A stretch of 64,000 bases of DNA from NCBI GenBank assembly GCA_036677365.1, contig JAVBWN010000014.1, positions 64,001 through 128,000 on the forward strand. Reading direction: 5' to 3'. Source of the DNA: Acholeplasma sp. GTDB taxonomy: Bacteria; Bacillota_I; Bacilli_A; Acholeplasmatales; UBA5453. Shown piece by piece: positions 1-64,000 of this stretch; position 1 is the stretch's first letter; each line of letters opens with the position of its first letter. The position numbers and the translations under genes are program-made. Under the pieces are notes generated by a model that ran no database searches, was not told where the DNA came from, and saw nothing but the letters and a program-made list of their open reading frames with translations.

Positions 1-9
1 GGTGAAAAT

Positions 10-765
10 ATGAGATATACATTGGATGATGTTTCAAAAATGACAGGACTCTCCAAACGGGCTTTACGCTTTTACGAAGAAAAAGGGCTCATTTCTTCCA
101 AAAGAAACCAGGCGAATTACCGCCTCTACGATTCAGCCGATTTGGACCGAATTCAAACGATTTTATTCCTAACGGCGTTCGATATTGACCTACAAACGAT
201 CAAGGGGATTCTAGATGACCCAAAAGCCGATTTGTTATCCTTATATGAAACGCATTTAGGAGCACTATATGAAAAAAGAGAAAAGCTCGATTTGATCATT
301 TCCAACCTCACACTCACCATCGATGCGAAAAGGCGGGATGAAGTCATGAAAGATTCAGACAAGTTTAAAGGATTCAAACAAGACCTCCTTGAAAAAAACG
401 ATCAGTCTTACAAACAAGAGGTCATTGAGAAGTATGGCGAAGAAGCCTATCAAAAAAGTAGAAAAGCATTTTCTAACATGAGTGAAGCCGATTTTGAACG
501 CTTTGGTCAATTAGAAAAGAAACTCTTTGAAGCGCTAGAAAAAGCTTCAAATAGTACAGGTGAAACCAAAACGATCCATATGCATGAAGCCTATACACAC
601 CATAAAGATTGGCTTTCGATGGCGTGGGGGTATTATGACCAAACGGCTCATTTAAACATCTGTCAAATGTATTTGGATGATGAGCGATTTAAAAAGCATT
701 ACGACGACGTAAAACCTGGTTTTGCACAACTGCTTTATGATTCAGTAAAGAAATCCATCGCTTGA
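10..765 (+). CDS. MerR-family transcriptional regulator, TipA/Mta type
   Basis: N-terminal MerR HTH (VSKMTGLSKRALRFYEEKGLI..RNQANYRLY); C-terminal TipAS-like MYLDDERFKKHYD. Confidence 0.9.
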   Translation: MRYTLDDVSKMTGLSKRALRFYEEKGLISSKRNQANYRLYDSADLDRIQTILFLTAFDIDLQTIKGILDDPKADLLSLYETHLGALYEKREKLDLIISNLTLTIDAKRRDEVMKDSDKFKGFKQDLLEKNDQSYKQEVIEKYGEEAYQKSRKAFSNMSEADFERFGQLEKKLFEALEKASNSTGETKTIHMHEAYTHHKDWLSMAWGYYDQTAHLNICQMYLDDERFKKHYDDVKPGFAQLLYDSVKKSIA

Positions 766-776
766 TGGATTTTTTT
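751..776 (+). terminator. Intrinsic terminator of merR gene
   Basis: AAATCCATC-GCTT-GATGGATTT followed by a T run, overlapping the stop codon. Confidence 0.8.
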
Positions 777-826
777 CTTATACATGACCCTTCAATTATG
801 ATAAAATAAACTGGGGTGAGTAAACG

Positions 827-1408
827 ATGAGTAAACCCATTGAATGTAAAAAGTGTGGTAAGTTGAATAAGGCTGACGCACCGGTCTGTTGGTCGTGTGG
901 TTCGGATATTCAACCGAAACTGACGCCTAAAGAAGCCATCCATGAAGAAATTAAATACCGCCATGAAGTATTACATAAAAGACATGTGAGACGTTTTTGG
1001 ATCTTTACCTTCATCGCCATCTTGGTGACCTTTGGATTTGTCATGGTCAATAGCATTTATGGGGTCATGCGTGATGTGGACCCAAACGACTATGTGTCAT
1101 CGGTTCAAATTTATACTGTCGATGATAAGACCTACATTGACATTGAAATTGAAGGTATCAACATGAACCAAACGTCATTACGAATCAAATCCATCATACT
1201 TTCTAATGAAGATAACACATTGGAAATTAGTGGAAATAAAGACATCGAATGGGATGTCATCTATGCTTATGGTATCTTCCGTGCCCGATTGATCATCTCT
1301 ACACCTGTGGCTGAACTCGACGTCTACGATACCGTAAAAGTCAAATTTTCTTATATGTTTTTCAGCAGTATCCTACCTGTTCCACAAGAAAACCTCTATT
1401 TTGAATAA
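827..1408 (+). CDS. Zinc-ribbon membrane protein of unknown function
   Basis: CKKC...CWSC at N-terminus, one TM helix (FWIFTFIAILVTFGFVMV), beta-rich C-terminal part; GGGGTGAG RBS. Confidence 0.7.
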   Translation: MSKPIECKKCGKLNKADAPVCWSCGSDIQPKLTPKEAIHEEIKYRHEVLHKRHVRRFWIFTFIAILVTFGFVMVNSIYGVMRDVDPNDYVSSVQIYTVDDKTYIDIEIEGINMNQTSLRIKSIILSNEDNTLEISGNKDIEWDVIYAYGIFRARLIISTPVAELDVYDTVKVKFSYMFFSSILPVPQENLYFE

Positions 1409-1435
1409 AAAAGCACATTAATTTTGTGCTTTTTT
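1407..1435. terminator. Bidirectional terminator between convergent genes
   Basis: AAAAAAGCACA-TTAATTT-TGTGCTTTTTT. Confidence 0.8.
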
Positions 1436-3058
1436 CTTTAGTAAGTTGTGATCTAATAAGTCTGCTGTATTGGGTCTGGCGTAATAAAAGCCTTGTAAGT
1501 AATCCGACCCATGTTGAATGGTCGCTTCTTGTTCGTATTGTTCTTCAATGCCTTCACAAACCACTTTGAGGTTCAATTCATGGGCGACATCGATCATGAA
1601 TTTTAATAAGGGTACGACATGGTCTTTCGATTGAATGTTTCTGATAAAACTACGGTCAATTTTAATGATATCGATCGGTAGTCTTTGTAAGTAGGTTAAT
1701 GAGGAGTAGCCTGTACCAAAGTCATCTAACGCCACGGAGAATCCCATCTTCTTTAATGCGAGTAAGGTGGTAATCGATTCATCGATGTGGGTAAGGACCG
1801 CCGATTCTGTGATTTCTAGAATCAATCGTGATGGGTCACCATTGAATTTTTCCAACAATACTTGGATGTCACTTAAGAAGTTTGGGTCATTGAGGACTCT
1901 CGCAGATAGGTTGATCGAAACCACCAAATCGATGCCCATGTGGTCCCATAGTTGCAATTGTCGAATCGATTCTTTGATGACAAAATAGGTAATTTCTTTG
2001 ATGTGTCCGGTTTTTTCAGAGATTTCAATGAAATCAAGGGGTGGGATATTCCCTTTAATCGGGTTATGCCAACGGATTAAGGCTTCTACTTTAGAGGCTT
2101 TACCGGTATCGGATTTAACAATGGGTTGATAATACACTTTGAATTCTTTGTTTCTAACCGCCTGATACAACAAATTGGATATTTCAATTTGTTTTTTCAT
2201 GTCATGGTGATAACGTTCATCGTAAATCACCATTTGGTTTTTACCTAAAGATTTCGCTTTACCTAAGGCTAAGTCGACATTGGATAGTAACATTTGTGTG
2301 GTATTACCATCTTGTGGGTAGGTACAAACACCTACCGAAACAGTGATGAAAAACTCTTCGTGGTCTAATATGAATGAACGTTTCAAGCGGTTGAAGCTAT
2401 TTCTGATGATTTCAAGCATTTTTTCTTTACTGCTGAAATTTTTAAGTAATAGGATAAAGCCATCGCCACCGATACGACCCACCAAATGGGGTAAGTTGGC
2501 GTTCAATTTCAATTCATTTGAAATGAGTAAGATGAGTTCATCACCCACCGTGTGGCCTTTAATTTCATTGATGTTGGAAAAATCATCGATGTCTAAATAC
2601 ACAATACCCAATAATTCATTGGGGTGTTGTTCGATGTGTTCATCGATCTTTTTAATGAGCATGTTTCTGGTATATAAGCCTGTTAATGAATCATAGTAAG
2701 CCATTTGTTCCAACTCATGTTCGAGTTCTTTCATGGTTTGGTTGGTTTGTTTTAATTCCAACATCGTTTCATTTAGATGATTCATGATGTTGTAGTAGGT
2801 ATCCATGCGTCTTTTAACGATGACATAAAAGATATACGCTGTCACAGCGACATAAAACAGACCCTTAACCAACTGGAGTTCTTCAACCCTTTGTGGGTCT
2901 TGAACGAGGAGTTTAAGTGCCATGTCTGAAAAGAAAATCCATAAAATACCCAACACCAAGTAAAACCCGATGATTTGTAAAGAGCTGCTCAGTGGGGTGG
3001 TTTTAAAGGCTTGTTCAAACGGTGTCAATTGTTTTCGCATGTCTTTGTCATTCTCCAT
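1418..3058 (-). CDS. Membrane GGDEF-EAL protein, probably a c-di-GMP phosphodiesterase
   Basis: 2 TM, coiled coil, AYYDSLTGL, DIDDF, RIGGDGF (variant); EAL domain with EALIRW, DDFGTGYSSL, KIDRSF, EGIE, LQGF. Confidence 0.9.
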   Translation of the reverse strand: MENDKDMRKQLTPFEQAFKTTPLSSSLQIIGFYLVLGILWIFFSDMALKLLVQDPQRVEELQLVKGLFYVAVTAYIFYVIVKRRMDTYYNIMNHLNETMLELKQTNQTMKELEHELEQMAYYDSLTGLYTRNMLIKKIDEHIEQHPNELLGIVYLDIDDFSNINEIKGHTVGDELILLISNELKLNANLPHLVGRIGGDGFILLLKNFSSKEKMLEIIRNSFNRLKRSFILDHEEFFITVSVGVCTYPQDGNTTQMLLSNVDLALGKAKSLGKNQMVIYDERYHHDMKKQIEISNLLYQAVRNKEFKVYYQPIVKSDTGKASKVEALIRWHNPIKGNIPPLDFIEISEKTGHIKEITYFVIKESIRQLQLWDHMGIDLVVSINLSARVLNDPNFLSDIQVLLEKFNGDPSRLILEITESAVLTHIDESITTLLALKKMGFSVALDDFGTGYSSLTYLQRLPIDIIKIDRSFIRNIQSKDHVVPLLKFMIDVAHELNLKVVCEGIEEQYEQEATIQHGSDYLQGFYYARPNTADLLDHNLLKKKAQN

Positions 3059-3201
3059 GGGGATGTCCGCCTTATAGTTATATTATACCCATATATATAA
3101 AAATCTATATCTTTTTGATTACTTTTTTTCTTATTTTTTGAAATAAAAATGAAAAACAGTCGAACATGAACCGCCCCCTGTCAAGTAGACAGTGAAAATA
3201 A

Positions 3202-4131
3202 TTAAACAATTGATTCAATTTTTAAGGCCTGATTCCGAAATTCCATCGGAGTTAAGCCTTTTAGTTTTTCTTGGTACCTTTGTTCATTGTAAAACTGGAT
3301 GTATTGTTCAATAGCTATTTTGAGTTGATTGATGTCATGAAATTGACTTAAATAGTACATTTCGGATTTAAGTGTTCCCCAGAAACTCTCCATTGGTCCA
3401 TTATCAATACACCTACCAACTCTAGACATACTGACTGTCATGCTTCTAGAAGTGAGTTTCTTTTGAAACCCTTTATTCGTGTATTGAAACCCTCGATCAC
3501 TATGAACCATCGGTTTGGCTTCCGGATTAAGTTGGAATGCTTTCTCGAAGGTTTCATTTACCAGTTGGTTGTTATTGGATATCCCCATCTTGTAACTGAT
3601 GATACTGGTATCACATAAATCGATGATGGCACTCAAGTAGAGTTTTGTTGTAGTCCCTATCACCTTGAACTCAGTAACATCCGTTAACCATTTCTCATTA
3701 GGATTATTAGCCTCAAATTGTCTGTTCAAGACATTCTCCGCCGTTATCTCTGGTCTAACCTGAATATAGCCTTTACGCTTTCTACGGATGACTGAGGACA
3801 CACCTATTTTACTCATTAATCGTCTTATTCGTTTCTCATTATAGTTCGTTTGATTACGCTTATTAATCCATAGGGTCATCCGTCTATAGCCTAAGATACC
3901 TTTAAACTCATCGTGATATTCTAGGATCATTTGTGATAACTCGTGATTAATTTTCTCTTCATTTGTTTCTTCATGCTTTAACCATTTATAATAGCTACTT
4001 CGTGTAATCAAAAGGATTTCACATAACACGAAAACAGGATAGTTTTTCTCCTCATGAAGCCCTTTTATTGTTTTGTATTTGGCTTCTTGGCGGACCTTGT
4101 TAAAATATCCCTCCTTTCGATCTCCTGGAAT
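3202..4131 (-). CDS. IS3 transposase OrfB (DDE/rve), reached by -1 frameshift; ORF track start 4029
   Basis: WLTDVTE, HSDRGFQY, DNGPMESFWGTLKSE; the -1 frame is open from the A7 site at 4137-4131 into the 4029 ORF. Confidence 0.92.
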   Translation of the reverse strand: MPGDRKEGYFNKVRQEAKYKTIKGLHEEKNYPVFVLCEILLITRSSYYKWLKHEETNEEKINHELSQMILEYHDEFKGILGYRRMTLWINKRNQTNYNEKRIRRLMSKIGVSSVIRRKRKGYIQVRPEITAENVLNRQFEANNPNEKWLTDVTEFKVIGTTTKLYLSAIIDLCDTSIISYKMGISNNNQLVNETFEKAFQLNPEAKPMVHSDRGFQYTNKGFQKKLTSRSMTVSMSRVGRCIDNGPMESFWGTLKSEMYYLSQFHDINQLKIAIEQYIQFYNEQRYQEKLKGLTPMEFRNQALKIESIV

Positions 4132-4784
4132 TTTTTTATGACTTCAGCCTCCATCTCTAGACGTTCATTCTTTCGTCTTAGAAGCTCAACTTCACGTTTT
4201 AGTTTCTCAATTTCACTCAAACTCTCAACAGGCTTTCTCTTGCCTCGTTCATCCTTTAAACCTGCTTCACCTTCTAAGTTGTATTTCCTGACCCAGTTAT
4301 ACACCTGTGAATAAGCTGTCTCAAACTTCTCCGCTGCGAGTTTATATTCGTTGTTATGTTCGATTGTCCACTTCACGATCTCTAACTTTTCTTCATAACT
4401 CACTTTTCTTGATTTCGCCATATAGACAGTCCCCTTTGGATCATATGCTTTGATCTCGTTATGTCTATTATACTTGGAAACCCAACTCTTAATCACGGCG
4501 TTTGATGTAATTCCATATTGCTTTGCTAACTCTAGATATGAACCTTCTCCATTGACATACGCTCTTATTACCTCGGTTTTGAATGGTTTGGTGTATGAAC
4601 GGTTTCTTGGTTTATCCTCAAATGCTATTCCCCCCATCGATTCATAGTTTCTAATCCATTGTCTAATACTGTTTACATTACACCTTAATTCCTGTGCGAT
4701 TTTTAGTATGGATTTGTTCCCTGATTGATATGCTTTGATTGCTTTGATTTTTGTTTCTTTACTGAATCTTGTTCTTCTTGACAT
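4065..4784 (-). CDS. IS3 transposase OrfA (repeated HTH)
   Basis: Three HTH repeats and C-terminal leucine zipper (LKREVELLRRKNERLEME). Confidence 0.9.
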   Translation of the reverse strand: MSRRTRFSKETKIKAIKAYQSGNKSILKIAQELRCNVNSIRQWIRNYESMGGIAFEDKPRNRSYTKPFKTEVIRAYVNGEGSYLELAKQYGITSNAVIKSWVSKYNRHNEIKAYDPKGTVYMAKSRKVSYEEKLEIVKWTIEHNNEYKLAAEKFETAYSQVYNWVRKYNLEGEAGLKDERGKRKPVESLSEIEKLKREVELLRRKNERLEMEAEVIKKFQEIERRDILTRSAKKPNTKQ

Positions 4785-4881
4785 AAAGAAAAATCCCCTC
4801 TCTGTATACTTCTACAAACTTTAATTATTTGTAGTGTCTACTTTAAGGGGATCATATCACAATGAACTGTTTTTTTGTGGT

Positions 4882-5538
4882 CTATTTTAATAAAAATGAA
4901 TCAAATGAGTCTTCTTCAGCTTGAGGTTGTTCTTCAACCACTTCAGGGGTCTTATTACCACCACTGATTTGTAGATAAAACTCAGCATTGGTGAGTGAAA
5001 AATAAGGTGCTACCCAGATCAATGCGATTCCAAATGTGATGACACATAATATAAACCATCCGATAAATGAAAGCCAAAGTATAAATAAATCCATCTTATA
5101 GCCTTTCATCATTTCCTGTGAACGGTCTAATGCTTCCGTAAGGCTGATGTTTGGGTTTTCAGCTAAAAGGTAAGGCGCCATCGCATACGCAAATATTTTA
5201 ATGATACCAGGAATGATGAATAATAACAACCAAAGTAAAATGAAAATGCCGGTTAAATATGCCAAAAGAATGCTTTTGACAAAACTCTCTTTGAATCCAT
5301 CAAACATAACATCAAACTCTGGATTTAATGATTTTGAAAAAAGAATAAAATACTTCATCAAACCAATTTGCAATGGTGCAGTTACAATCGTTGTAATCAA
5401 ACTTGCGTATAGCATGTCCTTTGTAATATACGTCATAATGCTGTTTATGACAATGTAAACCAACGCTACCGCAATCGGACCTCCCCAGTTACCGGAAAGT
5501 TTTCCCCAGGCCAATTGTCTAAAATCACTACTGTTCAT
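4882..5538 (-). CDS. DUF975-family membrane protein
   Basis: LWLLLFIIPGIIKIFAYAMAPYLL, SQEMMKGYKMDLF..LSFIGW; start at ATG 5538 after AGGAGG. Confidence 0.85.
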   Translation of the reverse strand: MNSSDFRQLAWGKLSGNWGGPIAVALVYIVINSIMTYITKDMLYASLITTIVTAPLQIGLMKYFILFSKSLNPEFDVMFDGFKESFVKSILLAYLTGIFILLWLLLFIIPGIIKIFAYAMAPYLLAENPNISLTEALDRSQEMMKGYKMDLFILWLSFIGWFILCVITFGIALIWVAPYFSLTNAEFYLQISGGNKTPEVVEEQPQAEEDSFDSFLLK

Positions 5539-5580
5539 GTTTAAGTCCTCCTGCAATCAATTTTAACACAAACTATATGA

Positions 5581-5609
5581 AAAAAACACACCCAATTTAG
5601 TGTGTTTTT
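5581..5609 (-). terminator. Terminator downstream of sodA
   Basis: AAAAACACAC-CCAATTTA-GTGTGTTTTT. Confidence 0.7.
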
Positions 5610-5628
5610 AAGTGGCTCTAAAATATTC

Positions 5629-6225
5629 CTATTTTTGGAACTTCGCTTCAACGATATCCCAGTTGATGACTGAGAAGAATGCAGCGACATAATCTGGACG
5701 TCTGTTTTGATAGTTTAGGTAATAAGCGTGTTCCCAAACGTCTAAGCCTAAGATTGGTGTACCTTCAGCGAGTGGGGTATCTTGGTTTGGTGTAGAAGTG
5801 ACTACCAAACCTTTAGGGGTTTTAACCAACCATGCCCAACCAGAACCGAAACGGGTCTTAGCGGCATTACCAAACGCTTCTTTAAACGCGTCAAATGATC
5901 CAAATGCGGCATTGATGGCTTCTAACAATGCACCTTTTGGTGCTTTTGCGCCACCTGGGGTTAAGATTTCCCAGAATAGCGTGTGGTTGAAATGTCCGCC
6001 TGCATTGTTTCTAAGTGCCATACGGATATCTTCAGGGACTAAGTTGAGGTCTTTTAAGAATACCTCAAGTGGTAAATTAAATTCAGGGTGTTTTTCCAAG
6101 GCAGCATTCGCGTTGGTGACATACGCATTGTGGTGTTTGGAATAATGGATTTCCATTGTTCTTGCATCAATGACTGGTTCTAATGCTTCATAAGCATAAC
6201 CTAATTTAGGTAATTCAAATTTCAT
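5629..6225 (-). CDS. sodA: Superoxide dismutase (Mn/Fe)
   Basis: [43 protein letters not shown]; start ATG 6225 after GGAGG. Confidence 0.97.
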
Positions 6226-6365
6226 AGTTATAAATCCTCCTTCAACACTAACATTGTACTCCAAAATCTTATTTAAAACAAACCAAATGCTTATTTATAA
6301 AACCATGATTATTTGAAAAATGGAAACGTTGTGCTATAATAAGCCATGGCAAGTAGGTGCATTTT

Positions 6366-7748
6366 ATGTCATTCTCAAAACGTATTAAACGATTTTTATT
6401 TGTAACCCCAGCAAGAACCATCTTTACGATTTATTTGATTACCATATTGGTCGGTGGGTTTTTGTTATGGTTACCAATCTCACAGAACCCGGGTGTTCAA
6501 TTATCATTCATTGACGCCTTATTCATTTCATTATCACAAATTTCATCCACAGGTTTGAGTCCTGTGTCACAGCGTGATACCTTCAATATTTTAGGTGGGA
6601 TCATATCCATTTTAATTCTAGAAATCGGTGCCGTTGGAATCATGATGTTGGTGGCGTCTTACTGGGTCATCATCGGTAAGAAGATTTCCTTAAAAGAACG
6701 TAGCTTAATCGCGTCCGAACAAAACCAATTCACAGTCAAAGGCATCATCAAATTGATCACGAACGCGATGATTGCGGTTGGTGTGATTCAGATCATCTAC
6801 ATCATCATCATGACAATATATATTTATACAGTTCAACCTTTCCAAGCCTCATTTGGCGAATCTTTATTCCAAGCCACGTACCTTGCGGTCGCGGGATTTG
6901 CGAACGCTGGATTTGACTTCCTACCAGGTAATCAAAGCTTCATGGTTTTTAATGGGTACTATTTACCACAAATCCTCACCATGATCATTATTTTTACCGG
7001 TGGTGTTGGGTTTTGGCCACTCGCTGAAGTTGTATTATTCATCAAAAACAAGTTACATAAAAAACCATACCGTATGACATTTATTTCCAAAATGTTGATT
7101 GTCAGTCACTTCATCCTGTGGATGGGTTCAGCGCTTATTTACTTCATTATGGAATACGAACATTCGATGAGAGGCAATCCACCTCTAGATATTTTAATGA
7201 ATGTGCTATTCATGTCGAATAATGCCCGAAGTGCTGGTTTTTACAATACAAATGTAACCAATTGGGCAGAAGCGACGCGATTATTCTTTTCCATGTTGAT
7301 GTTTATTGGTGCCGCACCTAACTCATCGGGTGGTGGGATTCGTATGACCACATTCTTCTTATTGACGGCGGGTTTAGTCTCTTTTGGAAGACACCGTAAA
7401 CAAGTGTTCTTTGCAGGTAAAGCCATCAAAGATCAAGCGGTTAAAAAAGCGTATATGGTATTTGCACTCGCGATTGTCCTCGTGATGCTTTCAACGATGT
7501 TCATTTCAATCATCGAACCGAACAGGTGGACCATCATGGAGATAGGGTTTGAGGTATCCTCTGCGTTTGGAACCGTTGGGTTGTCCTTAGGATTGATTCC
7601 ACACATTGGTACCTACTCAAAACTCATCATCATGCTCAATATGTTCGTCGGACGTATTGGTATCTTGACCGCGGTTGCGATGCTAGAAAATAAAAAGGAG
7701 ACAACAAACGTTGTCACCTATGTCGAAATGGACATGCTCGTTGGTTAG
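6366..7748 (+). CDS. ktrB: TrkH/KtrB potassium uptake permease
   Basis: Four pore-loop motifs STGL, NAGF, RSAGF, GTVGLS; MFIGAAPNSSGGGIR, MFVGRIG. Confidence 0.9.
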   Translation: MSFSKRIKRFLFVTPARTIFTIYLITILVGGFLLWLPISQNPGVQLSFIDALFISLSQISSTGLSPVSQRDTFNILGGIISILILEIGAVGIMMLVASYWVIIGKKISLKERSLIASEQNQFTVKGIIKLITNAMIAVGVIQIIYIIIMTIYIYTVQPFQASFGESLFQATYLAVAGFANAGFDFLPGNQSFMVFNGYYLPQILTMIIIFTGGVGFWPLAEVVLFIKNKLHKKPYRMTFISKMLIVSHFILWMGSALIYFIMEYEHSMRGNPPLDILMNVLFMSNNARSAGFYNTNVTNWAEATRLFFSMLMFIGAAPNSSGGGIRMTTFFLLTAGLVSFGRHRKQVFFAGKAIKDQAVKKAYMVFALAIVLVMLSTMFISIIEPNRWTIMEIGFEVSSAFGTVGLSLGLIPHIGTYSKLIIMLNMFVGRIGILTAVAMLENKKETTNVVTYVEMDMLVG

Positions 7749-9286
7749 AGCGATTTAATCTTAGTTTCATCGATATCAATATACATGGTCTTCTGGTTGG
7801 TATAAGTCACATTGTACCCAGGGAGACCTTTTATTTTTTTGATGTATCGAACTTTGGTATAATCCACAGGGATTGAAGAAGAAGCTCTTTGTGGGCTATG
7901 GTAGGCAGCAAGCATCGCACACAGTCTTAAAGATTGTTCATGGAATGCACCCCTTAAAATGATGTGTGCCCCAGGGCCATGTTGGACATGAAACCATACA
8001 TCGTTGGGTTGAGCGAAGACGTTGGTTAAGTAGTTGTTTTGTTCTGCTGTTTTACCAATAAAAATCTCAAAATCAGCCATTTTGTAAGTCAATAGCACGG
8101 GTTTTGTCGGTTTTTTCTTTGGATTGATTTTAAGTTTGATCAATCCAATGTCCCCAAGTTCTTTTTTGATATCATCTAAATCACTTGAAGCCAAATAAGG
8201 CAGCTCAAGCTTCAAGTTTTCATAATATTGAAGGTAATCTTTGGCCAACTGAACTTGATGTTCAATCGGTTCAAGGGCTTTTTTGGCTTTATGGTATTTT
8301 TGAAACAACGCTTGCGCATTCTCGTTCAATGTCTTTTGATGGTCAAGGTTAAGTTCACCGAGTTTGGATACTTTTTGATTCAAATCGCTTGCGAGTAAGT
8401 AAATGGACTCGGCTTGTGCCTTGTATGTTTCAAAACCCAAATTCTCATTTAAATCGGCGTATAAATGGTTGAGTTTAAGTTCTAAACGTTTGATTTCTTT
8501 ATCGATCAGCTTTTCAATATCGACGTATTTTGGGGTGTCATTTTGATAGAACGCTTCTAACAATAAGGATAAGCTGGCATAGGTTTGATGTGGGATTGAA
8601 GGGTTCGGATTGAAAGGGTAAAATTGCTTTTTCGGCTCCAATACAAGGGTGGGTACACACTGAATCGACAGTGGATTTTGCTTATGTTCTACAAAATAGA
8701 GTGCAGTATCTAACGAAAAACCCATAAAAGTGTTCATAAATGTTTTTGGGCTATCGATTTGACATAAATAAGCGTAGTCTTCTTTTGTGTATAATTTCTT
8801 TTCAGAAGGGAAGAATGTGAACTCACTTTTATTGAGGATGCTGCGCTTATCGATGGAAAACTGTTTGTAATAAGCATCGACAACCAAGTTGTTTTCAAGT
8901 AGGATCAAATTCGTGGTTCGCCCCATGGTTTCATAAACCAGTTGATAATATTGATAACCAAATATGGCATCTAATTTTTGGAACTCAAAGACCATGACAC
9001 GGTCCATCAAATGTTGGTAAATGCGCGTGATTTCGGCATTTTCCAACAATCGTCTCATCGCGTTTAATAGGTTAGAAGGAAACTCCCCATAAGGACCGTT
9101 GTCTGATAATCTAACGTGACTTTTGTTTGGATTTAATTCGAAAATGAGGAAATGCTCGCCTTTTTGATAATAGCTCAAAACAAACGTATCTTTCGACGTC
9201 TGGCGGACTTTCTTGATTCGAACCCCAGTCAAGGCTTGTTTGAACTCTTGGGTTAAATGATGCATGAAATACCCATCTAGTGGCAT
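7745..9286 (-). CDS. rqcH: NFACT-family ribosome quality control protein RqcH (FbpA/PavA-like)
   Basis: MPLDG N-terminus, DRV, ETMGR..NLIL, ENAQALFQKYHKAK, C-terminal NFACT-R IGK..QN..L, WFH..GAH, VDYT. Confidence 0.9.
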   Translation of the reverse strand: MPLDGYFMHHLTQEFKQALTGVRIKKVRQTSKDTFVLSYYQKGEHFLIFELNPNKSHVRLSDNGPYGEFPSNLLNAMRRLLENAEITRIYQHLMDRVMVFEFQKLDAIFGYQYYQLVYETMGRTTNLILLENNLVVDAYYKQFSIDKRSILNKSEFTFFPSEKKLYTKEDYAYLCQIDSPKTFMNTFMGFSLDTALYFVEHKQNPLSIQCVPTLVLEPKKQFYPFNPNPSIPHQTYASLSLLLEAFYQNDTPKYVDIEKLIDKEIKRLELKLNHLYADLNENLGFETYKAQAESIYLLASDLNQKVSKLGELNLDHQKTLNENAQALFQKYHKAKKALEPIEHQVQLAKDYLQYYENLKLELPYLASSDLDDIKKELGDIGLIKLKINPKKKPTKPVLLTYKMADFEIFIGKTAEQNNYLTNVFAQPNDVWFHVQHGPGAHIILRGAFHEQSLRLCAMLAAYHSPQRASSSIPVDYTKVRYIKKIKGLPGYNVTYTNQKTMYIDIDETKIKSL

Positions 9287-9439
9287 AGAATCACCCCTAA
9301 TTAGTATAACACAGATTGTTTTTTTCAGTTCCTCAAAATGTAAACGTATACTTGCATAAAAACGTGTAATGGCTTTACTATTATGAAATAATCGTGTATA
9401 ATTTATGAAAGTAAGTGTAAATGAGAAAGGTGGGGTACT

Positions 9440-10060
9440 GTGAAGTTAAACGATCGTGGTCTGCTTATCGTCATCTCCGGTCCATCCGGTGTCGGTAAGG
9501 GCACAGTGAGAAAAGCCCTCTTTGAAATGAAAAATCATGACCTCATTTACTCCGTGTCGATGACGACCAGGGCCCCTCGTCCGGGTGAGGTAGATGGGGT
9601 AGATTACTATTTCGTCACCAAAGAAGAATTCTTAAAACGCATCTCTGAAGGTAAGTTTTTAGAATGGGCAGAATTTGTGGGTAACTATTATGGTACACCC
9701 CTTGATAAAGTCGAAGAACAACTCGATTTGGGTAAAGAAGTCGTCCTTGAAATTGAAGTCGAAGGGGCACTCCAAGTCAGACAAAAATCCAAAGACGCGG
9801 TATTTATTTTCATCGTTCCACCAGGTAAAAAAGCACTCTATGACCGCTTGATTAAACGGGGGACTGACTCACCAGAAATGATTAAAAAACGCATGGAAAA
9901 AGCCGATCGCGAGTTCGTGTTGGCACATAAATATGACTACATCGTGGTAAACGATGATGTCAATAACGCTGCCGACAGAATCATGGCGATCATTCGTGCA
10001 GAACATGCGAGAACTGAACGTACGATTCATGCGTACATGAAAATGCTCAAGGAGGATTAA
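9440..10060 (+). CDS. gmk: Guanylate kinase
   Basis: SGPSGVGKGT, SMTTRAPRPGEVDGVDYYF, NYYGT. Confidence 0.97.
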   Translation: MKLNDRGLLIVISGPSGVGKGTVRKALFEMKNHDLIYSVSMTTRAPRPGEVDGVDYYFVTKEEFLKRISEGKFLEWAEFVGNYYGTPLDKVEEQLDLGKEVVLEIEVEGALQVRQKSKDAVFIFIVPPGKKALYDRLIKRGTDSPEMIKKRMEKADREFVLAHKYDYIVVNDDVNNAADRIMAIIRAEHARTERTIHAYMKMLKED

Positions 10061-10064
10061 TGGT

Positions 10065-10298
10065 ATGATTGAACACAAAAACGGGATGAGATATCCATCG
10101 ATTGACGCCTTATTAGAAAAGGTGGACTCCAAATACAAATTGGCGTATATTTCAGCCAAAAGAGCGAAATCCATTCAAGAAGATAACGACCATTCATCGA
10201 TTGATAAGCCGTTATGCAAAAAGCCAGTGGGAATCGCATTAGAAGAAATTTTACAAGACAAAATTCAAGTGGAATTCGTAGACAAAGTAGCCGAATAA
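10065..10298 (+). CDS. rpoZ: RNA polymerase omega subunit
   Basis: YPSIDALLEKVDSKYKL..AKRA, KPVGIALEEI; follows gmk. Confidence 0.95.
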   Translation: MIEHKNGMRYPSIDALLEKVDSKYKLAYISAKRAKSIQEDNDHSSIDKPLCKKPVGIALEEILQDKIQVEFVDKVAE

Positions 10299-10318
10299 TG
10301 GCTACTTTTCTTTTTTTA
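10284..10318 (+). terminator. Terminator after gmk-rpoZ
   Basis: AAAGTAGCC-GAATAAT-GGCTACTTT followed by a T run. Confidence 0.8.
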
Positions 10319-10345
10319 TGTTAAAATAACACCGAGGTGTTACCA

Positions 10346-12121
10346 TTGGATTTGATTAAAGAAAAGCTCAAAACATTGCCGGAATCCCCGGGGTGTTATT
10401 TGATGCTCAATGCGAAAAATGAAATCATCTATGTCGGTAAGGCGAAAAATCTCAAAAATCGCGTCAGAAGCTATTTTACCGGTTCTCATAACCTAAAGAC
10501 AACGAAGCTCGTCAGCGAGATCGTGGATTTTAATTATGTCCAAACGAATACGGAACGTGAATCCCTCATTTTAGAACTTCACCTCATCAAAGAGAACTTA
10601 CCTCGATATAACATCAAACTGGTGGATGACGCGACGTATCCGTTTATCACCATCACCAATGAAAAAGACCCGAGATTGATTGTTGAAAGAGAATCTACCA
10701 AAGCTTTAGGTAAACGTTTCGGACCCTATCCGAATGTCTATAAAGCCAGAGACACCGTGAAGCTACTAAATAAGATATACCCTTTACGTAAATGTGAAAA
10801 AATGCCCAAAAAGGCCTGTTTATACTATCACTTAAACCAATGCCTCGCGCCGTGTATCCAAAAAGAACCGATTGACTATAAACCGATCATCCAAGAAATC
10901 ACTGCGTTTTTAAAAGGGGATACCAAAAAAGTGGTTCAAGATTTAAAAACGCAAATGTATCAAGCCTCCGATGCTTTACAATTTGAACAGGCGTTGGAAT
11001 ACAAGGAAATGATCGATTCCATTGAGTTTACAACCGAAAAACAACTCATCAGCCTAAACGATTTCCAAGATCGTGATTTTATCGCTTTCCATGGTGACCA
11101 TGAGGATGTTTCGATTCAAATCCTCAAAATGCGTGCGGGTAAAATCATCGATGTCAAATCTGAAATTTTTAGCTATGTGGGGTCCATTCAAGACGCTGTG
11201 AATGAGTATGTTTTACAAAGTTATGAAGATAAAACCAAGTGGCCAGATGAACTGCTGTTTTCAGAACTATTTTTGATGGCTGATTTAGAGATGATGTTTG
11301 GAAAGAAAGCACAAATCCCTAAAATTGGCGACAAGAAAAAACTGGTGGATATGGCGTTTAAAAATGCAAAGTATGATTTCGAAAATTACCGTTATTTAAA
11401 CCGCATTCAATCGGAAAAAACCAAAGAAGCAGAAGATGCATTCAAAACACTCATTGGCTTAGAAGATATTGAACACATTGAAATATTTGATAACGCTCAT
11501 TTATTTGGCGATGCCAGTGTTTCAGCGATGGTTGTCTTCAAATCTGGAAAACCATCGAAATCAGATTATCGAAAATACCACATCAAACAAGCCGCTAAAA
11601 TGGATGATTATGGGGCGATGCGTGAAGTCATCTACCGTAGGTATCAAAAAGCGTTGTTAGAAAATACCAAACTACCGGATTTGATCATCATTGATGGCGG
11701 TAAGGGCCAAGTGGGTGTCGCTTTAGACACCATCGAATCTTTGGGTCTTTCTATCCCGATGATTGGTTTAAAGAAAAACGATAAACACCAACTCGAAGCG
11801 ATTGTGTATCAAAATGCCATTTATCCACTCGATAAATCCAGTTATCTGTATACCTACTTAGGTAAAATGAGCAATGAAGTGCACCGTTTCGCAATCTCAT
11901 TTCATAAACAAACACGCGCCAAAGCATTGATTCGAAGTCAACTCGATGGTATCATAGGAATTGGTGAAAAGCGTAAAACAAAACTTTTAGAAACCTTTGT
12001 TACGATTGACGCGATGAAACAAGGCGACATCGAAACGTATAAAAACATCGGTATCAATGAAACATTGCGTGAGCGAATCATCACCCACTTAACGTTATTA
12101 GAAAAGAAGGCAACTGAATGA
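10346..12121 (+). CDS. uvrC: Excinuclease ABC subunit C (TTG start 10346; alternative GTG 10337)
   Basis: GIY-YIG (PGCYLM..YVGKAKNLKNRVRSYF), Cys cluster, IEIFDNAH, DGGKGQ, HRFA, HhH. Confidence 0.97.
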   Translation: MDLIKEKLKTLPESPGCYLMLNAKNEIIYVGKAKNLKNRVRSYFTGSHNLKTTKLVSEIVDFNYVQTNTERESLILELHLIKENLPRYNIKLVDDATYPFITITNEKDPRLIVERESTKALGKRFGPYPNVYKARDTVKLLNKIYPLRKCEKMPKKACLYYHLNQCLAPCIQKEPIDYKPIIQEITAFLKGDTKKVVQDLKTQMYQASDALQFEQALEYKEMIDSIEFTTEKQLISLNDFQDRDFIAFHGDHEDVSIQILKMRAGKIIDVKSEIFSYVGSIQDAVNEYVLQSYEDKTKWPDELLFSELFLMADLEMMFGKKAQIPKIGDKKKLVDMAFKNAKYDFENYRYLNRIQSEKTKEAEDAFKTLIGLEDIEHIEIFDNAHLFGDASVSAMVVFKSGKPSKSDYRKYHIKQAAKMDDYGAMREVIYRRYQKALLENTKLPDLIIIDGGKGQVGVALDTIESLGLSIPMIGLKKNDKHQLEAIVYQNAIYPLDKSSYLYTYLGKMSNEVHRFAISFHKQTRAKALIRSQLDGIIGIGEKRKTKLLETFVTIDAMKQGDIETYKNIGINETLRERIITHLTLLEKKATE

Positions 12122-12957
12122 AACGAGTCATTCATCAAATCAACGAAACCCACCACTATTTCACTTGTATCGTCGATGGTAAAGAAGAAGCTTACTATTT
12201 GACCAAAGCCCAAGCGAAAAAGTTTTTTGATTATTTAGATCAAGGCTATATCGTTGATTTTGAGTTATACAATAAAAGAAAAATCATTTTTGGCCGTTAT
12301 GCTTGGCAAGTCGCTTATTTCAGTTCGATTGAACGACCTAGCTACCGTGTAAATAAGATGCTGTATGATTTAAGTCACATCCGACATCAAATGAAATCGA
12401 TCCTACAAGGGTTTGGTTATTTGTTGTTTTTAGATTTAGAAATGACGATGCCACCCTATTATAAAGGCCCATTTGAAGCAGAAATCATTCAGGCTGGGTA
12501 CATCCTAAGAAGTCCTTTGGGTGAGATTGTTCAACAAGGGTCGATGTACATAAAACCAACCAAATATAAAAAGATTTCTCCACGCACCGAAAAATTCTTA
12601 AAACTCGACCAAAACTATTATGATTTAGCCATCGATTACCATATCTTTTATACCCAATTGCGTGATATGATAGACATGTATGGTCCAAAAATCATCGTTT
12701 GGGGAAAAAATGACATGCTCGCTTTAAAAGCGTCCTATGTCATCAATGAAGTTGAACCCTTGGCCGATACCAGTGCATTTGTTAATCTCTTACAAATCCA
12801 CAAAACCTATTACAACCTTTCCGATGATTTAGGTCTATTCAAAGCCTATGAAATCTATTATCACGATACCTATCATCAAACCCATGACGCCTTAGACGAC
12901 GCCAAAGTGACATTAATGGTATATGAAGCTTTACTCAAAGAAATGAAGGGGGCTTAA
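12118..12957 (+). CDS. DEDDh 3'-5' exonuclease (KapD/ERI-like) with N-terminal extension
   Basis: FLDLEMT, WGKND, HDALDDA motifs; ATGA overlap with uvrC stop. Confidence 0.8.
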   Translation: MKRVIHQINETHHYFTCIVDGKEEAYYLTKAQAKKFFDYLDQGYIVDFELYNKRKIIFGRYAWQVAYFSSIERPSYRVNKMLYDLSHIRHQMKSILQGFGYLLFLDLEMTMPPYYKGPFEAEIIQAGYILRSPLGEIVQQGSMYIKPTKYKKISPRTEKFLKLDQNYYDLAIDYHIFYTQLRDMIDMYGPKIIVWGKNDMLALKASYVINEVEPLADTSAFVNLLQIHKTYYNLSDDLGLFKAYEIYYHDTYHQTHDALDDAKVTLMVYEALLKEMKGA

Positions 12958-12959
12958 CC

Positions 12960-13664
12960 ATGAACTTTTACAACAATTTCGCGATGTATTATGACAAAAT
13001 ATTCCCACGTAACCCTAAAGTGATTCAATTCATGGATCGCGCCTTTAAACAAGGTCATATCCTCGATGTGGCGTGTGGTACGGGTGAATATTCGGTCTCC
13101 TTAGCCCATTTGAATTATCAAGTCACCGGTTTAGATTTATCTGAGCAGATGATTCAATATGCCCAAGCGAAAGCCGTCAATGAAAAAGTCAAAGTCAACT
13201 TTCGTGTTCAAAATATGCTGGATTTACAAGACCAATCGATGTATGAAGGCATCATTTGTATCGGTAACTCCTTAGTCCACCTCGATTCTGAAAAAGAAAT
13301 CAATCAAGCCTTACATAATATGTATCAAGCCCTCAAACCCCATGGTTCAGTGATCATCCAAGTCATCAACTACGATTTGATCTTAGAAAAAAAGTTACCG
13401 GGATTATCGACGGTCACGAACCAAGAATACTCATTTTATCGAAACTATGAGTTTGATGGCAGTAAAATTCACTTTAAAACCAGACTTACCGATGGCTTAA
13501 GGGTCTTTGTTGATGAAACGTTACTATTCCCACTCAAACACCAATCTTTGATGGCATTATTGACTCAAGCAGGGTTCAAAGACATCAAAACGGTGGGCGG
13601 ATTCTCACACGATTCATTCGATTTAAAACAAGACATCACCTATGTCGTCACAGCGAAAAAATAA
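12960..13664 (+). CDS. Class I SAM-dependent methyltransferase
   Basis: ILDVACGTG, GLDLSEQM, CIGNSLVH, LKPHG. Confidence 0.9.
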   Translation: MNFYNNFAMYYDKIFPRNPKVIQFMDRAFKQGHILDVACGTGEYSVSLAHLNYQVTGLDLSEQMIQYAQAKAVNEKVKVNFRVQNMLDLQDQSMYEGIICIGNSLVHLDSEKEINQALHNMYQALKPHGSVIIQVINYDLILEKKLPGLSTVTNQEYSFYRNYEFDGSKIHFKTRLTDGLRVFVDETLLFPLKHQSLMALLTQAGFKDIKTVGGFSHDSFDLKQDITYVVTAKK

Positions 13665-13684
13665 AAAAGGGCTCGGCCCTTTTT
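13663..13684. terminator. Bidirectional terminator
   Basis: AAAAAAGGGC-TCG-GCCCTTTTT between convergent genes. Confidence 0.8.
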
Positions 13685-13687
13685 CTT

Positions 13688-15391
13688 TTATTCGATTGCT
13701 GGTTTTTGAGTTAGCGACATGATGATCGGGATGAGCATCGGTTTACGTTGAGTCAAGTTTTTGACGTATTCCGATACTTGGTCGACAATGGCTTGTTTTA
13801 ACAATGTTTCTGTGAATTGTTTGCGAGAAAACTCAGTATTAAGCACTTCTTTGGCTTTCGCTGCGATGCCGTTGGTTATTTCTTCGTTGCCTTTCATATA
13901 GATGAAACCACGAGAAATGACGGTGGGGTCTGTGAGCAATTTACGGTTGACTGGGTCAATGGTTAAGACAATCGACAACAACCCATCTTCGGACAACAAT
14001 TTACGTTCTTTAATGATGGCACTACCAATGTCACCAATACCGGTACCATCGATATAGATATCGCCTGCTTGAACACGGCCAGCATAACGGATGGTTTCAC
14101 TGTTTAAAGCAGCGACATCCCCATTGTCCATGATGAGCACATGATTGGGTTCAACACCAAGCTGTACAGCGAGTTCTTTATGGTGTTTGAGCATACGGTG
14201 TTCACCGTGCATTGGAATGAAGTATTTCGGACGAATCAAGGATAACATCAATTTCAAATCGGGTTGATTGCCATGGCCTGAAGTATGGGTATCGGCGACC
14301 GGGCCATTGATGATGACAGATACATCCCTACGGTATAATTGGTCAATCGTTTTATTGACCGATTCTTGATTCCCCGGGATTGGTGAACTCGAGAAGATGA
14401 CCGTATCGCCAGGCTGGGTTTTGATTTGACGGTGGGTCCCATTCGCGATTCTTGATAAAGCGGCTAAAGGTTCCCCTTGAGAACCTGTACATAAAATGGT
14501 CACTTCATTGGCTTTGAAATTGTTGATTTCATCGGCTGTAACAATGACCCCCTTAGGGGCTTTGATGTACCCTGTTTGTTGACCAATTTCCATCGCACGT
14601 TCCATCGAACGCCCAAAAACAGCCAACTTACGGTTATTCTTATAAGACGCTTCGACGATTTGTTGCATACGATACATATTGGATGCGAAAGTCGCGATGA
14701 TGATGCGTCCAGTCAATTTCGAAAATATTTCATTGATGGCGTTACCGACGGTACGTTCTGAGGGGGTCAAACCATCGCGTTCAGCGTTGGTTGAATCCGA
14801 TAATAAACACAGAACACCTTCATTGCCGATGGCTGCGAGTTTTTCATATTCTGCCGCAGGACCCACAGGGGTGTAATCGATTTTGAAGTCCCCGGTATGG
14901 AACAAGATGCCTTGTTTGGTTCTAAAGACAAACCCAAACATGTCGGGTATGGAGTGATTCAAACGGATGAATGACAATTCTACATTGCCAAAATTGTAGG
15001 TATGGTGGGATTTGAATTCTATGATGGTAGGTGGTTTAACATCTTTATGTTCGAGAATTTTATGTTCAATGAAATCTACAGCGATGCCCGCAGCGTATAC
15101 TTTGGGTATTTTGACCTGTTTCAATAAATAAGGGATACCACCGATGTGGTCTTCATGACCATGGGTCACGAATAAACCGACAATACGATCTTGGTTATCG
15201 ATCAAATATTGATAATCAGGAATGACATAATCGATGCCTAACAATGAATCGTCTGGGAATAAAATCCCAGCGTCCACCACAAAAATCTTATCTTCAATTT
15301 CATACACATACGTGTTTTTACCGACCTCACCGAGGCCACCTAAGGCAAAAATGCCAATTTCGCCGTCTTTAAGCAGCGTGTTTTTACTCAT
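13688..15391 (-). CDS. rnj: Ribonuclease J
   Basis: LGGLGEVGKN, THGHEDHIG, HSIPD, TGDFK, HTSGH, PMHGE. Confidence 0.97.
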   Translation of the reverse strand: MSKNTLLKDGEIGIFALGGLGEVGKNTYVYEIEDKIFVVDAGILFPDDSLLGIDYVIPDYQYLIDNQDRIVGLFVTHGHEDHIGGIPYLLKQVKIPKVYAAGIAVDFIEHKILEHKDVKPPTIIEFKSHHTYNFGNVELSFIRLNHSIPDMFGFVFRTKQGILFHTGDFKIDYTPVGPAAEYEKLAAIGNEGVLCLLSDSTNAERDGLTPSERTVGNAINEIFSKLTGRIIIATFASNMYRMQQIVEASYKNNRKLAVFGRSMERAMEIGQQTGYIKAPKGVIVTADEINNFKANEVTILCTGSQGEPLAALSRIANGTHRQIKTQPGDTVIFSSSPIPGNQESVNKTIDQLYRRDVSVIINGPVADTHTSGHGNQPDLKLMLSLIRPKYFIPMHGEHRMLKHHKELAVQLGVEPNHVLIMDNGDVAALNSETIRYAGRVQAGDIYIDGTGIGDIGSAIIKERKLLSEDGLLSIVLTIDPVNRKLLTDPTVISRGFIYMKGNEEITNGIAAKAKEVLNTEFSRKQFTETLLKQAIVDQVSEYVKNLTQRKPMLIPIIMSLTQKPAIE

Positions 15392-15505
15392 ATTAAAATC
15401 CTCCTTTTCAGGATATCGCAGTAGTTTAAATACATTTTACATGAAATGAACTTAAATTCATAGTCTAATGCACAAAATAATGGTAAAATGATGCAGGTGA
15501 TAAAG

Positions 15506-16282
15506 ATGAAGACTGCATTATTTTTTGATGTGGATGGAACGATGTTCGATAATGAACGTCAATTGATCCACCCATCCACACGTTATTTAATAGAAACCTT
15601 AGCCAAAGACGACAGATACATTTTAGGTCTCGCAACGGGTCGAAGTTTGGAACAACTCGATGCGATCAAAGAGATCAGAGACCTCTTTAAAGTAAAAATT
15701 GTCATCAATGGGGCGGTATCCTACATTCAAAATGAATTTGTTTATGGTAGACCGATTGATGTAACAGATTGTGAAGCGGTACTAAAATACGCCAATAGTA
15801 TCCATACAGGCATAGGATTTATTGGTAAAGACAGACACTGTGTAACGATGAACAATGAAACGGTGAGAGAAGCCTTAAGAGACTTTTCAATGGCGATGCC
15901 ACCGGTAAATCCGTTGTTTTATTTGGAAGAACCGGTCTATCAAATCTGGGTATTTTCAGACAACCGTGCTTTGATCGATAAGTTCAAACAAAAATTCAAA
16001 CATTTAAGAATTTTCAATTGGCACAAAGATGGGGCGGATATCGTTCACCCTGAGGTCTCTAAAGGGGACGCCATCACCCACGTGAAATCGTTATTGGGCG
16101 TCGATAAAGTCATCGCGTTTGGTGATGGTGAAAACGACGTCGAAATGATTCAAATCGCCGACATTGGGGTAGCGATGGGCAACACCAGAAGTGAGGCATT
16201 AAAAAAAGGCGCGACGATGATCGCACCTCGAATCGACGAAGATGGGTTGTTTCAAGCGGCTAAAACATTGAATCTACTTTAG
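15506..16282 (+). CDS. Cof-type HAD-IIB hydrolase
   Basis: FFDVDGT, ATGR, SKG, FGDGENDVEM; start 15506 after AGGTGA. Confidence 0.9.
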   Translation: MKTALFFDVDGTMFDNERQLIHPSTRYLIETLAKDDRYILGLATGRSLEQLDAIKEIRDLFKVKIVINGAVSYIQNEFVYGRPIDVTDCEAVLKYANSIHTGIGFIGKDRHCVTMNNETVREALRDFSMAMPPVNPLFYLEEPVYQIWVFSDNRALIDKFKQKFKHLRIFNWHKDGADIVHPEVSKGDAITHVKSLLGVDKVIAFGDGENDVEMIQIADIGVAMGNTRSEALKKGATMIAPRIDEDGLFQAAKTLNLL

Positions 16283-16762
16283 TGCCCGTTTAATCCCTGC
16301 GATGATTTCCGGTAAGATTTCATTGGGGACATACATCGATATATCGGCGTTATAGGCTACCAACTCTTTAATGGCAGAAGATGAAACGTACGTATGTTTA
16401 TAAGATGGAAACAAAATGACCGTTTCGATGTTGGGATTTAAGTTACGGTTAAAATGGTATAACGCAATCTCGTTTTCGAAATCTTTCATATTACGCAACC
16501 CACGAATCAGTGTGGTTGCTTTATTTTTTTCTGCGAATCTGACGACCAAGTCATTGGTTTTAGATACATAAATGTTGGGGACTTGCGCGGTCACTTTTTT
16601 AATCATTTCGACGCGTTCATTGGGGGTAAAAATGGGGTGTTTTTCACTGTTTTCAGTGACCAACACATACAAAGTTTCAAATTGTTTTGCAGCCCTCAAC
16701 ATGATGTCAAGGTGACCTAAAGTAATGGGGTCAAAGGAACCTGCGTATACAGCATTGCTCAT
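16274..16762 (-). CDS. coaD: Phosphopantetheine adenylyltransferase
   Basis: YAGSFDPITLGHLD, IRGLR, VSSSAIKE; start MSNAVY at 16762. Confidence 0.96.
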   Translation of the reverse strand: MSNAVYAGSFDPITLGHLDIMLRAAKQFETLYVLVTENSEKHPIFTPNERVEMIKKVTAQVPNIYVSKTNDLVVRFAEKNKATTLIRGLRNMKDFENEIALYHFNRNLNPNIETVILFPSYKHTYVSSSAIKELVAYNADISMYVPNEILPEIIAGIKRALK

Positions 16763-16855
16763 GGTATCACTCTCTTTTATTTTTAGTATACCATATTTCA
16801 AATAGTGATTTTCAAAAAACGTTCGATGTGATAAAATAGCCATGAGGTGTTTCAC

Positions 16856-17254
16856 ATGCATGCATACAAACGAAGTGTTGTTTTACAATTAGGTGTATTC
16901 GGATTTTTCTTTTTCTATGGGTTAGATAATATTTTATTCACGTTGATGGAAAGAACCGTCCCAGTCATCATCGGTGAGTTGGTCATCACATTGATCCTCA
17001 TAGGTGTTTTTCTATACTTTTATTATAAGACCCCAAAAGAAGTGGTCTATGTGGTCAAGAAAGCAGCCATGGATAAAATCAAGTATGTATTATATACAGT
17101 CGCGTTTTCTTTATTGATCAGCATTGTTTTCAGCGGATTTCAAGCGATTGAAGGTTTAGAACTCTACGCTGAAATCATCACTGGGGCGATCACCAGTTTG
17201 GCAGGTCTATATGGGGTTTACGTGGGTTTAGAAATCATTCAACAAAACAAATAA
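16856..17254 (+). CDS. Hypothetical 4-TM membrane protein
   Basis: Four hydrophobic segments; GAGGTG RBS; terminator follows. Confidence 0.7.
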   Translation: MHAYKRSVVLQLGVFGFFFFYGLDNILFTLMERTVPVIIGELVITLILIGVFLYFYYKTPKEVVYVVKKAAMDKIKYVLYTVAFSLLISIVFSGFQAIEGLELYAEIITGAITSLAGLYGVYVGLEIIQQNK

Positions 17255-17296
17255 GCATCCAGCGATGGGTGTTTTTTTTCACATAAAAACAAAATG

Positions 17297-17347
17297 GTTG
17301 ACTGCTCAACTACATGTGCGTATAATAGAGTCAGTTGATGACTCAAC
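17297..17347 (+). promoter_or_regulatory. Sigma70 promoter with two GTTGA-N4-TCAAC palindromic operators (probably MarR)
   Basis: -35 TTGACT 17298, 17 bp spacer, -10 TATAAT 17321; palindromes at 17297-17310 and 17334-17347. Confidence 0.8.
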
Positions 17348-17366
17348 CATAAAAAAGGAGACACTT

Positions 17367-19145
17367 ATGCTCAAATTATTCAAGTACTTTAAATGGTGGT
17401 ATTACCCACTCATATTGCTCATTCTTGGGCTCACATTGATTCAAGTTGAACTCGATTTAGATTTGATTGACTACATGCGTGAAATCATCACCTTGGTAGG
17501 CAAAGCGAACATCACCGGGGAATCACAAACCACAGCGATTTTAAATCAAGGGTTGGAGATGCTTGGAATCTCACTCGTATCGATTTTGATCACCATCGTC
17601 ATTTATTACATCTCAGCCCGCATTGGCGCGAATTTCGTCAAGCATTTGAGAAAACAACTCTATGACAGAATTCATGATTTTTCACTCGAAGAAATCAACC
17701 AATTTCAAACCAGCTCATTGATCACGCGTTCTACCAATGACATCACTCAAGTTCAAATGGTGGTCATTGTATTGTTACGCTTGGCTTTTGCTGCACCGAT
17801 CATGGCGGTGCGTGCGATTCAAAAGATTGTGGATATCGATTTAACCTTATCGATGCCGATAGCGATCGCCATCATCGTCATTATTTTAATGATTTCAGTC
17901 ATTTTCATTTTTGTTACACCGTTATTTTCAAAAGTTCAAAACCTCACCGATGATTTAAACCAAGTCACGAGAGAAAACCTCACAGGATTAAGGGTTGTCC
18001 GTGCGCACAACGCTGAAGGTTATGAACATTCAAAATTCAAGAAGGTCAATAATGAACTCACCCGCATGAATCTATACGTCAACCGTGCGATGCAAATGAT
18101 GATGCCAGGGATGATGCTTGTCATGAATGGGGTATCGCTTGCAGTCACATGGATTGCAGCCATACTCATTCAAAATCAAGATTTAGGGGCGAATCCACTC
18201 GAAGGGATTGCCATCCAGTCACAATTTTCAATCTATGGTATCCGCATACTGTTTGCGTTCATGACACTCACGATGCTATTCATCATGGTGCCTAGAGGGG
18301 CCGTGTCTGGCAGAAGAATTTACGAAGTTTTAAAGACAACACCCAAAATCAAAGACCCAGAACAACCCAAAGAGATGCCATCCGATCAAGCAGTGGAAGT
18401 CGAATTCAACAATGTTTGTTTTAAATACCCACTCGCCAAAGAATGTGTATTAGAAAACATCTCATTCAAAGCCAAAGCAGGACAAACGGTTGCGTTCATT
18501 GGTTCCACAGGCAGTGGTAAATCCACCATCATCAACTTGATACCCAGATTTTACGACGTGACCAGTGGTTCGATAACCCTCAATGGGGTCGATATCCGTG
18601 AAATTAGACAAAAAGATTTACTGAACTACATCGGCTACATCCCACAAAAAGGCTTGTTATTCTCGGGTACCATTGAATCCAATTTGAAAATTGGTAAAGT
18701 GGATGCGACAGAAGAAGAGATGATTCAGGCGTTAAAAACCGCCCAAGCTTATGATTTTGTCATGGAAAAAGAAAACCAACTCCAAGCAGAAGTAGCCCAA
18801 GGGGGTAAAAACTTCTCTGGGGGACAAAGACAACGTTTGTGTATTGCAAGAGCCATCATCAAACAACCTAAGATTTATATTTTTGATGATTCTTTCTCTG
18901 CTTTGGATTATCAAACCGACCGCAAATTGCGTGGTGCTTTGAAAGAACAAACGAAATCTGCCATCAACTTCATCGTTGCCCAACGTATCGGTACCATCAT
19001 GAATGCCGATCAAATCATCGTGCTCGACCAAGGCAAAGCGGTGGGCATTGGCACACATAAATCCTTATTAAGTACCAACAAAGTATACCAAGAAATGGCG
19101 TACTCACAACTATCGAAGGAGGAACTCGAAGATGCAAGCCTCTAA
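17367..19145 (+). CDS. Heterodimeric multidrug ABC exporter subunit A (TMD+NBD, degenerate site)
   Basis: SSLITRSTND, GSTGSGKS, FSGGQRQR, IFDDSFSALD, VAQR; start 17367 after AAGGAG. Confidence 0.92.
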   Translation: MLKLFKYFKWWYYPLILLILGLTLIQVELDLDLIDYMREIITLVGKANITGESQTTAILNQGLEMLGISLVSILITIVIYYISARIGANFVKHLRKQLYDRIHDFSLEEINQFQTSSLITRSTNDITQVQMVVIVLLRLAFAAPIMAVRAIQKIVDIDLTLSMPIAIAIIVIILMISVIFIFVTPLFSKVQNLTDDLNQVTRENLTGLRVVRAHNAEGYEHSKFKKVNNELTRMNLYVNRAMQMMMPGMMLVMNGVSLAVTWIAAILIQNQDLGANPLEGIAIQSQFSIYGIRILFAFMTLTMLFIMVPRGAVSGRRIYEVLKTTPKIKDPEQPKEMPSDQAVEVEFNNVCFKYPLAKECVLENISFKAKAGQTVAFIGSTGSGKSTIINLIPRFYDVTSGSITLNGVDIREIRQKDLLNYIGYIPQKGLLFSGTIESNLKIGKVDATEEEMIQALKTAQAYDFVMEKENQLQAEVAQGGKNFSGGQRQRLCIARAIIKQPKIYIFDDSFSALDYQTDRKLRGALKEQTKSAINFIVAQRIGTIMNADQIIVLDQGKAVGIGTHKSLLSTNKVYQEMAYSQLSKEELEDASL

Positions 19146-21003
19146 TAAAAAGACTGCGCCAGCGATGGGTCCAGGACACGGCCCTGGCAGCATGTCGCGT
19201 TTCATGGGTCAAAAACCGAAGAACTTCAAACAATCGATGAAAAAACTCATCAAGCATTTGAAGCCATTTTATCGTCCAATCATCATTTCACTCATCCTCG
19301 CAGCCGCTTCCACGGTATTCAACATCTTTGGTCCTAGAATGATCGGGGATATGATCAACGCCGTCAGTGATGGCGTCAGTATGGCAGGTCCGGGTAGTTT
19401 CATTGTCGACATCGATTTTGAACTGGTCAACCGTTTAGGGTTCATCTTGATTGGTCTCTATGTGACCAGTTATGTCTTCAACATCGCTCAATCATTCTTA
19501 CTCACCAAAGTAACACAACGATTGAACCAATCGCTAAGAAACGACATTTCACTCAAAATCAACCGTATGCCATTATCGTATTTTGATTCGAGAAGTTATG
19601 GCGATGTCTTATCGGTGGTCACCAACGATATCGATACCATCAGTAACTCATTAAATCAAGCCGTCACAGCGATGATTACCTCAGTCACGTCAATGATTGG
19701 GATCCTCATCATGATGCTCACCATTTCGTGGCAATTGACTTTGGTGACGTTAGCCTTATTACCCCTATCCATCCTCGCGATTAAAATCATCATGGGCAAT
19801 GCACGAAAATACTTCAGAGCTCAACAAAAAACATTGGGTGCACTCAATGGACACATTGAAGAGATGTACAGTGGTCACCAATTGATTAAAGTATTCAACG
19901 CCAAACAAAACATTGAAGGCGAATTCAATGTGAACAATGAAGGTCTTGAATCGAGTGCGTATAAATCCCAATTCTTATCGGGATTGATGATGCCTGTGAT
20001 GGGCTTCATTGGCAACTTATCGTATATTTCTGTGGCTGTGTTTGGGGGGTATTTGGCCGCGACGAGACAACTTGAGGTAGGTTATATTTTATCGATGATT
20101 CAATACAACCGCCGTTTTACCAACCCGATGGACCAAATTGCTCAATCCCTCACCCAACTTCAAAGTGCGGCTGCGGCAGCAGAACGTGTCTTTGAATTCT
20201 TAGAAGAAAAAGAAATGGCCAACGAACAAGCCTTAGAAAGCGCTGTTTTGAAACCGGCTGGGAACATTGAATTTAAACACGTCAAGTTTGGATATACACC
20301 GGATCGTGTCATCATCAAAGATTTCAATTTAAGCGCGAAATCTGGACAAAAAATCGCGATTGTTGGACCTACCGGGGCGGGTAAGACCACCTTGGTAAAC
20401 CTCCTCATGAAGTTCTATGAAATTCAAGAAGGGGACATCATCATCGATGGCCAATCGATCCATGATTTAAGACGCGAAGCGGTCCACCATCAGTTCGGAA
20501 TGGTTTTACAAGATGCCTGGTTATTCACAGGAACGATTTATGATAACCTGCGCTATGGTAATCCGAAAGCAACCAGGGAAGAAGTCAAGCAAGCGGCCAT
20601 CACCGCCAACATCGACCACTTCATTGAATCCCTACCTGGTGGGTATGATTATGTCATGACCGAGGAATCTGGGATTTCGTCGGGTCAAAGACAGCTCTTA
20701 ACGATTGCGAGAGCCATGGTCACGAATGCACCAATGTTGATTTTAGATGAAGCAACCTCTTCAGTCGATACCCGTACTGAAATGCTCATTCAAAAAGCGA
20801 TGGATACCTTGATGAGTAACCGCACATCCTTTGTCATTGCACACCGATTATCGACCATCAAAAACGCCGATACCATCTTAGTCATGAATGAAGGCGACAT
20901 CATTGAGAGTGGGTCACACGATGAACTCATGTTGAAAGCGGGTTTCTATGCGAAACTCTATCAATCACAATTCGACAGGAAGAACCAATATGCAACCGAA
21001 TAA
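19132..21003 (+). CDS. Heterodimeric multidrug ABC exporter subunit B
   Basis: GPTGAGKT, ISSGQRQ, LDEATSSVD, IAHRLST. Confidence 0.92.
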   Translation: MQASNKKTAPAMGPGHGPGSMSRFMGQKPKNFKQSMKKLIKHLKPFYRPIIISLILAAASTVFNIFGPRMIGDMINAVSDGVSMAGPGSFIVDIDFELVNRLGFILIGLYVTSYVFNIAQSFLLTKVTQRLNQSLRNDISLKINRMPLSYFDSRSYGDVLSVVTNDIDTISNSLNQAVTAMITSVTSMIGILIMMLTISWQLTLVTLALLPLSILAIKIIMGNARKYFRAQQKTLGALNGHIEEMYSGHQLIKVFNAKQNIEGEFNVNNEGLESSAYKSQFLSGLMMPVMGFIGNLSYISVAVFGGYLAATRQLEVGYILSMIQYNRRFTNPMDQIAQSLTQLQSAAAAAERVFEFLEEKEMANEQALESAVLKPAGNIEFKHVKFGYTPDRVIIKDFNLSAKSGQKIAIVGPTGAGKTTLVNLLMKFYEIQEGDIIIDGQSIHDLRREAVHHQFGMVLQDAWLFTGTIYDNLRYGNPKATREEVKQAAITANIDHFIESLPGGYDYVMTEESGISSGQRQLLTIARAMVTNAPMLILDEATSSVDTRTEMLIQKAMDTLMSNRTSFVIAHRLSTIKNADTILVMNEGDIIESGSHDELMLKAGFYAKLYQSQFDRKNQYATE

Positions 21004-21418
21004 CGATAAAGAAGTGGTCAAATTACCTTTGATATTGGGAAAAATTATGAAGAAACTCCACAGTTTCGCTGACCCCATCCTAGAAAAGTACAATCTCTCT
21101 AGAATCCATGTCCATTATTTGGTCGCCTTATCCGATTGTACAAAATCCATTTCAGCGAAAGAGTTATCTGAAAAGTTATCGGTCGATAAAGCCAACACAT
21201 CGAGGGCCATCAACGAACTACTTGAACGTGGTTTTGTGGAAAAAGAAACCGAAGATCAAAAATCATTTCCGCTCCGTTTAACAGCACAAGGCATCCAAGT
21301 GGCGAAAGATTTAAAAGAACACAATGCCAAAGAAATGATGGCACTGCTTTCCGTCTTAAGCCCAGAAGAAAAGGCTCAAATGAAGTCCATTTTAACCAAA
21401 ATTTCAGAAAGTATATAA
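20990..21418 (+). CDS. MarR-family transcriptional regulator
   Basis: wHTH: SAKELSEKLSVDKANTSRAINELLERGFV..LRLTAQG; start uncertain. Confidence 0.88.
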   Translation: MQPNNDKEVVKLPLILGKIMKKLHSFADPILEKYNLSRIHVHYLVALSDCTKSISAKELSEKLSVDKANTSRAINELLERGFVEKETEDQKSFPLRLTAQGIQVAKDLKEHNAKEMMALLSVLSPEEKAQMKSILTKISESI

Positions 21419-21456
21419 AAAAATCGCCTTAGACACAAAAGTCTGAGGCGATTTTC
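21419..21456. terminator. Bidirectional terminator
   Basis: AAAATCGCCTTAGAC-ACAAAA-GTCTGAGGCGATTTT. Confidence 0.85.
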
Positions 21457-21457
21457 A

Positions 21458-21841
21458 TTATAACTGAGTTTGGCAATTGGCACAGTAACCATACACCGTT
21501 AAATCATGACTGGTGATTTTGAAATGATGTTTTAGAGCGTCTTCATCCGCGACCCCATGAAAATGACAATCCATTTCGATCATCTTGTGGCACTTTAGAC
21601 AAACCATATAATGTTTGTGTTCAGAAGAAGCCAGTTTATAGTAAGCTGTATTGTCTAAGAATGTTTTTTCAACCAAATGGTATTGTAAAAACGTGTCCAT
21701 GATACGGTAAACCGTGGATAGATTCATCGAACCCAAAGGTTGTTTCGCATAAATCATTTCCGCCGATAATGGGGCTTTTTGTTTTTGCATAAAGTGCAAC
21801 AATTGTTGACGCTGTTTCGTCATTTTTAACACATCAGTCAC
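21458..21841 (-). CDS. zur: Fur-family regulator, probably Zur
   Basis: TKQRQ, LSAE, STVYR, HKHYMVCLKC, YGYCANC; last gene of zinc ABC operon. Confidence 0.8.
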   Translation of the reverse strand: MTDVLKMTKQRQQLLHFMQKQKAPLSAEMIYAKQPLGSMNLSTVYRIMDTFLQYHLVEKTFLDNTAYYKLASSEHKHYMVCLKCHKMIEMDCHFHGVADEDALKHHFKITSHDLTVYGYCANCQTQL

Positions 21842-22643
21842 GACCTTTCAATTTGGTAAATCCGAACAATGACATGAATAGTATACCATGAACAACGATG
21901 ATGGTCGACCCTGCAGGAATTCCCAGTAAATGGGCAAAAATAATGCCTAGGATGGAAACAACCGCATTGATCATTAATCCACGAATCACCATTTGTTTGA
22001 AGCTTCTTGAAATCATTTGAGACGATACCGCTGGGAAAATAATAAACGCGGATATCAATAAAGTACCGATGGTTTTAACCCCAATCACGATGATGATGGC
22101 GGTTAAGATGGCCAAAGCATAATCGTAATAGGCAATTTTAATGCCTGAAAATTTCGCGTAGTTGTCATCGAATGTGATGGAGAATAATTTTGAATACCCA
22201 GTAATGATGAATAGGGAAGTCAAGATTAAAACAGAAAACGATACCCAAATATCCAGCCATGTGGTAGAGAAGATTGACCCGACCAACATCGATTCAACCG
22301 ACCGATTGAAACCACTGGAGGTGGAAATGAGGATGAGACCGATCGCGAAGGAGAATGAAGAAACCAAACCAATCGCGGTATCGCCTTCAACCAACTTGTT
22401 GCGCATCAACCATTTGATGATGATGGCAGCGATGATGACGAAAGGAATCGCAATCCATATGGGTTCTTGTGCAAACAATACCCCAATAATGATCCCTGTA
22501 AAGCTGATGTGTGCTAACCCATCGCCAATCAAGGATTGGTTTTTAGAGACCAAAAAGCTCGATATGAAGCCTGTAGATAAGGCGAGTGTCAAACCAATTA
22601 AGATGGCACGAATCATGAAAGGCCATAAAAGAAAATCAAACAT
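21834..22643 (-). CDS. znuB: Zn/Mn ABC transporter permease
   Basis: SLIGDGLAHISFTG, LVGSI, IGTLLISAFIIFPA. Confidence 0.9.
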   Translation of the reverse strand: MFDFLLWPFMIRAILIGLTLALSTGFISSFLVSKNQSLIGDGLAHISFTGIIIGVLFAQEPIWIAIPFVIIAAIIIKWLMRNKLVEGDTAIGLVSSFSFAIGLILISTSSGFNRSVESMLVGSIFSTTWLDIWVSFSVLILTSLFIITGYSKLFSITFDDNYAKFSGIKIAYYDYALAILTAIIIVIGVKTIGTLLISAFIIFPAVSSQMISRSFKQMVIRGLMINAVVSILGIIFAHLLGIPAGSTIIVVHGILFMSLFGFTKLKGRD

Positions 22644-23295
22644 GGTGATGGTGACCTCCTTTTTTATGACCCAAGAGTTGGTACTGTTCAAAAGTACCAA
22701 AGAATTTAACAACTTGATCCAATTCTAAAATCCTCGAACCATGGCGTAATCCGTCACTCAAATCGTGGGTGACGTGGATGATGGTCATCCCTTGGTCGTT
22801 GAGCTTTTCGATGTAAGCATAAAAGAATTTTCGGAATTCAGGGTCGAGTGCTGAGGTTGGTTCATCCAAAATCAATACATCTGGATTCGATAATAAGGCA
22901 CGGATGATGTACACCCTTTGTTGTTCTCCACCCGATAATTTATTCATCGGTTGATATATAAAATCGAGCATCCCCATATCCGATAATAGCTTTTTAATGG
23001 CTTCATCGGTTGGTTTTTTAGCATTCGATAATTTCAATACTTCATACACATTCGCTGGAATTTGTGCACTTTGAGATAAATGCTGTGGCAAGTAGCCAAA
23101 AACCACAGGGGCGATGGTAATCTTGCCCTGTGATGGTTTTTGTAAATTGGTCAATAGTTTAATTAAAGTGGTTTTGCCTGAACCATTGGGTCCAATGATG
23201 TTCAAGTAGTCGCCTTTGTTCACATAAAAATCAATATCGGATAAAACAACGGAATTACCATATTCAACTTTTACGTGTTCGGCAGAAATAATCAT
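22636..23295 (-). CDS. znuC: Zn/Mn ABC transporter ATPase
   Basis: GPNGSGKT, LSGGEQQR, LDEPT, VTHD; C-terminal His tail GGHHHHV. Confidence 0.9.
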   Translation of the reverse strand: MIISAEHVKVEYGNSVVLSDIDFYVNKGDYLNIIGPNGSGKTTLIKLLTNLQKPSQGKITIAPVVFGYLPQHLSQSAQIPANVYEVLKLSNAKKPTDEAIKKLLSDMGMLDFIYQPMNKLSGGEQQRVYIIRALLSNPDVLILDEPTSALDPEFRKFFYAYIEKLNDQGMTIIHVTHDLSDGLRHGSRILELDQVVKFFGTFEQYQLLGHKKGGHHHHV

Positions 23296-23296
23296 G

Positions 23297-24229
23297 TTAT
23301 AAAACCCCATCCGTGAAATTCAGTTTGATATTGTTCAAATTCTCAGTCCACAATTCAACCAAAGTGGTTTTGGCTTTGAATTGGTCCTTAGAAACGTTAT
23401 GCATACTATGTAGTGGCATCAATACTATATCATAATTATACGCGGATTTTAAGTCATTTTTGATGGTATTCGCTACGCTCATCGATTCGAATGGGTCATA
23501 ATAAACATAACTTACCCCTGAACTACGAATCGCTTGAATCATTTGTGCAATTTGTGCAGAGGTTGGGTCTGCATCCGGGCTAAACGATTCGGTTAGGCTT
23601 ATGATGTTCAAATCGAATTCCTCATTCAACGAACTGAATACGTTATGACCAATGAAATAAATGGGTCTCGATGATGGGTTTTCAATGGTTAAGAATTGAG
23701 TGCGAATGTCTTTGAGCTGATTTTTCAATACCTCAGCATTCGCTGTATAAATGGCCTCATTTTCAGGATCAATTTGGATAATACTTTGAAGTACAGCTTC
23801 CACCATATGTATTTGTGTGTGTACGGATACCCAATAATGTACATCGTGTTCGTGTTCGTCATGATCATCTTCATGAACTTCACCTGGATGTGCTGCTTCA
23901 TGGATTTCTTCAGTTAAGGCTTCTAAATCCACAGCGATCACATCACTATCTAAGATGTCTACTGCCCAAGTTTCTAATTCAATTGATGCATAAATAAATA
24001 GCTTGGCTTGATTGATTTGAATGACTTGTTTAGATGTGGGTTCAAAATCATGGGCTTCCACCCCTGGCGAAAGGATCATGGTATAAGTCAAATCTTGGTC
24101 GCCGACAATGGTTCTGACCATGTCATACTGAGGGTATAAGGTCACGACAATATCATAGGTTTTGGTTTGGCATGCACTGAGGATCAGTGTAGCGAGTAAT
24201 GCTGGTAAAACGATGAAAATTTTCTTCAT
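23297..24229 (-). CDS. znuA: Zn ABC transporter substrate-binding lipoprotein
   Basis: Lipobox LSAC, EAHDFEPT, His/acid-rich loop, DVHYW. Confidence 0.9.
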   Translation of the reverse strand: MKKIFIVLPALLATLILSACQTKTYDIVVTLYPQYDMVRTIVGDQDLTYTMILSPGVEAHDFEPTSKQVIQINQAKLFIYASIELETWAVDILDSDVIAVDLEALTEEIHEAAHPGEVHEDDHDEHEHDVHYWVSVHTQIHMVEAVLQSIIQIDPENEAIYTANAEVLKNQLKDIRTQFLTIENPSSRPIYFIGHNVFSSLNEEFDLNIISLTESFSPDADPTSAQIAQMIQAIRSSGVSYVYYDPFESMSVANTIKNDLKSAYNYDIVLMPLHSMHNVSKDQFKAKTTLVELWTENLNNIKLNFTDGVL

Positions 24230-24279
24230 GGTTGATAGACTCCTTTTTTCACAATACCCATTATAGCACTTCTGTTTTC

Positions 24280-24300
24280 AATTGCAAATAGTTTGCATTT
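24280..24300 (-). promoter_or_regulatory. Candidate Zur box over the -35 of the znuA promoter
   Basis: Near-palindrome AATTGCAAAT-A-GTTTGCATTT; minus-strand -10 TATAAT at 24260-24265. Confidence 0.65.
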
Positions 24301-24328
24301 GCATTTTCGATGATTTTACAACTTTTAT

Positions 24329-24400
24329 TTGATATGGCGGGCTATATTATGATATAATATGAGCCGTAAAGGTGAGTGGATTAGGTTCCACTCATTTTAT
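24329..24400 (+). promoter_or_regulatory. rimP operon promoter and leader attenuator hairpin
   Basis: TTGATA 24329, TG-A-TATAAT 24353; hairpin TGAGTGGA-TTAGGT-TCCACTCA followed by TTTTATT. Confidence 0.7.
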
Positions 24401-24423
24401 TAGTCAAAAGTAGGTGAGTAAAT

Positions 24424-24864
24424 ATGGACTTAAAGAAACTCGAAATCATCATCATCGACATTCTAAATCAACACGAATTATCCTTGTATAGTTTAAAAAC
24501 AAAAAAGGAATTTGGAGAAATGATTTTAGAAATTTTGGTCGATGGGGCAGATTTATCTTCTGACCACTTGGGTCTGGTCAACAGCGCACTCAGTGCAGCC
24601 TTGACAGAAGATATATTTGATCCTAATTATTATCTAGAGGTATCCTCACCCGGGGCTGAACGTCCACTGCGAGATGCATCGGAAGTGGAAAAAGCCATTG
24701 GAAAATATGTGCACATCGAAACACCTGAATTGAATAGTGATGGCTATTTATTGGATTTCAAAGACGGCATCATCACTTTCCAAATCAATTTAAAGGGTAG
24801 ACTAAAAAAATTAGAAATCCCGTATACAACCGTTAAATCCATGCGTTTAGCGATCAAGTTTTAG
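24424..24864 (+). CDS. rimP: Ribosome maturation factor RimP
   Basis: YYLEVSSPGAERPL; first gene of the nusA-infB operon. Confidence 0.93.
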   Translation: MDLKKLEIIIIDILNQHELSLYSLKTKKEFGEMILEILVDGADLSSDHLGLVNSALSAALTEDIFDPNYYLEVSSPGAERPLRDASEVEKAIGKYVHIETPELNSDGYLLDFKDGIITFQINLKGRLKKLEIPYTTVKSMRLAIKF

Positions 24865-24880
24865 GAGGAATGAAACGAAA

Positions 24881-25957
24881 ATGGTAAGCAAAGAGTTTTT
24901 TAGATTATTAGAAGTCATCGCAGAAGAACGTGGTATCTCTGTAGAACTCATTACAGATGCGTTTGTTAAAGGGATGATTGTGGCATTTAAAAAGAGTAAA
25001 GGCCACACCTCTTGTCGTGTTGAAATCAATCCAGATAAGAATGAAATCTTGGTATTTGAACAACATTTGGTTGTCCCAGATGAAGGGTATGACTTAGAAG
25101 CCGACCCGACATTAAAACAAATGAAACTCAGTGAAGCGAAACAGCGCAAAAATAGAATTAAAGTCGGGGATATTTTAGAAGAATCCATCAACCCGAAAGA
25201 ATTCTCTCAAACTGCTGTTGTCAACTTAAAGAATGTATTGAATCAAAACTTGAAGAACATTGAAAAGGAAAATGTCTATCAATTCTTCAAGGAAAAAGAA
25301 AAAGAAATGGTGATTGCGAAAGTCATCGGTGAAGATGAAGAATACTACCGATTAGACTTAGGCAAAGAACTCACCACCTTATTGCCAAAAAGAGAAGCAC
25401 TACCTACCGATAAGTTTGTTGTTGGTGAATCGATCAAAGTGTATATCGCCAGTGTTGAAATGAAAACCAAGGGACCAAAAGTCTTGGTCACTCGACTCGA
25501 TAAGAGCTTGGTAACAAGACTATTTGAAAACCTCATTCCTGAAGTGAAATCGGGTGTGGTTGAAATTATGGGCATCGCGAGAGACCCAGGTGATAGAACC
25601 AAAGTCGGTGTCATGTCCAATGACAAGAATGTCGATGCCATCGGTGCCTGCATCGGTGAAGAATCTTCAAGAATCAGAGAAATCGTTCGAGCACTATCTG
25701 GCGAAAAAGTCGACTTATTCTTGTGGAGTACCAATGAACGTGATTTGATTGCCAATTCATTACAACCCGCTGAGGTTTTAGCAGTCACCCAAATCAACCC
25801 AATCAAACGTACGGCTTTAGCCATTGTTAAAGACGATAAATTATCGCTTGCGATTGGTAAAGGTGGACAAAACGTTAAATTGGCTGTTCAAGCAATCAAC
25901 TGGAAGATTGACATCAAGAGTGCATCTATGGCAGAAGCTGAAGGGATTCTATTCTAA
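24881..25957 (+). CDS. nusA: Transcription termination factor NusA
   Basis: S1 and KH domains, ARDPGDRTKV, GACIG, SLAIGKGGQNVKLA. Confidence 0.97.
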   Translation: MVSKEFFRLLEVIAEERGISVELITDAFVKGMIVAFKKSKGHTSCRVEINPDKNEILVFEQHLVVPDEGYDLEADPTLKQMKLSEAKQRKNRIKVGDILEESINPKEFSQTAVVNLKNVLNQNLKNIEKENVYQFFKEKEKEMVIAKVIGEDEEYYRLDLGKELTTLLPKREALPTDKFVVGESIKVYIASVEMKTKGPKVLVTRLDKSLVTRLFENLIPEVKSGVVEIMGIARDPGDRTKVGVMSNDKNVDAIGACIGEESSRIREIVRALSGEKVDLFLWSTNERDLIANSLQPAEVLAVTQINPIKRTALAIVKDDKLSLAIGKGGQNVKLAVQAINWKIDIKSASMAEAEGILF

Positions 25958-25969
25958 CGGAGGTTTCGC

Positions 25970-26239
25970 ATGAAAGAAAAAAAAGTACCGATGCGCACAT
26001 GCGTCGTGACCAAAGAAGTTAGACCGAAAAAAGACCTCATCCGCGTGGTCGCTACCCAAGAGGGTGACGTTTCAGTGGATGTTAAAGGCAAAGCCAATGG
26101 ACGTGGGGCTTATTTGATCCTTTCCAAAGAAGTGATTGAAAAAGCAAGAAAATCCAAGGCTTTAGATAAGAAATTAGAAGTAACTGTCCCCGATGCCATT
26201 TACGATACATTGTTATCGTTACTAGACAACCATGCCTAA
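25970..26239 (+). CDS. ylxR: YlxR/RnpM RNA-binding protein
   Basis: KKVPMRTCVVT, GKANGRGAY. Confidence 0.93.
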   Translation: MKEKKVPMRTCVVTKEVRPKKDLIRVVATQEGDVSVDVKGKANGRGAYLILSKEVIEKARKSKALDKKLEVTVPDAIYDTLLSLLDNHA

Positions 26240-26510
26240 CCGTTTGGGTTTAGCGCAGGTCGCTGGCAAGGTCAAAGCGGGCACAGATTTTACAGTCGAG
26301 GCGATTCGTTCAAAACAGGCTAAACTCGTTTTTCTTGCGTCTGATGCGTCAGACAACACAAAAAAAAGGGTATTAGATAAAGCCAGTTTTTATGCGGTGC
26401 CCGTACTGGAAATATTTGATACGGCGACGCTATCGAAAGCGGTTGGTAGAACCAACATCAAAGCGCTAGCGATCACCGATCAAGGGTTTGCCAATATGTT
26501 TAAAAAATAG
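26232..26510 (+). CDS. ylxQ: L7Ae-family protein YlxQ
   Basis: [33 protein letters not shown]. Confidence 0.9.
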
Positions 26511-26524
26511 AAGGAAGTGATGAT

Positions 26525-28351
26525 ATGAACAAACGTCCTAATTCAAAGAAAAATGAATCTAGAACGTCCAACATACCAAGGAGAGACGCCAACGTCGTTC
26601 GTGGTAAAACGATTATTTACAAGCCAAACATGAAAGTATCTGAAGTGGCTGAAGGGTTAGGCATTTCGAATGCTGAAATCATTAAGAAACTCATGATGCT
26701 GGGTGTGATGACCTCTGTCAACCAATCGATTGACCGTGATACCATTGAACTCATCTCTGAAGATATGGGATTTAAAATTCAAGACGAAGTAATCACAGAT
26801 ATTACCCGTTTTGATGAAATGAAGTTTGAAGATAGACCTGAAGATTTGGTGAAGCGTGCACCAATCGTGACCATCATGGGTCACGTTGACCACGGTAAAA
26901 CCACGTTATTAGATACCATCCGTCACACCCGCGTGGTCGCAGGTGAAGCCGGTGGGATTACCCAACACATCGGGGCGTATCAAGTCGAAAGAAATGGTGA
27001 AAAAATCACCTTCATCGATACCCCAGGACACGCCGCATTTACTGAGATGCGTGCCCGTGGTGCGAAAGTTACCGACGTGTGTATTTTAGTGGTTGCTGCC
27101 GATGATGGTGTCATGCCACAAACAATAGAAGCACTCGAACATGCGAAAGCCGCACAAGTACCCATCGTGGTTGCAGTCAATAAAATGGATAAACCACAAG
27201 CCAACCCAGATTTGGTCATGACTGAATTATCCAATCTCGGATTGATTCCGGAAGCCTGGGGTGGGAATACCCCATTTGTTGAAGTCTCTGCATTAAAAGG
27301 CAAAGGCATCGACACCCTACTGGATGTCATCCAATTGGTATCTGAAATTGAAGATTTAAAAGCCAACCCTAACCGTCTTGCCAGTGGTACTGTCATTGAA
27401 GCTAGACTCGATAAAGGTAGAGGGATTGTCACAACTGTGATTGTCACCAATGGTACATTAAAAGTCGGCGATAACGTCGTTGCTGGTAATACCTATGGTA
27501 AGATTCGTACCATGAATGACGATACCAAACGTCGTTTTGATGAAGCGATACCAGGACAACCTGTGGAAATCACCGGTTTATATGACATGCCAGAAGCTGG
27601 AGACATCTTCGTTGCTTTAAGCGATGAACGTCAAGCAAGACAAATCGCTGAAGAACGTCAAGCAAGACAACGCGAAGGTGAAATGGCCAAACAAAAGAAA
27701 GCTTCCTTGAAGTCCATGATGGACCAAGCAGAAGCTGAACAAAAAGAATTGGTATTGATCATCAAAGGCGACACCCAAGGTTCGATTGAAGCCTTAAAGG
27801 GGTCTCTTGAAAAACTCAATATTGAAGGACTACACGTCAACGTCATCCGTTCATCGGTTGGTGCCATCACCGAAAGCGACGTATCCCTAGCAAGCGCATC
27901 CAACGCCATCATCATTGGTTTCAATGTGAGACCAACCACCGTGGTCAGAGAGTTTGCGAAAGGTCAAGGCGTAGAAATCAGACTATACAACATCATCTAT
28001 AAAGCCATTGAAGATATTGAAGCTGCATTGACAGGTATGCTCGCACCTGAATATGAAGAAGTCGTCACAGGCCAAGCAGAAGTCCGTAGCGTATTTAAGA
28101 TTTCTAAAGTTGGTGCGGTGGCAGGTTGTTATGTGACCGATGGTGTCATCGAACGTAATTCTTTGGTGAGAATTATTCGTGATGGCATTGTTGTATATGA
28201 AGGCAAAATGGCATCATTAAAGCGTTTTAAAGACGATGCTAAAGAAGTCAAGGCTGGATATGAATGTGGTATTTCTATCGAAAACTTTAACGATATCAAA
28301 GAAGGCGACATCATGGAAGCCTCAATTGAAAAAGAAGTGGAGCGTGGATAA
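26525..28351 (+). CDS. infB: Translation initiation factor IF-2 (short N-terminus)
   Basis: [38 protein letters not shown]. Confidence 0.98.
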
Positions 28352-28353
28352 TT

Positions 28354-28698
28354 ATGTCAAGCATTTCCATCGAAAGATTGAATTCATTATTTTTAAGAGA
28401 ACTCGCTGTCATCATCAACCGTGAAAATAAATCCGATGTGGTCAGTTATTACAACTTAACTGAAGTCCGCATTACCAGAGATTTGTCATTCGCTACGGTA
28501 TTTTATACCATCTTAAATGATGACCCAGAAGTCATTAAAGTGGCTCAAGCGAACTTAGATAAGATCAACAAACAAGTCAGAAAAGAGTTGGCGGTCAAAG
28601 TCAACAATTTGAGAAAGATGCCTGAATTGGTCTTTAAGTACGACGAAGCCCTCGCCTATGGCAACAAGATTGATAAAATCCTTAAATCCATTGAATAG
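28354..28698 (+). CDS. rbfA: Ribosome-binding factor A
   Basis: TEVRITRDLSFATVF, LRKMPELVFKYD; follows infB. Confidence 0.93.
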   Translation: MSSISIERLNSLFLRELAVIINRENKSDVVSYYNLTEVRITRDLSFATVFYTILNDDPEVIKVAQANLDKINKQVRKELAVKVNNLRKMPELVFKYDEALAYGNKIDKILKSIE

Positions 28699-28718
28699 GA
28701 CCCATTTGGGTCCTTTTT
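28697..28718 (+). terminator. Terminator of rimP-rbfA operon
   Basis: AGGACCC-ATTT-GGGTCCT followed by a T run. Confidence 0.85.
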
Positions 28719-28825
28719 GTTATAAAAACCCGCTCTTTTTTCACGATATAAAAAAATTCAAAAAAATTCTAAATCTGTATTGAAAATTCAAAAAATGGTG
28801 TATAATATAAGTAAGGAGGGGTATT

Positions 28826-29209
28826 ATGGCAATAGAATGGATTATGCCGAAGGACACTTTAGGCACTGTTACCTTCTATGACTCGAACATCACATTGAAC
28901 AAAGTGGCAGCATCTTATTTCATCGATGCATTTAAAGTCATTGTAGGCATTGACAGAGAAAAAAGACGTGTCGTGATTAAAAATTTAAGCAAAGAAGAAG
29001 CCACTCGAGGCGATGTTAATAAAAACCATTTACTGGATGTCGCCATTAAAAAGAGCTATGGCAGAATCAGTAGCAAAAAGGTCGTGAGCGATATTTCGAC
29101 CGTCACCAATTTTAGTTTTACCAAAGATACGAACTACAAATATCGCGCTAAGTGGAATGCCACAGAAAAGTTACTCGTAATCGAGCTCGATGAGGAGGTT
29201 AGGGGTTAA
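28826..29209 (+). CDS. Hypothetical protein
   Basis: Strong AAGGAGG RBS; stop overlaps the nfeD-like start (TAATG). Confidence 0.8.
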   Translation: MAIEWIMPKDTLGTVTFYDSNITLNKVAASYFIDAFKVIVGIDREKRRVVIKNLSKEEATRGDVNKNHLLDVAIKKSYGRISSKKVVSDISTVTNFSFTKDTNYKYRAKWNATEKLLVIELDEEVRG

Positions 29210-29664
29210 TGGAATTCATCAATGAATATTTAATGATTATTATTTGGGCAGTGGTGTTGGTGGGAACCATCCTCATTGAATTTGAAACATCAGACTTGGT
29301 AACCATTTGGTTCTCAGTCGGTGCGATTGGCGCGTTGATCGCCGCCGCTTTAGGTATGAATTTTGTCGGACAAATCGCAATTTTCATCGTTGTATCATTC
29401 ATCTTACTCATTTTAACTCGACCATTGACAAAACGTTTTATGGACAAAGAAGTGGTGAAAACCAATGCTGACCGTATGGTGGGCATGCATGGTGTCGTCA
29501 CCACCGAAATTCCATTTGATGGTAAAGGTGAAATCAAAGTATCCTCGCAAATTTGGACAGCCTTTTCTACTAGAAAAGATGCCATTCCAGTCGGTACTAG
29601 AGTCGTGATTTTGGATATCGTCGGTAACAAATTACTCGTCGATATTCTTAAAGAAGAAATATAA
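29209..29664 (+). CDS. NfeD-like (YbbJ) membrane protein
   Basis: 3 TM then OB fold (TNADRMVG..GEIKV..WTA..GTRVVI); adjacent to SPFH gene. Confidence 0.9.
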   Translation: MEFINEYLMIIIWAVVLVGTILIEFETSDLVTIWFSVGAIGALIAAALGMNFVGQIAIFIVVSFILLILTRPLTKRFMDKEVVKTNADRMVGMHGVVTTEIPFDGKGEIKVSSQIWTAFSTRKDAIPVGTRVVILDIVGNKLLVDILKEEI

Positions 29665-29684
29665 AAAAAGAAAGGATGATTTAT

Positions 29685-30623
29685 ATGTTTAATGTATTAG
29701 CAACACAACCGGGTACGATTGCGTTAGTCATTCTACTCATCGTTTTACTGCTTGCTGTGATTATTGCCCTTTCGAGTATTCGAATCGTTCGCCAAACTCA
29801 AGCATTGGTTATTGAAAGATTGGGTCGTTATTATACGACATGGAACACCGGCATTCACTGGTTGGTTCCATTCATTGATCGAGTTTCAAAAGTAGTCACT
29901 TTAAAAGAAATCGTCAATGACTATGCACCACAACCCGTCATTACTAGAGATAACGTTACGATGCAAATCGATACCGTTGTGTATTATCAAATCACTGACC
30001 CTAAAGCGTTTGCGTATGGGGTGGATAATCCGAACCGCGCACTAGAAACGTTGTCAGCCACCACATTGCGTAACATCATTGGTGCGATTGACCTAGATGA
30101 AGCCCTCACCAGCCGTGAACTCATCAATAGCAAAATGCGCATCATTTTAGATGAAGCGACAGACCCGTGGGGTATCAAAGTCATTCGTGTCGAATTGAAG
30201 AACATCATTCCACCAAAAGACATCCGTGAAGCAATGGAAAAACAAATGAGAGCTGAACGTGAAAAACGTCAATCGATTTTGATTGCTGAAGGGGAAAAAC
30301 AATCCGCCATCTTAAAAGCTGAAGGGTTCAAAGAATCTCAAATCCTAGAAGCACAAGCGAGAAAAGAAGCAGCCATCTTAAAAGCTCAAGGGGAAGCTGA
30401 AGCCATCCTTAAAGTTCAAGAAGCAACCGCAAAAGGGATTGAAATGATCAAGAAATCTGGTGCAGACCAAGCCGTATTGACCATGAAAGCCTATGAAGCG
30501 TTGGTTGAAGTATCGAAAGGTCAAGCAACCAAACTCATCATCCCATCGGACCTTCAAGGACTTGCTGGATTGGTTACATCCGCTAGAGAAATGTTTTCAG
30601 AAGACAAGAAAACCAGTAAGTAA
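29685..30623 (+). CDS. SPFH/stomatin-like (QmcA) protein
   Basis: VIERLGRY, VITRDNV, TTLRNIIG, WGIKV.RVE, QMRAEREKR..ILIAEG. Confidence 0.93.
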   Translation: MFNVLATQPGTIALVILLIVLLLAVIIALSSIRIVRQTQALVIERLGRYYTTWNTGIHWLVPFIDRVSKVVTLKEIVNDYAPQPVITRDNVTMQIDTVVYYQITDPKAFAYGVDNPNRALETLSATTLRNIIGAIDLDEALTSRELINSKMRIILDEATDPWGIKVIRVELKNIIPPKDIREAMEKQMRAEREKRQSILIAEGEKQSAILKAEGFKESQILEAQARKEAAILKAQGEAEAILKVQEATAKGIEMIKKSGADQAVLTMKAYEALVEVSKGQATKLIIPSDLQGLAGLVTSAREMFSEDKKTSK

Positions 30624-30704
30624 ATCATAGAGCAGGCCTAAAAACCTGCTTTTTTTTCGTCTGATGGGGGATCAATTATGTTATAATTTGATGTAGGTGA
30701 TACT

Positions 30705-32978
30705 GTGATTGCAGAAGTGATGCTGGATTTAAAAACCAATCAAATTCAATCTGCTTATGACTATCTCATCCCCAACGATTTAGAGGGATTTTTAGTCGTT
30801 GGGATGCGTGTGGTCGTGCCCTTTGGTAACACAACCCGTGTCGGTTTAATTACAGACATTAAATCCAGTTCAACCGAAGCCACCAAAACCATTATTGAAC
30901 CCTTTGATTTGGATCCGTTCATCGATAAAGAACAACTCCATTTGATTGACTACTTAGAAAAACAAGCGTTGATTCCAAAACACTTGGCATATTATGAAGT
31001 CATCCCCAATGTGCTACAAATAGAATACAAGAAAACCATCCATGTGATTAAAAGAGAGGCTTTAAAACGACCATTATCCGAGCTTTTAACTGAAGACCAT
31101 ATGGTATTCAAAAAAACATGGATGAAACACTATAGCGCATTTAAAACAGCTGAATCGAAGAAAATCATCCACATTGAAACCACCTACGAACAAAAAAAAT
31201 CGATCCAAATGGTATCCACTTACATAGCAACAGATTTTAAACCAAAAACGCCTAAACAACAAGCGCTTTGGATGTTTTTATCGTCAGAACGAACCCTTGA
31301 AGAGGTCACAGCAGAAGGTTACACAAAAGCCATGCTGAAGACACTGGTTGAACAATCGTCTGTAATGACCAAAACCATCGAAAAAGTGTCCACACACAAA
31401 TCATGGATTGCCAAAGACCCTAAAATATTAACCATGGCACAAAATCAAGCCATAGAAGATATCGCTCAATCCTTCCAGAACTATCAAAGACACTTGTTAA
31501 AAGGGGTATCAGCATCTGGTAAAACCGAGGTATTTTTACAGTTGTGTCTGAAGTTGCAAAAAAAGGAACAACAAGCCCTGATCATTACTTTAGATGAGGC
31601 ATTGGTCACACAAATGGCAGAATATATATCGCCCTATTTAAGTGTATCCACCATCCATTCGGGTTTGACAGAGCAACAAAAATTAGATGCCTATCGTGCG
31701 GTTCAATTGGGCATTTCTCAAGTCTTGATCACCACACCTCTTGGCTTATTTACCCCGTTTAAATCGTTGGGTTTGATCATTGCTGATGAAGCACAAGACC
31801 GCATCTATTTAGACTTCGCCAAAAAGGTGCATGGCTTAGATGTTTTGGTTGAACGTGCTAAGTACCACAAAGTACCATTGGTATATGCATCTGCCACCCC
31901 ACCAGTACACCTTCTATATGACGCACAGATGGGTAAGCTCCACTGGATTGAACTGTCTGAGAAAGTCTATCAAACCGAGGATGAAGTGATTATCGTCGAT
32001 ATGAAAAAGGAGCTGGAAAACGGTAATTTTTCAATGTTGTCTAAAACGCTTCATGAGGCGATTAACCAAACTTTAAATAATAAACAACAAGTCTTGATTT
32101 TAGCCAATCGAAGTGGTTATGCACCTTATGTGATGTGCAGAAGTTGTGGCCATGTCCCCAGTTGTGAATATTGTGATACCCCACTCGTTTATCACAAAGA
32201 AAAACACAAATTGAAATGTCACCACTGCGGGTATAGCATCACACCTGTGTATGTGTGTAGTGCCTGTGGTAGTGAAAAGATTAAACCGGTGGGCATCGCG
32301 ATTGAACAAGTTGAATCTCATATGAAGATGGCATTTCCACGTGCAAGCGTCCGTCGCTTGGATGCCGATGCCACAGCCAAAAAAGGGGTATACTTGAATG
32401 CCATCCAGGCATTTAAGAATAAAGAGATTGATATATTAATTGGGACACAAATGATTTCTAAAGGTCACGATTTCGATATCCCTTTGGTAGGCATTCTATT
32501 GATCGATTCGATGTTGAAAGCACCTACCTATTTGGCCAATGAACGCACCTACCAGTTGATTAGACAAACGATGGGGCGAGCAGGACGAAAGCAACCAGGT
32601 TTATCCATCATTCAAACCTATCAACCAGACCATTTTGTCATGAAAACCATCCAAGATGAAACGGCCTTCTACGAACAAGAATTGAGTCGTAGGATGCTTG
32701 CAAAAAATCCGCCTTATACCCAATTACTCACGATGGTTTTCCGTAGTAAATCCTTGGGTTTAGCGGAAAAAACAATTCAGCGATTGAAACAAACCGTGCT
32801 GGCACGTTATTCACAATATGACGTCATCGGACCGAGTGAATACCAGCAAAATACCTACAAATTGATGATTAAAACCCAAAAACGTCAAGATTTAAGTACA
32901 CTGATTACGTGGATTAAACAGACGTTTGAAAATCCATCCTTATCGATCGCTTTTTATCGATACGACGATGAAGTTTAG
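30705..32978 (+). CDS. priA: Primosomal protein N' (replication restart helicase)
   Basis: RVVVPFG, GVSASGKTE, SATP, four CxxC, ILIGTQMISKGHDF, QTMGRAGR. Confidence 0.93.
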   Translation: MIAEVMLDLKTNQIQSAYDYLIPNDLEGFLVVGMRVVVPFGNTTRVGLITDIKSSSTEATKTIIEPFDLDPFIDKEQLHLIDYLEKQALIPKHLAYYEVIPNVLQIEYKKTIHVIKREALKRPLSELLTEDHMVFKKTWMKHYSAFKTAESKKIIHIETTYEQKKSIQMVSTYIATDFKPKTPKQQALWMFLSSERTLEEVTAEGYTKAMLKTLVEQSSVMTKTIEKVSTHKSWIAKDPKILTMAQNQAIEDIAQSFQNYQRHLLKGVSASGKTEVFLQLCLKLQKKEQQALIITLDEALVTQMAEYISPYLSVSTIHSGLTEQQKLDAYRAVQLGISQVLITTPLGLFTPFKSLGLIIADEAQDRIYLDFAKKVHGLDVLVERAKYHKVPLVYASATPPVHLLYDAQMGKLHWIELSEKVYQTEDEVIIVDMKKELENGNFSMLSKTLHEAINQTLNNKQQVLILANRSGYAPYVMCRSCGHVPSCEYCDTPLVYHKEKHKLKCHHCGYSITPVYVCSACGSEKIKPVGIAIEQVESHMKMAFPRASVRRLDADATAKKGVYLNAIQAFKNKEIDILIGTQMISKGHDFDIPLVGILLIDSMLKAPTYLANERTYQLIRQTMGRAGRKQPGLSIIQTYQPDHFVMKTIQDETAFYEQELSRRMLAKNPPYTQLLTMVFRSKSLGLAEKTIQRLKQTVLARYSQYDVIGPSEYQQNTYKLMIKTQKRQDLSTLITWIKQTFENPSLSIAFYRYDDEV

Positions 32979-32987
32979 GAGAAACAG

Positions 32988-33905
32988 ATGAATATAGTCT
33001 TTATGGGCACACCTGCTTATGCGGTACCTACATTAAAAATGTTACATGAAACCTATGGGGTGAAGCTCGTAGTAACACAACCCGATAAAAAAATGGGTCG
33101 AGCGGGTAAAGTTGAATTTTCACCCGTTAAACAATACGCTTTAGATAACCAGATCCCTCTATTTCAACCCATCAAAATGAAACTCGATTATGAACCTATT
33201 TTGGCAGTGAATCCAGACATCATCGTCACCGCTGCTTATGGTCAAATGATCCCTAAAGCTGTATTGGATGCTGCCATAGCGGTCAATTTACATGGTTCAA
33301 TATTACCAAAATATCGCGGTGGAGCCCCCGTCCAATATGCCATTAGACAAGGTGAGTTAGAAACTGGGGTTACCCTCATGTATATGGCTCAAAAAATGGA
33401 TTCCGGTGACATCATCGATGTGGAAAAACTCCCGATTGAATCGAGCGATACCACCGATACTTTAATGGGCAAAATGAGTCTTTTAGCAAAAGATTTGTTA
33501 GAAAAAAATATCCAAGACATCCTTTCTAAAAAGAACCCTCGATACCCACAAGATGAAACCCTAGTGACATTTGCTTATAATTTAAAACCTGAGGATGAAA
33601 TCTTAAATTTCAATCAGACCTATCGTCAAATCGATTGTCATTTAAGGTCGTTGTTATCACAACCGGGCGGGTCAATTTTTATTAACAATTCGCGGATTAA
33701 GGTGTATGAAATCGCAAAAAGTGATATAATATTAGACGGGGTCCCCGGTGAGATTTTAAGCGATAAAAAGCGATTGCTGATCCGTTGTTCTGACGCAGTC
33801 GTCGAATTGATTAAAATTCAACCTGAAAATAAGAAGGTCATGTTGGCAAAAGACTTTCTCAATGGGCAAAAACTATTCGTCAAAGGAGACAAAATAAGTC
33901 TATGA
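32988..33905 (+). CDS. fmt: Methionyl-tRNA formyltransferase
   Basis: IVFMGTP, VVTQPD, NLHGSILPKYRGGAP, MDSGD. Confidence 0.96.
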   Translation: MNIVFMGTPAYAVPTLKMLHETYGVKLVVTQPDKKMGRAGKVEFSPVKQYALDNQIPLFQPIKMKLDYEPILAVNPDIIVTAAYGQMIPKAVLDAAIAVNLHGSILPKYRGGAPVQYAIRQGELETGVTLMYMAQKMDSGDIIDVEKLPIESSDTTDTLMGKMSLLAKDLLEKNIQDILSKKNPRYPQDETLVTFAYNLKPEDEILNFNQTYRQIDCHLRSLLSQPGGSIFINNSRIKVYEIAKSDIILDGVPGEILSDKKRLLIRCSDAVVELIKIQPENKKVMLAKDFLNGQKLFVKGDKISL

Positions 33906-34453
33906 AGAAAAAAGTATTATTCAGTCGTGAAGAAATGACCAGACTGTGTGTGGAAGCACTCAAAAGTCGTGGCGTTTCCGTCGATGATATCGCAGAAATT
34001 GCGTACAAACAACAAGCGCGTTATACCGACAACATCAAGTTTGAAACGTGCAGACAATCGGTTTTAAAAGTATTGTCTTTAAGAGATATTTTCCACCATG
34101 TCTTGTTATCGGTAGAAATCGATAAATTGGTCGAAAAGAAAATGTTTTCTTCACCAATTCAAGACATCATTGAACAAGATTTGGGCTTATTTGGTGTCGA
34201 TGAAGTATTGGGGCTCGATGTGGCTAGACTCTATGGTGTCATTGGTATGACTAATTTTGGTGATATCGATGTCAATAAGCACGGGATTGTTAAAAAACTC
34301 AATGAAGATGGCAAAAAAGAAGGTATCGTGCATACATTCTTGGATGACATCGTTGGTGCCATCGCAGCCGCAGCATCCACACGTGTCGCTCAAGTCATCA
34401 ATGAGGACATTGCGCAAGAAGAACCACACAAACAAATGTCACTATTTGACTAA
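33902..34453 (+). CDS. Phosphatidylglycerophosphatase A-like (YutG)
   Basis: GVDEVL, YG.IG.TNFG.ID, HTFLDDIVGAIAAAA. Confidence 0.85.
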   Translation: MKKKVLFSREEMTRLCVEALKSRGVSVDDIAEIAYKQQARYTDNIKFETCRQSVLKVLSLRDIFHHVLLSVEIDKLVEKKMFSSPIQDIIEQDLGLFGVDEVLGLDVARLYGVIGMTNFGDIDVNKHGIVKKLNEDGKKEGIVHTFLDDIVGAIAAAASTRVAQVINEDIAQEEPHKQMSLFD

Positions 34454-34477
34454 TTCACTTTTTTTAGGGGGACAAGC

Positions 34478-35755
34478 GTGAAAAAGGATAAATTTAAGCA
34501 TTTAACCAAACACTTTTTTAGCCGCTTGTTTGGCTTTGAAGAAAATATCGATATCACCGACGATGTGATGGTTTTACACCGTAGAAATATCGTCATCAAA
34601 AATATCATCTTTCTATCGAATATCGTTTATTCGATCATATTATTCTTTATCGCAGCGGTAAACAACGAGCCATCTGACTGGCTCTTTTCTGCGTTATCCT
34701 TCCCATTTACGTTCTTTTTAAATAATGTCATCAATCGCTTAATATTTGGTGAACGACATGACAAAACCAAGCAAGAAGTTGCGATGTATGTAGAAGCGAT
34801 TTATATGTTTATATCCGCCATTTTGATTTATGCAAGACTTTATGGCAATTTCGAAACAGCGGCCTACATCCTCATCTATTATTCTGTGGTTGTCATCTCG
34901 CTGTATCAAAGTCGACGACTCATCATTTGGACATTCCAAGGGATGATTGCTGGGATTACCTTCATCCATTTTGTGTGGACCTACCAGTTGACACAACAAT
35001 ACCAAGGGATGGGTGTGATGGCGTTTTTAAAAGCATTCCTACCCACAGAAGAAGCCCAAGATTTTTACTTAAGAATCGTTTTATTTACCATTTTTATGGT
35101 GGTCATCTATTCGATTGTTTCGATGGGTGCCTATATGCAAGAAGAACGTAAAAAAGAACTCATGAAACGCCGTGAAGTTCAAACCGATTTTACCAACATC
35201 GTCACCGATTTATATTCAGTCGTGCTGTCATCAAAAAGAGCATTTTTAGACCGTCAGCACATCGATTTGGTATTAAAAATGAGTGGTAGACTTGGGGCAT
35301 ATTATGGTTTAAATACCAAGCAAATCGAGTATATTGAACAATACGCCACCATCCACATGCGTGCCCATGAAATTGAAGATTTGGTCCAAAAAGGGATTGA
35401 AACCGAAGATTATGAAAATTTAAAGAAGAAAACCACACTGGGTACGATGATTGCGAAAAGATTTCAACTGGCTCAAAAAGCCGAAGAAATCGCTCGCGCA
35501 CACATCGAAGGTGTGGCCAATGATAAGTTTGTCACAGAAATGCGCGCAATCCAACCACAAATCGAATCACAAGTTATTTTATTGGTGGATTTGTATGTAA
35601 CGATGCGCAGTTCTAAATCTTACAAAAGACCTTATCCGAATGCTGCAGTCATTCAATTATTCGAAAAAAGTTTCTATGTTTATTTTGAATCCACACTCGT
35701 TGAACGCTTCTTAAAATTCAAAACAGACTTCGAAAAAATTTACAATGAATATTGA
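34478..35755 (+). CDS. Multi-TM protein with degenerate HD-GYP-like C-terminal domain
   Basis: About 6 TM, coiled coil, then LVDLYVTMRSSKSYKRPY..F...LVERF resembling the HD-GYP C-terminus. Confidence 0.6.
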   Translation: MKKDKFKHLTKHFFSRLFGFEENIDITDDVMVLHRRNIVIKNIIFLSNIVYSIILFFIAAVNNEPSDWLFSALSFPFTFFLNNVINRLIFGERHDKTKQEVAMYVEAIYMFISAILIYARLYGNFETAAYILIYYSVVVISLYQSRRLIIWTFQGMIAGITFIHFVWTYQLTQQYQGMGVMAFLKAFLPTEEAQDFYLRIVLFTIFMVVIYSIVSMGAYMQEERKKELMKRREVQTDFTNIVTDLYSVVLSSKRAFLDRQHIDLVLKMSGRLGAYYGLNTKQIEYIEQYATIHMRAHEIEDLVQKGIETEDYENLKKKTTLGTMIAKRFQLAQKAEEIARAHIEGVANDKFVTEMRAIQPQIESQVILLVDLYVTMRSSKSYKRPYPNAAVIQLFEKSFYVYFESTLVERFLKFKTDFEKIYNEY

Positions 35756-35820
35756 TGTAAATACGCTTGCAAAAAGAATCCAGCATGTTATAATAGGTAT
35801 GCTTAATTAACTGAATCCAA

Positions 35821-35915
35821 TCTTATTAAGAGCTACGGAGGCGAGTCGCCTGTGAGGTAGCAGCAACCTGCACAAGCAAGGTGCTAATGACGAGGGGTAC
35901 AACCCAACAATGAGA
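35821..35915 (+). ncRNA. SAM-I (S-box) riboswitch aptamer
   Basis: P1 TCTTATT/AATGAGA, AAGAG, kink-turn P2, CAGCAACC..GGTGCT P3, P4; directly upstream of metK. Confidence 0.92.
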
Positions 35916-35921
35916 GATTAG

Positions 35922-35951
35922 AAACTCTTTTCGTTGGGAAAGAGTTTTTTT
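35922..35951 (+). terminator. Riboswitch expression-platform terminator
   Basis: AAACTCTTT...AAAGAGTTT followed by a T run; loop GTTGGG can pair with aptamer CCCAAC (antiterminator). Confidence 0.85.
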
Positions 35952-35972
35952 GATCTTTGGAGGTATATAATC

Positions 35973-37124
35973 ATGGAAAGAAAACTATTTACATCAGAAT
36001 CAGTTACCAGCGGACACCCAGATAAAATTTGTGACCGCTTATCCGATGCCATCTTAGATGCCATCTTAAAAGAAGACCCAGAAGCCAGAGTGGCATGCGA
36101 AACCGCGGTGACGACCGGGCTTGTTTTGGTGATGGGGGAAATCACCACAAAAACATATGTAGACATACAAACCATTGTGCGCAATACCGTCGCAAATATC
36201 GGTTATGACCGTGGTAAATATGGATTTGACGCTGAAAATTTAGCCGTTTTGGTTTCAATCAACAATCAATCCCCTGACATTGCGATGGGTGTCGATGAAT
36301 ACGACGGCCACGAACAAGGTGCCGGAGACCAAGGTTTGATGTTTGGTTTTGCTTGTGATGAAACCGAAAATTACATGCCACTACCGATTGAACTCGCACA
36401 CAAATTGGTCAGACGTTTGGACGAGGTTAGACATCAAAATACATTAGATTTCTTAAGACCGGATGGCAAAGCCCAAGTGACCATTGAATACGATGAAAAT
36501 AACCGCCCGGCTCGAATTGATACCGTGGTGGTATCATCACAACACGCCGATATCGACATTGAAATCGTCAGACAAGGCATTAAAAAAGAAGTCATCGATG
36601 CGGTATTACCAAAAGCCTTAGTGGATGAACATACCAAATTCATGATCAACCCAACGGGTAAGTTTGTCGTCGGTGGTCCTAAAGGGGACTCTGGTCTAAC
36701 AGGACGTAAAATCATCGTGGATACCTATGGTGGTTATGCCCGTCATGGGGGTGGGGCTTTCTCAGGTAAGGACCCATCTAAAGTCGACAGAAGTGCATCT
36801 TACATGGCAAGATATATTGCAAAAAATGTCGTAGCAAGTGGGATTGCTTCTAAGTGTGAAGTTCAATTGGCTTACGCAATTGGTGTGGCTAAACCCGTAT
36901 CGATTCGCATTGATACGTTTGGAACAGCTAAAGTTGCCGATGAAAAAATCACCGAAGTCATTCGTAAACATTTCGATGTCACCCCTAAAGGCATCATTAA
37001 AACCTTGGATTTAAAACGTCCGATTTATCAAAAAACCGCGAACTACGGCCATATGGGACGTAGTGACATCGAATTGCCGTGGGAACGTTTAGATAAGGTT
37101 GATTTCTTTAAGCATTTATTATAA
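35973..37124 (+). CDS. metK: S-adenosylmethionine synthetase
   Basis: [28 protein letters not shown]; start 35973. Confidence 0.98.
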
Positions 37125-37142
37125 AATAAAGTAGGTGATTCT

Positions 37143-37979
37143 ATGGAATATAAAGACGTTTTAGCGACTTATGAAGCGAAGCGATTGGAGATGTATCAAG
37201 CTTACCAATCGAACATGAAAAAAGGTTTCTTGTTATTGATTGTGTTGGTGGGCATCTATTTTCTAGCGAAAGCTGGACAAATCGCGAGTGAATACCGTAA
37301 ACTCACCAAAGAAAAAATCATCAAAGCATTGATTCAATCACAGTATGAAGATGCAGAGTATTACCCAAAAGATTCCATTTCATTGGCTCACATCAATGGG
37401 TTGAACTTTTATCAAAGACCTGACCGTTTCCATGGGGAAGATTTGATGAGGGGTAAATACAAAGGCGTCCGATTTGCATGTTCAGACATTCACATGGAAG
37501 AACGCGTTGAACACCGCGACTCCAAAGGCAATGTAACCTACTCATACCAAACCATCTTTAAAGGCCGTTGGTATACCTTTGATTATGAACGTGATTTCAA
37601 TCAAATATTACAAGTCAAAGAAGGACGTTTCGTCGGTGCAGCCGCTAGAGGATTAAAGAAGTATGAAACCGAATCGGTGCAATTCAATAAAAAGTTTAAA
37701 GTATTCGCATCCGACGAACAATATGTATACTATCAACTCACCCCAGTATTGATCGAAAAAATATTGGAAATGGAAAACATGCATCGTGGGCATTATCAAA
37801 TGATGTATTATGGCAATCATTTGGATGTCGCTGTGTATGACTCATCCGATTCATTTGAATTAAAATTAAAAACACCGCTAACCATGGAAACCATTGGTCA
37901 CATCTTAAATGACATTGACATGCCAGCAGCCATCATCAATGAGTTCAAGTTGGATAGCGAAAAGTTTAAGAAACAATAG
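37143..37979 (+). CDS. DUF3137-like membrane protein
   Basis: N-terminal TM, EDL..G, TIFKG, ESVQFNKKFKVFASDE...LTP; typical neighbour of lemA. Confidence 0.75.
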   Translation: MEYKDVLATYEAKRLEMYQAYQSNMKKGFLLLIVLVGIYFLAKAGQIASEYRKLTKEKIIKALIQSQYEDAEYYPKDSISLAHINGLNFYQRPDRFHGEDLMRGKYKGVRFACSDIHMEERVEHRDSKGNVTYSYQTIFKGRWYTFDYERDFNQILQVKEGRFVGAAARGLKKYETESVQFNKKFKVFASDEQYVYYQLTPVLIEKILEMENMHRGHYQMMYYGNHLDVAVYDSSDSFELKLKTPLTMETIGHILNDIDMPAAIINEFKLDSEKFKKQ

Positions 37980-37991
37980 GAGGATTGAAAT

Positions 37992-38552
37992 ATGGACACA
38001 GGACTTATCGTTTTATTTGTGGTACTCGGTTTACTGTTGGTCATCGTATTATGGGTGATTGGCACCATCAATACCTTCAACAGACTTTTGGTTAAAGTCG
38101 ATGAAGCTGAATCTGGTATTGATGTCGCTTTAACAAAGCGTTTTGATTTATTGACTAAAATGGTTTCTGCTACCAAAGGTTATGCAGACCATGAAAGAAA
38201 GACTTTAGAATCCGTCGTTGCTATGCGTCAACCAGCGCACGGTGCACCGATTGGTGAAAAACAAGCGTTCGCGAATCAATTGTCAGAATCGATGGCACGC
38301 TTAAATGTGGTCGTGGAACAATACCCACAACTCAGAGCATCAGAAAACTTCGCTAAACTTCAAAGTGCAAGCACTGAAGTCGAAGAAAACCTACAAGCAG
38401 CTAGACGTGTTTACAACGCCAACGTTTCTTATTACAACCAAAAGATCGTGGTATTCCCAAGCTCGATGATTGCTAATTGGAAAGGTTTCACGAAACGCGA
38501 CTTCTTTGAAGCAGAAGCATCCAAACGTCAAGACGTTGAATTTAAATTCTAA
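37992..38552 (+). CDS. lemA: LemA family protein
   Basis: IDVALTKRFDL, EQYPQLRASENF, ARRVYN, VFPSSMIA. Confidence 0.93.
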   Translation: MDTGLIVLFVVLGLLLVIVLWVIGTINTFNRLLVKVDEAESGIDVALTKRFDLLTKMVSATKGYADHERKTLESVVAMRQPAHGAPIGEKQAFANQLSESMARLNVVVEQYPQLRASENFAKLQSASTEVEENLQAARRVYNANVSYYNQKIVVFPSSMIANWKGFTKRDFFEAEASKRQDVEFKF

Positions 38553-38557
38553 TCTAG

Positions 38558-38579
38558 AAAAACGCTTCGGCGTTTTTTT
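38558..38579 (+). terminator. Terminator after lemA
   Basis: AAAACGC-TTCG-GCGTTTT followed by a T run. Confidence 0.85.
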
Positions 38580-38664
38580 ATGTTAAAAAATGGGGTTTGG
38601 TTGTAATCCAACCCCATTTATAGTAATATACTATAGAGATATTAACCAAAGAGAGTGTGATTAG

Positions 38665-41157
<2,493 letters not shown>

Positions 41158-41162
41158 GCATT

Positions 41163-41187
41163 AAACACTCTTCGGAGTGTTTTTTTT
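41163..41187 (+). terminator. Terminator after secA
   Basis: AAACACTC-TTCG-GAGTGTTT followed by a T run. Confidence 0.85.
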
Positions 41188-41216
41188 CGATATAATGATA
41201 CTAGGAGGATATACTT

Positions 41217-41624
41217 ATGGATATCACAAATACATCAATTCAATCTTATATGGAACAATTACCGAAAGACCGATATGATGCCATCACCTATTTGATTAAC
41301 GAAATGAAACAAATCACCCAAAGGGAACCAAAACTCTGGGGGACCATCGTCGGTTTCGGTAAACTCTATTATAAATACAAAACAGGCAACGATGGTTATA
41401 TGCCCATCTTGGGGTTATCGAGCCGAAAACAAGCCATCACTTTGTACCTAACGTTTGATATCGAACAATACGCAGAATTGAATACATTGGGTAAATGTAC
41501 CTATGGTAAAGGTTGTTTATACATTAAAAAGTTATCGGATGTGGATTTAAACGTATTGAAGGTGCTGATGCAAAAAGCGTATGTGGATGCCTTAAAATAC
41601 GATTTCGTGACATTAATCGAATAA
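41217..41624 (+). CDS. DUF1801-family protein
   Basis: PKLWGTIVGFGKLYYKY, SSRKQAITLY, LGKCTYGKGCLYIKKLSDVD. Confidence 0.85.
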   Translation: MDITNTSIQSYMEQLPKDRYDAITYLINEMKQITQREPKLWGTIVGFGKLYYKYKTGNDGYMPILGLSSRKQAITLYLTFDIEQYAELNTLGKCTYGKGCLYIKKLSDVDLNVLKVLMQKAYVDALKYDFVTLIE

Positions 41625-41687
41625 CATATAACCGCTTTGTATGGTGAAAATCTTATAACTTTGTTATAATGGATTTGAGGTTATATT

Positions 41688-42779
41688 ATGGAACGATATG
41701 AATTAAATAAATACCTAGAGTCATTCGAAATACGCTTGGCGGATTTAGAAAAAGCACTCGATATGGACAATTTAAAACAAAAGTTTGAAGCCAACAGTCG
41801 CCAAATGTCCGCGGCTGATTTTTGGGATGATGTAAAATCAGCTCAAAAAATGATTGAAGTGACCAACCAACAAAAAGAACAAATCGATACATACGAATCG
41901 TTGTATCATCAATTTAAAACATTGGAAGAATTGGCACTCGTGACCGATGATCAATCTGAAGATTTTATCATGATTACAGATGAAGTCTATGTCTTAGATA
42001 AAGCATTGAAGTCTTTTGAAACATTGACGTTATTGAACGGACCTTACGATGATCTGCCAGCCATTTTAGAATTACATCCGGGGGCTGGTGGCACCGAGTC
42101 ACAAGACTGGTGTGAAATGCTTTACCGAATGTATCAACGTTATGCTGTGAGAAAAAACTACAAGATCGAAGTTTTAGACTATCAATCAGGCGAAGAAGCG
42201 GGCATCAAGAGTGTAACCATCCGTATCAAAGGCAAATACGCCTATGGTTATTTAAAGAGCGAACATGGGGTCCATCGCTTGGTTAGAATCTCACCATTTG
42301 ATTCCAATGCACGTCGTCACACCTCGTTTGTGAGCGTGGAAGTCATGCCGGAAATCGACCAAAGAATCGATATTCAAATCAAAGATGAAGACATTAAAAC
42401 CGATGTCTATCGAAGCAGTGGGGCTGGTGGACAAAGTGTCAATACCACCGACAGTGCGGTCCGTGTGACCCACTTACCGACAAACATCGTTGTCACCTGT
42501 CAAAATGAACGTAGTCAAATCAAAAATAAAGAAGTAGCGATGGAGATATTAAGGTCGAAACTCGCCGTTTTAGAAATTGAAAAACAAAGAAAATTATTGA
42601 ATGAAATTAAAGGGGAACAAAAAGACATTGGTTGGGGTTCACAAATCCGGTCTTATGTGTTCCACCCGTATCAAATGGTGAAAGACCATCGAACCGATTA
42701 TGAAACCAGCCAAACCACCGCGGTGATGGATGGTGAAATCGATGGTTTCATCAATGCCTATTTAAAGTCAGGTGATTAG
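41688..42779 (+). CDS. prfB: Peptide chain release factor 2 (no frameshift)
   Basis: GAGGTESQDW, SPF anticodon mimic, GGQ, WGSQIRSY. Confidence 0.97.
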   Translation: MERYELNKYLESFEIRLADLEKALDMDNLKQKFEANSRQMSAADFWDDVKSAQKMIEVTNQQKEQIDTYESLYHQFKTLEELALVTDDQSEDFIMITDEVYVLDKALKSFETLTLLNGPYDDLPAILELHPGAGGTESQDWCEMLYRMYQRYAVRKNYKIEVLDYQSGEEAGIKSVTIRIKGKYAYGYLKSEHGVHRLVRISPFDSNARRHTSFVSVEVMPEIDQRIDIQIKDEDIKTDVYRSSGAGGQSVNTTDSAVRVTHLPTNIVVTCQNERSQIKNKEVAMEILRSKLAVLEIEKQRKLLNEIKGEQKDIGWGSQIRSYVFHPYQMVKDHRTDYETSQTTAVMDGEIDGFINAYLKSGD

Positions 42780-43637
42780 ATGATCAAAAAAATCGCGTTT
42801 GAGTACGCACAAATTGCTTTTGGGGTTACCATCATGACCCTTGGTTTTTACTTTTTTCTACTCCCTGAAAACTTAGTTATTGGGGGCGTCATGGGTTTGG
42901 CTGTCATATTTAAAGCACAAATTAACCCATCGATTGTCGTATTCATATTGAATACATTCTTATTATTTTTAGGATTGTTCGTTTTAGGCAAACATTTTTT
43001 CTTAAAAACCATATTTGGTTCTTTGGCTTCTCCAATCATATTATTTATCCTTGAAACCATTGGTGCCAATGAGGCATGGATCATGAACCAATTGACTGAA
43101 TCGAAGCTTTTGATTGCAGCGGTGTCTGGGTCGATTTTGGTTGGTTCAGGGCTAGGTATCGTATTTAGATTTGGTGGCACCACCGGTGGTATGGATGTGC
43201 TTCAAAGCATCATCCATAAGAAACTGCACATCCCATATCAAATCATCTTTTATTTCACCGATGGTTTGGTCGTGGTTTTATCTTTGATATTCTTTAGAGA
43301 CATCGAATTATTTATATACGCAGTAGCAAGCGTATTCTTGATATCCATCATCGTGGACAATGTGTCCATTAAAGGTCGTGCGGGACAAACCATTTTTGTG
43401 ATTACGAAGAAACCAGATTTGATCAAACAAGCCATATACGACACCATTGATCGGGGTTGTACCTTGATTGATTCAGAAGGTGGATTCAGTGGGCATAAAA
43501 GTAAAATGGTCATTTGTACGATGCGCAATCGTGAAGTCAATAAAATGCGTTCTGTCATCGAACGGATTGACCCAGAAGCCTTCACCTTCATGACCGATAC
43601 GAAAGAGGCGGTTGGACGTGGATTTAGTAAAGAATAA
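42780..43637 (+). CDS. YitT-family membrane protein
   Basis: GGVMGL, GGTTGGMD, C-terminal RGCT..G, IDPEAF. Confidence 0.9.
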   Translation: MIKKIAFEYAQIAFGVTIMTLGFYFFLLPENLVIGGVMGLAVIFKAQINPSIVVFILNTFLLFLGLFVLGKHFFLKTIFGSLASPIILFILETIGANEAWIMNQLTESKLLIAAVSGSILVGSGLGIVFRFGGTTGGMDVLQSIIHKKLHIPYQIIFYFTDGLVVVLSLIFFRDIELFIYAVASVFLISIIVDNVSIKGRAGQTIFVITKKPDLIKQAIYDTIDRGCTLIDSEGGFSGHKSKMVICTMRNREVNKMRSVIERIDPEAFTFMTDTKEAVGRGFSKE

Positions 43638-45006
43638 GAAATTATATGTAACAATCATCATTAGCCTTGTCATAGGTTTTTTAAGTGGGTGCGAAGTAAC
43701 GCTACCCACTTTTTTAACCAAACCCGACTTGTATGAAGTATATTCAATCTTGGATCAGTACTATTATAAAGATTTAGATTTTACCATCAATGATGTCACA
43801 TCTGTTGAAGATTTATTAGAACGACTCGATGATCCTTATACCTATCTTTATGTGCCCAATACCCGTACCATCGAACTCGATGAATCCTATTACGGCATTG
43901 GTATTACCATCATCGATGATCCGCTTGGGTTGAAAATCGCGAATGTCAATCCACTGGCCGATTTGGCTGGCAAAATTTATGTGGGTGATATCATCCTTGA
44001 AGTCAATGGAACGACACTATCACCACTCGCGTACGATGAAAAAACACCCCTTTTATCGGGTGATTTGAACGATGAATTTGCTTTGGTCATACAAAGAGGA
44101 GACCAGGTGGTGAATACGACCGTTTCGGTCCATGAAATTCCCATCAACTCTGTAACATCCAAAGTGTTTGACAATAAGATTGCTTACATCGATATCAACC
44201 GCTTTGCTGGAAAAACGGGGCTGGCTTTCCGTACAGAACTCGCCTTAATCGAAGCCCAAAACCCAACCGGTTTAATCATCGATGTGCGAGATAACGGTGG
44301 TGGTTATTTGACGGCAGTGGTCGATATCATCGCGCAATTCGCTACAGGGGATGGTCCAGTGGTAACCATGCACCGAATCTATGATGATCACAAAACCAAT
44401 TATATGGGCAACCCAGATAATGTTAGAAAAACATACCCTATTGTGATACTACAAAATGAACACAGTGCGTCCGCTTCAGAAGTATTGGCGATCGCTTTAA
44501 GAGAAAATGGCAATTACCCCATTGTAGGTGCACAATCTTTTGGCAAATTCGTCTATCAAACCACCTTTGCTTTAAGTAAACAAGGGAAGGAAATGTATTT
44601 CAGTATGACCGAAGGTTATTGGTATTCACCGAATGGTAATACCGTTGAGGGGGGCATCGTGCCCGACCAAATCATCGAACAATCGGGATTATTATCGCGC
44701 AGTTATCCGATTTACGTCAAAGAACTTGTTTTAAACGATGACTTGACCGATTATCAAGCACTGATCGATGTGCTTAATTTACAAGAAGATACGTTAGAAG
44801 ACCGTACCGATGTTTTGAGTTTTGATGAAGCCCTCGAAGCCAAAATTCGTGCTTTTCAAACCGCTCAAAGTCTACCGATCACGGGCACACTGAATTACGA
44901 AACAACCATTAAATTGATTGATTTTTATCGCACATATCGTGAACAATCGGTGTTTGATTTACAACTACAAAATACGATCGATTACTTGGTGAGTTATGAA
45001 AGTTGA
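43612..45006 (+). CDS. S41 C-terminal processing protease lipoprotein (CtpA-like); start uncertain
   Basis: Lipobox LSGC, DDPYT, PDZ (YYGIGI), DVRDNGGG, ASASE, SFGK; C-terminal PG-binding-like helices. Confidence 0.88.
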   Translation: MDVDLVKNKKLYVTIIISLVIGFLSGCEVTLPTFLTKPDLYEVYSILDQYYYKDLDFTINDVTSVEDLLERLDDPYTYLYVPNTRTIELDESYYGIGITIIDDPLGLKIANVNPLADLAGKIYVGDIILEVNGTTLSPLAYDEKTPLLSGDLNDEFALVIQRGDQVVNTTVSVHEIPINSVTSKVFDNKIAYIDINRFAGKTGLAFRTELALIEAQNPTGLIIDVRDNGGGYLTAVVDIIAQFATGDGPVVTMHRIYDDHKTNYMGNPDNVRKTYPIVILQNEHSASASEVLAIALRENGNYPIVGAQSFGKFVYQTTFALSKQGKEMYFSMTEGYWYSPNGNTVEGGIVPDQIIEQSGLLSRSYPIYVKELVLNDDLTDYQALIDVLNLQEDTLEDRTDVLSFDEALEAKIRAFQTAQSLPITGTLNYETTIKLIDFYRTYREQSVFDLQLQNTIDYLVSYES

Positions 45007-45772
45007 AAAGCTTGAACGTATCCGCTATGGCTACAAACTCACCATCGATGGTAAAATCACACCACTCGAAGAAGAAACGGTCGTCGTATTTAAACTTAGA
45101 AAAGACACGGAAATCGATGAAAAAACATGGCGAAAAATCTTAGAGGCCGATGCAATCCATGTTCAAAAAAGAAAAGCCATTGTACAGTTAAAAAAGCCCC
45201 AATCGGTCCATGAGTTTAAAACCTATTTGAGGGGGCTAGGCGTGGATGAGCAAAATATCGAGACTTGGACAAACACCTATAAAAAACTGGGCTATTTAGA
45301 TGATTTCGAATATGGTAAACTATTGGTAGAGGGCTACCAATCCAAGTATGGGGCTAAAAAAATCGAGTCCCTATTGAAGAATAAAGGATTACACTCAGAA
45401 ACCATCGAACGATTACTGCCCAAAAATGACGACGTATTAAAAAAACTCGTTCAAAAATCATGCAAATCGGTTCAAAAGTCCACCTATATCCAAGCCAAAA
45501 ATGCGATCATAAGGCAATGGATGGCCAAAGGGTTTGATTATGAAACCATCCAAACCTATGTGGACATGTATCTAGACCCAAAACGATTCAATGAAGATGA
45601 TAACATCGTTAAAGAATATAAAAAATTAAGAACAAAATACGAACGCACCTATCAAGGGTATAAATTGAAACAAAAAATCACCCAAGCACTGAGACAAAAA
45701 GGATTTACCGGTCAAAAGATCGAGCAAATATGCCTAGAAATGGAGAACGATTATGTACAAGATTTCGAATGA
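44996..45772 (+). CDS. recX: RecX regulatory protein
   Basis: LGYLDDFEY, YGAKKI..L..KG, KGFDYETI, QALRQKGF repeats. Confidence 0.85.
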   Translation: MKVEKLERIRYGYKLTIDGKITPLEEETVVVFKLRKDTEIDEKTWRKILEADAIHVQKRKAIVQLKKPQSVHEFKTYLRGLGVDEQNIETWTNTYKKLGYLDDFEYGKLLVEGYQSKYGAKKIESLLKNKGLHSETIERLLPKNDDVLKKLVQKSCKSVQKSTYIQAKNAIIRQWMAKGFDYETIQTYVDMYLDPKRFNEDDNIVKEYKKLRTKYERTYQGYKLKQKITQALRQKGFTGQKIEQICLEMENDYVQDFE

Positions 45773-47603
45773 AGATGCTTATTTCTTTATGCAGGGCAAA
45801 CTGTATGATGCCTATCGTATTTTTGGTGCGCATTTGATCAAAGATGAACAAGGCTACATCACAGGGACCCGTTTCACGGTGTACGCCCCCAACGCTGTGA
45901 TGGTATCGGTCGTGGGTGAATTCAATAATTGGCAAGAACATGCCCATACATTGAGTAAAATCGATGACATCGGTATTTGGTCTATCGAAATTCCGTGGAA
46001 TTTAGAATGGGCCAAATACAAATACGTCATTTTTACGAATCAAGGCAAATTGTATAAAGCAGACCCATACGCTAAATTCGCAGAAAACAGACCGAATACG
46101 GCTTCGAAAGTGTATGACATCGATGGGTATGAATGGCATGACCAAGATTGGATGTATACGAAAACAAAAGTCTATGATCAACCGGTGATGATTTATGAAA
46201 TGCACCTGGGTTCTTGGCGTACCCGTTATGGACAATTTTTTAAATTCAATGAAATCGTTGAACAATTGATCCAATACCTCAAAGAACAAAACTTTACCCA
46301 TGTCGAATTGATGCCGATATATGAACACCCATTGGATGATTCATGGGGCTATCAAGGCACAGGGTATTACGCAGCAACCGCCCGTTATGGGGTACCTAAA
46401 GATTTGATGTATATGATTGATCGTCTCCACCAAGAAGGGTTTGGGGTCATCATCGACTGGGTCCCTGGCCATATTTGTAAAGATGCCCATGGGTTATATT
46501 TCTTCGATGGGTCGCCATTATATGAACACGACGAAACCTGGAAGCGTGAAAATGAGGTATGGGGTACTGCCAACCTCGATTTATCGAAACCACAAACCAA
46601 GAGTTTCTTAATTTCAAACGCTTGTTTCTGGATGGATTATTTCCATGTGGATGGGTTTAGGGTGGATGCGGTATCTAACCTACTTTATTATTTAGGCGAT
46701 TCACGCAACGGTACTGACCAAGGTGCGATCGATTTCTTAAGACAATTATCACACGTCATTTTTGGTAAAGATGACCGTATTCTATTCATGGCAGAAGATT
46801 CCACAGCCCATGAAGGCGTCACCAAGCCGGTCGATGCGGGTGGGATTGGTTTTAATTATAAATGGAATATGGGATTTATGAATGATGTCCTCAGATACTT
46901 CAAACGTGACCCAATCCATCGTAAATGGCATCATCATGACATCACGTTCGGTTTGACCTATGCGTTCTCTGAACAATTCGTTTTACCATTTTCACACGAT
47001 GAAGTTGTCCATGGCAAAGGCACATTACTCACCAGAATGCCTGGCGATTATTGGCAAAAATTTGCGAATTACCGTTTACTCATGGGTTTATACATGACCC
47101 ACCCAGGGAAAAAGTTATTGTTCATGGGTCAAGAGTTCGCTCACTTCCAAGAATGGAGTGTCCACCGTCAACTCGACTGGAATTTATATGAGTTTAAATC
47201 GCATCACAATGCCAATGAATTTGTGAGAGATTTGTTATATTTATATAAATCTGAACCCGCTTTACATCAATTAGACCACTCAAAAGCAGGGTTCGAATGG
47301 ATTGACTCACAAAACGCTGAGCAATCGATCTTTAGCTACATCCGTTATGGTAAAAACAAAGAAGACCACGTGATCGTTGTCTTAAATATGACGCCAGTCG
47401 TATACCACCAATATGAGATTGGGGTCCCGATGGCTGGGGTCTACGATGAAATCATCAACAGTGATTTAATGAAGTATGGAGGGTCTGACCAATACAATGG
47501 GTTACCCCTTGAAACACATGAAGGTCAATGTCACCATCAATCACAGTTCGTTCAGATGACTATTGGGCCATTAACGGCACTTATTTTGAAGTATCGAAAA
47601 TAA
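45753..47603 (+). CDS. glgB: 1,4-alpha-glucan branching enzyme
   Basis: IYEMHLGSW, HPLDDSWGYQ, DWVPGH, DGFRVDAV, AEDST, SHDEVVHGK. Confidence 0.96.
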   Translation: MYKISNEDAYFFMQGKLYDAYRIFGAHLIKDEQGYITGTRFTVYAPNAVMVSVVGEFNNWQEHAHTLSKIDDIGIWSIEIPWNLEWAKYKYVIFTNQGKLYKADPYAKFAENRPNTASKVYDIDGYEWHDQDWMYTKTKVYDQPVMIYEMHLGSWRTRYGQFFKFNEIVEQLIQYLKEQNFTHVELMPIYEHPLDDSWGYQGTGYYAATARYGVPKDLMYMIDRLHQEGFGVIIDWVPGHICKDAHGLYFFDGSPLYEHDETWKRENEVWGTANLDLSKPQTKSFLISNACFWMDYFHVDGFRVDAVSNLLYYLGDSRNGTDQGAIDFLRQLSHVIFGKDDRILFMAEDSTAHEGVTKPVDAGGIGFNYKWNMGFMNDVLRYFKRDPIHRKWHHHDITFGLTYAFSEQFVLPFSHDEVVHGKGTLLTRMPGDYWQKFANYRLLMGLYMTHPGKKLLFMGQEFAHFQEWSVHRQLDWNLYEFKSHHNANEFVRDLLYLYKSEPALHQLDHSKAGFEWIDSQNAEQSIFSYIRYGKNKEDHVIVVLNMTPVVYHQYEIGVPMAGVYDEIINSDLMKYGGSDQYNGLPLETHEGQCHHQSQFVQMTIGPLTALILKYRK

Positions 47604-47626
47604 AATGTAATCGTTTGCAAAAGAGA

Positions 47627-47651
47627 AGGCACCTTTCGATGAGGTGCCTTT
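47627..47651 (+). terminator. Hairpin between glgB and glgP (terminator or stabiliser)
   Basis: AAGGCACCT-TTCGATG-AGGTGCCTT with a weak T tail. Confidence 0.55.
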
Positions 47652-47693
47652 ATGGTATAATCACAATGGATTAATACTGTAAGGAGAACACAC

Positions 47694-50102
47694 ATGTCAA
47701 ATATATTTGAAAATACAGCCATTTTTAAAAAAGCATTCGTGGAACAAGTAGAAAAGACATATGCGATCGATTTTAATACCTCTACCAGTTACCAACAATA
47801 TGTGGCCTTGGGGACCTTACTCAAAGAACACATTGCTTTGGACTGGAAAGAAACAAATAAAATCGAAGCGGATAAACGTCAAGTCTATTATTTCTCAATG
47901 GAATTTTTAATGGGACGCATGATTACCAATAACTTAATGAATGCCGGCGTTTATGACGTCGTTAAATCCGCTTTTGAAGATTTAGGATTGGATATCAATG
48001 AAATCGAACACAAAGAAACCGATGCGGGTTTAGGTAATGGGGGTTTAGGTCGCTTAGCGGCTTGTTTCATGGACTCTGTCGCTGCTTTAGCACTACCGGT
48101 TCATGGCAATTGTATCCGTTACCGTTATGGCTTTTTTAAACAAAAAATTGAGAACGGCTATCAAGTTGAATACCCTGACCGTTGGTTAAAAGACATCCAC
48201 GTTTGGGAAGTCAGACGCGATGAAGAAGCGGTGGACGTGCCATTTTATGGCTACATTGAACTTTCGGTCATCGATGGTAAACTCAATGTATTCCATCGAA
48301 ATGCAGAATATGTCAAAGCCGTACCTTATGACGTACCGATTGTCGGTTATAACAACCAAGTCGTCAATACCTTACGCTTATGGAGTGCTGAACCGAGCGA
48401 CCGTTACCAAAACCAAGGTGGGACTTTCGATTACCATAAGAAACTCAGACAAATCTCAGAAATGCTTTACCCGAATGATGATACCGATGAAGGTAAAATT
48501 TTACGTCTCAAACAACAATATTTATTTTCGAGTGCAGGCGTGAACGCCGTCATAAAAAAACATAAGAAGTTGTTTGGTACCTTAGAAAATCTGGCAGAAA
48601 AAGCGGTATTCCACATCAACGATACCCATCCAACCTTAATCATTCCAGAATTGATGCGTATCTTGGTCGATGAAGAATCGATGGAATGGGAACACGCATG
48701 GGACATCACCAAACGTTGTGTGGCTTATACCAACCATACCATTTTAGCGGAAGCTTTAGAAAAATGGCCAATCCGTTTGTTCCAACCATTGTTACCTCGA
48801 ATTTATACCATCACAGAAGAAATCAACCGTCGTTTTGAAATTGAACTCAAACAACGCTTTGGTGAAAATGCCAGAGAAGTAGAAAACATGCAAATCCTCA
48901 AAAATGGCATGGTGCACATGGCCAATTTAGCGATTGTTGGTTCATTTTCAGTGAATGGGGTTGCACAGCTACATACCGATATCTTAAAAGACATCGAAAT
49001 GCGCGATTTTGCCCAATATTATCCGAATAAATTCAATAATAAAACCAACGGGATTACCCACAGACGCTGGGTCTTACAAAGCAACCCTGAAATTGTATCT
49101 ATCTTAAAGGATACGATTGGGGATGCATGGATTACCGATACGTCAAAACTGGAAGGTTTAGTCAAGTTTGCTAATGACGCATCGATTCAAAAACGATTTG
49201 AAACGATGAAGTTGGCAAGAAAACAAGCCTTAGCAGACAAGATTTATAAAGAACAAGGCGTCAAACTCAACCCACACGCGATTTTTGACATCCAAGTCAA
49301 ACGTCTCCATGAATACAAACGCCAATTGATGAATGCCCTTCACATCATGCATCTATACAATGAATTGAAGTCCAATCCTGAAATGCGTAAGCAATTCTAC
49401 CCACAAAACTTCATTTTTGGTGCGAAAGCAGCACCGACTTATTGGTTTGCGAAAAAGGTCATCAAATTGATCAATACCATAGCGGATAAAGTCAACAATG
49501 ACCCAGATACCAATGAACTATTGAAAGTTGTGTTTGTGGAAGACTATAATGTCACCTACGCTGAAACCATCATGCCGGCGGCTGACCTATCAGAACAAAT
49601 CTCGACCGCTTCCAAAGAAGCTTCGGGTACTGGGAACATGAAGTTTATGATGAATGGTGCCATCACGATTGGAACACTCGATGGTGCGAACGTTGAAATC
49701 GCTGATTTTGTCGGTGAAGAAAACATCATCATCTTTGGTTTAAATGCGAAAGAAGTCACCGATCTATATAAGAAAGGTAACTACCAACCCTATGAAATGT
49801 ATCAAAAAGACCCGAGAATCAAAAAGGTCTTAGACCAACTCACCAATGGGTTCTTTGAAAAAGTCCCACCGTATGAGTTTGAAGATATCCGTAGAAATCT
49901 ACTCGAACGCGATGTCTACCTCGTACTTAAAGATTTTGATGCGTATGTTGCGGCACAAGCCAAAGCCAACAAGTTATATCAAAATCGACCACAATGGCTG
50001 AAGATGTCCATCATGAATACCGCGAAGTCAGGATTCTTCTCGACAGACCGTACCATGGCGGAATACAACAAAGACATTTGGCACGTTGAAAAAATCAAAT
50101 AA
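47694..50102 (+). CDS. glgP: Glycogen/maltodextrin phosphorylase
   Basis: LGNGGLGRLAAC, INDTHP, YTNHT, KRLHEYKRQ, EASGTGNMKF (PLP lysine). Confidence 0.97.
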   Translation: MSNIFENTAIFKKAFVEQVEKTYAIDFNTSTSYQQYVALGTLLKEHIALDWKETNKIEADKRQVYYFSMEFLMGRMITNNLMNAGVYDVVKSAFEDLGLDINEIEHKETDAGLGNGGLGRLAACFMDSVAALALPVHGNCIRYRYGFFKQKIENGYQVEYPDRWLKDIHVWEVRRDEEAVDVPFYGYIELSVIDGKLNVFHRNAEYVKAVPYDVPIVGYNNQVVNTLRLWSAEPSDRYQNQGGTFDYHKKLRQISEMLYPNDDTDEGKILRLKQQYLFSSAGVNAVIKKHKKLFGTLENLAEKAVFHINDTHPTLIIPELMRILVDEESMEWEHAWDITKRCVAYTNHTILAEALEKWPIRLFQPLLPRIYTITEEINRRFEIELKQRFGENAREVENMQILKNGMVHMANLAIVGSFSVNGVAQLHTDILKDIEMRDFAQYYPNKFNNKTNGITHRRWVLQSNPEIVSILKDTIGDAWITDTSKLEGLVKFANDASIQKRFETMKLARKQALADKIYKEQGVKLNPHAIFDIQVKRLHEYKRQLMNALHIMHLYNELKSNPEMRKQFYPQNFIFGAKAAPTYWFAKKVIKLINTIADKVNNDPDTNELLKVVFVEDYNVTYAETIMPAADLSEQISTASKEASGTGNMKFMMNGAITIGTLDGANVEIADFVGEENIIIFGLNAKEVTDLYKKGNYQPYEMYQKDPRIKKVLDQLTNGFFEKVPPYEFEDIRRNLLERDVYLVLKDFDAYVAAQAKANKLYQNRPQWLKMSIMNTAKSGFFSTDRTMAEYNKDIWHVEKIK

Positions 50103-50107
50103 TCATG

Positions 50108-50148
50108 AAAAATGCGCCTGCAAAGATGATTTGCAGACGCATTTTTTT
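50108..50148. terminator. Bidirectional terminator after glgP
   Basis: AAAAATGCGCCTGCAAA..TTTGCAGACGCATTTTT. Confidence 0.85.
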
Positions 50149-50422
50149 ACTTATTAAACATGATTTATTCGGAATTAAACATATTGGTAGGCAACCACGT
50201 CCCTGCACCAACCAACAGTAAGTTGATGATGATGGTGATTAGAAGATGGAAGTAGTTGACTTCTAGTCCTAGAATGAAACCAATCGATTGAACCGAATTA
50301 TACACAGGAATCAAATACATCTTGGTATCGGTTGTACTCGAACCAAATATGCTCGAAATACTCACCAACATGATGATGCGGACAATTTCTAAATAGCATT
50401 TGGTAAAAAAGGTTTTCTTCAT
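50147..50422 (-). pseudogene. Probable remnant of NatB-like ABC permease C-terminus
   Basis: YLIPVYNSVQ..ITIIINLL..MFNSE*IMFNK*: in-frame continuation beyond the TAA at 50165-50167. Confidence 0.55.
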
Positions 50423-50622
50423 TGATTTTCCTCCTCATAAATAAAGACTTCTTCAACAGTCAAATCAAAATATCTCGCAATTTTCATTGCTAAAATAATC
50501 GATGGGTTATACTTACCAGTTTCGATAGAACTGATGGTTTGTCGTGATACACCCATCGCTTCAGCCAATGTTTCTTGTTTTAGATTGGCTTGTTTTCGTA
50601 ACCATTCCAGTCGATTGTTCAT
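50419..50622 (-). CDS. XRE-family HTH transcriptional regulator
   Basis: NRLEWLRKQANLKQETLAEAMGVSRQTISSIETGKYNPSIILAMKIARYF. Confidence 0.92.
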   Translation of the reverse strand: MNNRLEWLRKQANLKQETLAEAMGVSRQTISSIETGKYNPSIILAMKIARYFDLTVEEVFIYEEENQ

Positions 50623-50634
50623 ACATACCCCCGT

Positions 50635-50650
50635 GTCAAGTTAACTTTAC
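50635..50650. promoter_or_regulatory. Palindromic operator upstream of XRE gene
   Basis: GTCAAG-TTAA-CTTTAC (one mismatch from a perfect palindrome), about 13 bp before the start. Confidence 0.55.
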
Positions 50651-50674
50651 AAAAAAAAAACTAAGCAGGGTTGC

Positions 50675-51493
50675 CTAGTTCGTTTTTATGTAACGTTTGA
50701 GGTATTCAATGACACCATCTTCAGTATTGGGTTTGTCAGTAATATCGTTCGAAATCGCTTTAACTTCATCGTGACCATTGACCATCGCTACACCGTGAAA
50801 CACGACTTGTAACATATCGATGTCGTTTTTACCATCACCAAAAGCAATCACCTGTTCAGGTTCGAAACCATAATACTGGCGGACGAATTCTACCGCTTCA
50901 CCCTTAGAAGTGCGTTTTTGATAAATTTCAAATATCGCATTCTTTTGATCGTATCCCCAATCTCTAAAATTGAGGGTATCCTCACATTCATTCAAAATGA
51001 AGGACTCAAAGGCAGATTTATAAGCCACATCGATGATATACATTAAACCAGAAGGTTCGGGGTTGTTTTGGTTTGTAAAAGGACCTTCAACGAAGAAAGT
51101 ATCCTCGGTTTCATGGTACAACCAATTCAATCGATCGGTCGGTTTATACACATACAAACCATTATCCACACTATAGAACGCTGTGCGCGTGAACGGTTCT
51201 GCATATGTAAACAATTTGTCCACGACACGTTTTGGTATGGTAAGCGTCATTTTTTTAAAATGTGGATCTCTAGGATTTTCGATAGAACCGCCATTATCCG
51301 TAATCAGTGGGGTATCTAAATCCAATGTTTGATAGTAGTGGTAGCAACCCCTGAATGGACGACCGGTTGCGAGGATCACTTTATGGCCATCTTTGGACAG
51401 CTGCTTAAGGTAGTTAACTGTGGTTTCTGATAACTCTGAAGACGCATTTAATAAGGTCCCGTCTAAGTCAGAAACAATCATGTATTTTTTCAT
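50675..51493 (-). CDS. Cof-type HAD-IIB hydrolase
   Basis: VSDLDGTLL, ATGRP, SKG, FGDGKNDIDM; start MKKYM at 51493. Confidence 0.9.
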   Translation of the reverse strand: MKKYMIVSDLDGTLLNASSELSETTVNYLKQLSKDGHKVILATGRPFRGCYHYYQTLDLDTPLITDNGGSIENPRDPHFKKMTLTIPKRVVDKLFTYAEPFTRTAFYSVDNGLYVYKPTDRLNWLYHETEDTFFVEGPFTNQNNPEPSGLMYIIDVAYKSAFESFILNECEDTLNFRDWGYDQKNAIFEIYQKRTSKGEAVEFVRQYYGFEPEQVIAFGDGKNDIDMLQVVFHGVAMVNGHDEVKAISNDITDKPNTEDGVIEYLKRYIKTN

Positions 51494-51620
51494 TTCATCA
51501 CCGTTTATATTATCGCACATTTGAGTGTAAAATCCTAGCAGTAAAACAAATGCTTCAAAAGATAATTCTTTATCTTTTAGGCGGCTTAAGGTATAATTAA
51601 ACCAGTAAGGATGTGAAAAA

Positions 51621-52412
51621 ATGGACTGGCGACAATTCTTTTCGTTTAGACTAGAACTGGGATATCTCGGTATTTTTTTCGCTGGTGTCATGTTTGGGTT
51701 TCTATTCTTATTGTTACTCTACCTATACACCATTTTGCAGACGATGCGCAACAAGGATTTTTATAAGAAAGCCATTGAACCCGATATCGATGCTGAAGAA
51801 ATCAAATTATTGATCAAAGATGCCCAAGAACAATTCAAAAATAAAAAAGACCGCGACGATGCAGGATTGGTGAATCACTTACGGTCAATCGCGCTTGAAT
51901 TATCCAAAGACATCGCAACCAAGTTTTATCCAACATCGAAATACCCACTACTCGAACTCACCATTCAAGAAACACTGTTGTTGGGTCACTACATCACAGA
52001 CCGCGTCGACCGTTTGTTTGATGCGAAACTATTGAAGATTTTTAGAGGTAAAACCCTCGCTTCATTGATGTCTCTATATGAAGTCAAAGAAAAAGTCGAT
52101 GATTCAGCGGTCATGAAAGTTGAGAAGAAGTTCAAGGTTCGTAAACGCATCGGCGACATTTTCTCTGCCATCAATATCGCAAACCCAGCATATTGGATTA
52201 AAAAAGTGACGGTCGATAAATTGACCCAAACGATCATATTAAAGATTTGTCTTGCCATCATTGGTATTGTTGGTGAAGAAACCTATAAAATTTACAGTAA
52301 AAATGTATTCGAAATGGAAAAAGTCATCGACACAGGTGTGGATGGCATATATGAATCCATTCAAAAAGATACCGAGAAGGAGGGATTGGACGATGAGCCT
52401 GTTCAACCGTAA
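51621..52412 (+). CDS. Hypothetical membrane-anchored protein
   Basis: N-terminal TM; overlaps the start of the ftsK-like gene. Confidence 0.75.
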   Translation: MDWRQFFSFRLELGYLGIFFAGVMFGFLFLLLLYLYTILQTMRNKDFYKKAIEPDIDAEEIKLLIKDAQEQFKNKKDRDDAGLVNHLRSIALELSKDIATKFYPTSKYPLLELTIQETLLLGHYITDRVDRLFDAKLLKIFRGKTLASLMSLYEVKEKVDDSAVMKVEKKFKVRKRIGDIFSAINIANPAYWIKKVTVDKLTQTIILKICLAIIGIVGEETYKIYSKNVFEMEKVIDTGVDGIYESIQKDTEKEGLDDEPVQP

Positions 52413-54495
52413 ACCACACGCTGAATTTATCAAAAAGGATTTTCAAGGCTTCAAAATCCACCAGTTTGTAAAAATTGAAGGCTTGAAACAACAAGGCCAT
52501 AAGAAGTTCAAATCCTCTGAATTCATTTCGCCGATTTTTGGTTTGTCTGTCAAAGATGAAACCGTTGCACCATTCATCATCAGAAATACAGGCGATGTTA
52601 AGAAACGCTATGACGCTTTTAGAACCAAGCCAATGACGGATTTATCTGAGTATGCGGAATTCAAATCCACCATTTTGAGCAATCAAGACCGTAAGAACAT
52701 ATTTGGTCAAGATGCGGTCATCAATACCGAACGTAAATATGAAGATGCCAGAAAGAAAACAGTCGAACTTGAAGTCCCATTCATTCAAAAAACCAAAGAG
52801 GTGCCTACATTTACAAATCCAACACCACAACGACCGGTGGTTGAAGAACGTGTGGTATCCAGTGATTTTGAATACATCGATACGAAACCACAACCTCAAA
52901 CGGTGGATGTGGTTAAAAAGACGGATATTCTATTTGATCGTTTCAACCAAAAACCTGCCGATAGCCCTTTAGTTAATCCGGATTATAACTATGAAAAACC
53001 GGCCAAAACCCCTGAAAAGATAGAAAAACCAACACAAACATTCAAAGAAGAACCGGCTAAACCAAGCTTTGTTCGTCCCAACCGTCCATACAAATTCCCA
53101 ACCGTGGACATGTTTTCTAAGGTACACCGCGACCAAGATGCGAGACCCGCTTGGTTGGTGGCACAAGAAACCACCGTCAATGAAACGTTGTTACAATTTT
53201 CAGTGCCAGGTCATGTCCATAACATCACCAAAGGACCGACAGTAACCCGCCATGAAATCGAACTAGAACCAGGCGTCAATGTCAAAGAAGTGAACCGTAT
53301 TAAAGATAACCTCATGATGAACTTAGCAGCCAAATCATTGCGTATCGAAGCACCTATTCCAGGCAAAGCGTATGTGGGTTTGGAAATTCCAAACGCAGTG
53401 CCTGAAATTGTAGCTTATGGTAATGTGGTCGACCACCCAGATTTCATGGGTGATACTACTCACCCATTGAAAGTGGCTTTAGGTGTCGATATTGATGGTA
53501 AAAACATTTATGCCGATATCGCAAAAATGCCGCACTGCTTAATCGCTGGTGCAACCAACTCTGGTAAGTCGGTGTGCGTCAATACCATCATCGTTTCATT
53601 ATTGATGAAAAACCACCCAGACGATTTGAAATTCATTTTAATCGACCCGAAAATGGTCGAATTATCCATGTATAATGATTTACCACACTTGGTAACCCCT
53701 GTCATCACAGACCCGAAAATGGCAGCAACCGCACTCTCGTGGGCAGTCGAAGAAATGGACAAACGCTTCATGACTTTCGCAACCAACCGAGCGAAAGACA
53801 TCAAAGGTTACAATGAACGCGTCAAAGAAGACCCTACCCTAGAAAAAATGCCTTATATCGTCATTGTGATTGATGAATTGGCCGATTTGATGATGGTTTC
53901 TGCAAACGACGTTGAAGAAGCCATCCAACGCATCACTCAAAAAGCACGTGCTGCAGGGATCCATTTATTGGTTGCGACACAAAGACCAACGACCGATGTC
54001 GTCAAAGGAACCATTAAAGCCAACATCCCATCAAGAATCGCTTTTAGAGTGGCTTCCTATGTCGACTCTACAACCATCTTAGACGGCGCTGGCGCTGAAT
54101 CCTTGTTGGGCAAAGGTGATATGTTATTTAAGGAAACCGAACGCCCAATCCGTTTACAAGGGGCTTTCCTCAAAGATTCAGAAATTGAAAGTATCACAGA
54201 CTTTATCCGTGAACAAATGGCACCAAACTTCTTGTTTGACCATGATTCATTGAGAACTTTCACCATCAAGAAAGATTCAGCGGCTTCGGATGATTTGATG
54301 TATCCAGTCGCACAATTTGTCGTCAGAGAAAACAACGCTTCAATCAATGCCATTCAAAAAGAGTTTGGCATTGGTTTTAACCGTGCCCAACGCATTGTAG
54401 AACTTTTAGAAGAACAAGGCATTGTCTCTAAAAATGAAGGCACCAAAGCACGTCAAGTCTTAGTCACGATGGCAGAATTGGAAAATATGTTATGA
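52393..54495 (+). CDS. ftsK: Soluble FtsK/SpoIIIE-family DNA translocase (SftA-like)
   Basis: GPTVTR, RIEAPIPGK, PHCLIAGATNSGKS, IDELADLMM, ATQRP, gamma domain IGFNRAQRI; start 52393 after AGGAGG. Confidence 0.93.
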   Translation: MSLFNRKPHAEFIKKDFQGFKIHQFVKIEGLKQQGHKKFKSSEFISPIFGLSVKDETVAPFIIRNTGDVKKRYDAFRTKPMTDLSEYAEFKSTILSNQDRKNIFGQDAVINTERKYEDARKKTVELEVPFIQKTKEVPTFTNPTPQRPVVEERVVSSDFEYIDTKPQPQTVDVVKKTDILFDRFNQKPADSPLVNPDYNYEKPAKTPEKIEKPTQTFKEEPAKPSFVRPNRPYKFPTVDMFSKVHRDQDARPAWLVAQETTVNETLLQFSVPGHVHNITKGPTVTRHEIELEPGVNVKEVNRIKDNLMMNLAAKSLRIEAPIPGKAYVGLEIPNAVPEIVAYGNVVDHPDFMGDTTHPLKVALGVDIDGKNIYADIAKMPHCLIAGATNSGKSVCVNTIIVSLLMKNHPDDLKFILIDPKMVELSMYNDLPHLVTPVITDPKMAATALSWAVEEMDKRFMTFATNRAKDIKGYNERVKEDPTLEKMPYIVIVIDELADLMMVSANDVEEAIQRITQKARAAGIHLLVATQRPTTDVVKGTIKANIPSRIAFRVASYVDSTTILDGAGAESLLGKGDMLFKETERPIRLQGAFLKDSEIESITDFIREQMAPNFLFDHDSLRTFTIKKDSAASDDLMYPVAQFVVRENNASINAIQKEFGIGFNRAQRIVELLEEQGIVSKNEGTKARQVLVTMAELENML

Positions 54496-55301
54496 CCTTA
54501 AAAGAAATAAGCACATTGGCGGCTTCTGGGGAATCCTCAGTGGAAGCCACCCAAGATTTAAACCGAAAAATGATTATAAAATTAGCGACACTCAATGTCG
54601 TCGCTTTGCTTGTTTTTGGTGTCTCACTGCTGTATGCCTTAAAAGCATATCCCACATTCACAGGCGAACTTCAAAAAATCTTACTGATTATATTCAGTGG
54701 GTTTTTTGTTTTGATTTCTGCTTTAGGTTTATATATGCTCAATCGACCATGGATGATTTCACTAACGAAGCATTTAACTTTGTTCAAATGGGTGGATACG
54801 ATTCAGTTTTTGACCATCAGTTTATTGATTGTCATGCACATCATCACATTTTATGTGTTTACGGCCGAAGTTTTCCAAAGTTCGATGCAACCCACATTAC
54901 AACAACATGACCGTTTGATTGTATATCAATTCGATTACACCCCGAAACGAAATGATATTGTTGTGATATTTATGGACAGCGACTTTTATGAAAATGCCGA
55001 TGATTCGCATTATGTCAAACGTGTGGTTGGTTTGCCTGGTGATACCATTGAAGTGAATTTGATGAATCAATTGTTGATCAATGGCATCGTGGTTCAAAAC
55101 TTACCCCCTGCCAATGTAGAAGATGTGAGAGATTTGATTGAATTCTTACCAGATGGTAAAATCATGTCAGGGTTTTACTTTGTCTTGGGTGACAATGTTC
55201 AAAATTCGCACGACTCAAGAAACATTGGATTCATCCGTGAACAAGACATCAAAGCCAAAGTCATCTTTAGATTTTACCCGAAAGTAGGCATGATTGAATG
55301 A
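54492..55301 (+). CDS. lepB: Signal peptidase I
   Basis: SSMQPTL, YVKRVVGLPGD, LGDNVQNSHDSR; 3 N-terminal TM. Confidence 0.93.
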   Translation: MTLKEISTLAASGESSVEATQDLNRKMIIKLATLNVVALLVFGVSLLYALKAYPTFTGELQKILLIIFSGFFVLISALGLYMLNRPWMISLTKHLTLFKWVDTIQFLTISLLIVMHIITFYVFTAEVFQSSMQPTLQQHDRLIVYQFDYTPKRNDIVVIFMDSDFYENADDSHYVKRVVGLPGDTIEVNLMNQLLINGIVVQNLPPANVEDVRDLIEFLPDGKIMSGFYFVLGDNVQNSHDSRNIGFIREQDIKAKVIFRFYPKVGMIE

Positions 55302-56149
55302 AACAAGTCCAATGGTTCCCAGGACATATGTCCAAAGCTTTAAGAGAAATTAAAGAGTCTTTAAAACTCGTGGACATTGTCTTCGTTTTATTGGATTCGC
55401 GTTTACCCGAATCTTCAATGAACCCGAGAATTCAAGAAATCATTGAAAAAAAACCGGCATTACTGCTGTATACCAAATCCAGCATGGCCGATCAAAAAGA
55501 ACTCAATAAATGGTTATCACATTATGCCAGTCAAGGCTTAAAAGGGTTGAAAATTGACGCCATTACGGGCTTAAATATCAACAAAATCAAAGAAGCAACG
55601 TTGGAAGTTTTAGAAGAAAAAATCGCGAAAGACCAGCGTCGTGGAATTTTACCGAGGGCCATTCGAACGATGATCATCGGTATTCCAAACGTGGGTAAGT
55701 CGACACTGATCAATACATTATCGAAGAAGAAAGCAGCCAAAACGGGCAATACGCCTGGTATCACCAAGGCACAACAATGGATCAAAATTTCTGAAGACTT
55801 TGAGCTTCTCGATACCCCAGGGGTATTATGGCCGAAATTTGATGACCCTAAGGTGGGGTATCATTTAGCCCTCAGTGGCGCGATTAAAGATGCCATTTTA
55901 CCCAATGAAGAAATCGCTGTTTATGCCCACCGTTTTTTAAGTCAATATTACCCCGAAGCGTATAAAGCACGCTATGAATTGACAGATTTATCCGACATCG
56001 CTCAAACTTTTGAACACATCGGTAGAAAACGTGGCACCTTAATGAAAGGCAACATCGTCAACTACGATTTGGTATATGATATTATCTTAAAAGATCTTCG
56101 CGATGGTGCATTTGGAGGGATTACCTTTGACCGATTTGAATCTGTATGA
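55298..56149 (+). CDS. rbgA: Ribosome biogenesis GTPase RbgA/YlqF
   Basis: QWFPGHM, GIPNVGKSTLIN, LLDTPG. Confidence 0.96.
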   Translation: MKQVQWFPGHMSKALREIKESLKLVDIVFVLLDSRLPESSMNPRIQEIIEKKPALLLYTKSSMADQKELNKWLSHYASQGLKGLKIDAITGLNINKIKEATLEVLEEKIAKDQRRGILPRAIRTMIIGIPNVGKSTLINTLSKKKAAKTGNTPGITKAQQWIKISEDFELLDTPGVLWPKFDDPKVGYHLALSGAIKDAILPNEEIAVYAHRFLSQYYPEAYKARYELTDLSDIAQTFEHIGRKRGTLMKGNIVNYDLVYDIILKDLRDGAFGGITFDRFESV

Positions 56150-56756
56150 ATTTGAAGATGCCTTATATGCAAAAGGCATTACTTATATTGCGGGTACGGA
56201 TGAAGCTGGTCGGGGACCGCTTGCCGGACCGGTGGTGGCTGCAGCCGTCATATTAAGAAAAGGGGCTGTGATTGAAGGGGTCGATGATTCTAAAAAACTC
56301 ACCGATAAAAAACGCCGTGGTCTCATTGACACCATCAAAAAAGAAGCATTGGCTGTGGGCATTGGCATTGTGTCCCCACAAGAGATCGATCAAATCAATA
56401 TTTATCGTGCAGCCAAACAAGCGATGATTTCAGCCATCAAAGCGCTAAAAATCAAACCCGAATACATCCTCGCCGATGCCATGATGTTGGAAGATGAACT
56501 CGGGATTCCCACCGAATCGATCATCAAAGGTGATCAAAAATCCGCAAGTATCGCAGCCGCGAGTATTGTTGCGAAAGTCACACGAGATGAATATATGATT
56601 GAAATGGATAAACTATTCCCGATGTATGGGTTTAAAAAGCATATGGGTTACCCAACCAAAACCCACATCGAAGCCATTGAAAAGTATGGCATTTGTCCAA
56701 TCCATCGAAAAACATTTGAACCAATCAAGTCAATTATTAGGGAGAAATTATTATGA
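56127..56756 (+). CDS. rnhB: Ribonuclease HII
   Basis: GTDEAGRGPLAGPV, DDSKKL, KGD, IAAASIVAKVTRD; TTG start 56127 after GGAGG. Confidence 0.96.
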   Translation: MTDLNLYEFEDALYAKGITYIAGTDEAGRGPLAGPVVAAAVILRKGAVIEGVDDSKKLTDKKRRGLIDTIKKEALAVGIGIVSPQEIDQINIYRAAKQAMISAIKALKIKPEYILADAMMLEDELGIPTESIIKGDQKSASIAAASIVAKVTRDEYMIEMDKLFPMYGFKKHMGYPTKTHIEAIEKYGICPIHRKTFEPIKSIIREKLL

Positions 56757-57811
56757 AGTGGCCGAGAATACTCAAACGATTTTTCATCATTCTATTGTTT
56801 ATATTTGGATTTTTGGTGCTTTTTGAAGCGAGTCCAAAAGCATTATCTTATCCAAATGATAACCCATGGATCAACCATGAACTCCGCCCTTGGATCATTC
56901 CACATGGGGGTGCGAAAGCTTTATATCCAGAAAATACCATCTATGCTTTCAAACAAACTGCCTTTTATGACGCATTTGAAGTGGATTTAACCTTGACCAA
57001 AGACGATATTTTAATTTCTCACCACGATTTGGATTTAAGACACGATTTATTAACCGATGTGTTAACGGACGATTTAATCATTCGAAACCTCACCTATGCA
57101 GAAATCGTCAATTTGATCAAATTCAATGATTACCCTTACGTCAGACAATTCACCGACATCCACGGGAATAAACCGTATGCTCAAATCAATGACCCATTCA
57201 TCATGAATCAAATGCTGCCGATGAAACTTGAAGATTTATTTACATCCTATCCGAATCGAAGATACATCCTTGAAATCAAAGATGTGAGAACCGATGAAGA
57301 AGATACCTTCACCATCGCAGCACATAAATTGGTGGAACTGATTGAAATGTATCACATGCATGACCAAGTGATGGTATCGTCATTCTCAGATGAGGTCATC
57401 GAACATTTCCTTGAAATATCCCATCACTCCATCCATGCTTCAACAGCAACCAGTGAGACGTTGAATATGGTGTTGTTATCTGCATTCAACTTAGATTTTT
57501 TCTATAGACCCGCTTACGCAGCTTTAGCGATTCCGATCGATTCTGGTTTATCGGATAGTCAAGGCAAACTCATTGGTAGCTTACCAGGTTTTATCAGTCG
57601 AAGAATTGCCCATCAAGTGAATGGACAATGGCGTACCAATTTAGCACAAACATCACTTGTAGAAGATGCCCATAGACACAACATGTCGGTCATATTTTGG
57701 ACCGTGAATGACGTTGATGATATGCGAAAACTGATTGAACTCGGTGTAGATGGGATCATCACAGACCGTCCAGATTTATTGTTCGCACTTTACGAAGAAT
57801 TGGGATTATGA
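56753..57811 (+). CDS. Membrane-anchored glycerophosphodiester phosphodiesterase
   Basis: HGG..PENT..AF, EVDLTLTKD..HD, EIK, WTVND, GVDGIITDRP. Confidence 0.9.
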   Translation: MKWPRILKRFFIILLFIFGFLVLFEASPKALSYPNDNPWINHELRPWIIPHGGAKALYPENTIYAFKQTAFYDAFEVDLTLTKDDILISHHDLDLRHDLLTDVLTDDLIIRNLTYAEIVNLIKFNDYPYVRQFTDIHGNKPYAQINDPFIMNQMLPMKLEDLFTSYPNRRYILEIKDVRTDEEDTFTIAAHKLVELIEMYHMHDQVMVSSFSDEVIEHFLEISHHSIHASTATSETLNMVLLSAFNLDFFYRPAYAALAIPIDSGLSDSQGKLIGSLPGFISRRIAHQVNGQWRTNLAQTSLVEDAHRHNMSVIFWTVNDVDDMRKLIELGVDGIITDRPDLLFALYEELGL

Positions 57812-57829
57812 AATAAAATAGCCATAAAC

Positions 57830-57863
57830 ATGTGAGAATATGAACAATTCTCACATTTTTTTT
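57830..57863 (+). terminator. Terminator after GDPD gene
   Basis: ATGTGAGAAT-ATGAACA-ATTCTCACAT followed by a T run. Confidence 0.85.
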
Positions 57864-57964
57864 GAATATCAACCGTTTTTTTGGGTTGGATTACCAATTC
57901 ATAACCGCTATAAATAACGATTATGTTAAAATGAAATTATAGATAATAAATCGAAGGTGAATTT

Positions 57965-59968
57965 ATGAGTATCCAAACAACCACTGAATTTATAAAACTA
58001 CATCAAATTGGTCCAATCAAAGTCGATGAAAACTTGTTGTTCAATGGCTACTTGTATTATTCAGATAAATCGAGTACGTTGATTGACTTGCCAACCTCGG
58101 AATGGATGGTTGCTTATAAAGAACGCATCGAACTCATTACACCGATAGATCAAATTCAAAATTTAATTATTGCTTACCCTAATTTTTCATTGATTGCTTC
58201 ATTAAAAGCACTCATTACGATGGGCTTCAAAGGGGCCATCATATCGACCCGCGGGATTGCCAAACAAATCGTTCAAAACAACATTAAACTCCCCGTGACG
58301 ACCATTGAAAAATTAGAATACAAGCTTTATGCACAAGACTTTAAACTGAATTTTTTACCGATTCAGTTTTTACCATTTACGAGTGCATTCATGATTTATG
58401 AATCGGAAACCCGTTCATTGATATCAAATTCACTATTCTCCAGTTTTAAAGTCGATAATCCAAATGAAACGGTTCAACTCAAACAAGGCATTTTTGCCTA
58501 CCACAAAACCAATTTACCATCCTCAGAATACCTAAAGGACCCCATTAGAAGACTGCGTCAACATCGCATTGATGCTATTTGTCCTGTTTATGGTTATGTG
58601 CTAGAAAACGATGTCGATGGCTGGATTGAATATGAATACCAATTGGATTTTTATAATGCAGGTCAAGTGTTTAAATACAATGAAGAATTCATCAAAGAAT
58701 TTAACTATGTCGAAATCATCAACCATATGATCAACCATTTGCATAAATCCTTAGATGCCAAAGATATATTAGAAACGTTTTCGAAATCCGAATTCATATT
58801 GAGTGAACGACCGCTCGAATTGGTCAATTCCACCCATGTGGGCTATAAGTTATGGCACGCCTTTTTCGAATACCTATACGCGAAAAAAGGGACGGTATGG
58901 TTGACCATTCTCGAACCGCTCATCAAACGCTACCACAACATTTTTGGGTTAGATTTACCGGCCATCTATGTTTCAAAAATGATGGAAGTGACCAAAGAAA
59001 ATGAGCTCTTAGAACAAGATAAAAAAGCGTTGGAACAAAACCTTCAAAAATTGGAAGCACAAATTGAAGAGACCAAAGAAGCGCTATTGAAATGTCCAAT
59101 CACCAAATTATACACCGAAGAAGTCCTACGTGCTTTACTGAAAAAAGATTTGGAATCGTCTGAATTTTTTGAGAAAAACAATGGTTTTATATTGATTCAA
59201 TTAGACCAACTCTATGACATCAACAAACGCTATGGTAAAGATACTGGGGATGAAGCCATCCGTAATTTAGCTTATGTGATTGGACAAATCGCACCAGATG
59301 AAGTCAAACTATTCAAACAAAATGGGCCAGGCATCTTGATGTATGCGTCGTGTGAGAAGAAAGAAAATATCACCAATTTGGCTGTTCAGGTTAGAAACGC
59401 TGTAAGAGATTCGGTACTATTCATTGAAAAAGTGACGGCCAGTGCTTCTTTAGTCTACTATGAAGAATTGAATCCAGTGCTCACCAGAGACAATAAAATC
59501 AAAGAAATTTTCACATTGCTAGAACAACGCATCCGTTTAGCAAAACAATTGGGTTACGGTGAAATTATTGATAACAGTGCCGCTTTGCCTGCACTTAAAG
59601 AAGGCATTATCCTGCTCGTCGATGAAGATGACATGAACCGAAATATGTTGGTTCGTGTGTTTAATCGTTTGAACTTTGACGTCAAAGCTGTGACTTCAGT
59701 TGAAGATGCTTTAGCTACCCTAAGAGAATATCCGATTGATATCATCATCTCTGAAATTAATTTATCTAAGATGGATGGGTTCTCGCTCAAACGCGAACTC
59801 AATGAGTCTAAAACATTTTCTAACATCCCGTTCATCATGGTATCTCACAATAAGACCGTTGAAAACATCCGTCGTGGCAATTTACTCAATGTCGATTTGA
59901 TCATTGAAAAACCAATCATCCCTGAGGAATTGATTGGCCATGTCAAGCGCTATCGAGAAAGAAGGTAA
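57965..59968 (+). CDS. Multidomain signalling protein: degenerate MBL/di-iron-like domain, coiled coil, degenerate GGDEF, atypical receiver
   Basis: TLID, FMIYESETRSLIS, ICPVYG (MBL/FDP-like); CPITKLY, INKRYGKDTGDEAI, KQNGPG; ILLVDED, ISEINL..MDG, IPFIMVS, KP. Confidence 0.75.
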   Translation: MSIQTTTEFIKLHQIGPIKVDENLLFNGYLYYSDKSSTLIDLPTSEWMVAYKERIELITPIDQIQNLIIAYPNFSLIASLKALITMGFKGAIISTRGIAKQIVQNNIKLPVTTIEKLEYKLYAQDFKLNFLPIQFLPFTSAFMIYESETRSLISNSLFSSFKVDNPNETVQLKQGIFAYHKTNLPSSEYLKDPIRRLRQHRIDAICPVYGYVLENDVDGWIEYEYQLDFYNAGQVFKYNEEFIKEFNYVEIINHMINHLHKSLDAKDILETFSKSEFILSERPLELVNSTHVGYKLWHAFFEYLYAKKGTVWLTILEPLIKRYHNIFGLDLPAIYVSKMMEVTKENELLEQDKKALEQNLQKLEAQIEETKEALLKCPITKLYTEEVLRALLKKDLESSEFFEKNNGFILIQLDQLYDINKRYGKDTGDEAIRNLAYVIGQIAPDEVKLFKQNGPGILMYASCEKKENITNLAVQVRNAVRDSVLFIEKVTASASLVYYEELNPVLTRDNKIKEIFTLLEQRIRLAKQLGYGEIIDNSAALPALKEGIILLVDEDDMNRNMLVRVFNRLNFDVKAVTSVEDALATLREYPIDIIISEINLSKMDGFSLKRELNESKTFSNIPFIMVSHNKTVENIRRGNLLNVDLIIEKPIIPEELIGHVKRYRERR

Positions 59969-59973
59969 TCCGA

Positions 59974-62799
59974 ATGACATTACCTGTTTTGATTGTGTTG
60001 ATTGCGTTTTTAGCGCTAGTAACCATCCTCATTTTGATGATTATTTTACAAAAAATTCACTACATACGTTTGACCAAAAAGCACATATTGGCGAGAGATT
60101 ACTTATTCAAAAAATACTTTGATTTAGAAGAAACCACACCGAAAGTATCCAGTCGGTTCTTTTTTGATGCTTACATCGATATCGAAACACAAATCACCAT
60201 AGAAGATGCGGTTAGAAAACGCATCATTGATGATTTGGAAACTTTGAAATTTACCAAAAAACAATACAAGCGAATTCACAGTTTTTCACCATTTAAACGT
60301 AAAATCGCCGTGTTTTACCTACAAACTTTAAAAACCAAAAAATCAAAGGATGCCTTGGCTTCCAGACTCGCCATTGAAAAGAATGACTCGGTTCGTTTTT
60401 ACATCATTTATGCGATGGATGCGCACATTTCTGCACACGATTTTGATTTCATTTTAAGAACGTTATCGACCTCACGGGAATCTTACCCACACTGGATTTA
60501 TGCCATCTTAAAAAACCGTTTTGAATCGATCAAAGGGTATTTACCAGACTATTTTTCAGACCGACGTAAAAAAGTGAAACAGTTTATTTTATATCTATCT
60601 AATCATATATACAATGACCAATTAAAACAATACGCCATCAGTCGTTTCATGGATTTAAATGAAGATAAAGACATTCGAAAAGAAGCCATCCGTGCCTTAT
60701 CGACGATGTACCCGGAAGAATTGGTCACCGATACTTATTTGAACCATGAGGATGAGCAAATCCGTAAAATGGCCATTCGTGCGTGCTCAACCGTGGTTAC
60801 CCAAGAGATGACCCAAGCGCTTCTCAATCAAATGGATGGGACATTGATGGACATTGAACGCGCGAATGCGCTCTCCCGTATTGTTTTTGATTCTAAAAAG
60901 TTATTGTTATATGTCCTTGAAAAATACCCAACGACAAAAAATGATTACCAAAAAATGGCGATATCCCGCGTTTTATCACACCATCTGGATTATTTGATGT
61001 TGAAGCTCAAATCCAATGAATACCCCCAGGTCAAAAGCATCATTCAGGATTTGCTCAAAATGCATATCATTGAGGATTTGATTGATTTTATCAACATGAA
61101 TAAAGACAAAGAAGTCGAAAATAGTATGATTCAACTGGTCCGTACTTATGCAACACAAGACAAATTTTTACTTGATGAGTTTTCGGTTTACCTCAATCAA
61201 AAGTTTTTAAATAAACTGGGATTGATCAAAAAACCAATGCCAACATCCGTCAGAGAAAAGACACCTTTTGAATTGAATAAAGTGGTATGGATCAGCTTTT
61301 GGATATCAATCGCTGTAACGATCTTCCCAATTCTTTTTTTAATTTTTAATTTTAAAGCGATTTTTTCGGGTGAACCTTTATTAGAATGGTTTATGATCAG
61401 CATGAACCGCTACTTATCTTATTACTTTATAATCATCAATACGATATACCTGATTTTGATGTTATTTTCCATCAAAGGCTCTATTGAACGTATGGCGATG
61501 TGGCGTATTAAAAAACAAACCTTATTGTTTGAACACGATTTATTACCATCGATATCGATCATCGCGCCAGCTTACAATGAAGAAAAAAGCATCATTGAAA
61601 GCATCACTTCATTACTCAATTTGAAGTATCCAAAATACGAAGTTGTGGTGGTCAACGATGGGTCAAAAGACGATACGATCGGTACGTTGGTTAGACATTT
61701 TGAGCTTGAACGAAAACACCCATTTTTTCAAATGAAGCTCAGAACCAAACCACTGCGAAGTGTTTATGTCAGTAAACAAATTCCCAATCTGATTGTCATC
61801 GACAAACAAAATGGTGGGAAAGCGGATGCTTTAAACATGGGCATCAACGCAGCTAAAAATGATTATATATGCGGCATCGATGCCGATTCATTGCTAGAAG
61901 AAGATGCTTTACTCAAATTGATGAGCGTCACCCTTGATGACGCCACCAACCACATCGCGATTGGTGGGAACATCGTCCCAGTCAACGGATGTAACGTCGA
62001 TAAGGGTAAAATCGAAAAGAGTGGCTTGGGTAAAAATCCAATTGTCCGTTTTCAAACTTTAGAATATTTAAGAGCCTTTACGACGGGTCGTATTGGCTGG
62101 TCAAAGCTCAACAGTTTATTGATCATATCTGGGGCTTTTGGTTTATTTAACCGGCAATCGCTCATCGAAACAGGTGGTTATTTAACCATCAGTGGGGATT
62201 TAAAGAAAGATACGGTCGGTGAGGACATGGAATTGGTGGTGCGATTAACCCACAAAGCCATCCAAAACAAGAAAGCCTACCGTGTATCCTATGTCCATAA
62301 CGCCAACTGCTACACCGAATTGCCATCCGATTTGAAATCCTTGTTAAAACAGCGTAACCGTTGGCAACGTGGTTTACTCGATATCCTCAGTTACCACAGA
62401 CAAATGCTCTTTAACCCGAAATACCGTCAGCCGGGTTTATTGGGGTTCCCTTATTTCTTCATATTTGAGATGATGGGACCATTCATTGAGATGATGGGTT
62501 ACATCGCACTCGTGGTCAGTTTATTCATGGGGTTATTGAATGCTGAACTGGTCATCTTGTTGTTTTATGGGTCGATTGGGTATGGCATCATCATATCCCT
62601 ATTCAGCTTATGGATTTCAGAACGTCAAAGCGGATTTTACCGAATCAGAGATGCGTTCATATTGATTATTTTAGCCATCGCAGAAAACTTTGGTTACCGA
62701 CAAATCATGAGTTTACACCGAGTCAAAGCAACCTTCGCAGCCCTTCGTGAGAATGGGTCATGGGGTAGTTTATCCAGAACTGGATTCCAAAAGAAGTGA
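59974..62799 (+). CDS. HEAT-repeat / processive GT2 glycosyltransferase fusion
   Basis: N-terminal TM, helical repeats (DIRKEAIRAL, QIRKMAIRA), PAYNE, DGSKD, NGGKADALN, IDADS, SGAFG, GED, QRNRW, C-terminal TMs. Confidence 0.9.
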   Translation: MTLPVLIVLIAFLALVTILILMIILQKIHYIRLTKKHILARDYLFKKYFDLEETTPKVSSRFFFDAYIDIETQITIEDAVRKRIIDDLETLKFTKKQYKRIHSFSPFKRKIAVFYLQTLKTKKSKDALASRLAIEKNDSVRFYIIYAMDAHISAHDFDFILRTLSTSRESYPHWIYAILKNRFESIKGYLPDYFSDRRKKVKQFILYLSNHIYNDQLKQYAISRFMDLNEDKDIRKEAIRALSTMYPEELVTDTYLNHEDEQIRKMAIRACSTVVTQEMTQALLNQMDGTLMDIERANALSRIVFDSKKLLLYVLEKYPTTKNDYQKMAISRVLSHHLDYLMLKLKSNEYPQVKSIIQDLLKMHIIEDLIDFINMNKDKEVENSMIQLVRTYATQDKFLLDEFSVYLNQKFLNKLGLIKKPMPTSVREKTPFELNKVVWISFWISIAVTIFPILFLIFNFKAIFSGEPLLEWFMISMNRYLSYYFIIINTIYLILMLFSIKGSIERMAMWRIKKQTLLFEHDLLPSISIIAPAYNEEKSIIESITSLLNLKYPKYEVVVVNDGSKDDTIGTLVRHFELERKHPFFQMKLRTKPLRSVYVSKQIPNLIVIDKQNGGKADALNMGINAAKNDYICGIDADSLLEEDALLKLMSVTLDDATNHIAIGGNIVPVNGCNVDKGKIEKSGLGKNPIVRFQTLEYLRAFTTGRIGWSKLNSLLIISGAFGLFNRQSLIETGGYLTISGDLKKDTVGEDMELVVRLTHKAIQNKKAYRVSYVHNANCYTELPSDLKSLLKQRNRWQRGLLDILSYHRQMLFNPKYRQPGLLGFPYFFIFEMMGPFIEMMGYIALVVSLFMGLLNAELVILLFYGSIGYGIIISLFSLWISERQSGFYRIRDAFILIILAIAENFGYRQIMSLHRVKATFAALRENGSWGSLSRTGFQKK

Positions 62800-62821
62800 T
62801 CCTTAGCCGGATGACTTCTTT
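62790..62821 (+). terminator. Hairpin after GT2 gene
   Basis: AAGAAGTGATCC-TTAGCC-GGATGACTTCTT followed by an AT-rich tail. Confidence 0.6.
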
Positions 62822-62927
62822 ATTTATATATATAGGCTATTTTTAAGAAAAGACCACGGCTAAACCGTGTGAAAAATCATATATATTATATTAAAATATA
62901 TATCGAAAAAAGTGGATTGTTTTCTTC

Positions 62928-62956
62928 TTGACAGGGGTATAGACCCTATATATAAT
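62928..62956 (+). promoter_or_regulatory. Consensus sigma70 promoter of topA
   Basis: TTGACA (62928), 17 bp spacer, TATAAT (62951). Confidence 0.85.
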
Positions 62957-62982
62957 TATAGAAAGTGAAAGAAGTGGATTAT

Positions 62983-64000
62983 ATGAAAACCGTCATTATT
63001 GTCGAATCCCCAGCCAAATCCAAAACCATCCAACATTATTTAGGCAAAGACTATATCGTTGAAGCCTCGGTTGGACACATCCGCGAATTGGCAAAAAATG
63101 GCCCTGGTGGCTTAGGTGTAGATGTCGAAAATAACTTTAAAGCGACCTACAAAGTCGATAAAAAACACGATCAAATCGTCAAAGACCTGATTAAGGTCAC
63201 CAAAAACAAAAAAGTATTGCTCGCAACCGACCCTGACCGCGAAGGTGAAGCCATCGCTTGGCACATCGCGGATGTATTGAACTTAGATTTGAATGACCAA
63301 AACCGAATTACCTTCAATGAGGTGACCAAACCAGCCATCTTAAAGGCGATTGAACACCCAAGACAAATCGATATGAATTTGGTGAAGTCTCAAGAAACCA
63401 GACGCATATTGGACCGCATCATCGGATTTAAATTGTCGCCACTGCTTCAAAAGAAAATCAAATCAGAATCGGCAGGTCGTGTTCAAAGTGTCGCTTTGAA
63501 GATGATTGTCGATTTGGAAAAAGAAATCGAAGCCTTCATCCCAGAAACGTACTACACCATCAAAGCCAGATTTTCTAAGTTTGAAGCCGATTATACTAAA
63601 AATAAAGACAAATCCTTAAAGACCCCTGAAGAGCTGAACCAAATCATTGAAAAGCTTCAAGGTCCTTTTGTCGTGACCAAAGTGAACCATCGTAAGCGAA
63701 GCCGTGCAGCACAACCGCCGTATACGACATCGACGTTCCAACAGGATGCGGTATCGAAACTCAATTATTCCCCTTCAAAAGCGATGGGTATTGCTCAGGA
63801 ACTTTATCAAGGGATTCTACTGAGTGGTGAAGAAGTTGGGTTGATTACTTATATGAGAACCGACTCTGTCCGCTTGAATGATGATTTCATTTTAGAAGCA
63901 CAAGCCATGATTGAAAAGCATTTTGGTCATGAGTATGTGGGTAAGATTAAAACCAAATCAAACACAAACATTCAAGACGCCCATGAAGCCATTCGTCCAA
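62983..64000 (+). CDS. topA: DNA topoisomerase I (truncated by window end; absent from ORF track)
   Basis: Translation MKTVIIVESPAKSKTI..ASVGHIREL, ATDPDREGEAIAWH, SAGRVQS, ITYMRTDS, QDAHEAIRP. Confidence 0.97.
   Translation, partial: MKTVIIVESPAKSKTIQHYLGKDYIVEASVGHIRELAKNGPGGLGVDVENNFKATYKVDKKHDQIVKDLIKVTKNKKVLLATDPDREGEAIAWHIADVLNLDLNDQNRITFNEVTKPAILKAIEHPRQIDMNLVKSQETRRILDRIIGFKLSPLLQKKIKSESAGRVQSVALKMIVDLEKEIEAFIPETYYTIKARFSKFEADYTKNKDKSLKTPEELNQIIEKLQGPFVVTKVNHRKRSRAAQPPYTTSTFQQDAVSKLNYSPSKAMGIAQELYQGILLSGEEVGLITYMRTDSVRLNDDFILEAQAMIEKHFGHEYVGKIKTKSNTNIQDAHEAIRP

Follow-up and report, generated by a model that had tools for sequence, protein, structure and literature searches.

Two genes on the forward strand, 5 nt apart in the ORF list of the 64-kb window (the whole stretch of DNA that we analysed), form a transcription unit of their own (Table 1). 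The TAA stop codon of gene 1 occupies positions 59966-59968 and the ATG of gene 2 begins at 59974. Pfam matches place the pair between rnhB (56103-56756; RNase_HII, 1.8e-43) and topA (from 62965; Topoisom_bac, 1.3e-61), as stated in the initial annotation, which had however missed a GDPD-family gene in the same interval (56753-57811; 3.9e-27). This gene encodes a membrane lipid phosphodiesterase, and its best NCBIfam match, lysophosphatidylglycerol phospholipase D (1.3e-29), falls far under the cut-off. In Firmicutes, topA is usually preceded by dprA. No sugar-nucleotide, deacetylase or hydrolase gene adjoins the pair within the window. The terminator proposed upstream, which closes the GDPD gene, is upheld by its stem and T-run (57830-57856 in the scan; -11 kcal/mol, z -2.85; 3 of 200 shuffles equally stable). 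The extended -10 element TGTTAAAAT is likewise present, and we regard it as the putative promoter of the gene pair, but neither a -35 match nor the consensus promoter scan backs this part of the earlier call; the element is absent from the scan's promoter list because no -35 sequence matches it. Since that scan returned 12 sites compared with 23 expected from shuffles, the promoter call for the pair is the extended -10 alone. The leader contains no c-di-GMP riboswitch and no other Rfam match. The hairpin noted at the end of gene 2 is well supported by folding (-16 kcal/mol, z -3.78; 1 of 200 shuffles equally good) and is not listed by the terminator scan, and topA has a separate promoter, a perfect TTGACA-17-TATAAT at 62928-62956 (consensus scan).

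Table 1. Features of the two-gene locus, with positions in the window; residue numbers refer to the respective gene product.
Feature	Positions	Strand	Evidence
Intrinsic terminator closing the GDPD gene	57830..57864	+	10-bp stem then T-run
Extended -10 TGTTAAAAT, putative promoter of the gene pair	57924..57932	+	Sequence reading
Shine-Dalgarno AAGGTG of gene 1	57954..57959	+	5 nt 5' of ATG at 57965
Gene 1, 667-aa cytoplasmic partner protein	57965..59968	+	ORF; Pfam ODP, GGDEF and Response_reg
ODP/flavodiiron-fold domain, residues 10-228, metal-site motifs lost	57992..58648	+	Foldseek 6qrq_B
Family-specific middle domain, residues 229-332	58649..58960	+	Conserved GYKLW..FFE..KKG..WL..LEP block
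Long helix/coiled-coil stalk, residues 333-376	58961..59092	+	Single helix 333-375 in model
Degenerate GGDEF-like domain, residues 377-540	59093..59584	+	NGPGI for GG(D/E)EF, PDEV for RxxD
Pseudo-receiver, residues 546-667, Glu597 at phospho-acceptor position	59600..59965	+	Alignment to RcsC receiver
Shine-Dalgarno GAAGG of gene 2	59961..59965	+	Within gene 1 3' end
Gene 2, 941-aa membrane HEAT-GT2 synthase	59974..62799	+	ORF, Pfam, NCBIfam
N-terminal TM helix, residues 1-28	59974..60057	+	Hydropathy peak 3.46; helix 2-49 in model
Cytoplasmic HEAT-like alpha-solenoid, residues 29-430	60058..61263	+	HEAT_2, alphaRep matches, model
Two TM helices, residues 431-512, returning the chain to the cytoplasm	61264..61509	+	Hydropathy 436-466, 480-504
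GT-A catalytic domain, residues 513-812	61510..62409	+	DGSKD, DADS, GED, QRNRW
C-terminal membrane/interface helices, residues 813-941, putative polymer channel	62410..62796	+	Model and hydropathy
Terminator-like hairpin spanning the gene 2 TGA stop, then UUUAUUU	62790..62821	+	12 pairs, one mismatch

Judged from its sequence and structural model (pLDDT 88.2, pTM 0.84), the product of gene 2 is a processive membrane GT2 polysaccharide synthase and a putative polymer translocase. Its solenoid is matched by HEAT_2 in Pfam (1.8e-06; 28.6 bits against a cut-off of 27.7) and by alphaRep models spanning residues 88-303, and appears in the model as about 24 stacked helices (residues 60-415) of tandem-repeat type. 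The region has K/R-rich flanks (7 K/R in residues 28-60, 5 in residues 415-436) and is moderately conserved, with 8 of 402 columns at 90% or more in 53 sequences. The loop at residues 459-470, between model helices 434-458 and 469-512, has a single K/R, and positive-inside analysis places both the HEAT and the GT2 domain in the cytoplasm. The catalytic domain is hit by GT2 Pfam models at 3.8e-24 to 4.4e-07, and the full set of processive GT2 motifs that had been read from the sequence together with the TM segments is indeed there, at residues 562-566 (DGSKD), 636-639 (DADS), 749-751 (GED) and 793-797 (QRNRW), with D562, G563, S564, D566, D636, D638, E750, D751, Q793, R794 and W797 invariant in 53 homologues. 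In Foldseek searches the C-terminal half is best matched by hyaluronan synthase 8smp_A (3.9e-13, TMt 0.60), and BcsA and chitin synthases are also matched, over some 500-790 columns. Further helices follow at 815-852, 857-885, 891-903 and 908-925 (hydropathy segments 833-881), and in the model the catalytic domain is flanked by TM or interface helices (434-512 and 815-925) that could form a channel. The PNAG synthase PgaC/IcaA (TIGR03937), although the best NCBIfam model, was rejected for a score of 121.1 bits, far below the cut-off of 422.3, and so was a PNAG system, as the neighbours are the GDPD gene and topA, with no PgaB/IcaB or PgaD/IcaD; a scan of the window's 51 other ORFs found no deacetylase family. 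Cellulose synthase BcsA was set aside as well, there being no PilZ among the Pfam matches and a CelA score of 48 bits where the cut-off is 699.

Gene 1 (59 homologues; model pLDDT 86.6) encodes a protein in which hydropathy analysis detects no TM or other hydrophobic segment. All three domains that the initial annotation had assigned to it, namely MBL/di-iron-like, GGDEF-like and receiver, are recovered in Pfam (ODP, 3.4e-14; GGDEF, 1.9e-07; Response_reg, 7.7e-18), and the accompanying view that none is catalytic agrees with the loss of their motifs. The organism is Acholeplasma-like: among named proteins, those of Acholeplasma/Paracholeplasma vituli come closest to the pair (77-78% identity). 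The N-terminal domain has the MBL/flavodiiron fold (PF19583, 53.6 bits, above the cut-off of 27.2; Foldseek to 6qrq_B, TMt 0.74, rmsd 3.2). Its reference motifs, HQDPD, LH, S-x-D, FH and QHG, which we take to be the metal ligands, were defined by aligning the relative L028, from Eubacteriaceae bacterium ES2, with 6qrq and 6qnm; the window protein reads YNSPSHY where HDDHDHH is expected and so keeps one of the seven residues, H180. Of 32 relatives, 17 retain all seven and 6 lack the domain, and the nearest relatives in the GT2-domain tree (L001, L002, L004, L005 and L017) keep one or two. As far as these sequences tell, loss of the ODP site is lineage-specific, the sole such case among the three dead sites of gene 1. 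A profile of the middle domain matches 28 partner ORFs among the loci listed and gave no usable match in an Atlas search, and the stalk is matched in Foldseek by the coiled-coil GGDEF protein 6ttr (TMt 0.81).

The C-terminal half of gene 1 is degenerate in a different manner. NGPGI at residues 453-457 stands where a diguanylate cyclase would have GG(D/E)EF, a motif found in canonical form in 0 of 39 relatives, and an active cyclase was rejected on this ground. The RxxD inhibitory site, which we take to be expected five residues before the GGDEF position in the register of PleD, is absent, with PDEV at residues 444-447. Three residues in what are presumably the Mg- and guanine-binding positions of active cyclases are retained, D414 in 39, N420 in 30 and D429 in 32 of the 39 relatives. 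The receiver-like domain shows the (beta-alpha)5 pattern of a receiver fold in the model (residues 547-666) and, among the domains of gene 1, shows the highest conservation (52 of 122 columns at 90% or more in alignment A1). In the alignment with the RcsC receiver, E597 falls opposite the SD, and across 40 relatives the phospho-site is E in 36, D in 3 and G in 1. Because Glu occupies the Asp site, the domain is not phosphorylatable, and a phosphorylatable regulator was rejected accordingly. The alignments indicate that the combination of a dead GGDEF with a Glu-receiver is ancestral to, and spread across, the whole family.

A gene-neighbourhood survey, which the initial annotation had proposed, comprised at least 80 loci, none from the closest species, and found the pair co-conserved. 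In 40 of 40 long-form HEAT-GT2 loci with upstream DNA among the matches listed, the gene immediately 5' of the synthase is a gene-1-like ORF of the same orientation, which confirms the two-gene unit, and in 22 of these 40 the two genes overlap by 4 nt, stop codon with start codon. Among the matches listed, the pair occurs in Mollicutes, Bacilli, Clostridia, Izemoplasmatales and Spirochaetota, a spread at odds with the compact, Acholeplasma-specific system first envisaged. None of six window flank genes (ftsK, lepB, rbgA, rnhB, GDPD, topA) occurs in any of the 80 loci listed; linkage itself aside, the genomic context of the pair is, on this sampling of sequences, not conserved. For the conserved gene at +1 in relatives, an Atlas search gave only a weak glycoside-hydrolase lead. 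The two proteins of the pair co-vary in their pairwise distances (Mantel r 0.83 for 26 pairs; maximum 0.29 in 2000 permutations), and in a GT2-domain tree from a quick IQ-TREE search one branch with support 100 splits all 42 long-form from all 37 short-form sequences. The shortest partners, which measure about 300-330 aa in five complete loci and 522 aa in L036, are made up solely of the GGDEF-like and receiver-like domains, and the HEAT domain there is still of full length. A C-terminal receiver is fused to three of the six longer HEAT-GT2 representatives examined; these fused receivers are divergent (profile E-values 3e-14 to 3e-09), with D, Q and D, not E, at the phospho-site. Ten matches among longer proteins, all through the receiver domain, included no fusion of gene 1 with gene 2, which is weak evidence. 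In many phyla receiver proteins and a separate HEAT protein adjoin the GT2 gene, in keeping with the unfused clusters noted at the outset, and the receivers of these clusters still carry Asp.

We consider it on balance probable, if only slightly so, that the pair is a self-contained polysaccharide operon in which the core of gene 1 binds the synthase on its cytoplasmic side and governs its activity. The product would be a synthase-dependent surface or secreted polysaccharide, with gene 2 acting as a polymerase-translocase whose GT-A domain is set among membrane helices and which, on a wall-less cell, could make and export polymer without further export parts. The partner supplied by gene 1 would be soluble and probably a dimer, with an extended coiled-coil stalk, and the part of it that is constant in the family, a GGDEF-like domain predicted to be unable to make c-di-GMP together with the non-phosphorylatable receiver-like domain, may contact the synthase, most likely at the HEAT solenoid. 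The gene linkage, the co-varying distances, the constancy of the core and the receivers fused to HEAT-GT2 proteins or clustered with them speak for this reading, as does a shared compartment, the HEAT and GT2 domains being cytoplasmic and gene 1 free of TM segments. Close linkage in an operon and parallel divergence would be seen in any co-inherited pair and are not proof of binding, and the missing gene fusion, the moderate conservation of the HEAT domain and the divergent fused receivers without E count against docking. The N-terminal ODP-fold domain would be the input. In many Clostridia and spirochaetes it keeps the motifs of solved iron/oxygen sensors; these are lost in the Acholeplasma lineage, and the partner there may therefore be either a constitutive subunit or one that answers to some other signal, which might be a guanine nucleotide bound to the GGDEF-like domain.

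PelD, PssE and YdaK relay second-messenger level to their glycosyltransferases, and gene 1 might similarly be a nucleotide receptor with a GGDEF-like domain that, on binding GTP or c-di-GMP, conveys the messenger level to the synthase. The retention of D414, N420 and D429 would suit such a role, as would a membrane GGDEF(GGDGF)-EAL protein encoded in the window (1421-3058; GGDEF 2.8e-34, EAL 8.4e-69) and the 14 GGDEF/EAL proteins reported for A. laidlawii in the available portion of the source (PMC2408644), but with PDEV in place of RxxD and a leader devoid of c-di-GMP riboswitches or other Rfam matches we rate it as rather unlikely. A nucleotide receptor would be compatible with docking, the input alone being different. 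We think it very improbable that the ODP-fold domain of gene 1 in the window continues to act as an oxygen, iron or redox sensor in the way of the solved chemotaxis sensors: the similarity to 6qrq_B and the Pfam ODP match attest that the fold is retained, and more than half of the relatives examined (17/32) have every motif residue, whereas the window protein has H180 alone and its nearest relatives hardly more.

Lipoglycan or membrane glycolipid is a known surface component of Acholeplasma, and gene 2 could extend such a molecule rather than make a free capsule or exopolysaccharide. In line with this, the gene next upstream codes for a membrane lipid phosphodiesterase of the GDPD family, and mycoplasma GT2 enzymes that make glycoglycerolipids are described in the accessible text of PMC11658790. 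The same text, however, separates polymer synthases, with multiple TM helices, from glycolipid GT2s, with none (PMC11658790, in part), and gene 2 has several; its QRNRW and GED motifs are invariant, its best fold matches are polymer-translocating synthases, a terminator divides the GDPD gene from the pair, and GDPD is absent in all 80 loci listed, all of which makes a glycolipid role distinctly unlikely. That the two genes are mere neighbours with no functional tie is scarcely credible and already contradicted, because they are adjacent in every one of the 40 loci listed, over several phyla; the overlapping stop and start codons and the fully supported branch between long-form and short-form GT2 domains also argue against it.

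Returning to the reading that we prefer, a gene 1 core that sets synthase activity, we can extend it to a whole signalling path, which is doubtful in this full form and is offered tentatively. An ODP sensor would act through the dead cyclase and a permanently 'phosphomimetic' Glu-receiver on the HEAT arm. If this were true, anaerobic Firmicutes and spirochaetes would switch on a protective glycan upon a change in oxygen or iron without kinase or c-di-GMP, the Acholeplasma lineage, its sensor decayed, would be left with a constitutive or re-purposed activating subunit, and the Asp-bearing unfused receiver/HEAT/GT2 clusters would be a phosphorelay-driven version of the same direct, messenger-free switch. 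The occurrence of the pair in many Firmicutes and spirochaetes suggests a mechanism, so far undescribed, by which the synthesis of surface glycans is switched. The processive polysaccharide synthases known to date are controlled either by c-di-GMP (PilZ, PgaCD, MshEN) or by GGDEF receptors with an I-site, and the module would add a control route in which the HEAT arm of a synthase is read by a dead-cyclase and Glu-receiver partner. The family has partners with intact, decayed and no ODP domains, and the role of pseudo-enzyme domains in signalling is therefore directly testable in it; because it can do without export parts of a wall or outer membrane, the pair would also make a convenient minimal system for reconstitution. 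It is, moreover, a candidate capsule or biofilm determinant in Acholeplasmataceae, described as common cell-culture contaminants in the available part of PMC2408644. Our literature searches, confined to the main text of freely accessible articles, turned up no description of a regulator/HEAT-GT2 module, in accord with the initial impression that the architecture had not been reported, and the term 'ODP' has no occurrence in a review of c-di-GMP sensing (PMC8846402).

The pair can be compared with several known systems. BcsA (PilZ), PgaCD and NfrB are GT2 synthases gated by c-di-GMP from the cytoplasmic side, and gene 2 resembles them as a processive membrane GT2 with D, DxD, (T/G)ED and QxxRW motifs. 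Unlike them, the pair has no PilZ or MshEN in Pfam, and the gate that we propose would be formed by the HEAT solenoid together with a distinct partner protein. Class I hyaluronan synthases (PDB 8smp, 7sp7 and others) are closest to gene 2 in fold, at 14-18% identity, and lack a HEAT domain or dedicated partner. That a bacterium without a wall should have a polysaccharide synthase is in itself no novelty, since mycoplasma capsular GT2 synthases, according to the accessible part of PMC11658790, make galactan, beta-1,6-glucan and glucofuranan, one membrane GT2 both making and exporting the homopolysaccharide. Within that part, however, these enzymes are described without a HEAT domain or partner regulator, and the strings 'HEAT', 'regulat' and 'Acholeplasma' do not occur (PMC11658790).

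For gene 1, the GGDEF domain of Staphylococcus aureus GdpS offers a parallel as a protein-recruiting module that is not a cyclase; GdpS differs in being membrane-anchored, in having diacylglycerol kinase as its partner and in lacking a receiver or ODP domain (available text of PMC11962490). ODPs fused to signalling domains were noted earlier, in the TREND paper (PMC7319448, citing Muok 2019). The ODP chemotaxis sensors of Treponema denticola and Thermotoga maritima (6qrq, 6qwo, 6qnm, 6r9n) have the fold of gene 1 residues 10-228, and relatives such as L028 match them at 6.6e-28 with motifs in common; the window protein differs from them in the loss of six of seven motif residues and in a proposed output that is a polysaccharide synthase, not a chemoreceptor. 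Among degenerate GGDEF proteins, the receptors PssE and YdaK use an I-site and c-di-GMP. Listeria PssE/PssC and Bacillus subtilis YdaK/YdaM (compare PMC4125290) are similar to our pair in that a degenerate GGDEF protein, required for a Firmicute exopolysaccharide, is encoded beside a GT2. Unlike the pair, neither is known to have a HEAT, receiver or ODP domain. In the Pel complex, PelD-PelE-PelF-PelG, a degenerate GGDEF protein, an alpha-solenoid and a glycosyltransferase meet at the cytoplasmic membrane to produce exopolysaccharide, and the same three elements recur in the pair. PelD, however, binds c-di-GMP at an RxxD site that the pair lacks, the Pel solenoid is TPR-like and a separate protein whereas the HEAT domain of the pair is fused to its GT2, the Pel transferase is a GT4 where the pair has a processive GT2, and the complex is not known to contain a receiver or ODP domain. 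Taken together, these comparisons suggest that the pair is a partner-regulated, synthase-dependent polysaccharide system of a hitherto undescribed form.

Gene 1, which encodes the partner protein, and gene 2, which encodes the HEAT-GT2 synthase, are separated by 5 nt, and the ribosome-binding site of gene 2 (GAAGG) sits within the 3' end of gene 1. The local gene order is ftsK, lepB, rbgA, rnhB, a membrane GDPD-family gene that the initial annotation had passed over, the pair, and topA. A hairpin followed by a T-run (57830-57856; -11 kcal/mol, z -2.85) closes the preceding gene, a hairpin of 12 pairs with one mismatch (62790-62821; -16 kcal/mol, z -3.78) overlaps the stop codon of gene 2, and topA has its own perfect TTGACA-17-TATAAT promoter (62928-62956, + strand; 12 of 12 sigma-70 consensus); the pair is thus a separate unit. 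TGTTAAAAT lies at 57924-57932, where the initial annotation had it, and AAGGTG at 57954-57959. No match to a -35 box was found upstream of gene 1, and the TGTTAAAAT site was unlisted by a consensus promoter scan, which carries little weight because it returned fewer sites (12) than shuffled sequences (23).

Coordinates of the pair and of the domains and motifs in its products
Feature	Location	Strand	Length or basis
Gene 1 ORF	57965..59968	+	667 aa
Gene 2 ORF	59974..62799	+	941 aa
ODP	gene 1 residues 26-210		Pfam
Conserved alpha/beta middle domain	gene 1 residues 229-332		structure model
Single long helix running into GGDEF-like domain	gene 1 residues 333-375		structure model
GGDEF	gene 1 residues 378-481		Pfam
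Response_reg	gene 1 residues 549-660		Pfam
DGSKD	gene 2 residues 562-566
DADS	gene 2 residues 636-639
GED	gene 2 residues 749-751
QRNRW	gene 2 residues 793-797

Elsewhere in the window, a 546-aa membrane protein (1421-3058, - strand) carries a GGDEF domain (2.8e-34) and an EAL domain (8.4e-69) with the usual motifs; its GGDEF motif is GGDGF, which makes cyclase activity improbable, and the protein represents c-di-GMP turnover machinery in a genome of mollicute type. Two adjoining ORFs beside it (3205-4784, - strand), encoding a transposase HTH and an rve integrase core, are presumably an IS3-like insertion sequence. The sole Rfam match at gathering score within the 64 kb is a SAM riboswitch (RF00162; 35820-35916, + strand; 58 bits, 8e-11) directly 5' of the S-adenosylmethionine synthetase gene (35934-37121). 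Genes for a glycogen branching enzyme-like protein (CBM_48/alpha-amylase) and glycogen phosphorylase (45753-50099, + strand) indicate storage-glucan metabolism in a small genome, and the window further holds a Fur-family regulator followed by a ZnuA/ABC-3/ABC_tran metal-uptake cluster (21461-24229, - strand) and a superoxide dismutase gene (5632-6264, - strand).

Pfam GT2 models match residues 525-854 of gene 2, and the key residues of its four GT2 motifs are invariant across 26 and across 53 homologues. AlphaFold predicts the structure of gene 2 with confidence (pLDDT 88.2, pTM 0.84): from N- to C-terminus, the model has a TM helix, some 24 helices stacked over residues 60-415, a pair of TM helices, a GT-A domain and a C-terminal membrane/interface helix bundle. 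In Foldseek searches, the C-terminal half is nearest to hyaluronan synthases (8smp_A, 3.9e-13, TMt 0.60), with BcsA and chitin synthases ranking after them. A single HEAT_2 match lies barely over the Pfam cut-off, and residues 88-303 match designed alphaRep HEAT-like proteins by sequence profile. Lys/Arg-rich loops flank the HEAT domain on both sides and precede the GT domain, and the TM2-TM3 loop is short and not K/R-rich, which places the HEAT and GT2 domains both on the cytoplasmic side. The top NCBIfam model, PgaC_IcaA, scores 121 bits against a cut-off of 422, and gene 2 is therefore ruled out as an equivalog of any named synthase.

The structure model of gene 1 (pLDDT 86.6) resembles ODP (6qrq_B, TMt 0.74) and flavodiiron proteins at its N-terminus and coiled-coil GGDEF proteins (6ttr, TMt 0.81) at its centre in Foldseek searches; no hydrophobic segment was found in gene 1. 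Judged from their residues, all three enzyme-type sites are dead. Seven His/Asp motif residues are common to solved ODPs and to the relative from Eubacteriaceae bacterium ES2 (L028), and gene 1 keeps H180 only; NGPGI occupies the GG(D/E)EF position and PDEV the RxxD position, and alignment to the RcsC receiver places Glu597 at the phospho-acceptor Asp.

Scanning the gene 2 alignment against one genome per species returned at least 80 loci, and the closest named homologues belong to Acholeplasma/Paracholeplasma vituli (77-78% identity), which marks the window organism as a wall-less, Acholeplasma-like bacterium. The long HEAT-GT2 form is present in 42 of the 80 matches listed, 40 of which have upstream DNA, and in all 40 a gene-1-like ORF lies directly upstream on the same strand, overlapping gene 2 by 4 nt in 22; one locus ending at a contig edge (L032) was left out of form assignment. 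Among the matches listed, long-form hosts include Mollicutes (Acholeplasmataceae and others including Izemoplasmatales), Bacilli, Clostridia (a Clostridium sp., Eubacteriaceae, Oscillospiraceae, Lachnospiraceae, Syntrophomonadaceae) and Spirochaetota (Sphaerochaeta, Marispirochaeta, Treponema, Rectinemataceae). Of the six genes that flank the pair in the window (ftsK, lepB, rbgA, rnhB, GDPD, topA), none was found in the 80 matches listed, and the pair thus moves as a cassette. Pairwise distances of gene 1 and gene 2 correlate (Mantel r 0.83 across 26 pairs; none of 2000 permutations exceeded 0.29), which is the expectation under co-inheritance and alone no proof of binding. A quick maximum-likelihood tree was built from 79 GT2 domains of the matches listed (L010 and L041 excluded as partial). 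In it, one branch (SH-aLRT 100) has all 42 long forms on one side and all 37 short forms, which lack the HEAT part, on the other, and the window sequence falls in a 15-sequence Mollicutes/Bacilli clade (support 100). At one of the 42 long-form loci (L021, 3026-6065) the HEAT and GT2 parts lie on two ORFs, through a frameshift or a true split.

Among the matches listed, the partner consists of ODP, middle, GGDEF-like and receiver-like domains at 27 of 40 loci, of the same parts with the middle domain under threshold at 5, and of the GGDEF-like and receiver-like domains only at 7 (one ending at a contig edge), and at 1 it is broken by the contig end with its N-terminus missing; Pfam confirms the short partners (~300-330 aa). 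Canonical GG(D/E)EF occurs in 0 of 39 aligned partners and the receiver phospho-site is Glu in 36, Asp in 3 and Gly in 1 of 40 (among the matches listed), which makes the dead cyclase and the Glu-receiver ancestral to the family. D414, N420 and D429, positions that bind metal and guanine in active cyclases, are retained in 39, 30 and 32 of the 39 aligned partners listed. The receiver-like domain is the best-conserved part of gene 1, with 52 of its 122 columns at least 90% conserved across 20 close homologues, a number that falls to 17 across 47 homologues. Of the 32 listed partners with an ODP domain, 17 retain all its motifs; among the same matches, the motifs are decayed in the window, its nearest sequences in the GT2-domain tree and some spirochaetes. 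The ODP site was therefore lost later, and in particular lineages.

The loci show further variation. Two partners (L033 and L034, 4078-7317) reach 1079 aa, with ~430 extra N-terminal residues, and in a Syntrophothermus MAG (L019:2394-5021, - strand; one locus) a gene just upstream of the pair encodes a true flavodiiron protein that also carries, in fusion, flavodoxin, pyridine-nucleotide oxidoreductase and rubredoxin-like domains. A conserved ~1055-aa protein is encoded 3' of the HEAT-GT2 gene at L026:10136-13300 and 10 other long-form loci among the matches listed (at +1 in 8 of the 11); it has no Pfam match, draws a weak glycoside-hydrolase/'beta-galactosidase' lead from the Atlas, and is missing from the window.

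At the 37 short-form loci among the matches listed, the GT2 gene encodes ~470 aa without the HEAT part. Rough gene calls retained this ORF in 25 of the 37, and in 16 of these 25 listed loci a cluster of ~380-aa ORFs occupies -1 or -2, one scanned representative being a HEAT-repeat protein (HEAT_2 9.6e-31). Also nearby are single-domain receivers, Hpt-REC-GGDEF-REC proteins with a strong GGDEF match (1.7e-41), PAS/GAF hybrid kinases and a TPR + YaiO beta-barrel protein; the receivers are mostly Asp-bearing among the matches listed, the exceptions being L045 (Q), L049 (E), L056 (A) and L063 (A). A profile of the HEAT part by itself, searched against 1.84 billion representatives, matched 326 proteins at E <= 1e-30, a figure inflated by long repeat proteins. 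Three of six longer single-match proteins examined are HEAT-GT2 proteins with a C-terminally fused, divergent receiver (phospho-site residues D, Q and D), and no protein that joins a complete gene 1 product to gene 2 was found among the longer proteins, which is weak evidence. In Calidithermus chliarophilus (L077, 6525-9440), a 121-aa receiver abuts an 850-aa HEAT-GT2 fusion that groups with the short forms in the GT2-domain tree, which suggests that the fusion arose a second time, independently.

A cytoplasmic HEAT arm on a membrane processive GT2 synthase is a hallmark of the family, the strictly linked cytoplasmic partner has an invariant core of dead GGDEF and Glu-receiver, and in all arrangements observed receivers are encoded beside this synthase family or fused to it. 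Most economically, the core of the partner would bind the synthase on its cytoplasmic side, most likely at the HEAT solenoid, where the initial annotation had proposed docking of gene 1, and would set its activity, with the N-terminal domain as an exchangeable input. With the ODP input dead in the window organism, the partner there would be either a constitutive subunit or a reader of some other cue, possibly a guanine nucleotide bound by the GGDEF-like domain. In favour of such a nucleotide cue, the window encodes the GGDEF(GGDGF)-EAL protein (1421-3058) and A. laidlawii reportedly has 14 GGDEF/EAL proteins (PMC2408644), although gene 1 is without an RxxD site. On a wall-less cell the synthase would suffice by itself for polymer export, as do Mycoplasma capsular GT2 synthases (PMC11658790).

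No description of the pair was found in the literature outside subscription journals and supplements; ODP domains fused to signalling domains have been noted before in the TREND paper (PMC7319448), and a census-type review leaves ODP unmentioned (PMC8846402). The module can be likened to the partner-gated, synthase-dependent systems Pel, Pss/Yda, Bcs and Pga, but it lacks what defines each of them: gene 1 has no I-site, cyclase motif or phospho-Asp, no PilZ domain was found in the module, and gene 2 scores far under the PgaC cut-off. Within the family, the one switch comes with its sensor intact, decayed or absent, which is what makes it of interest.
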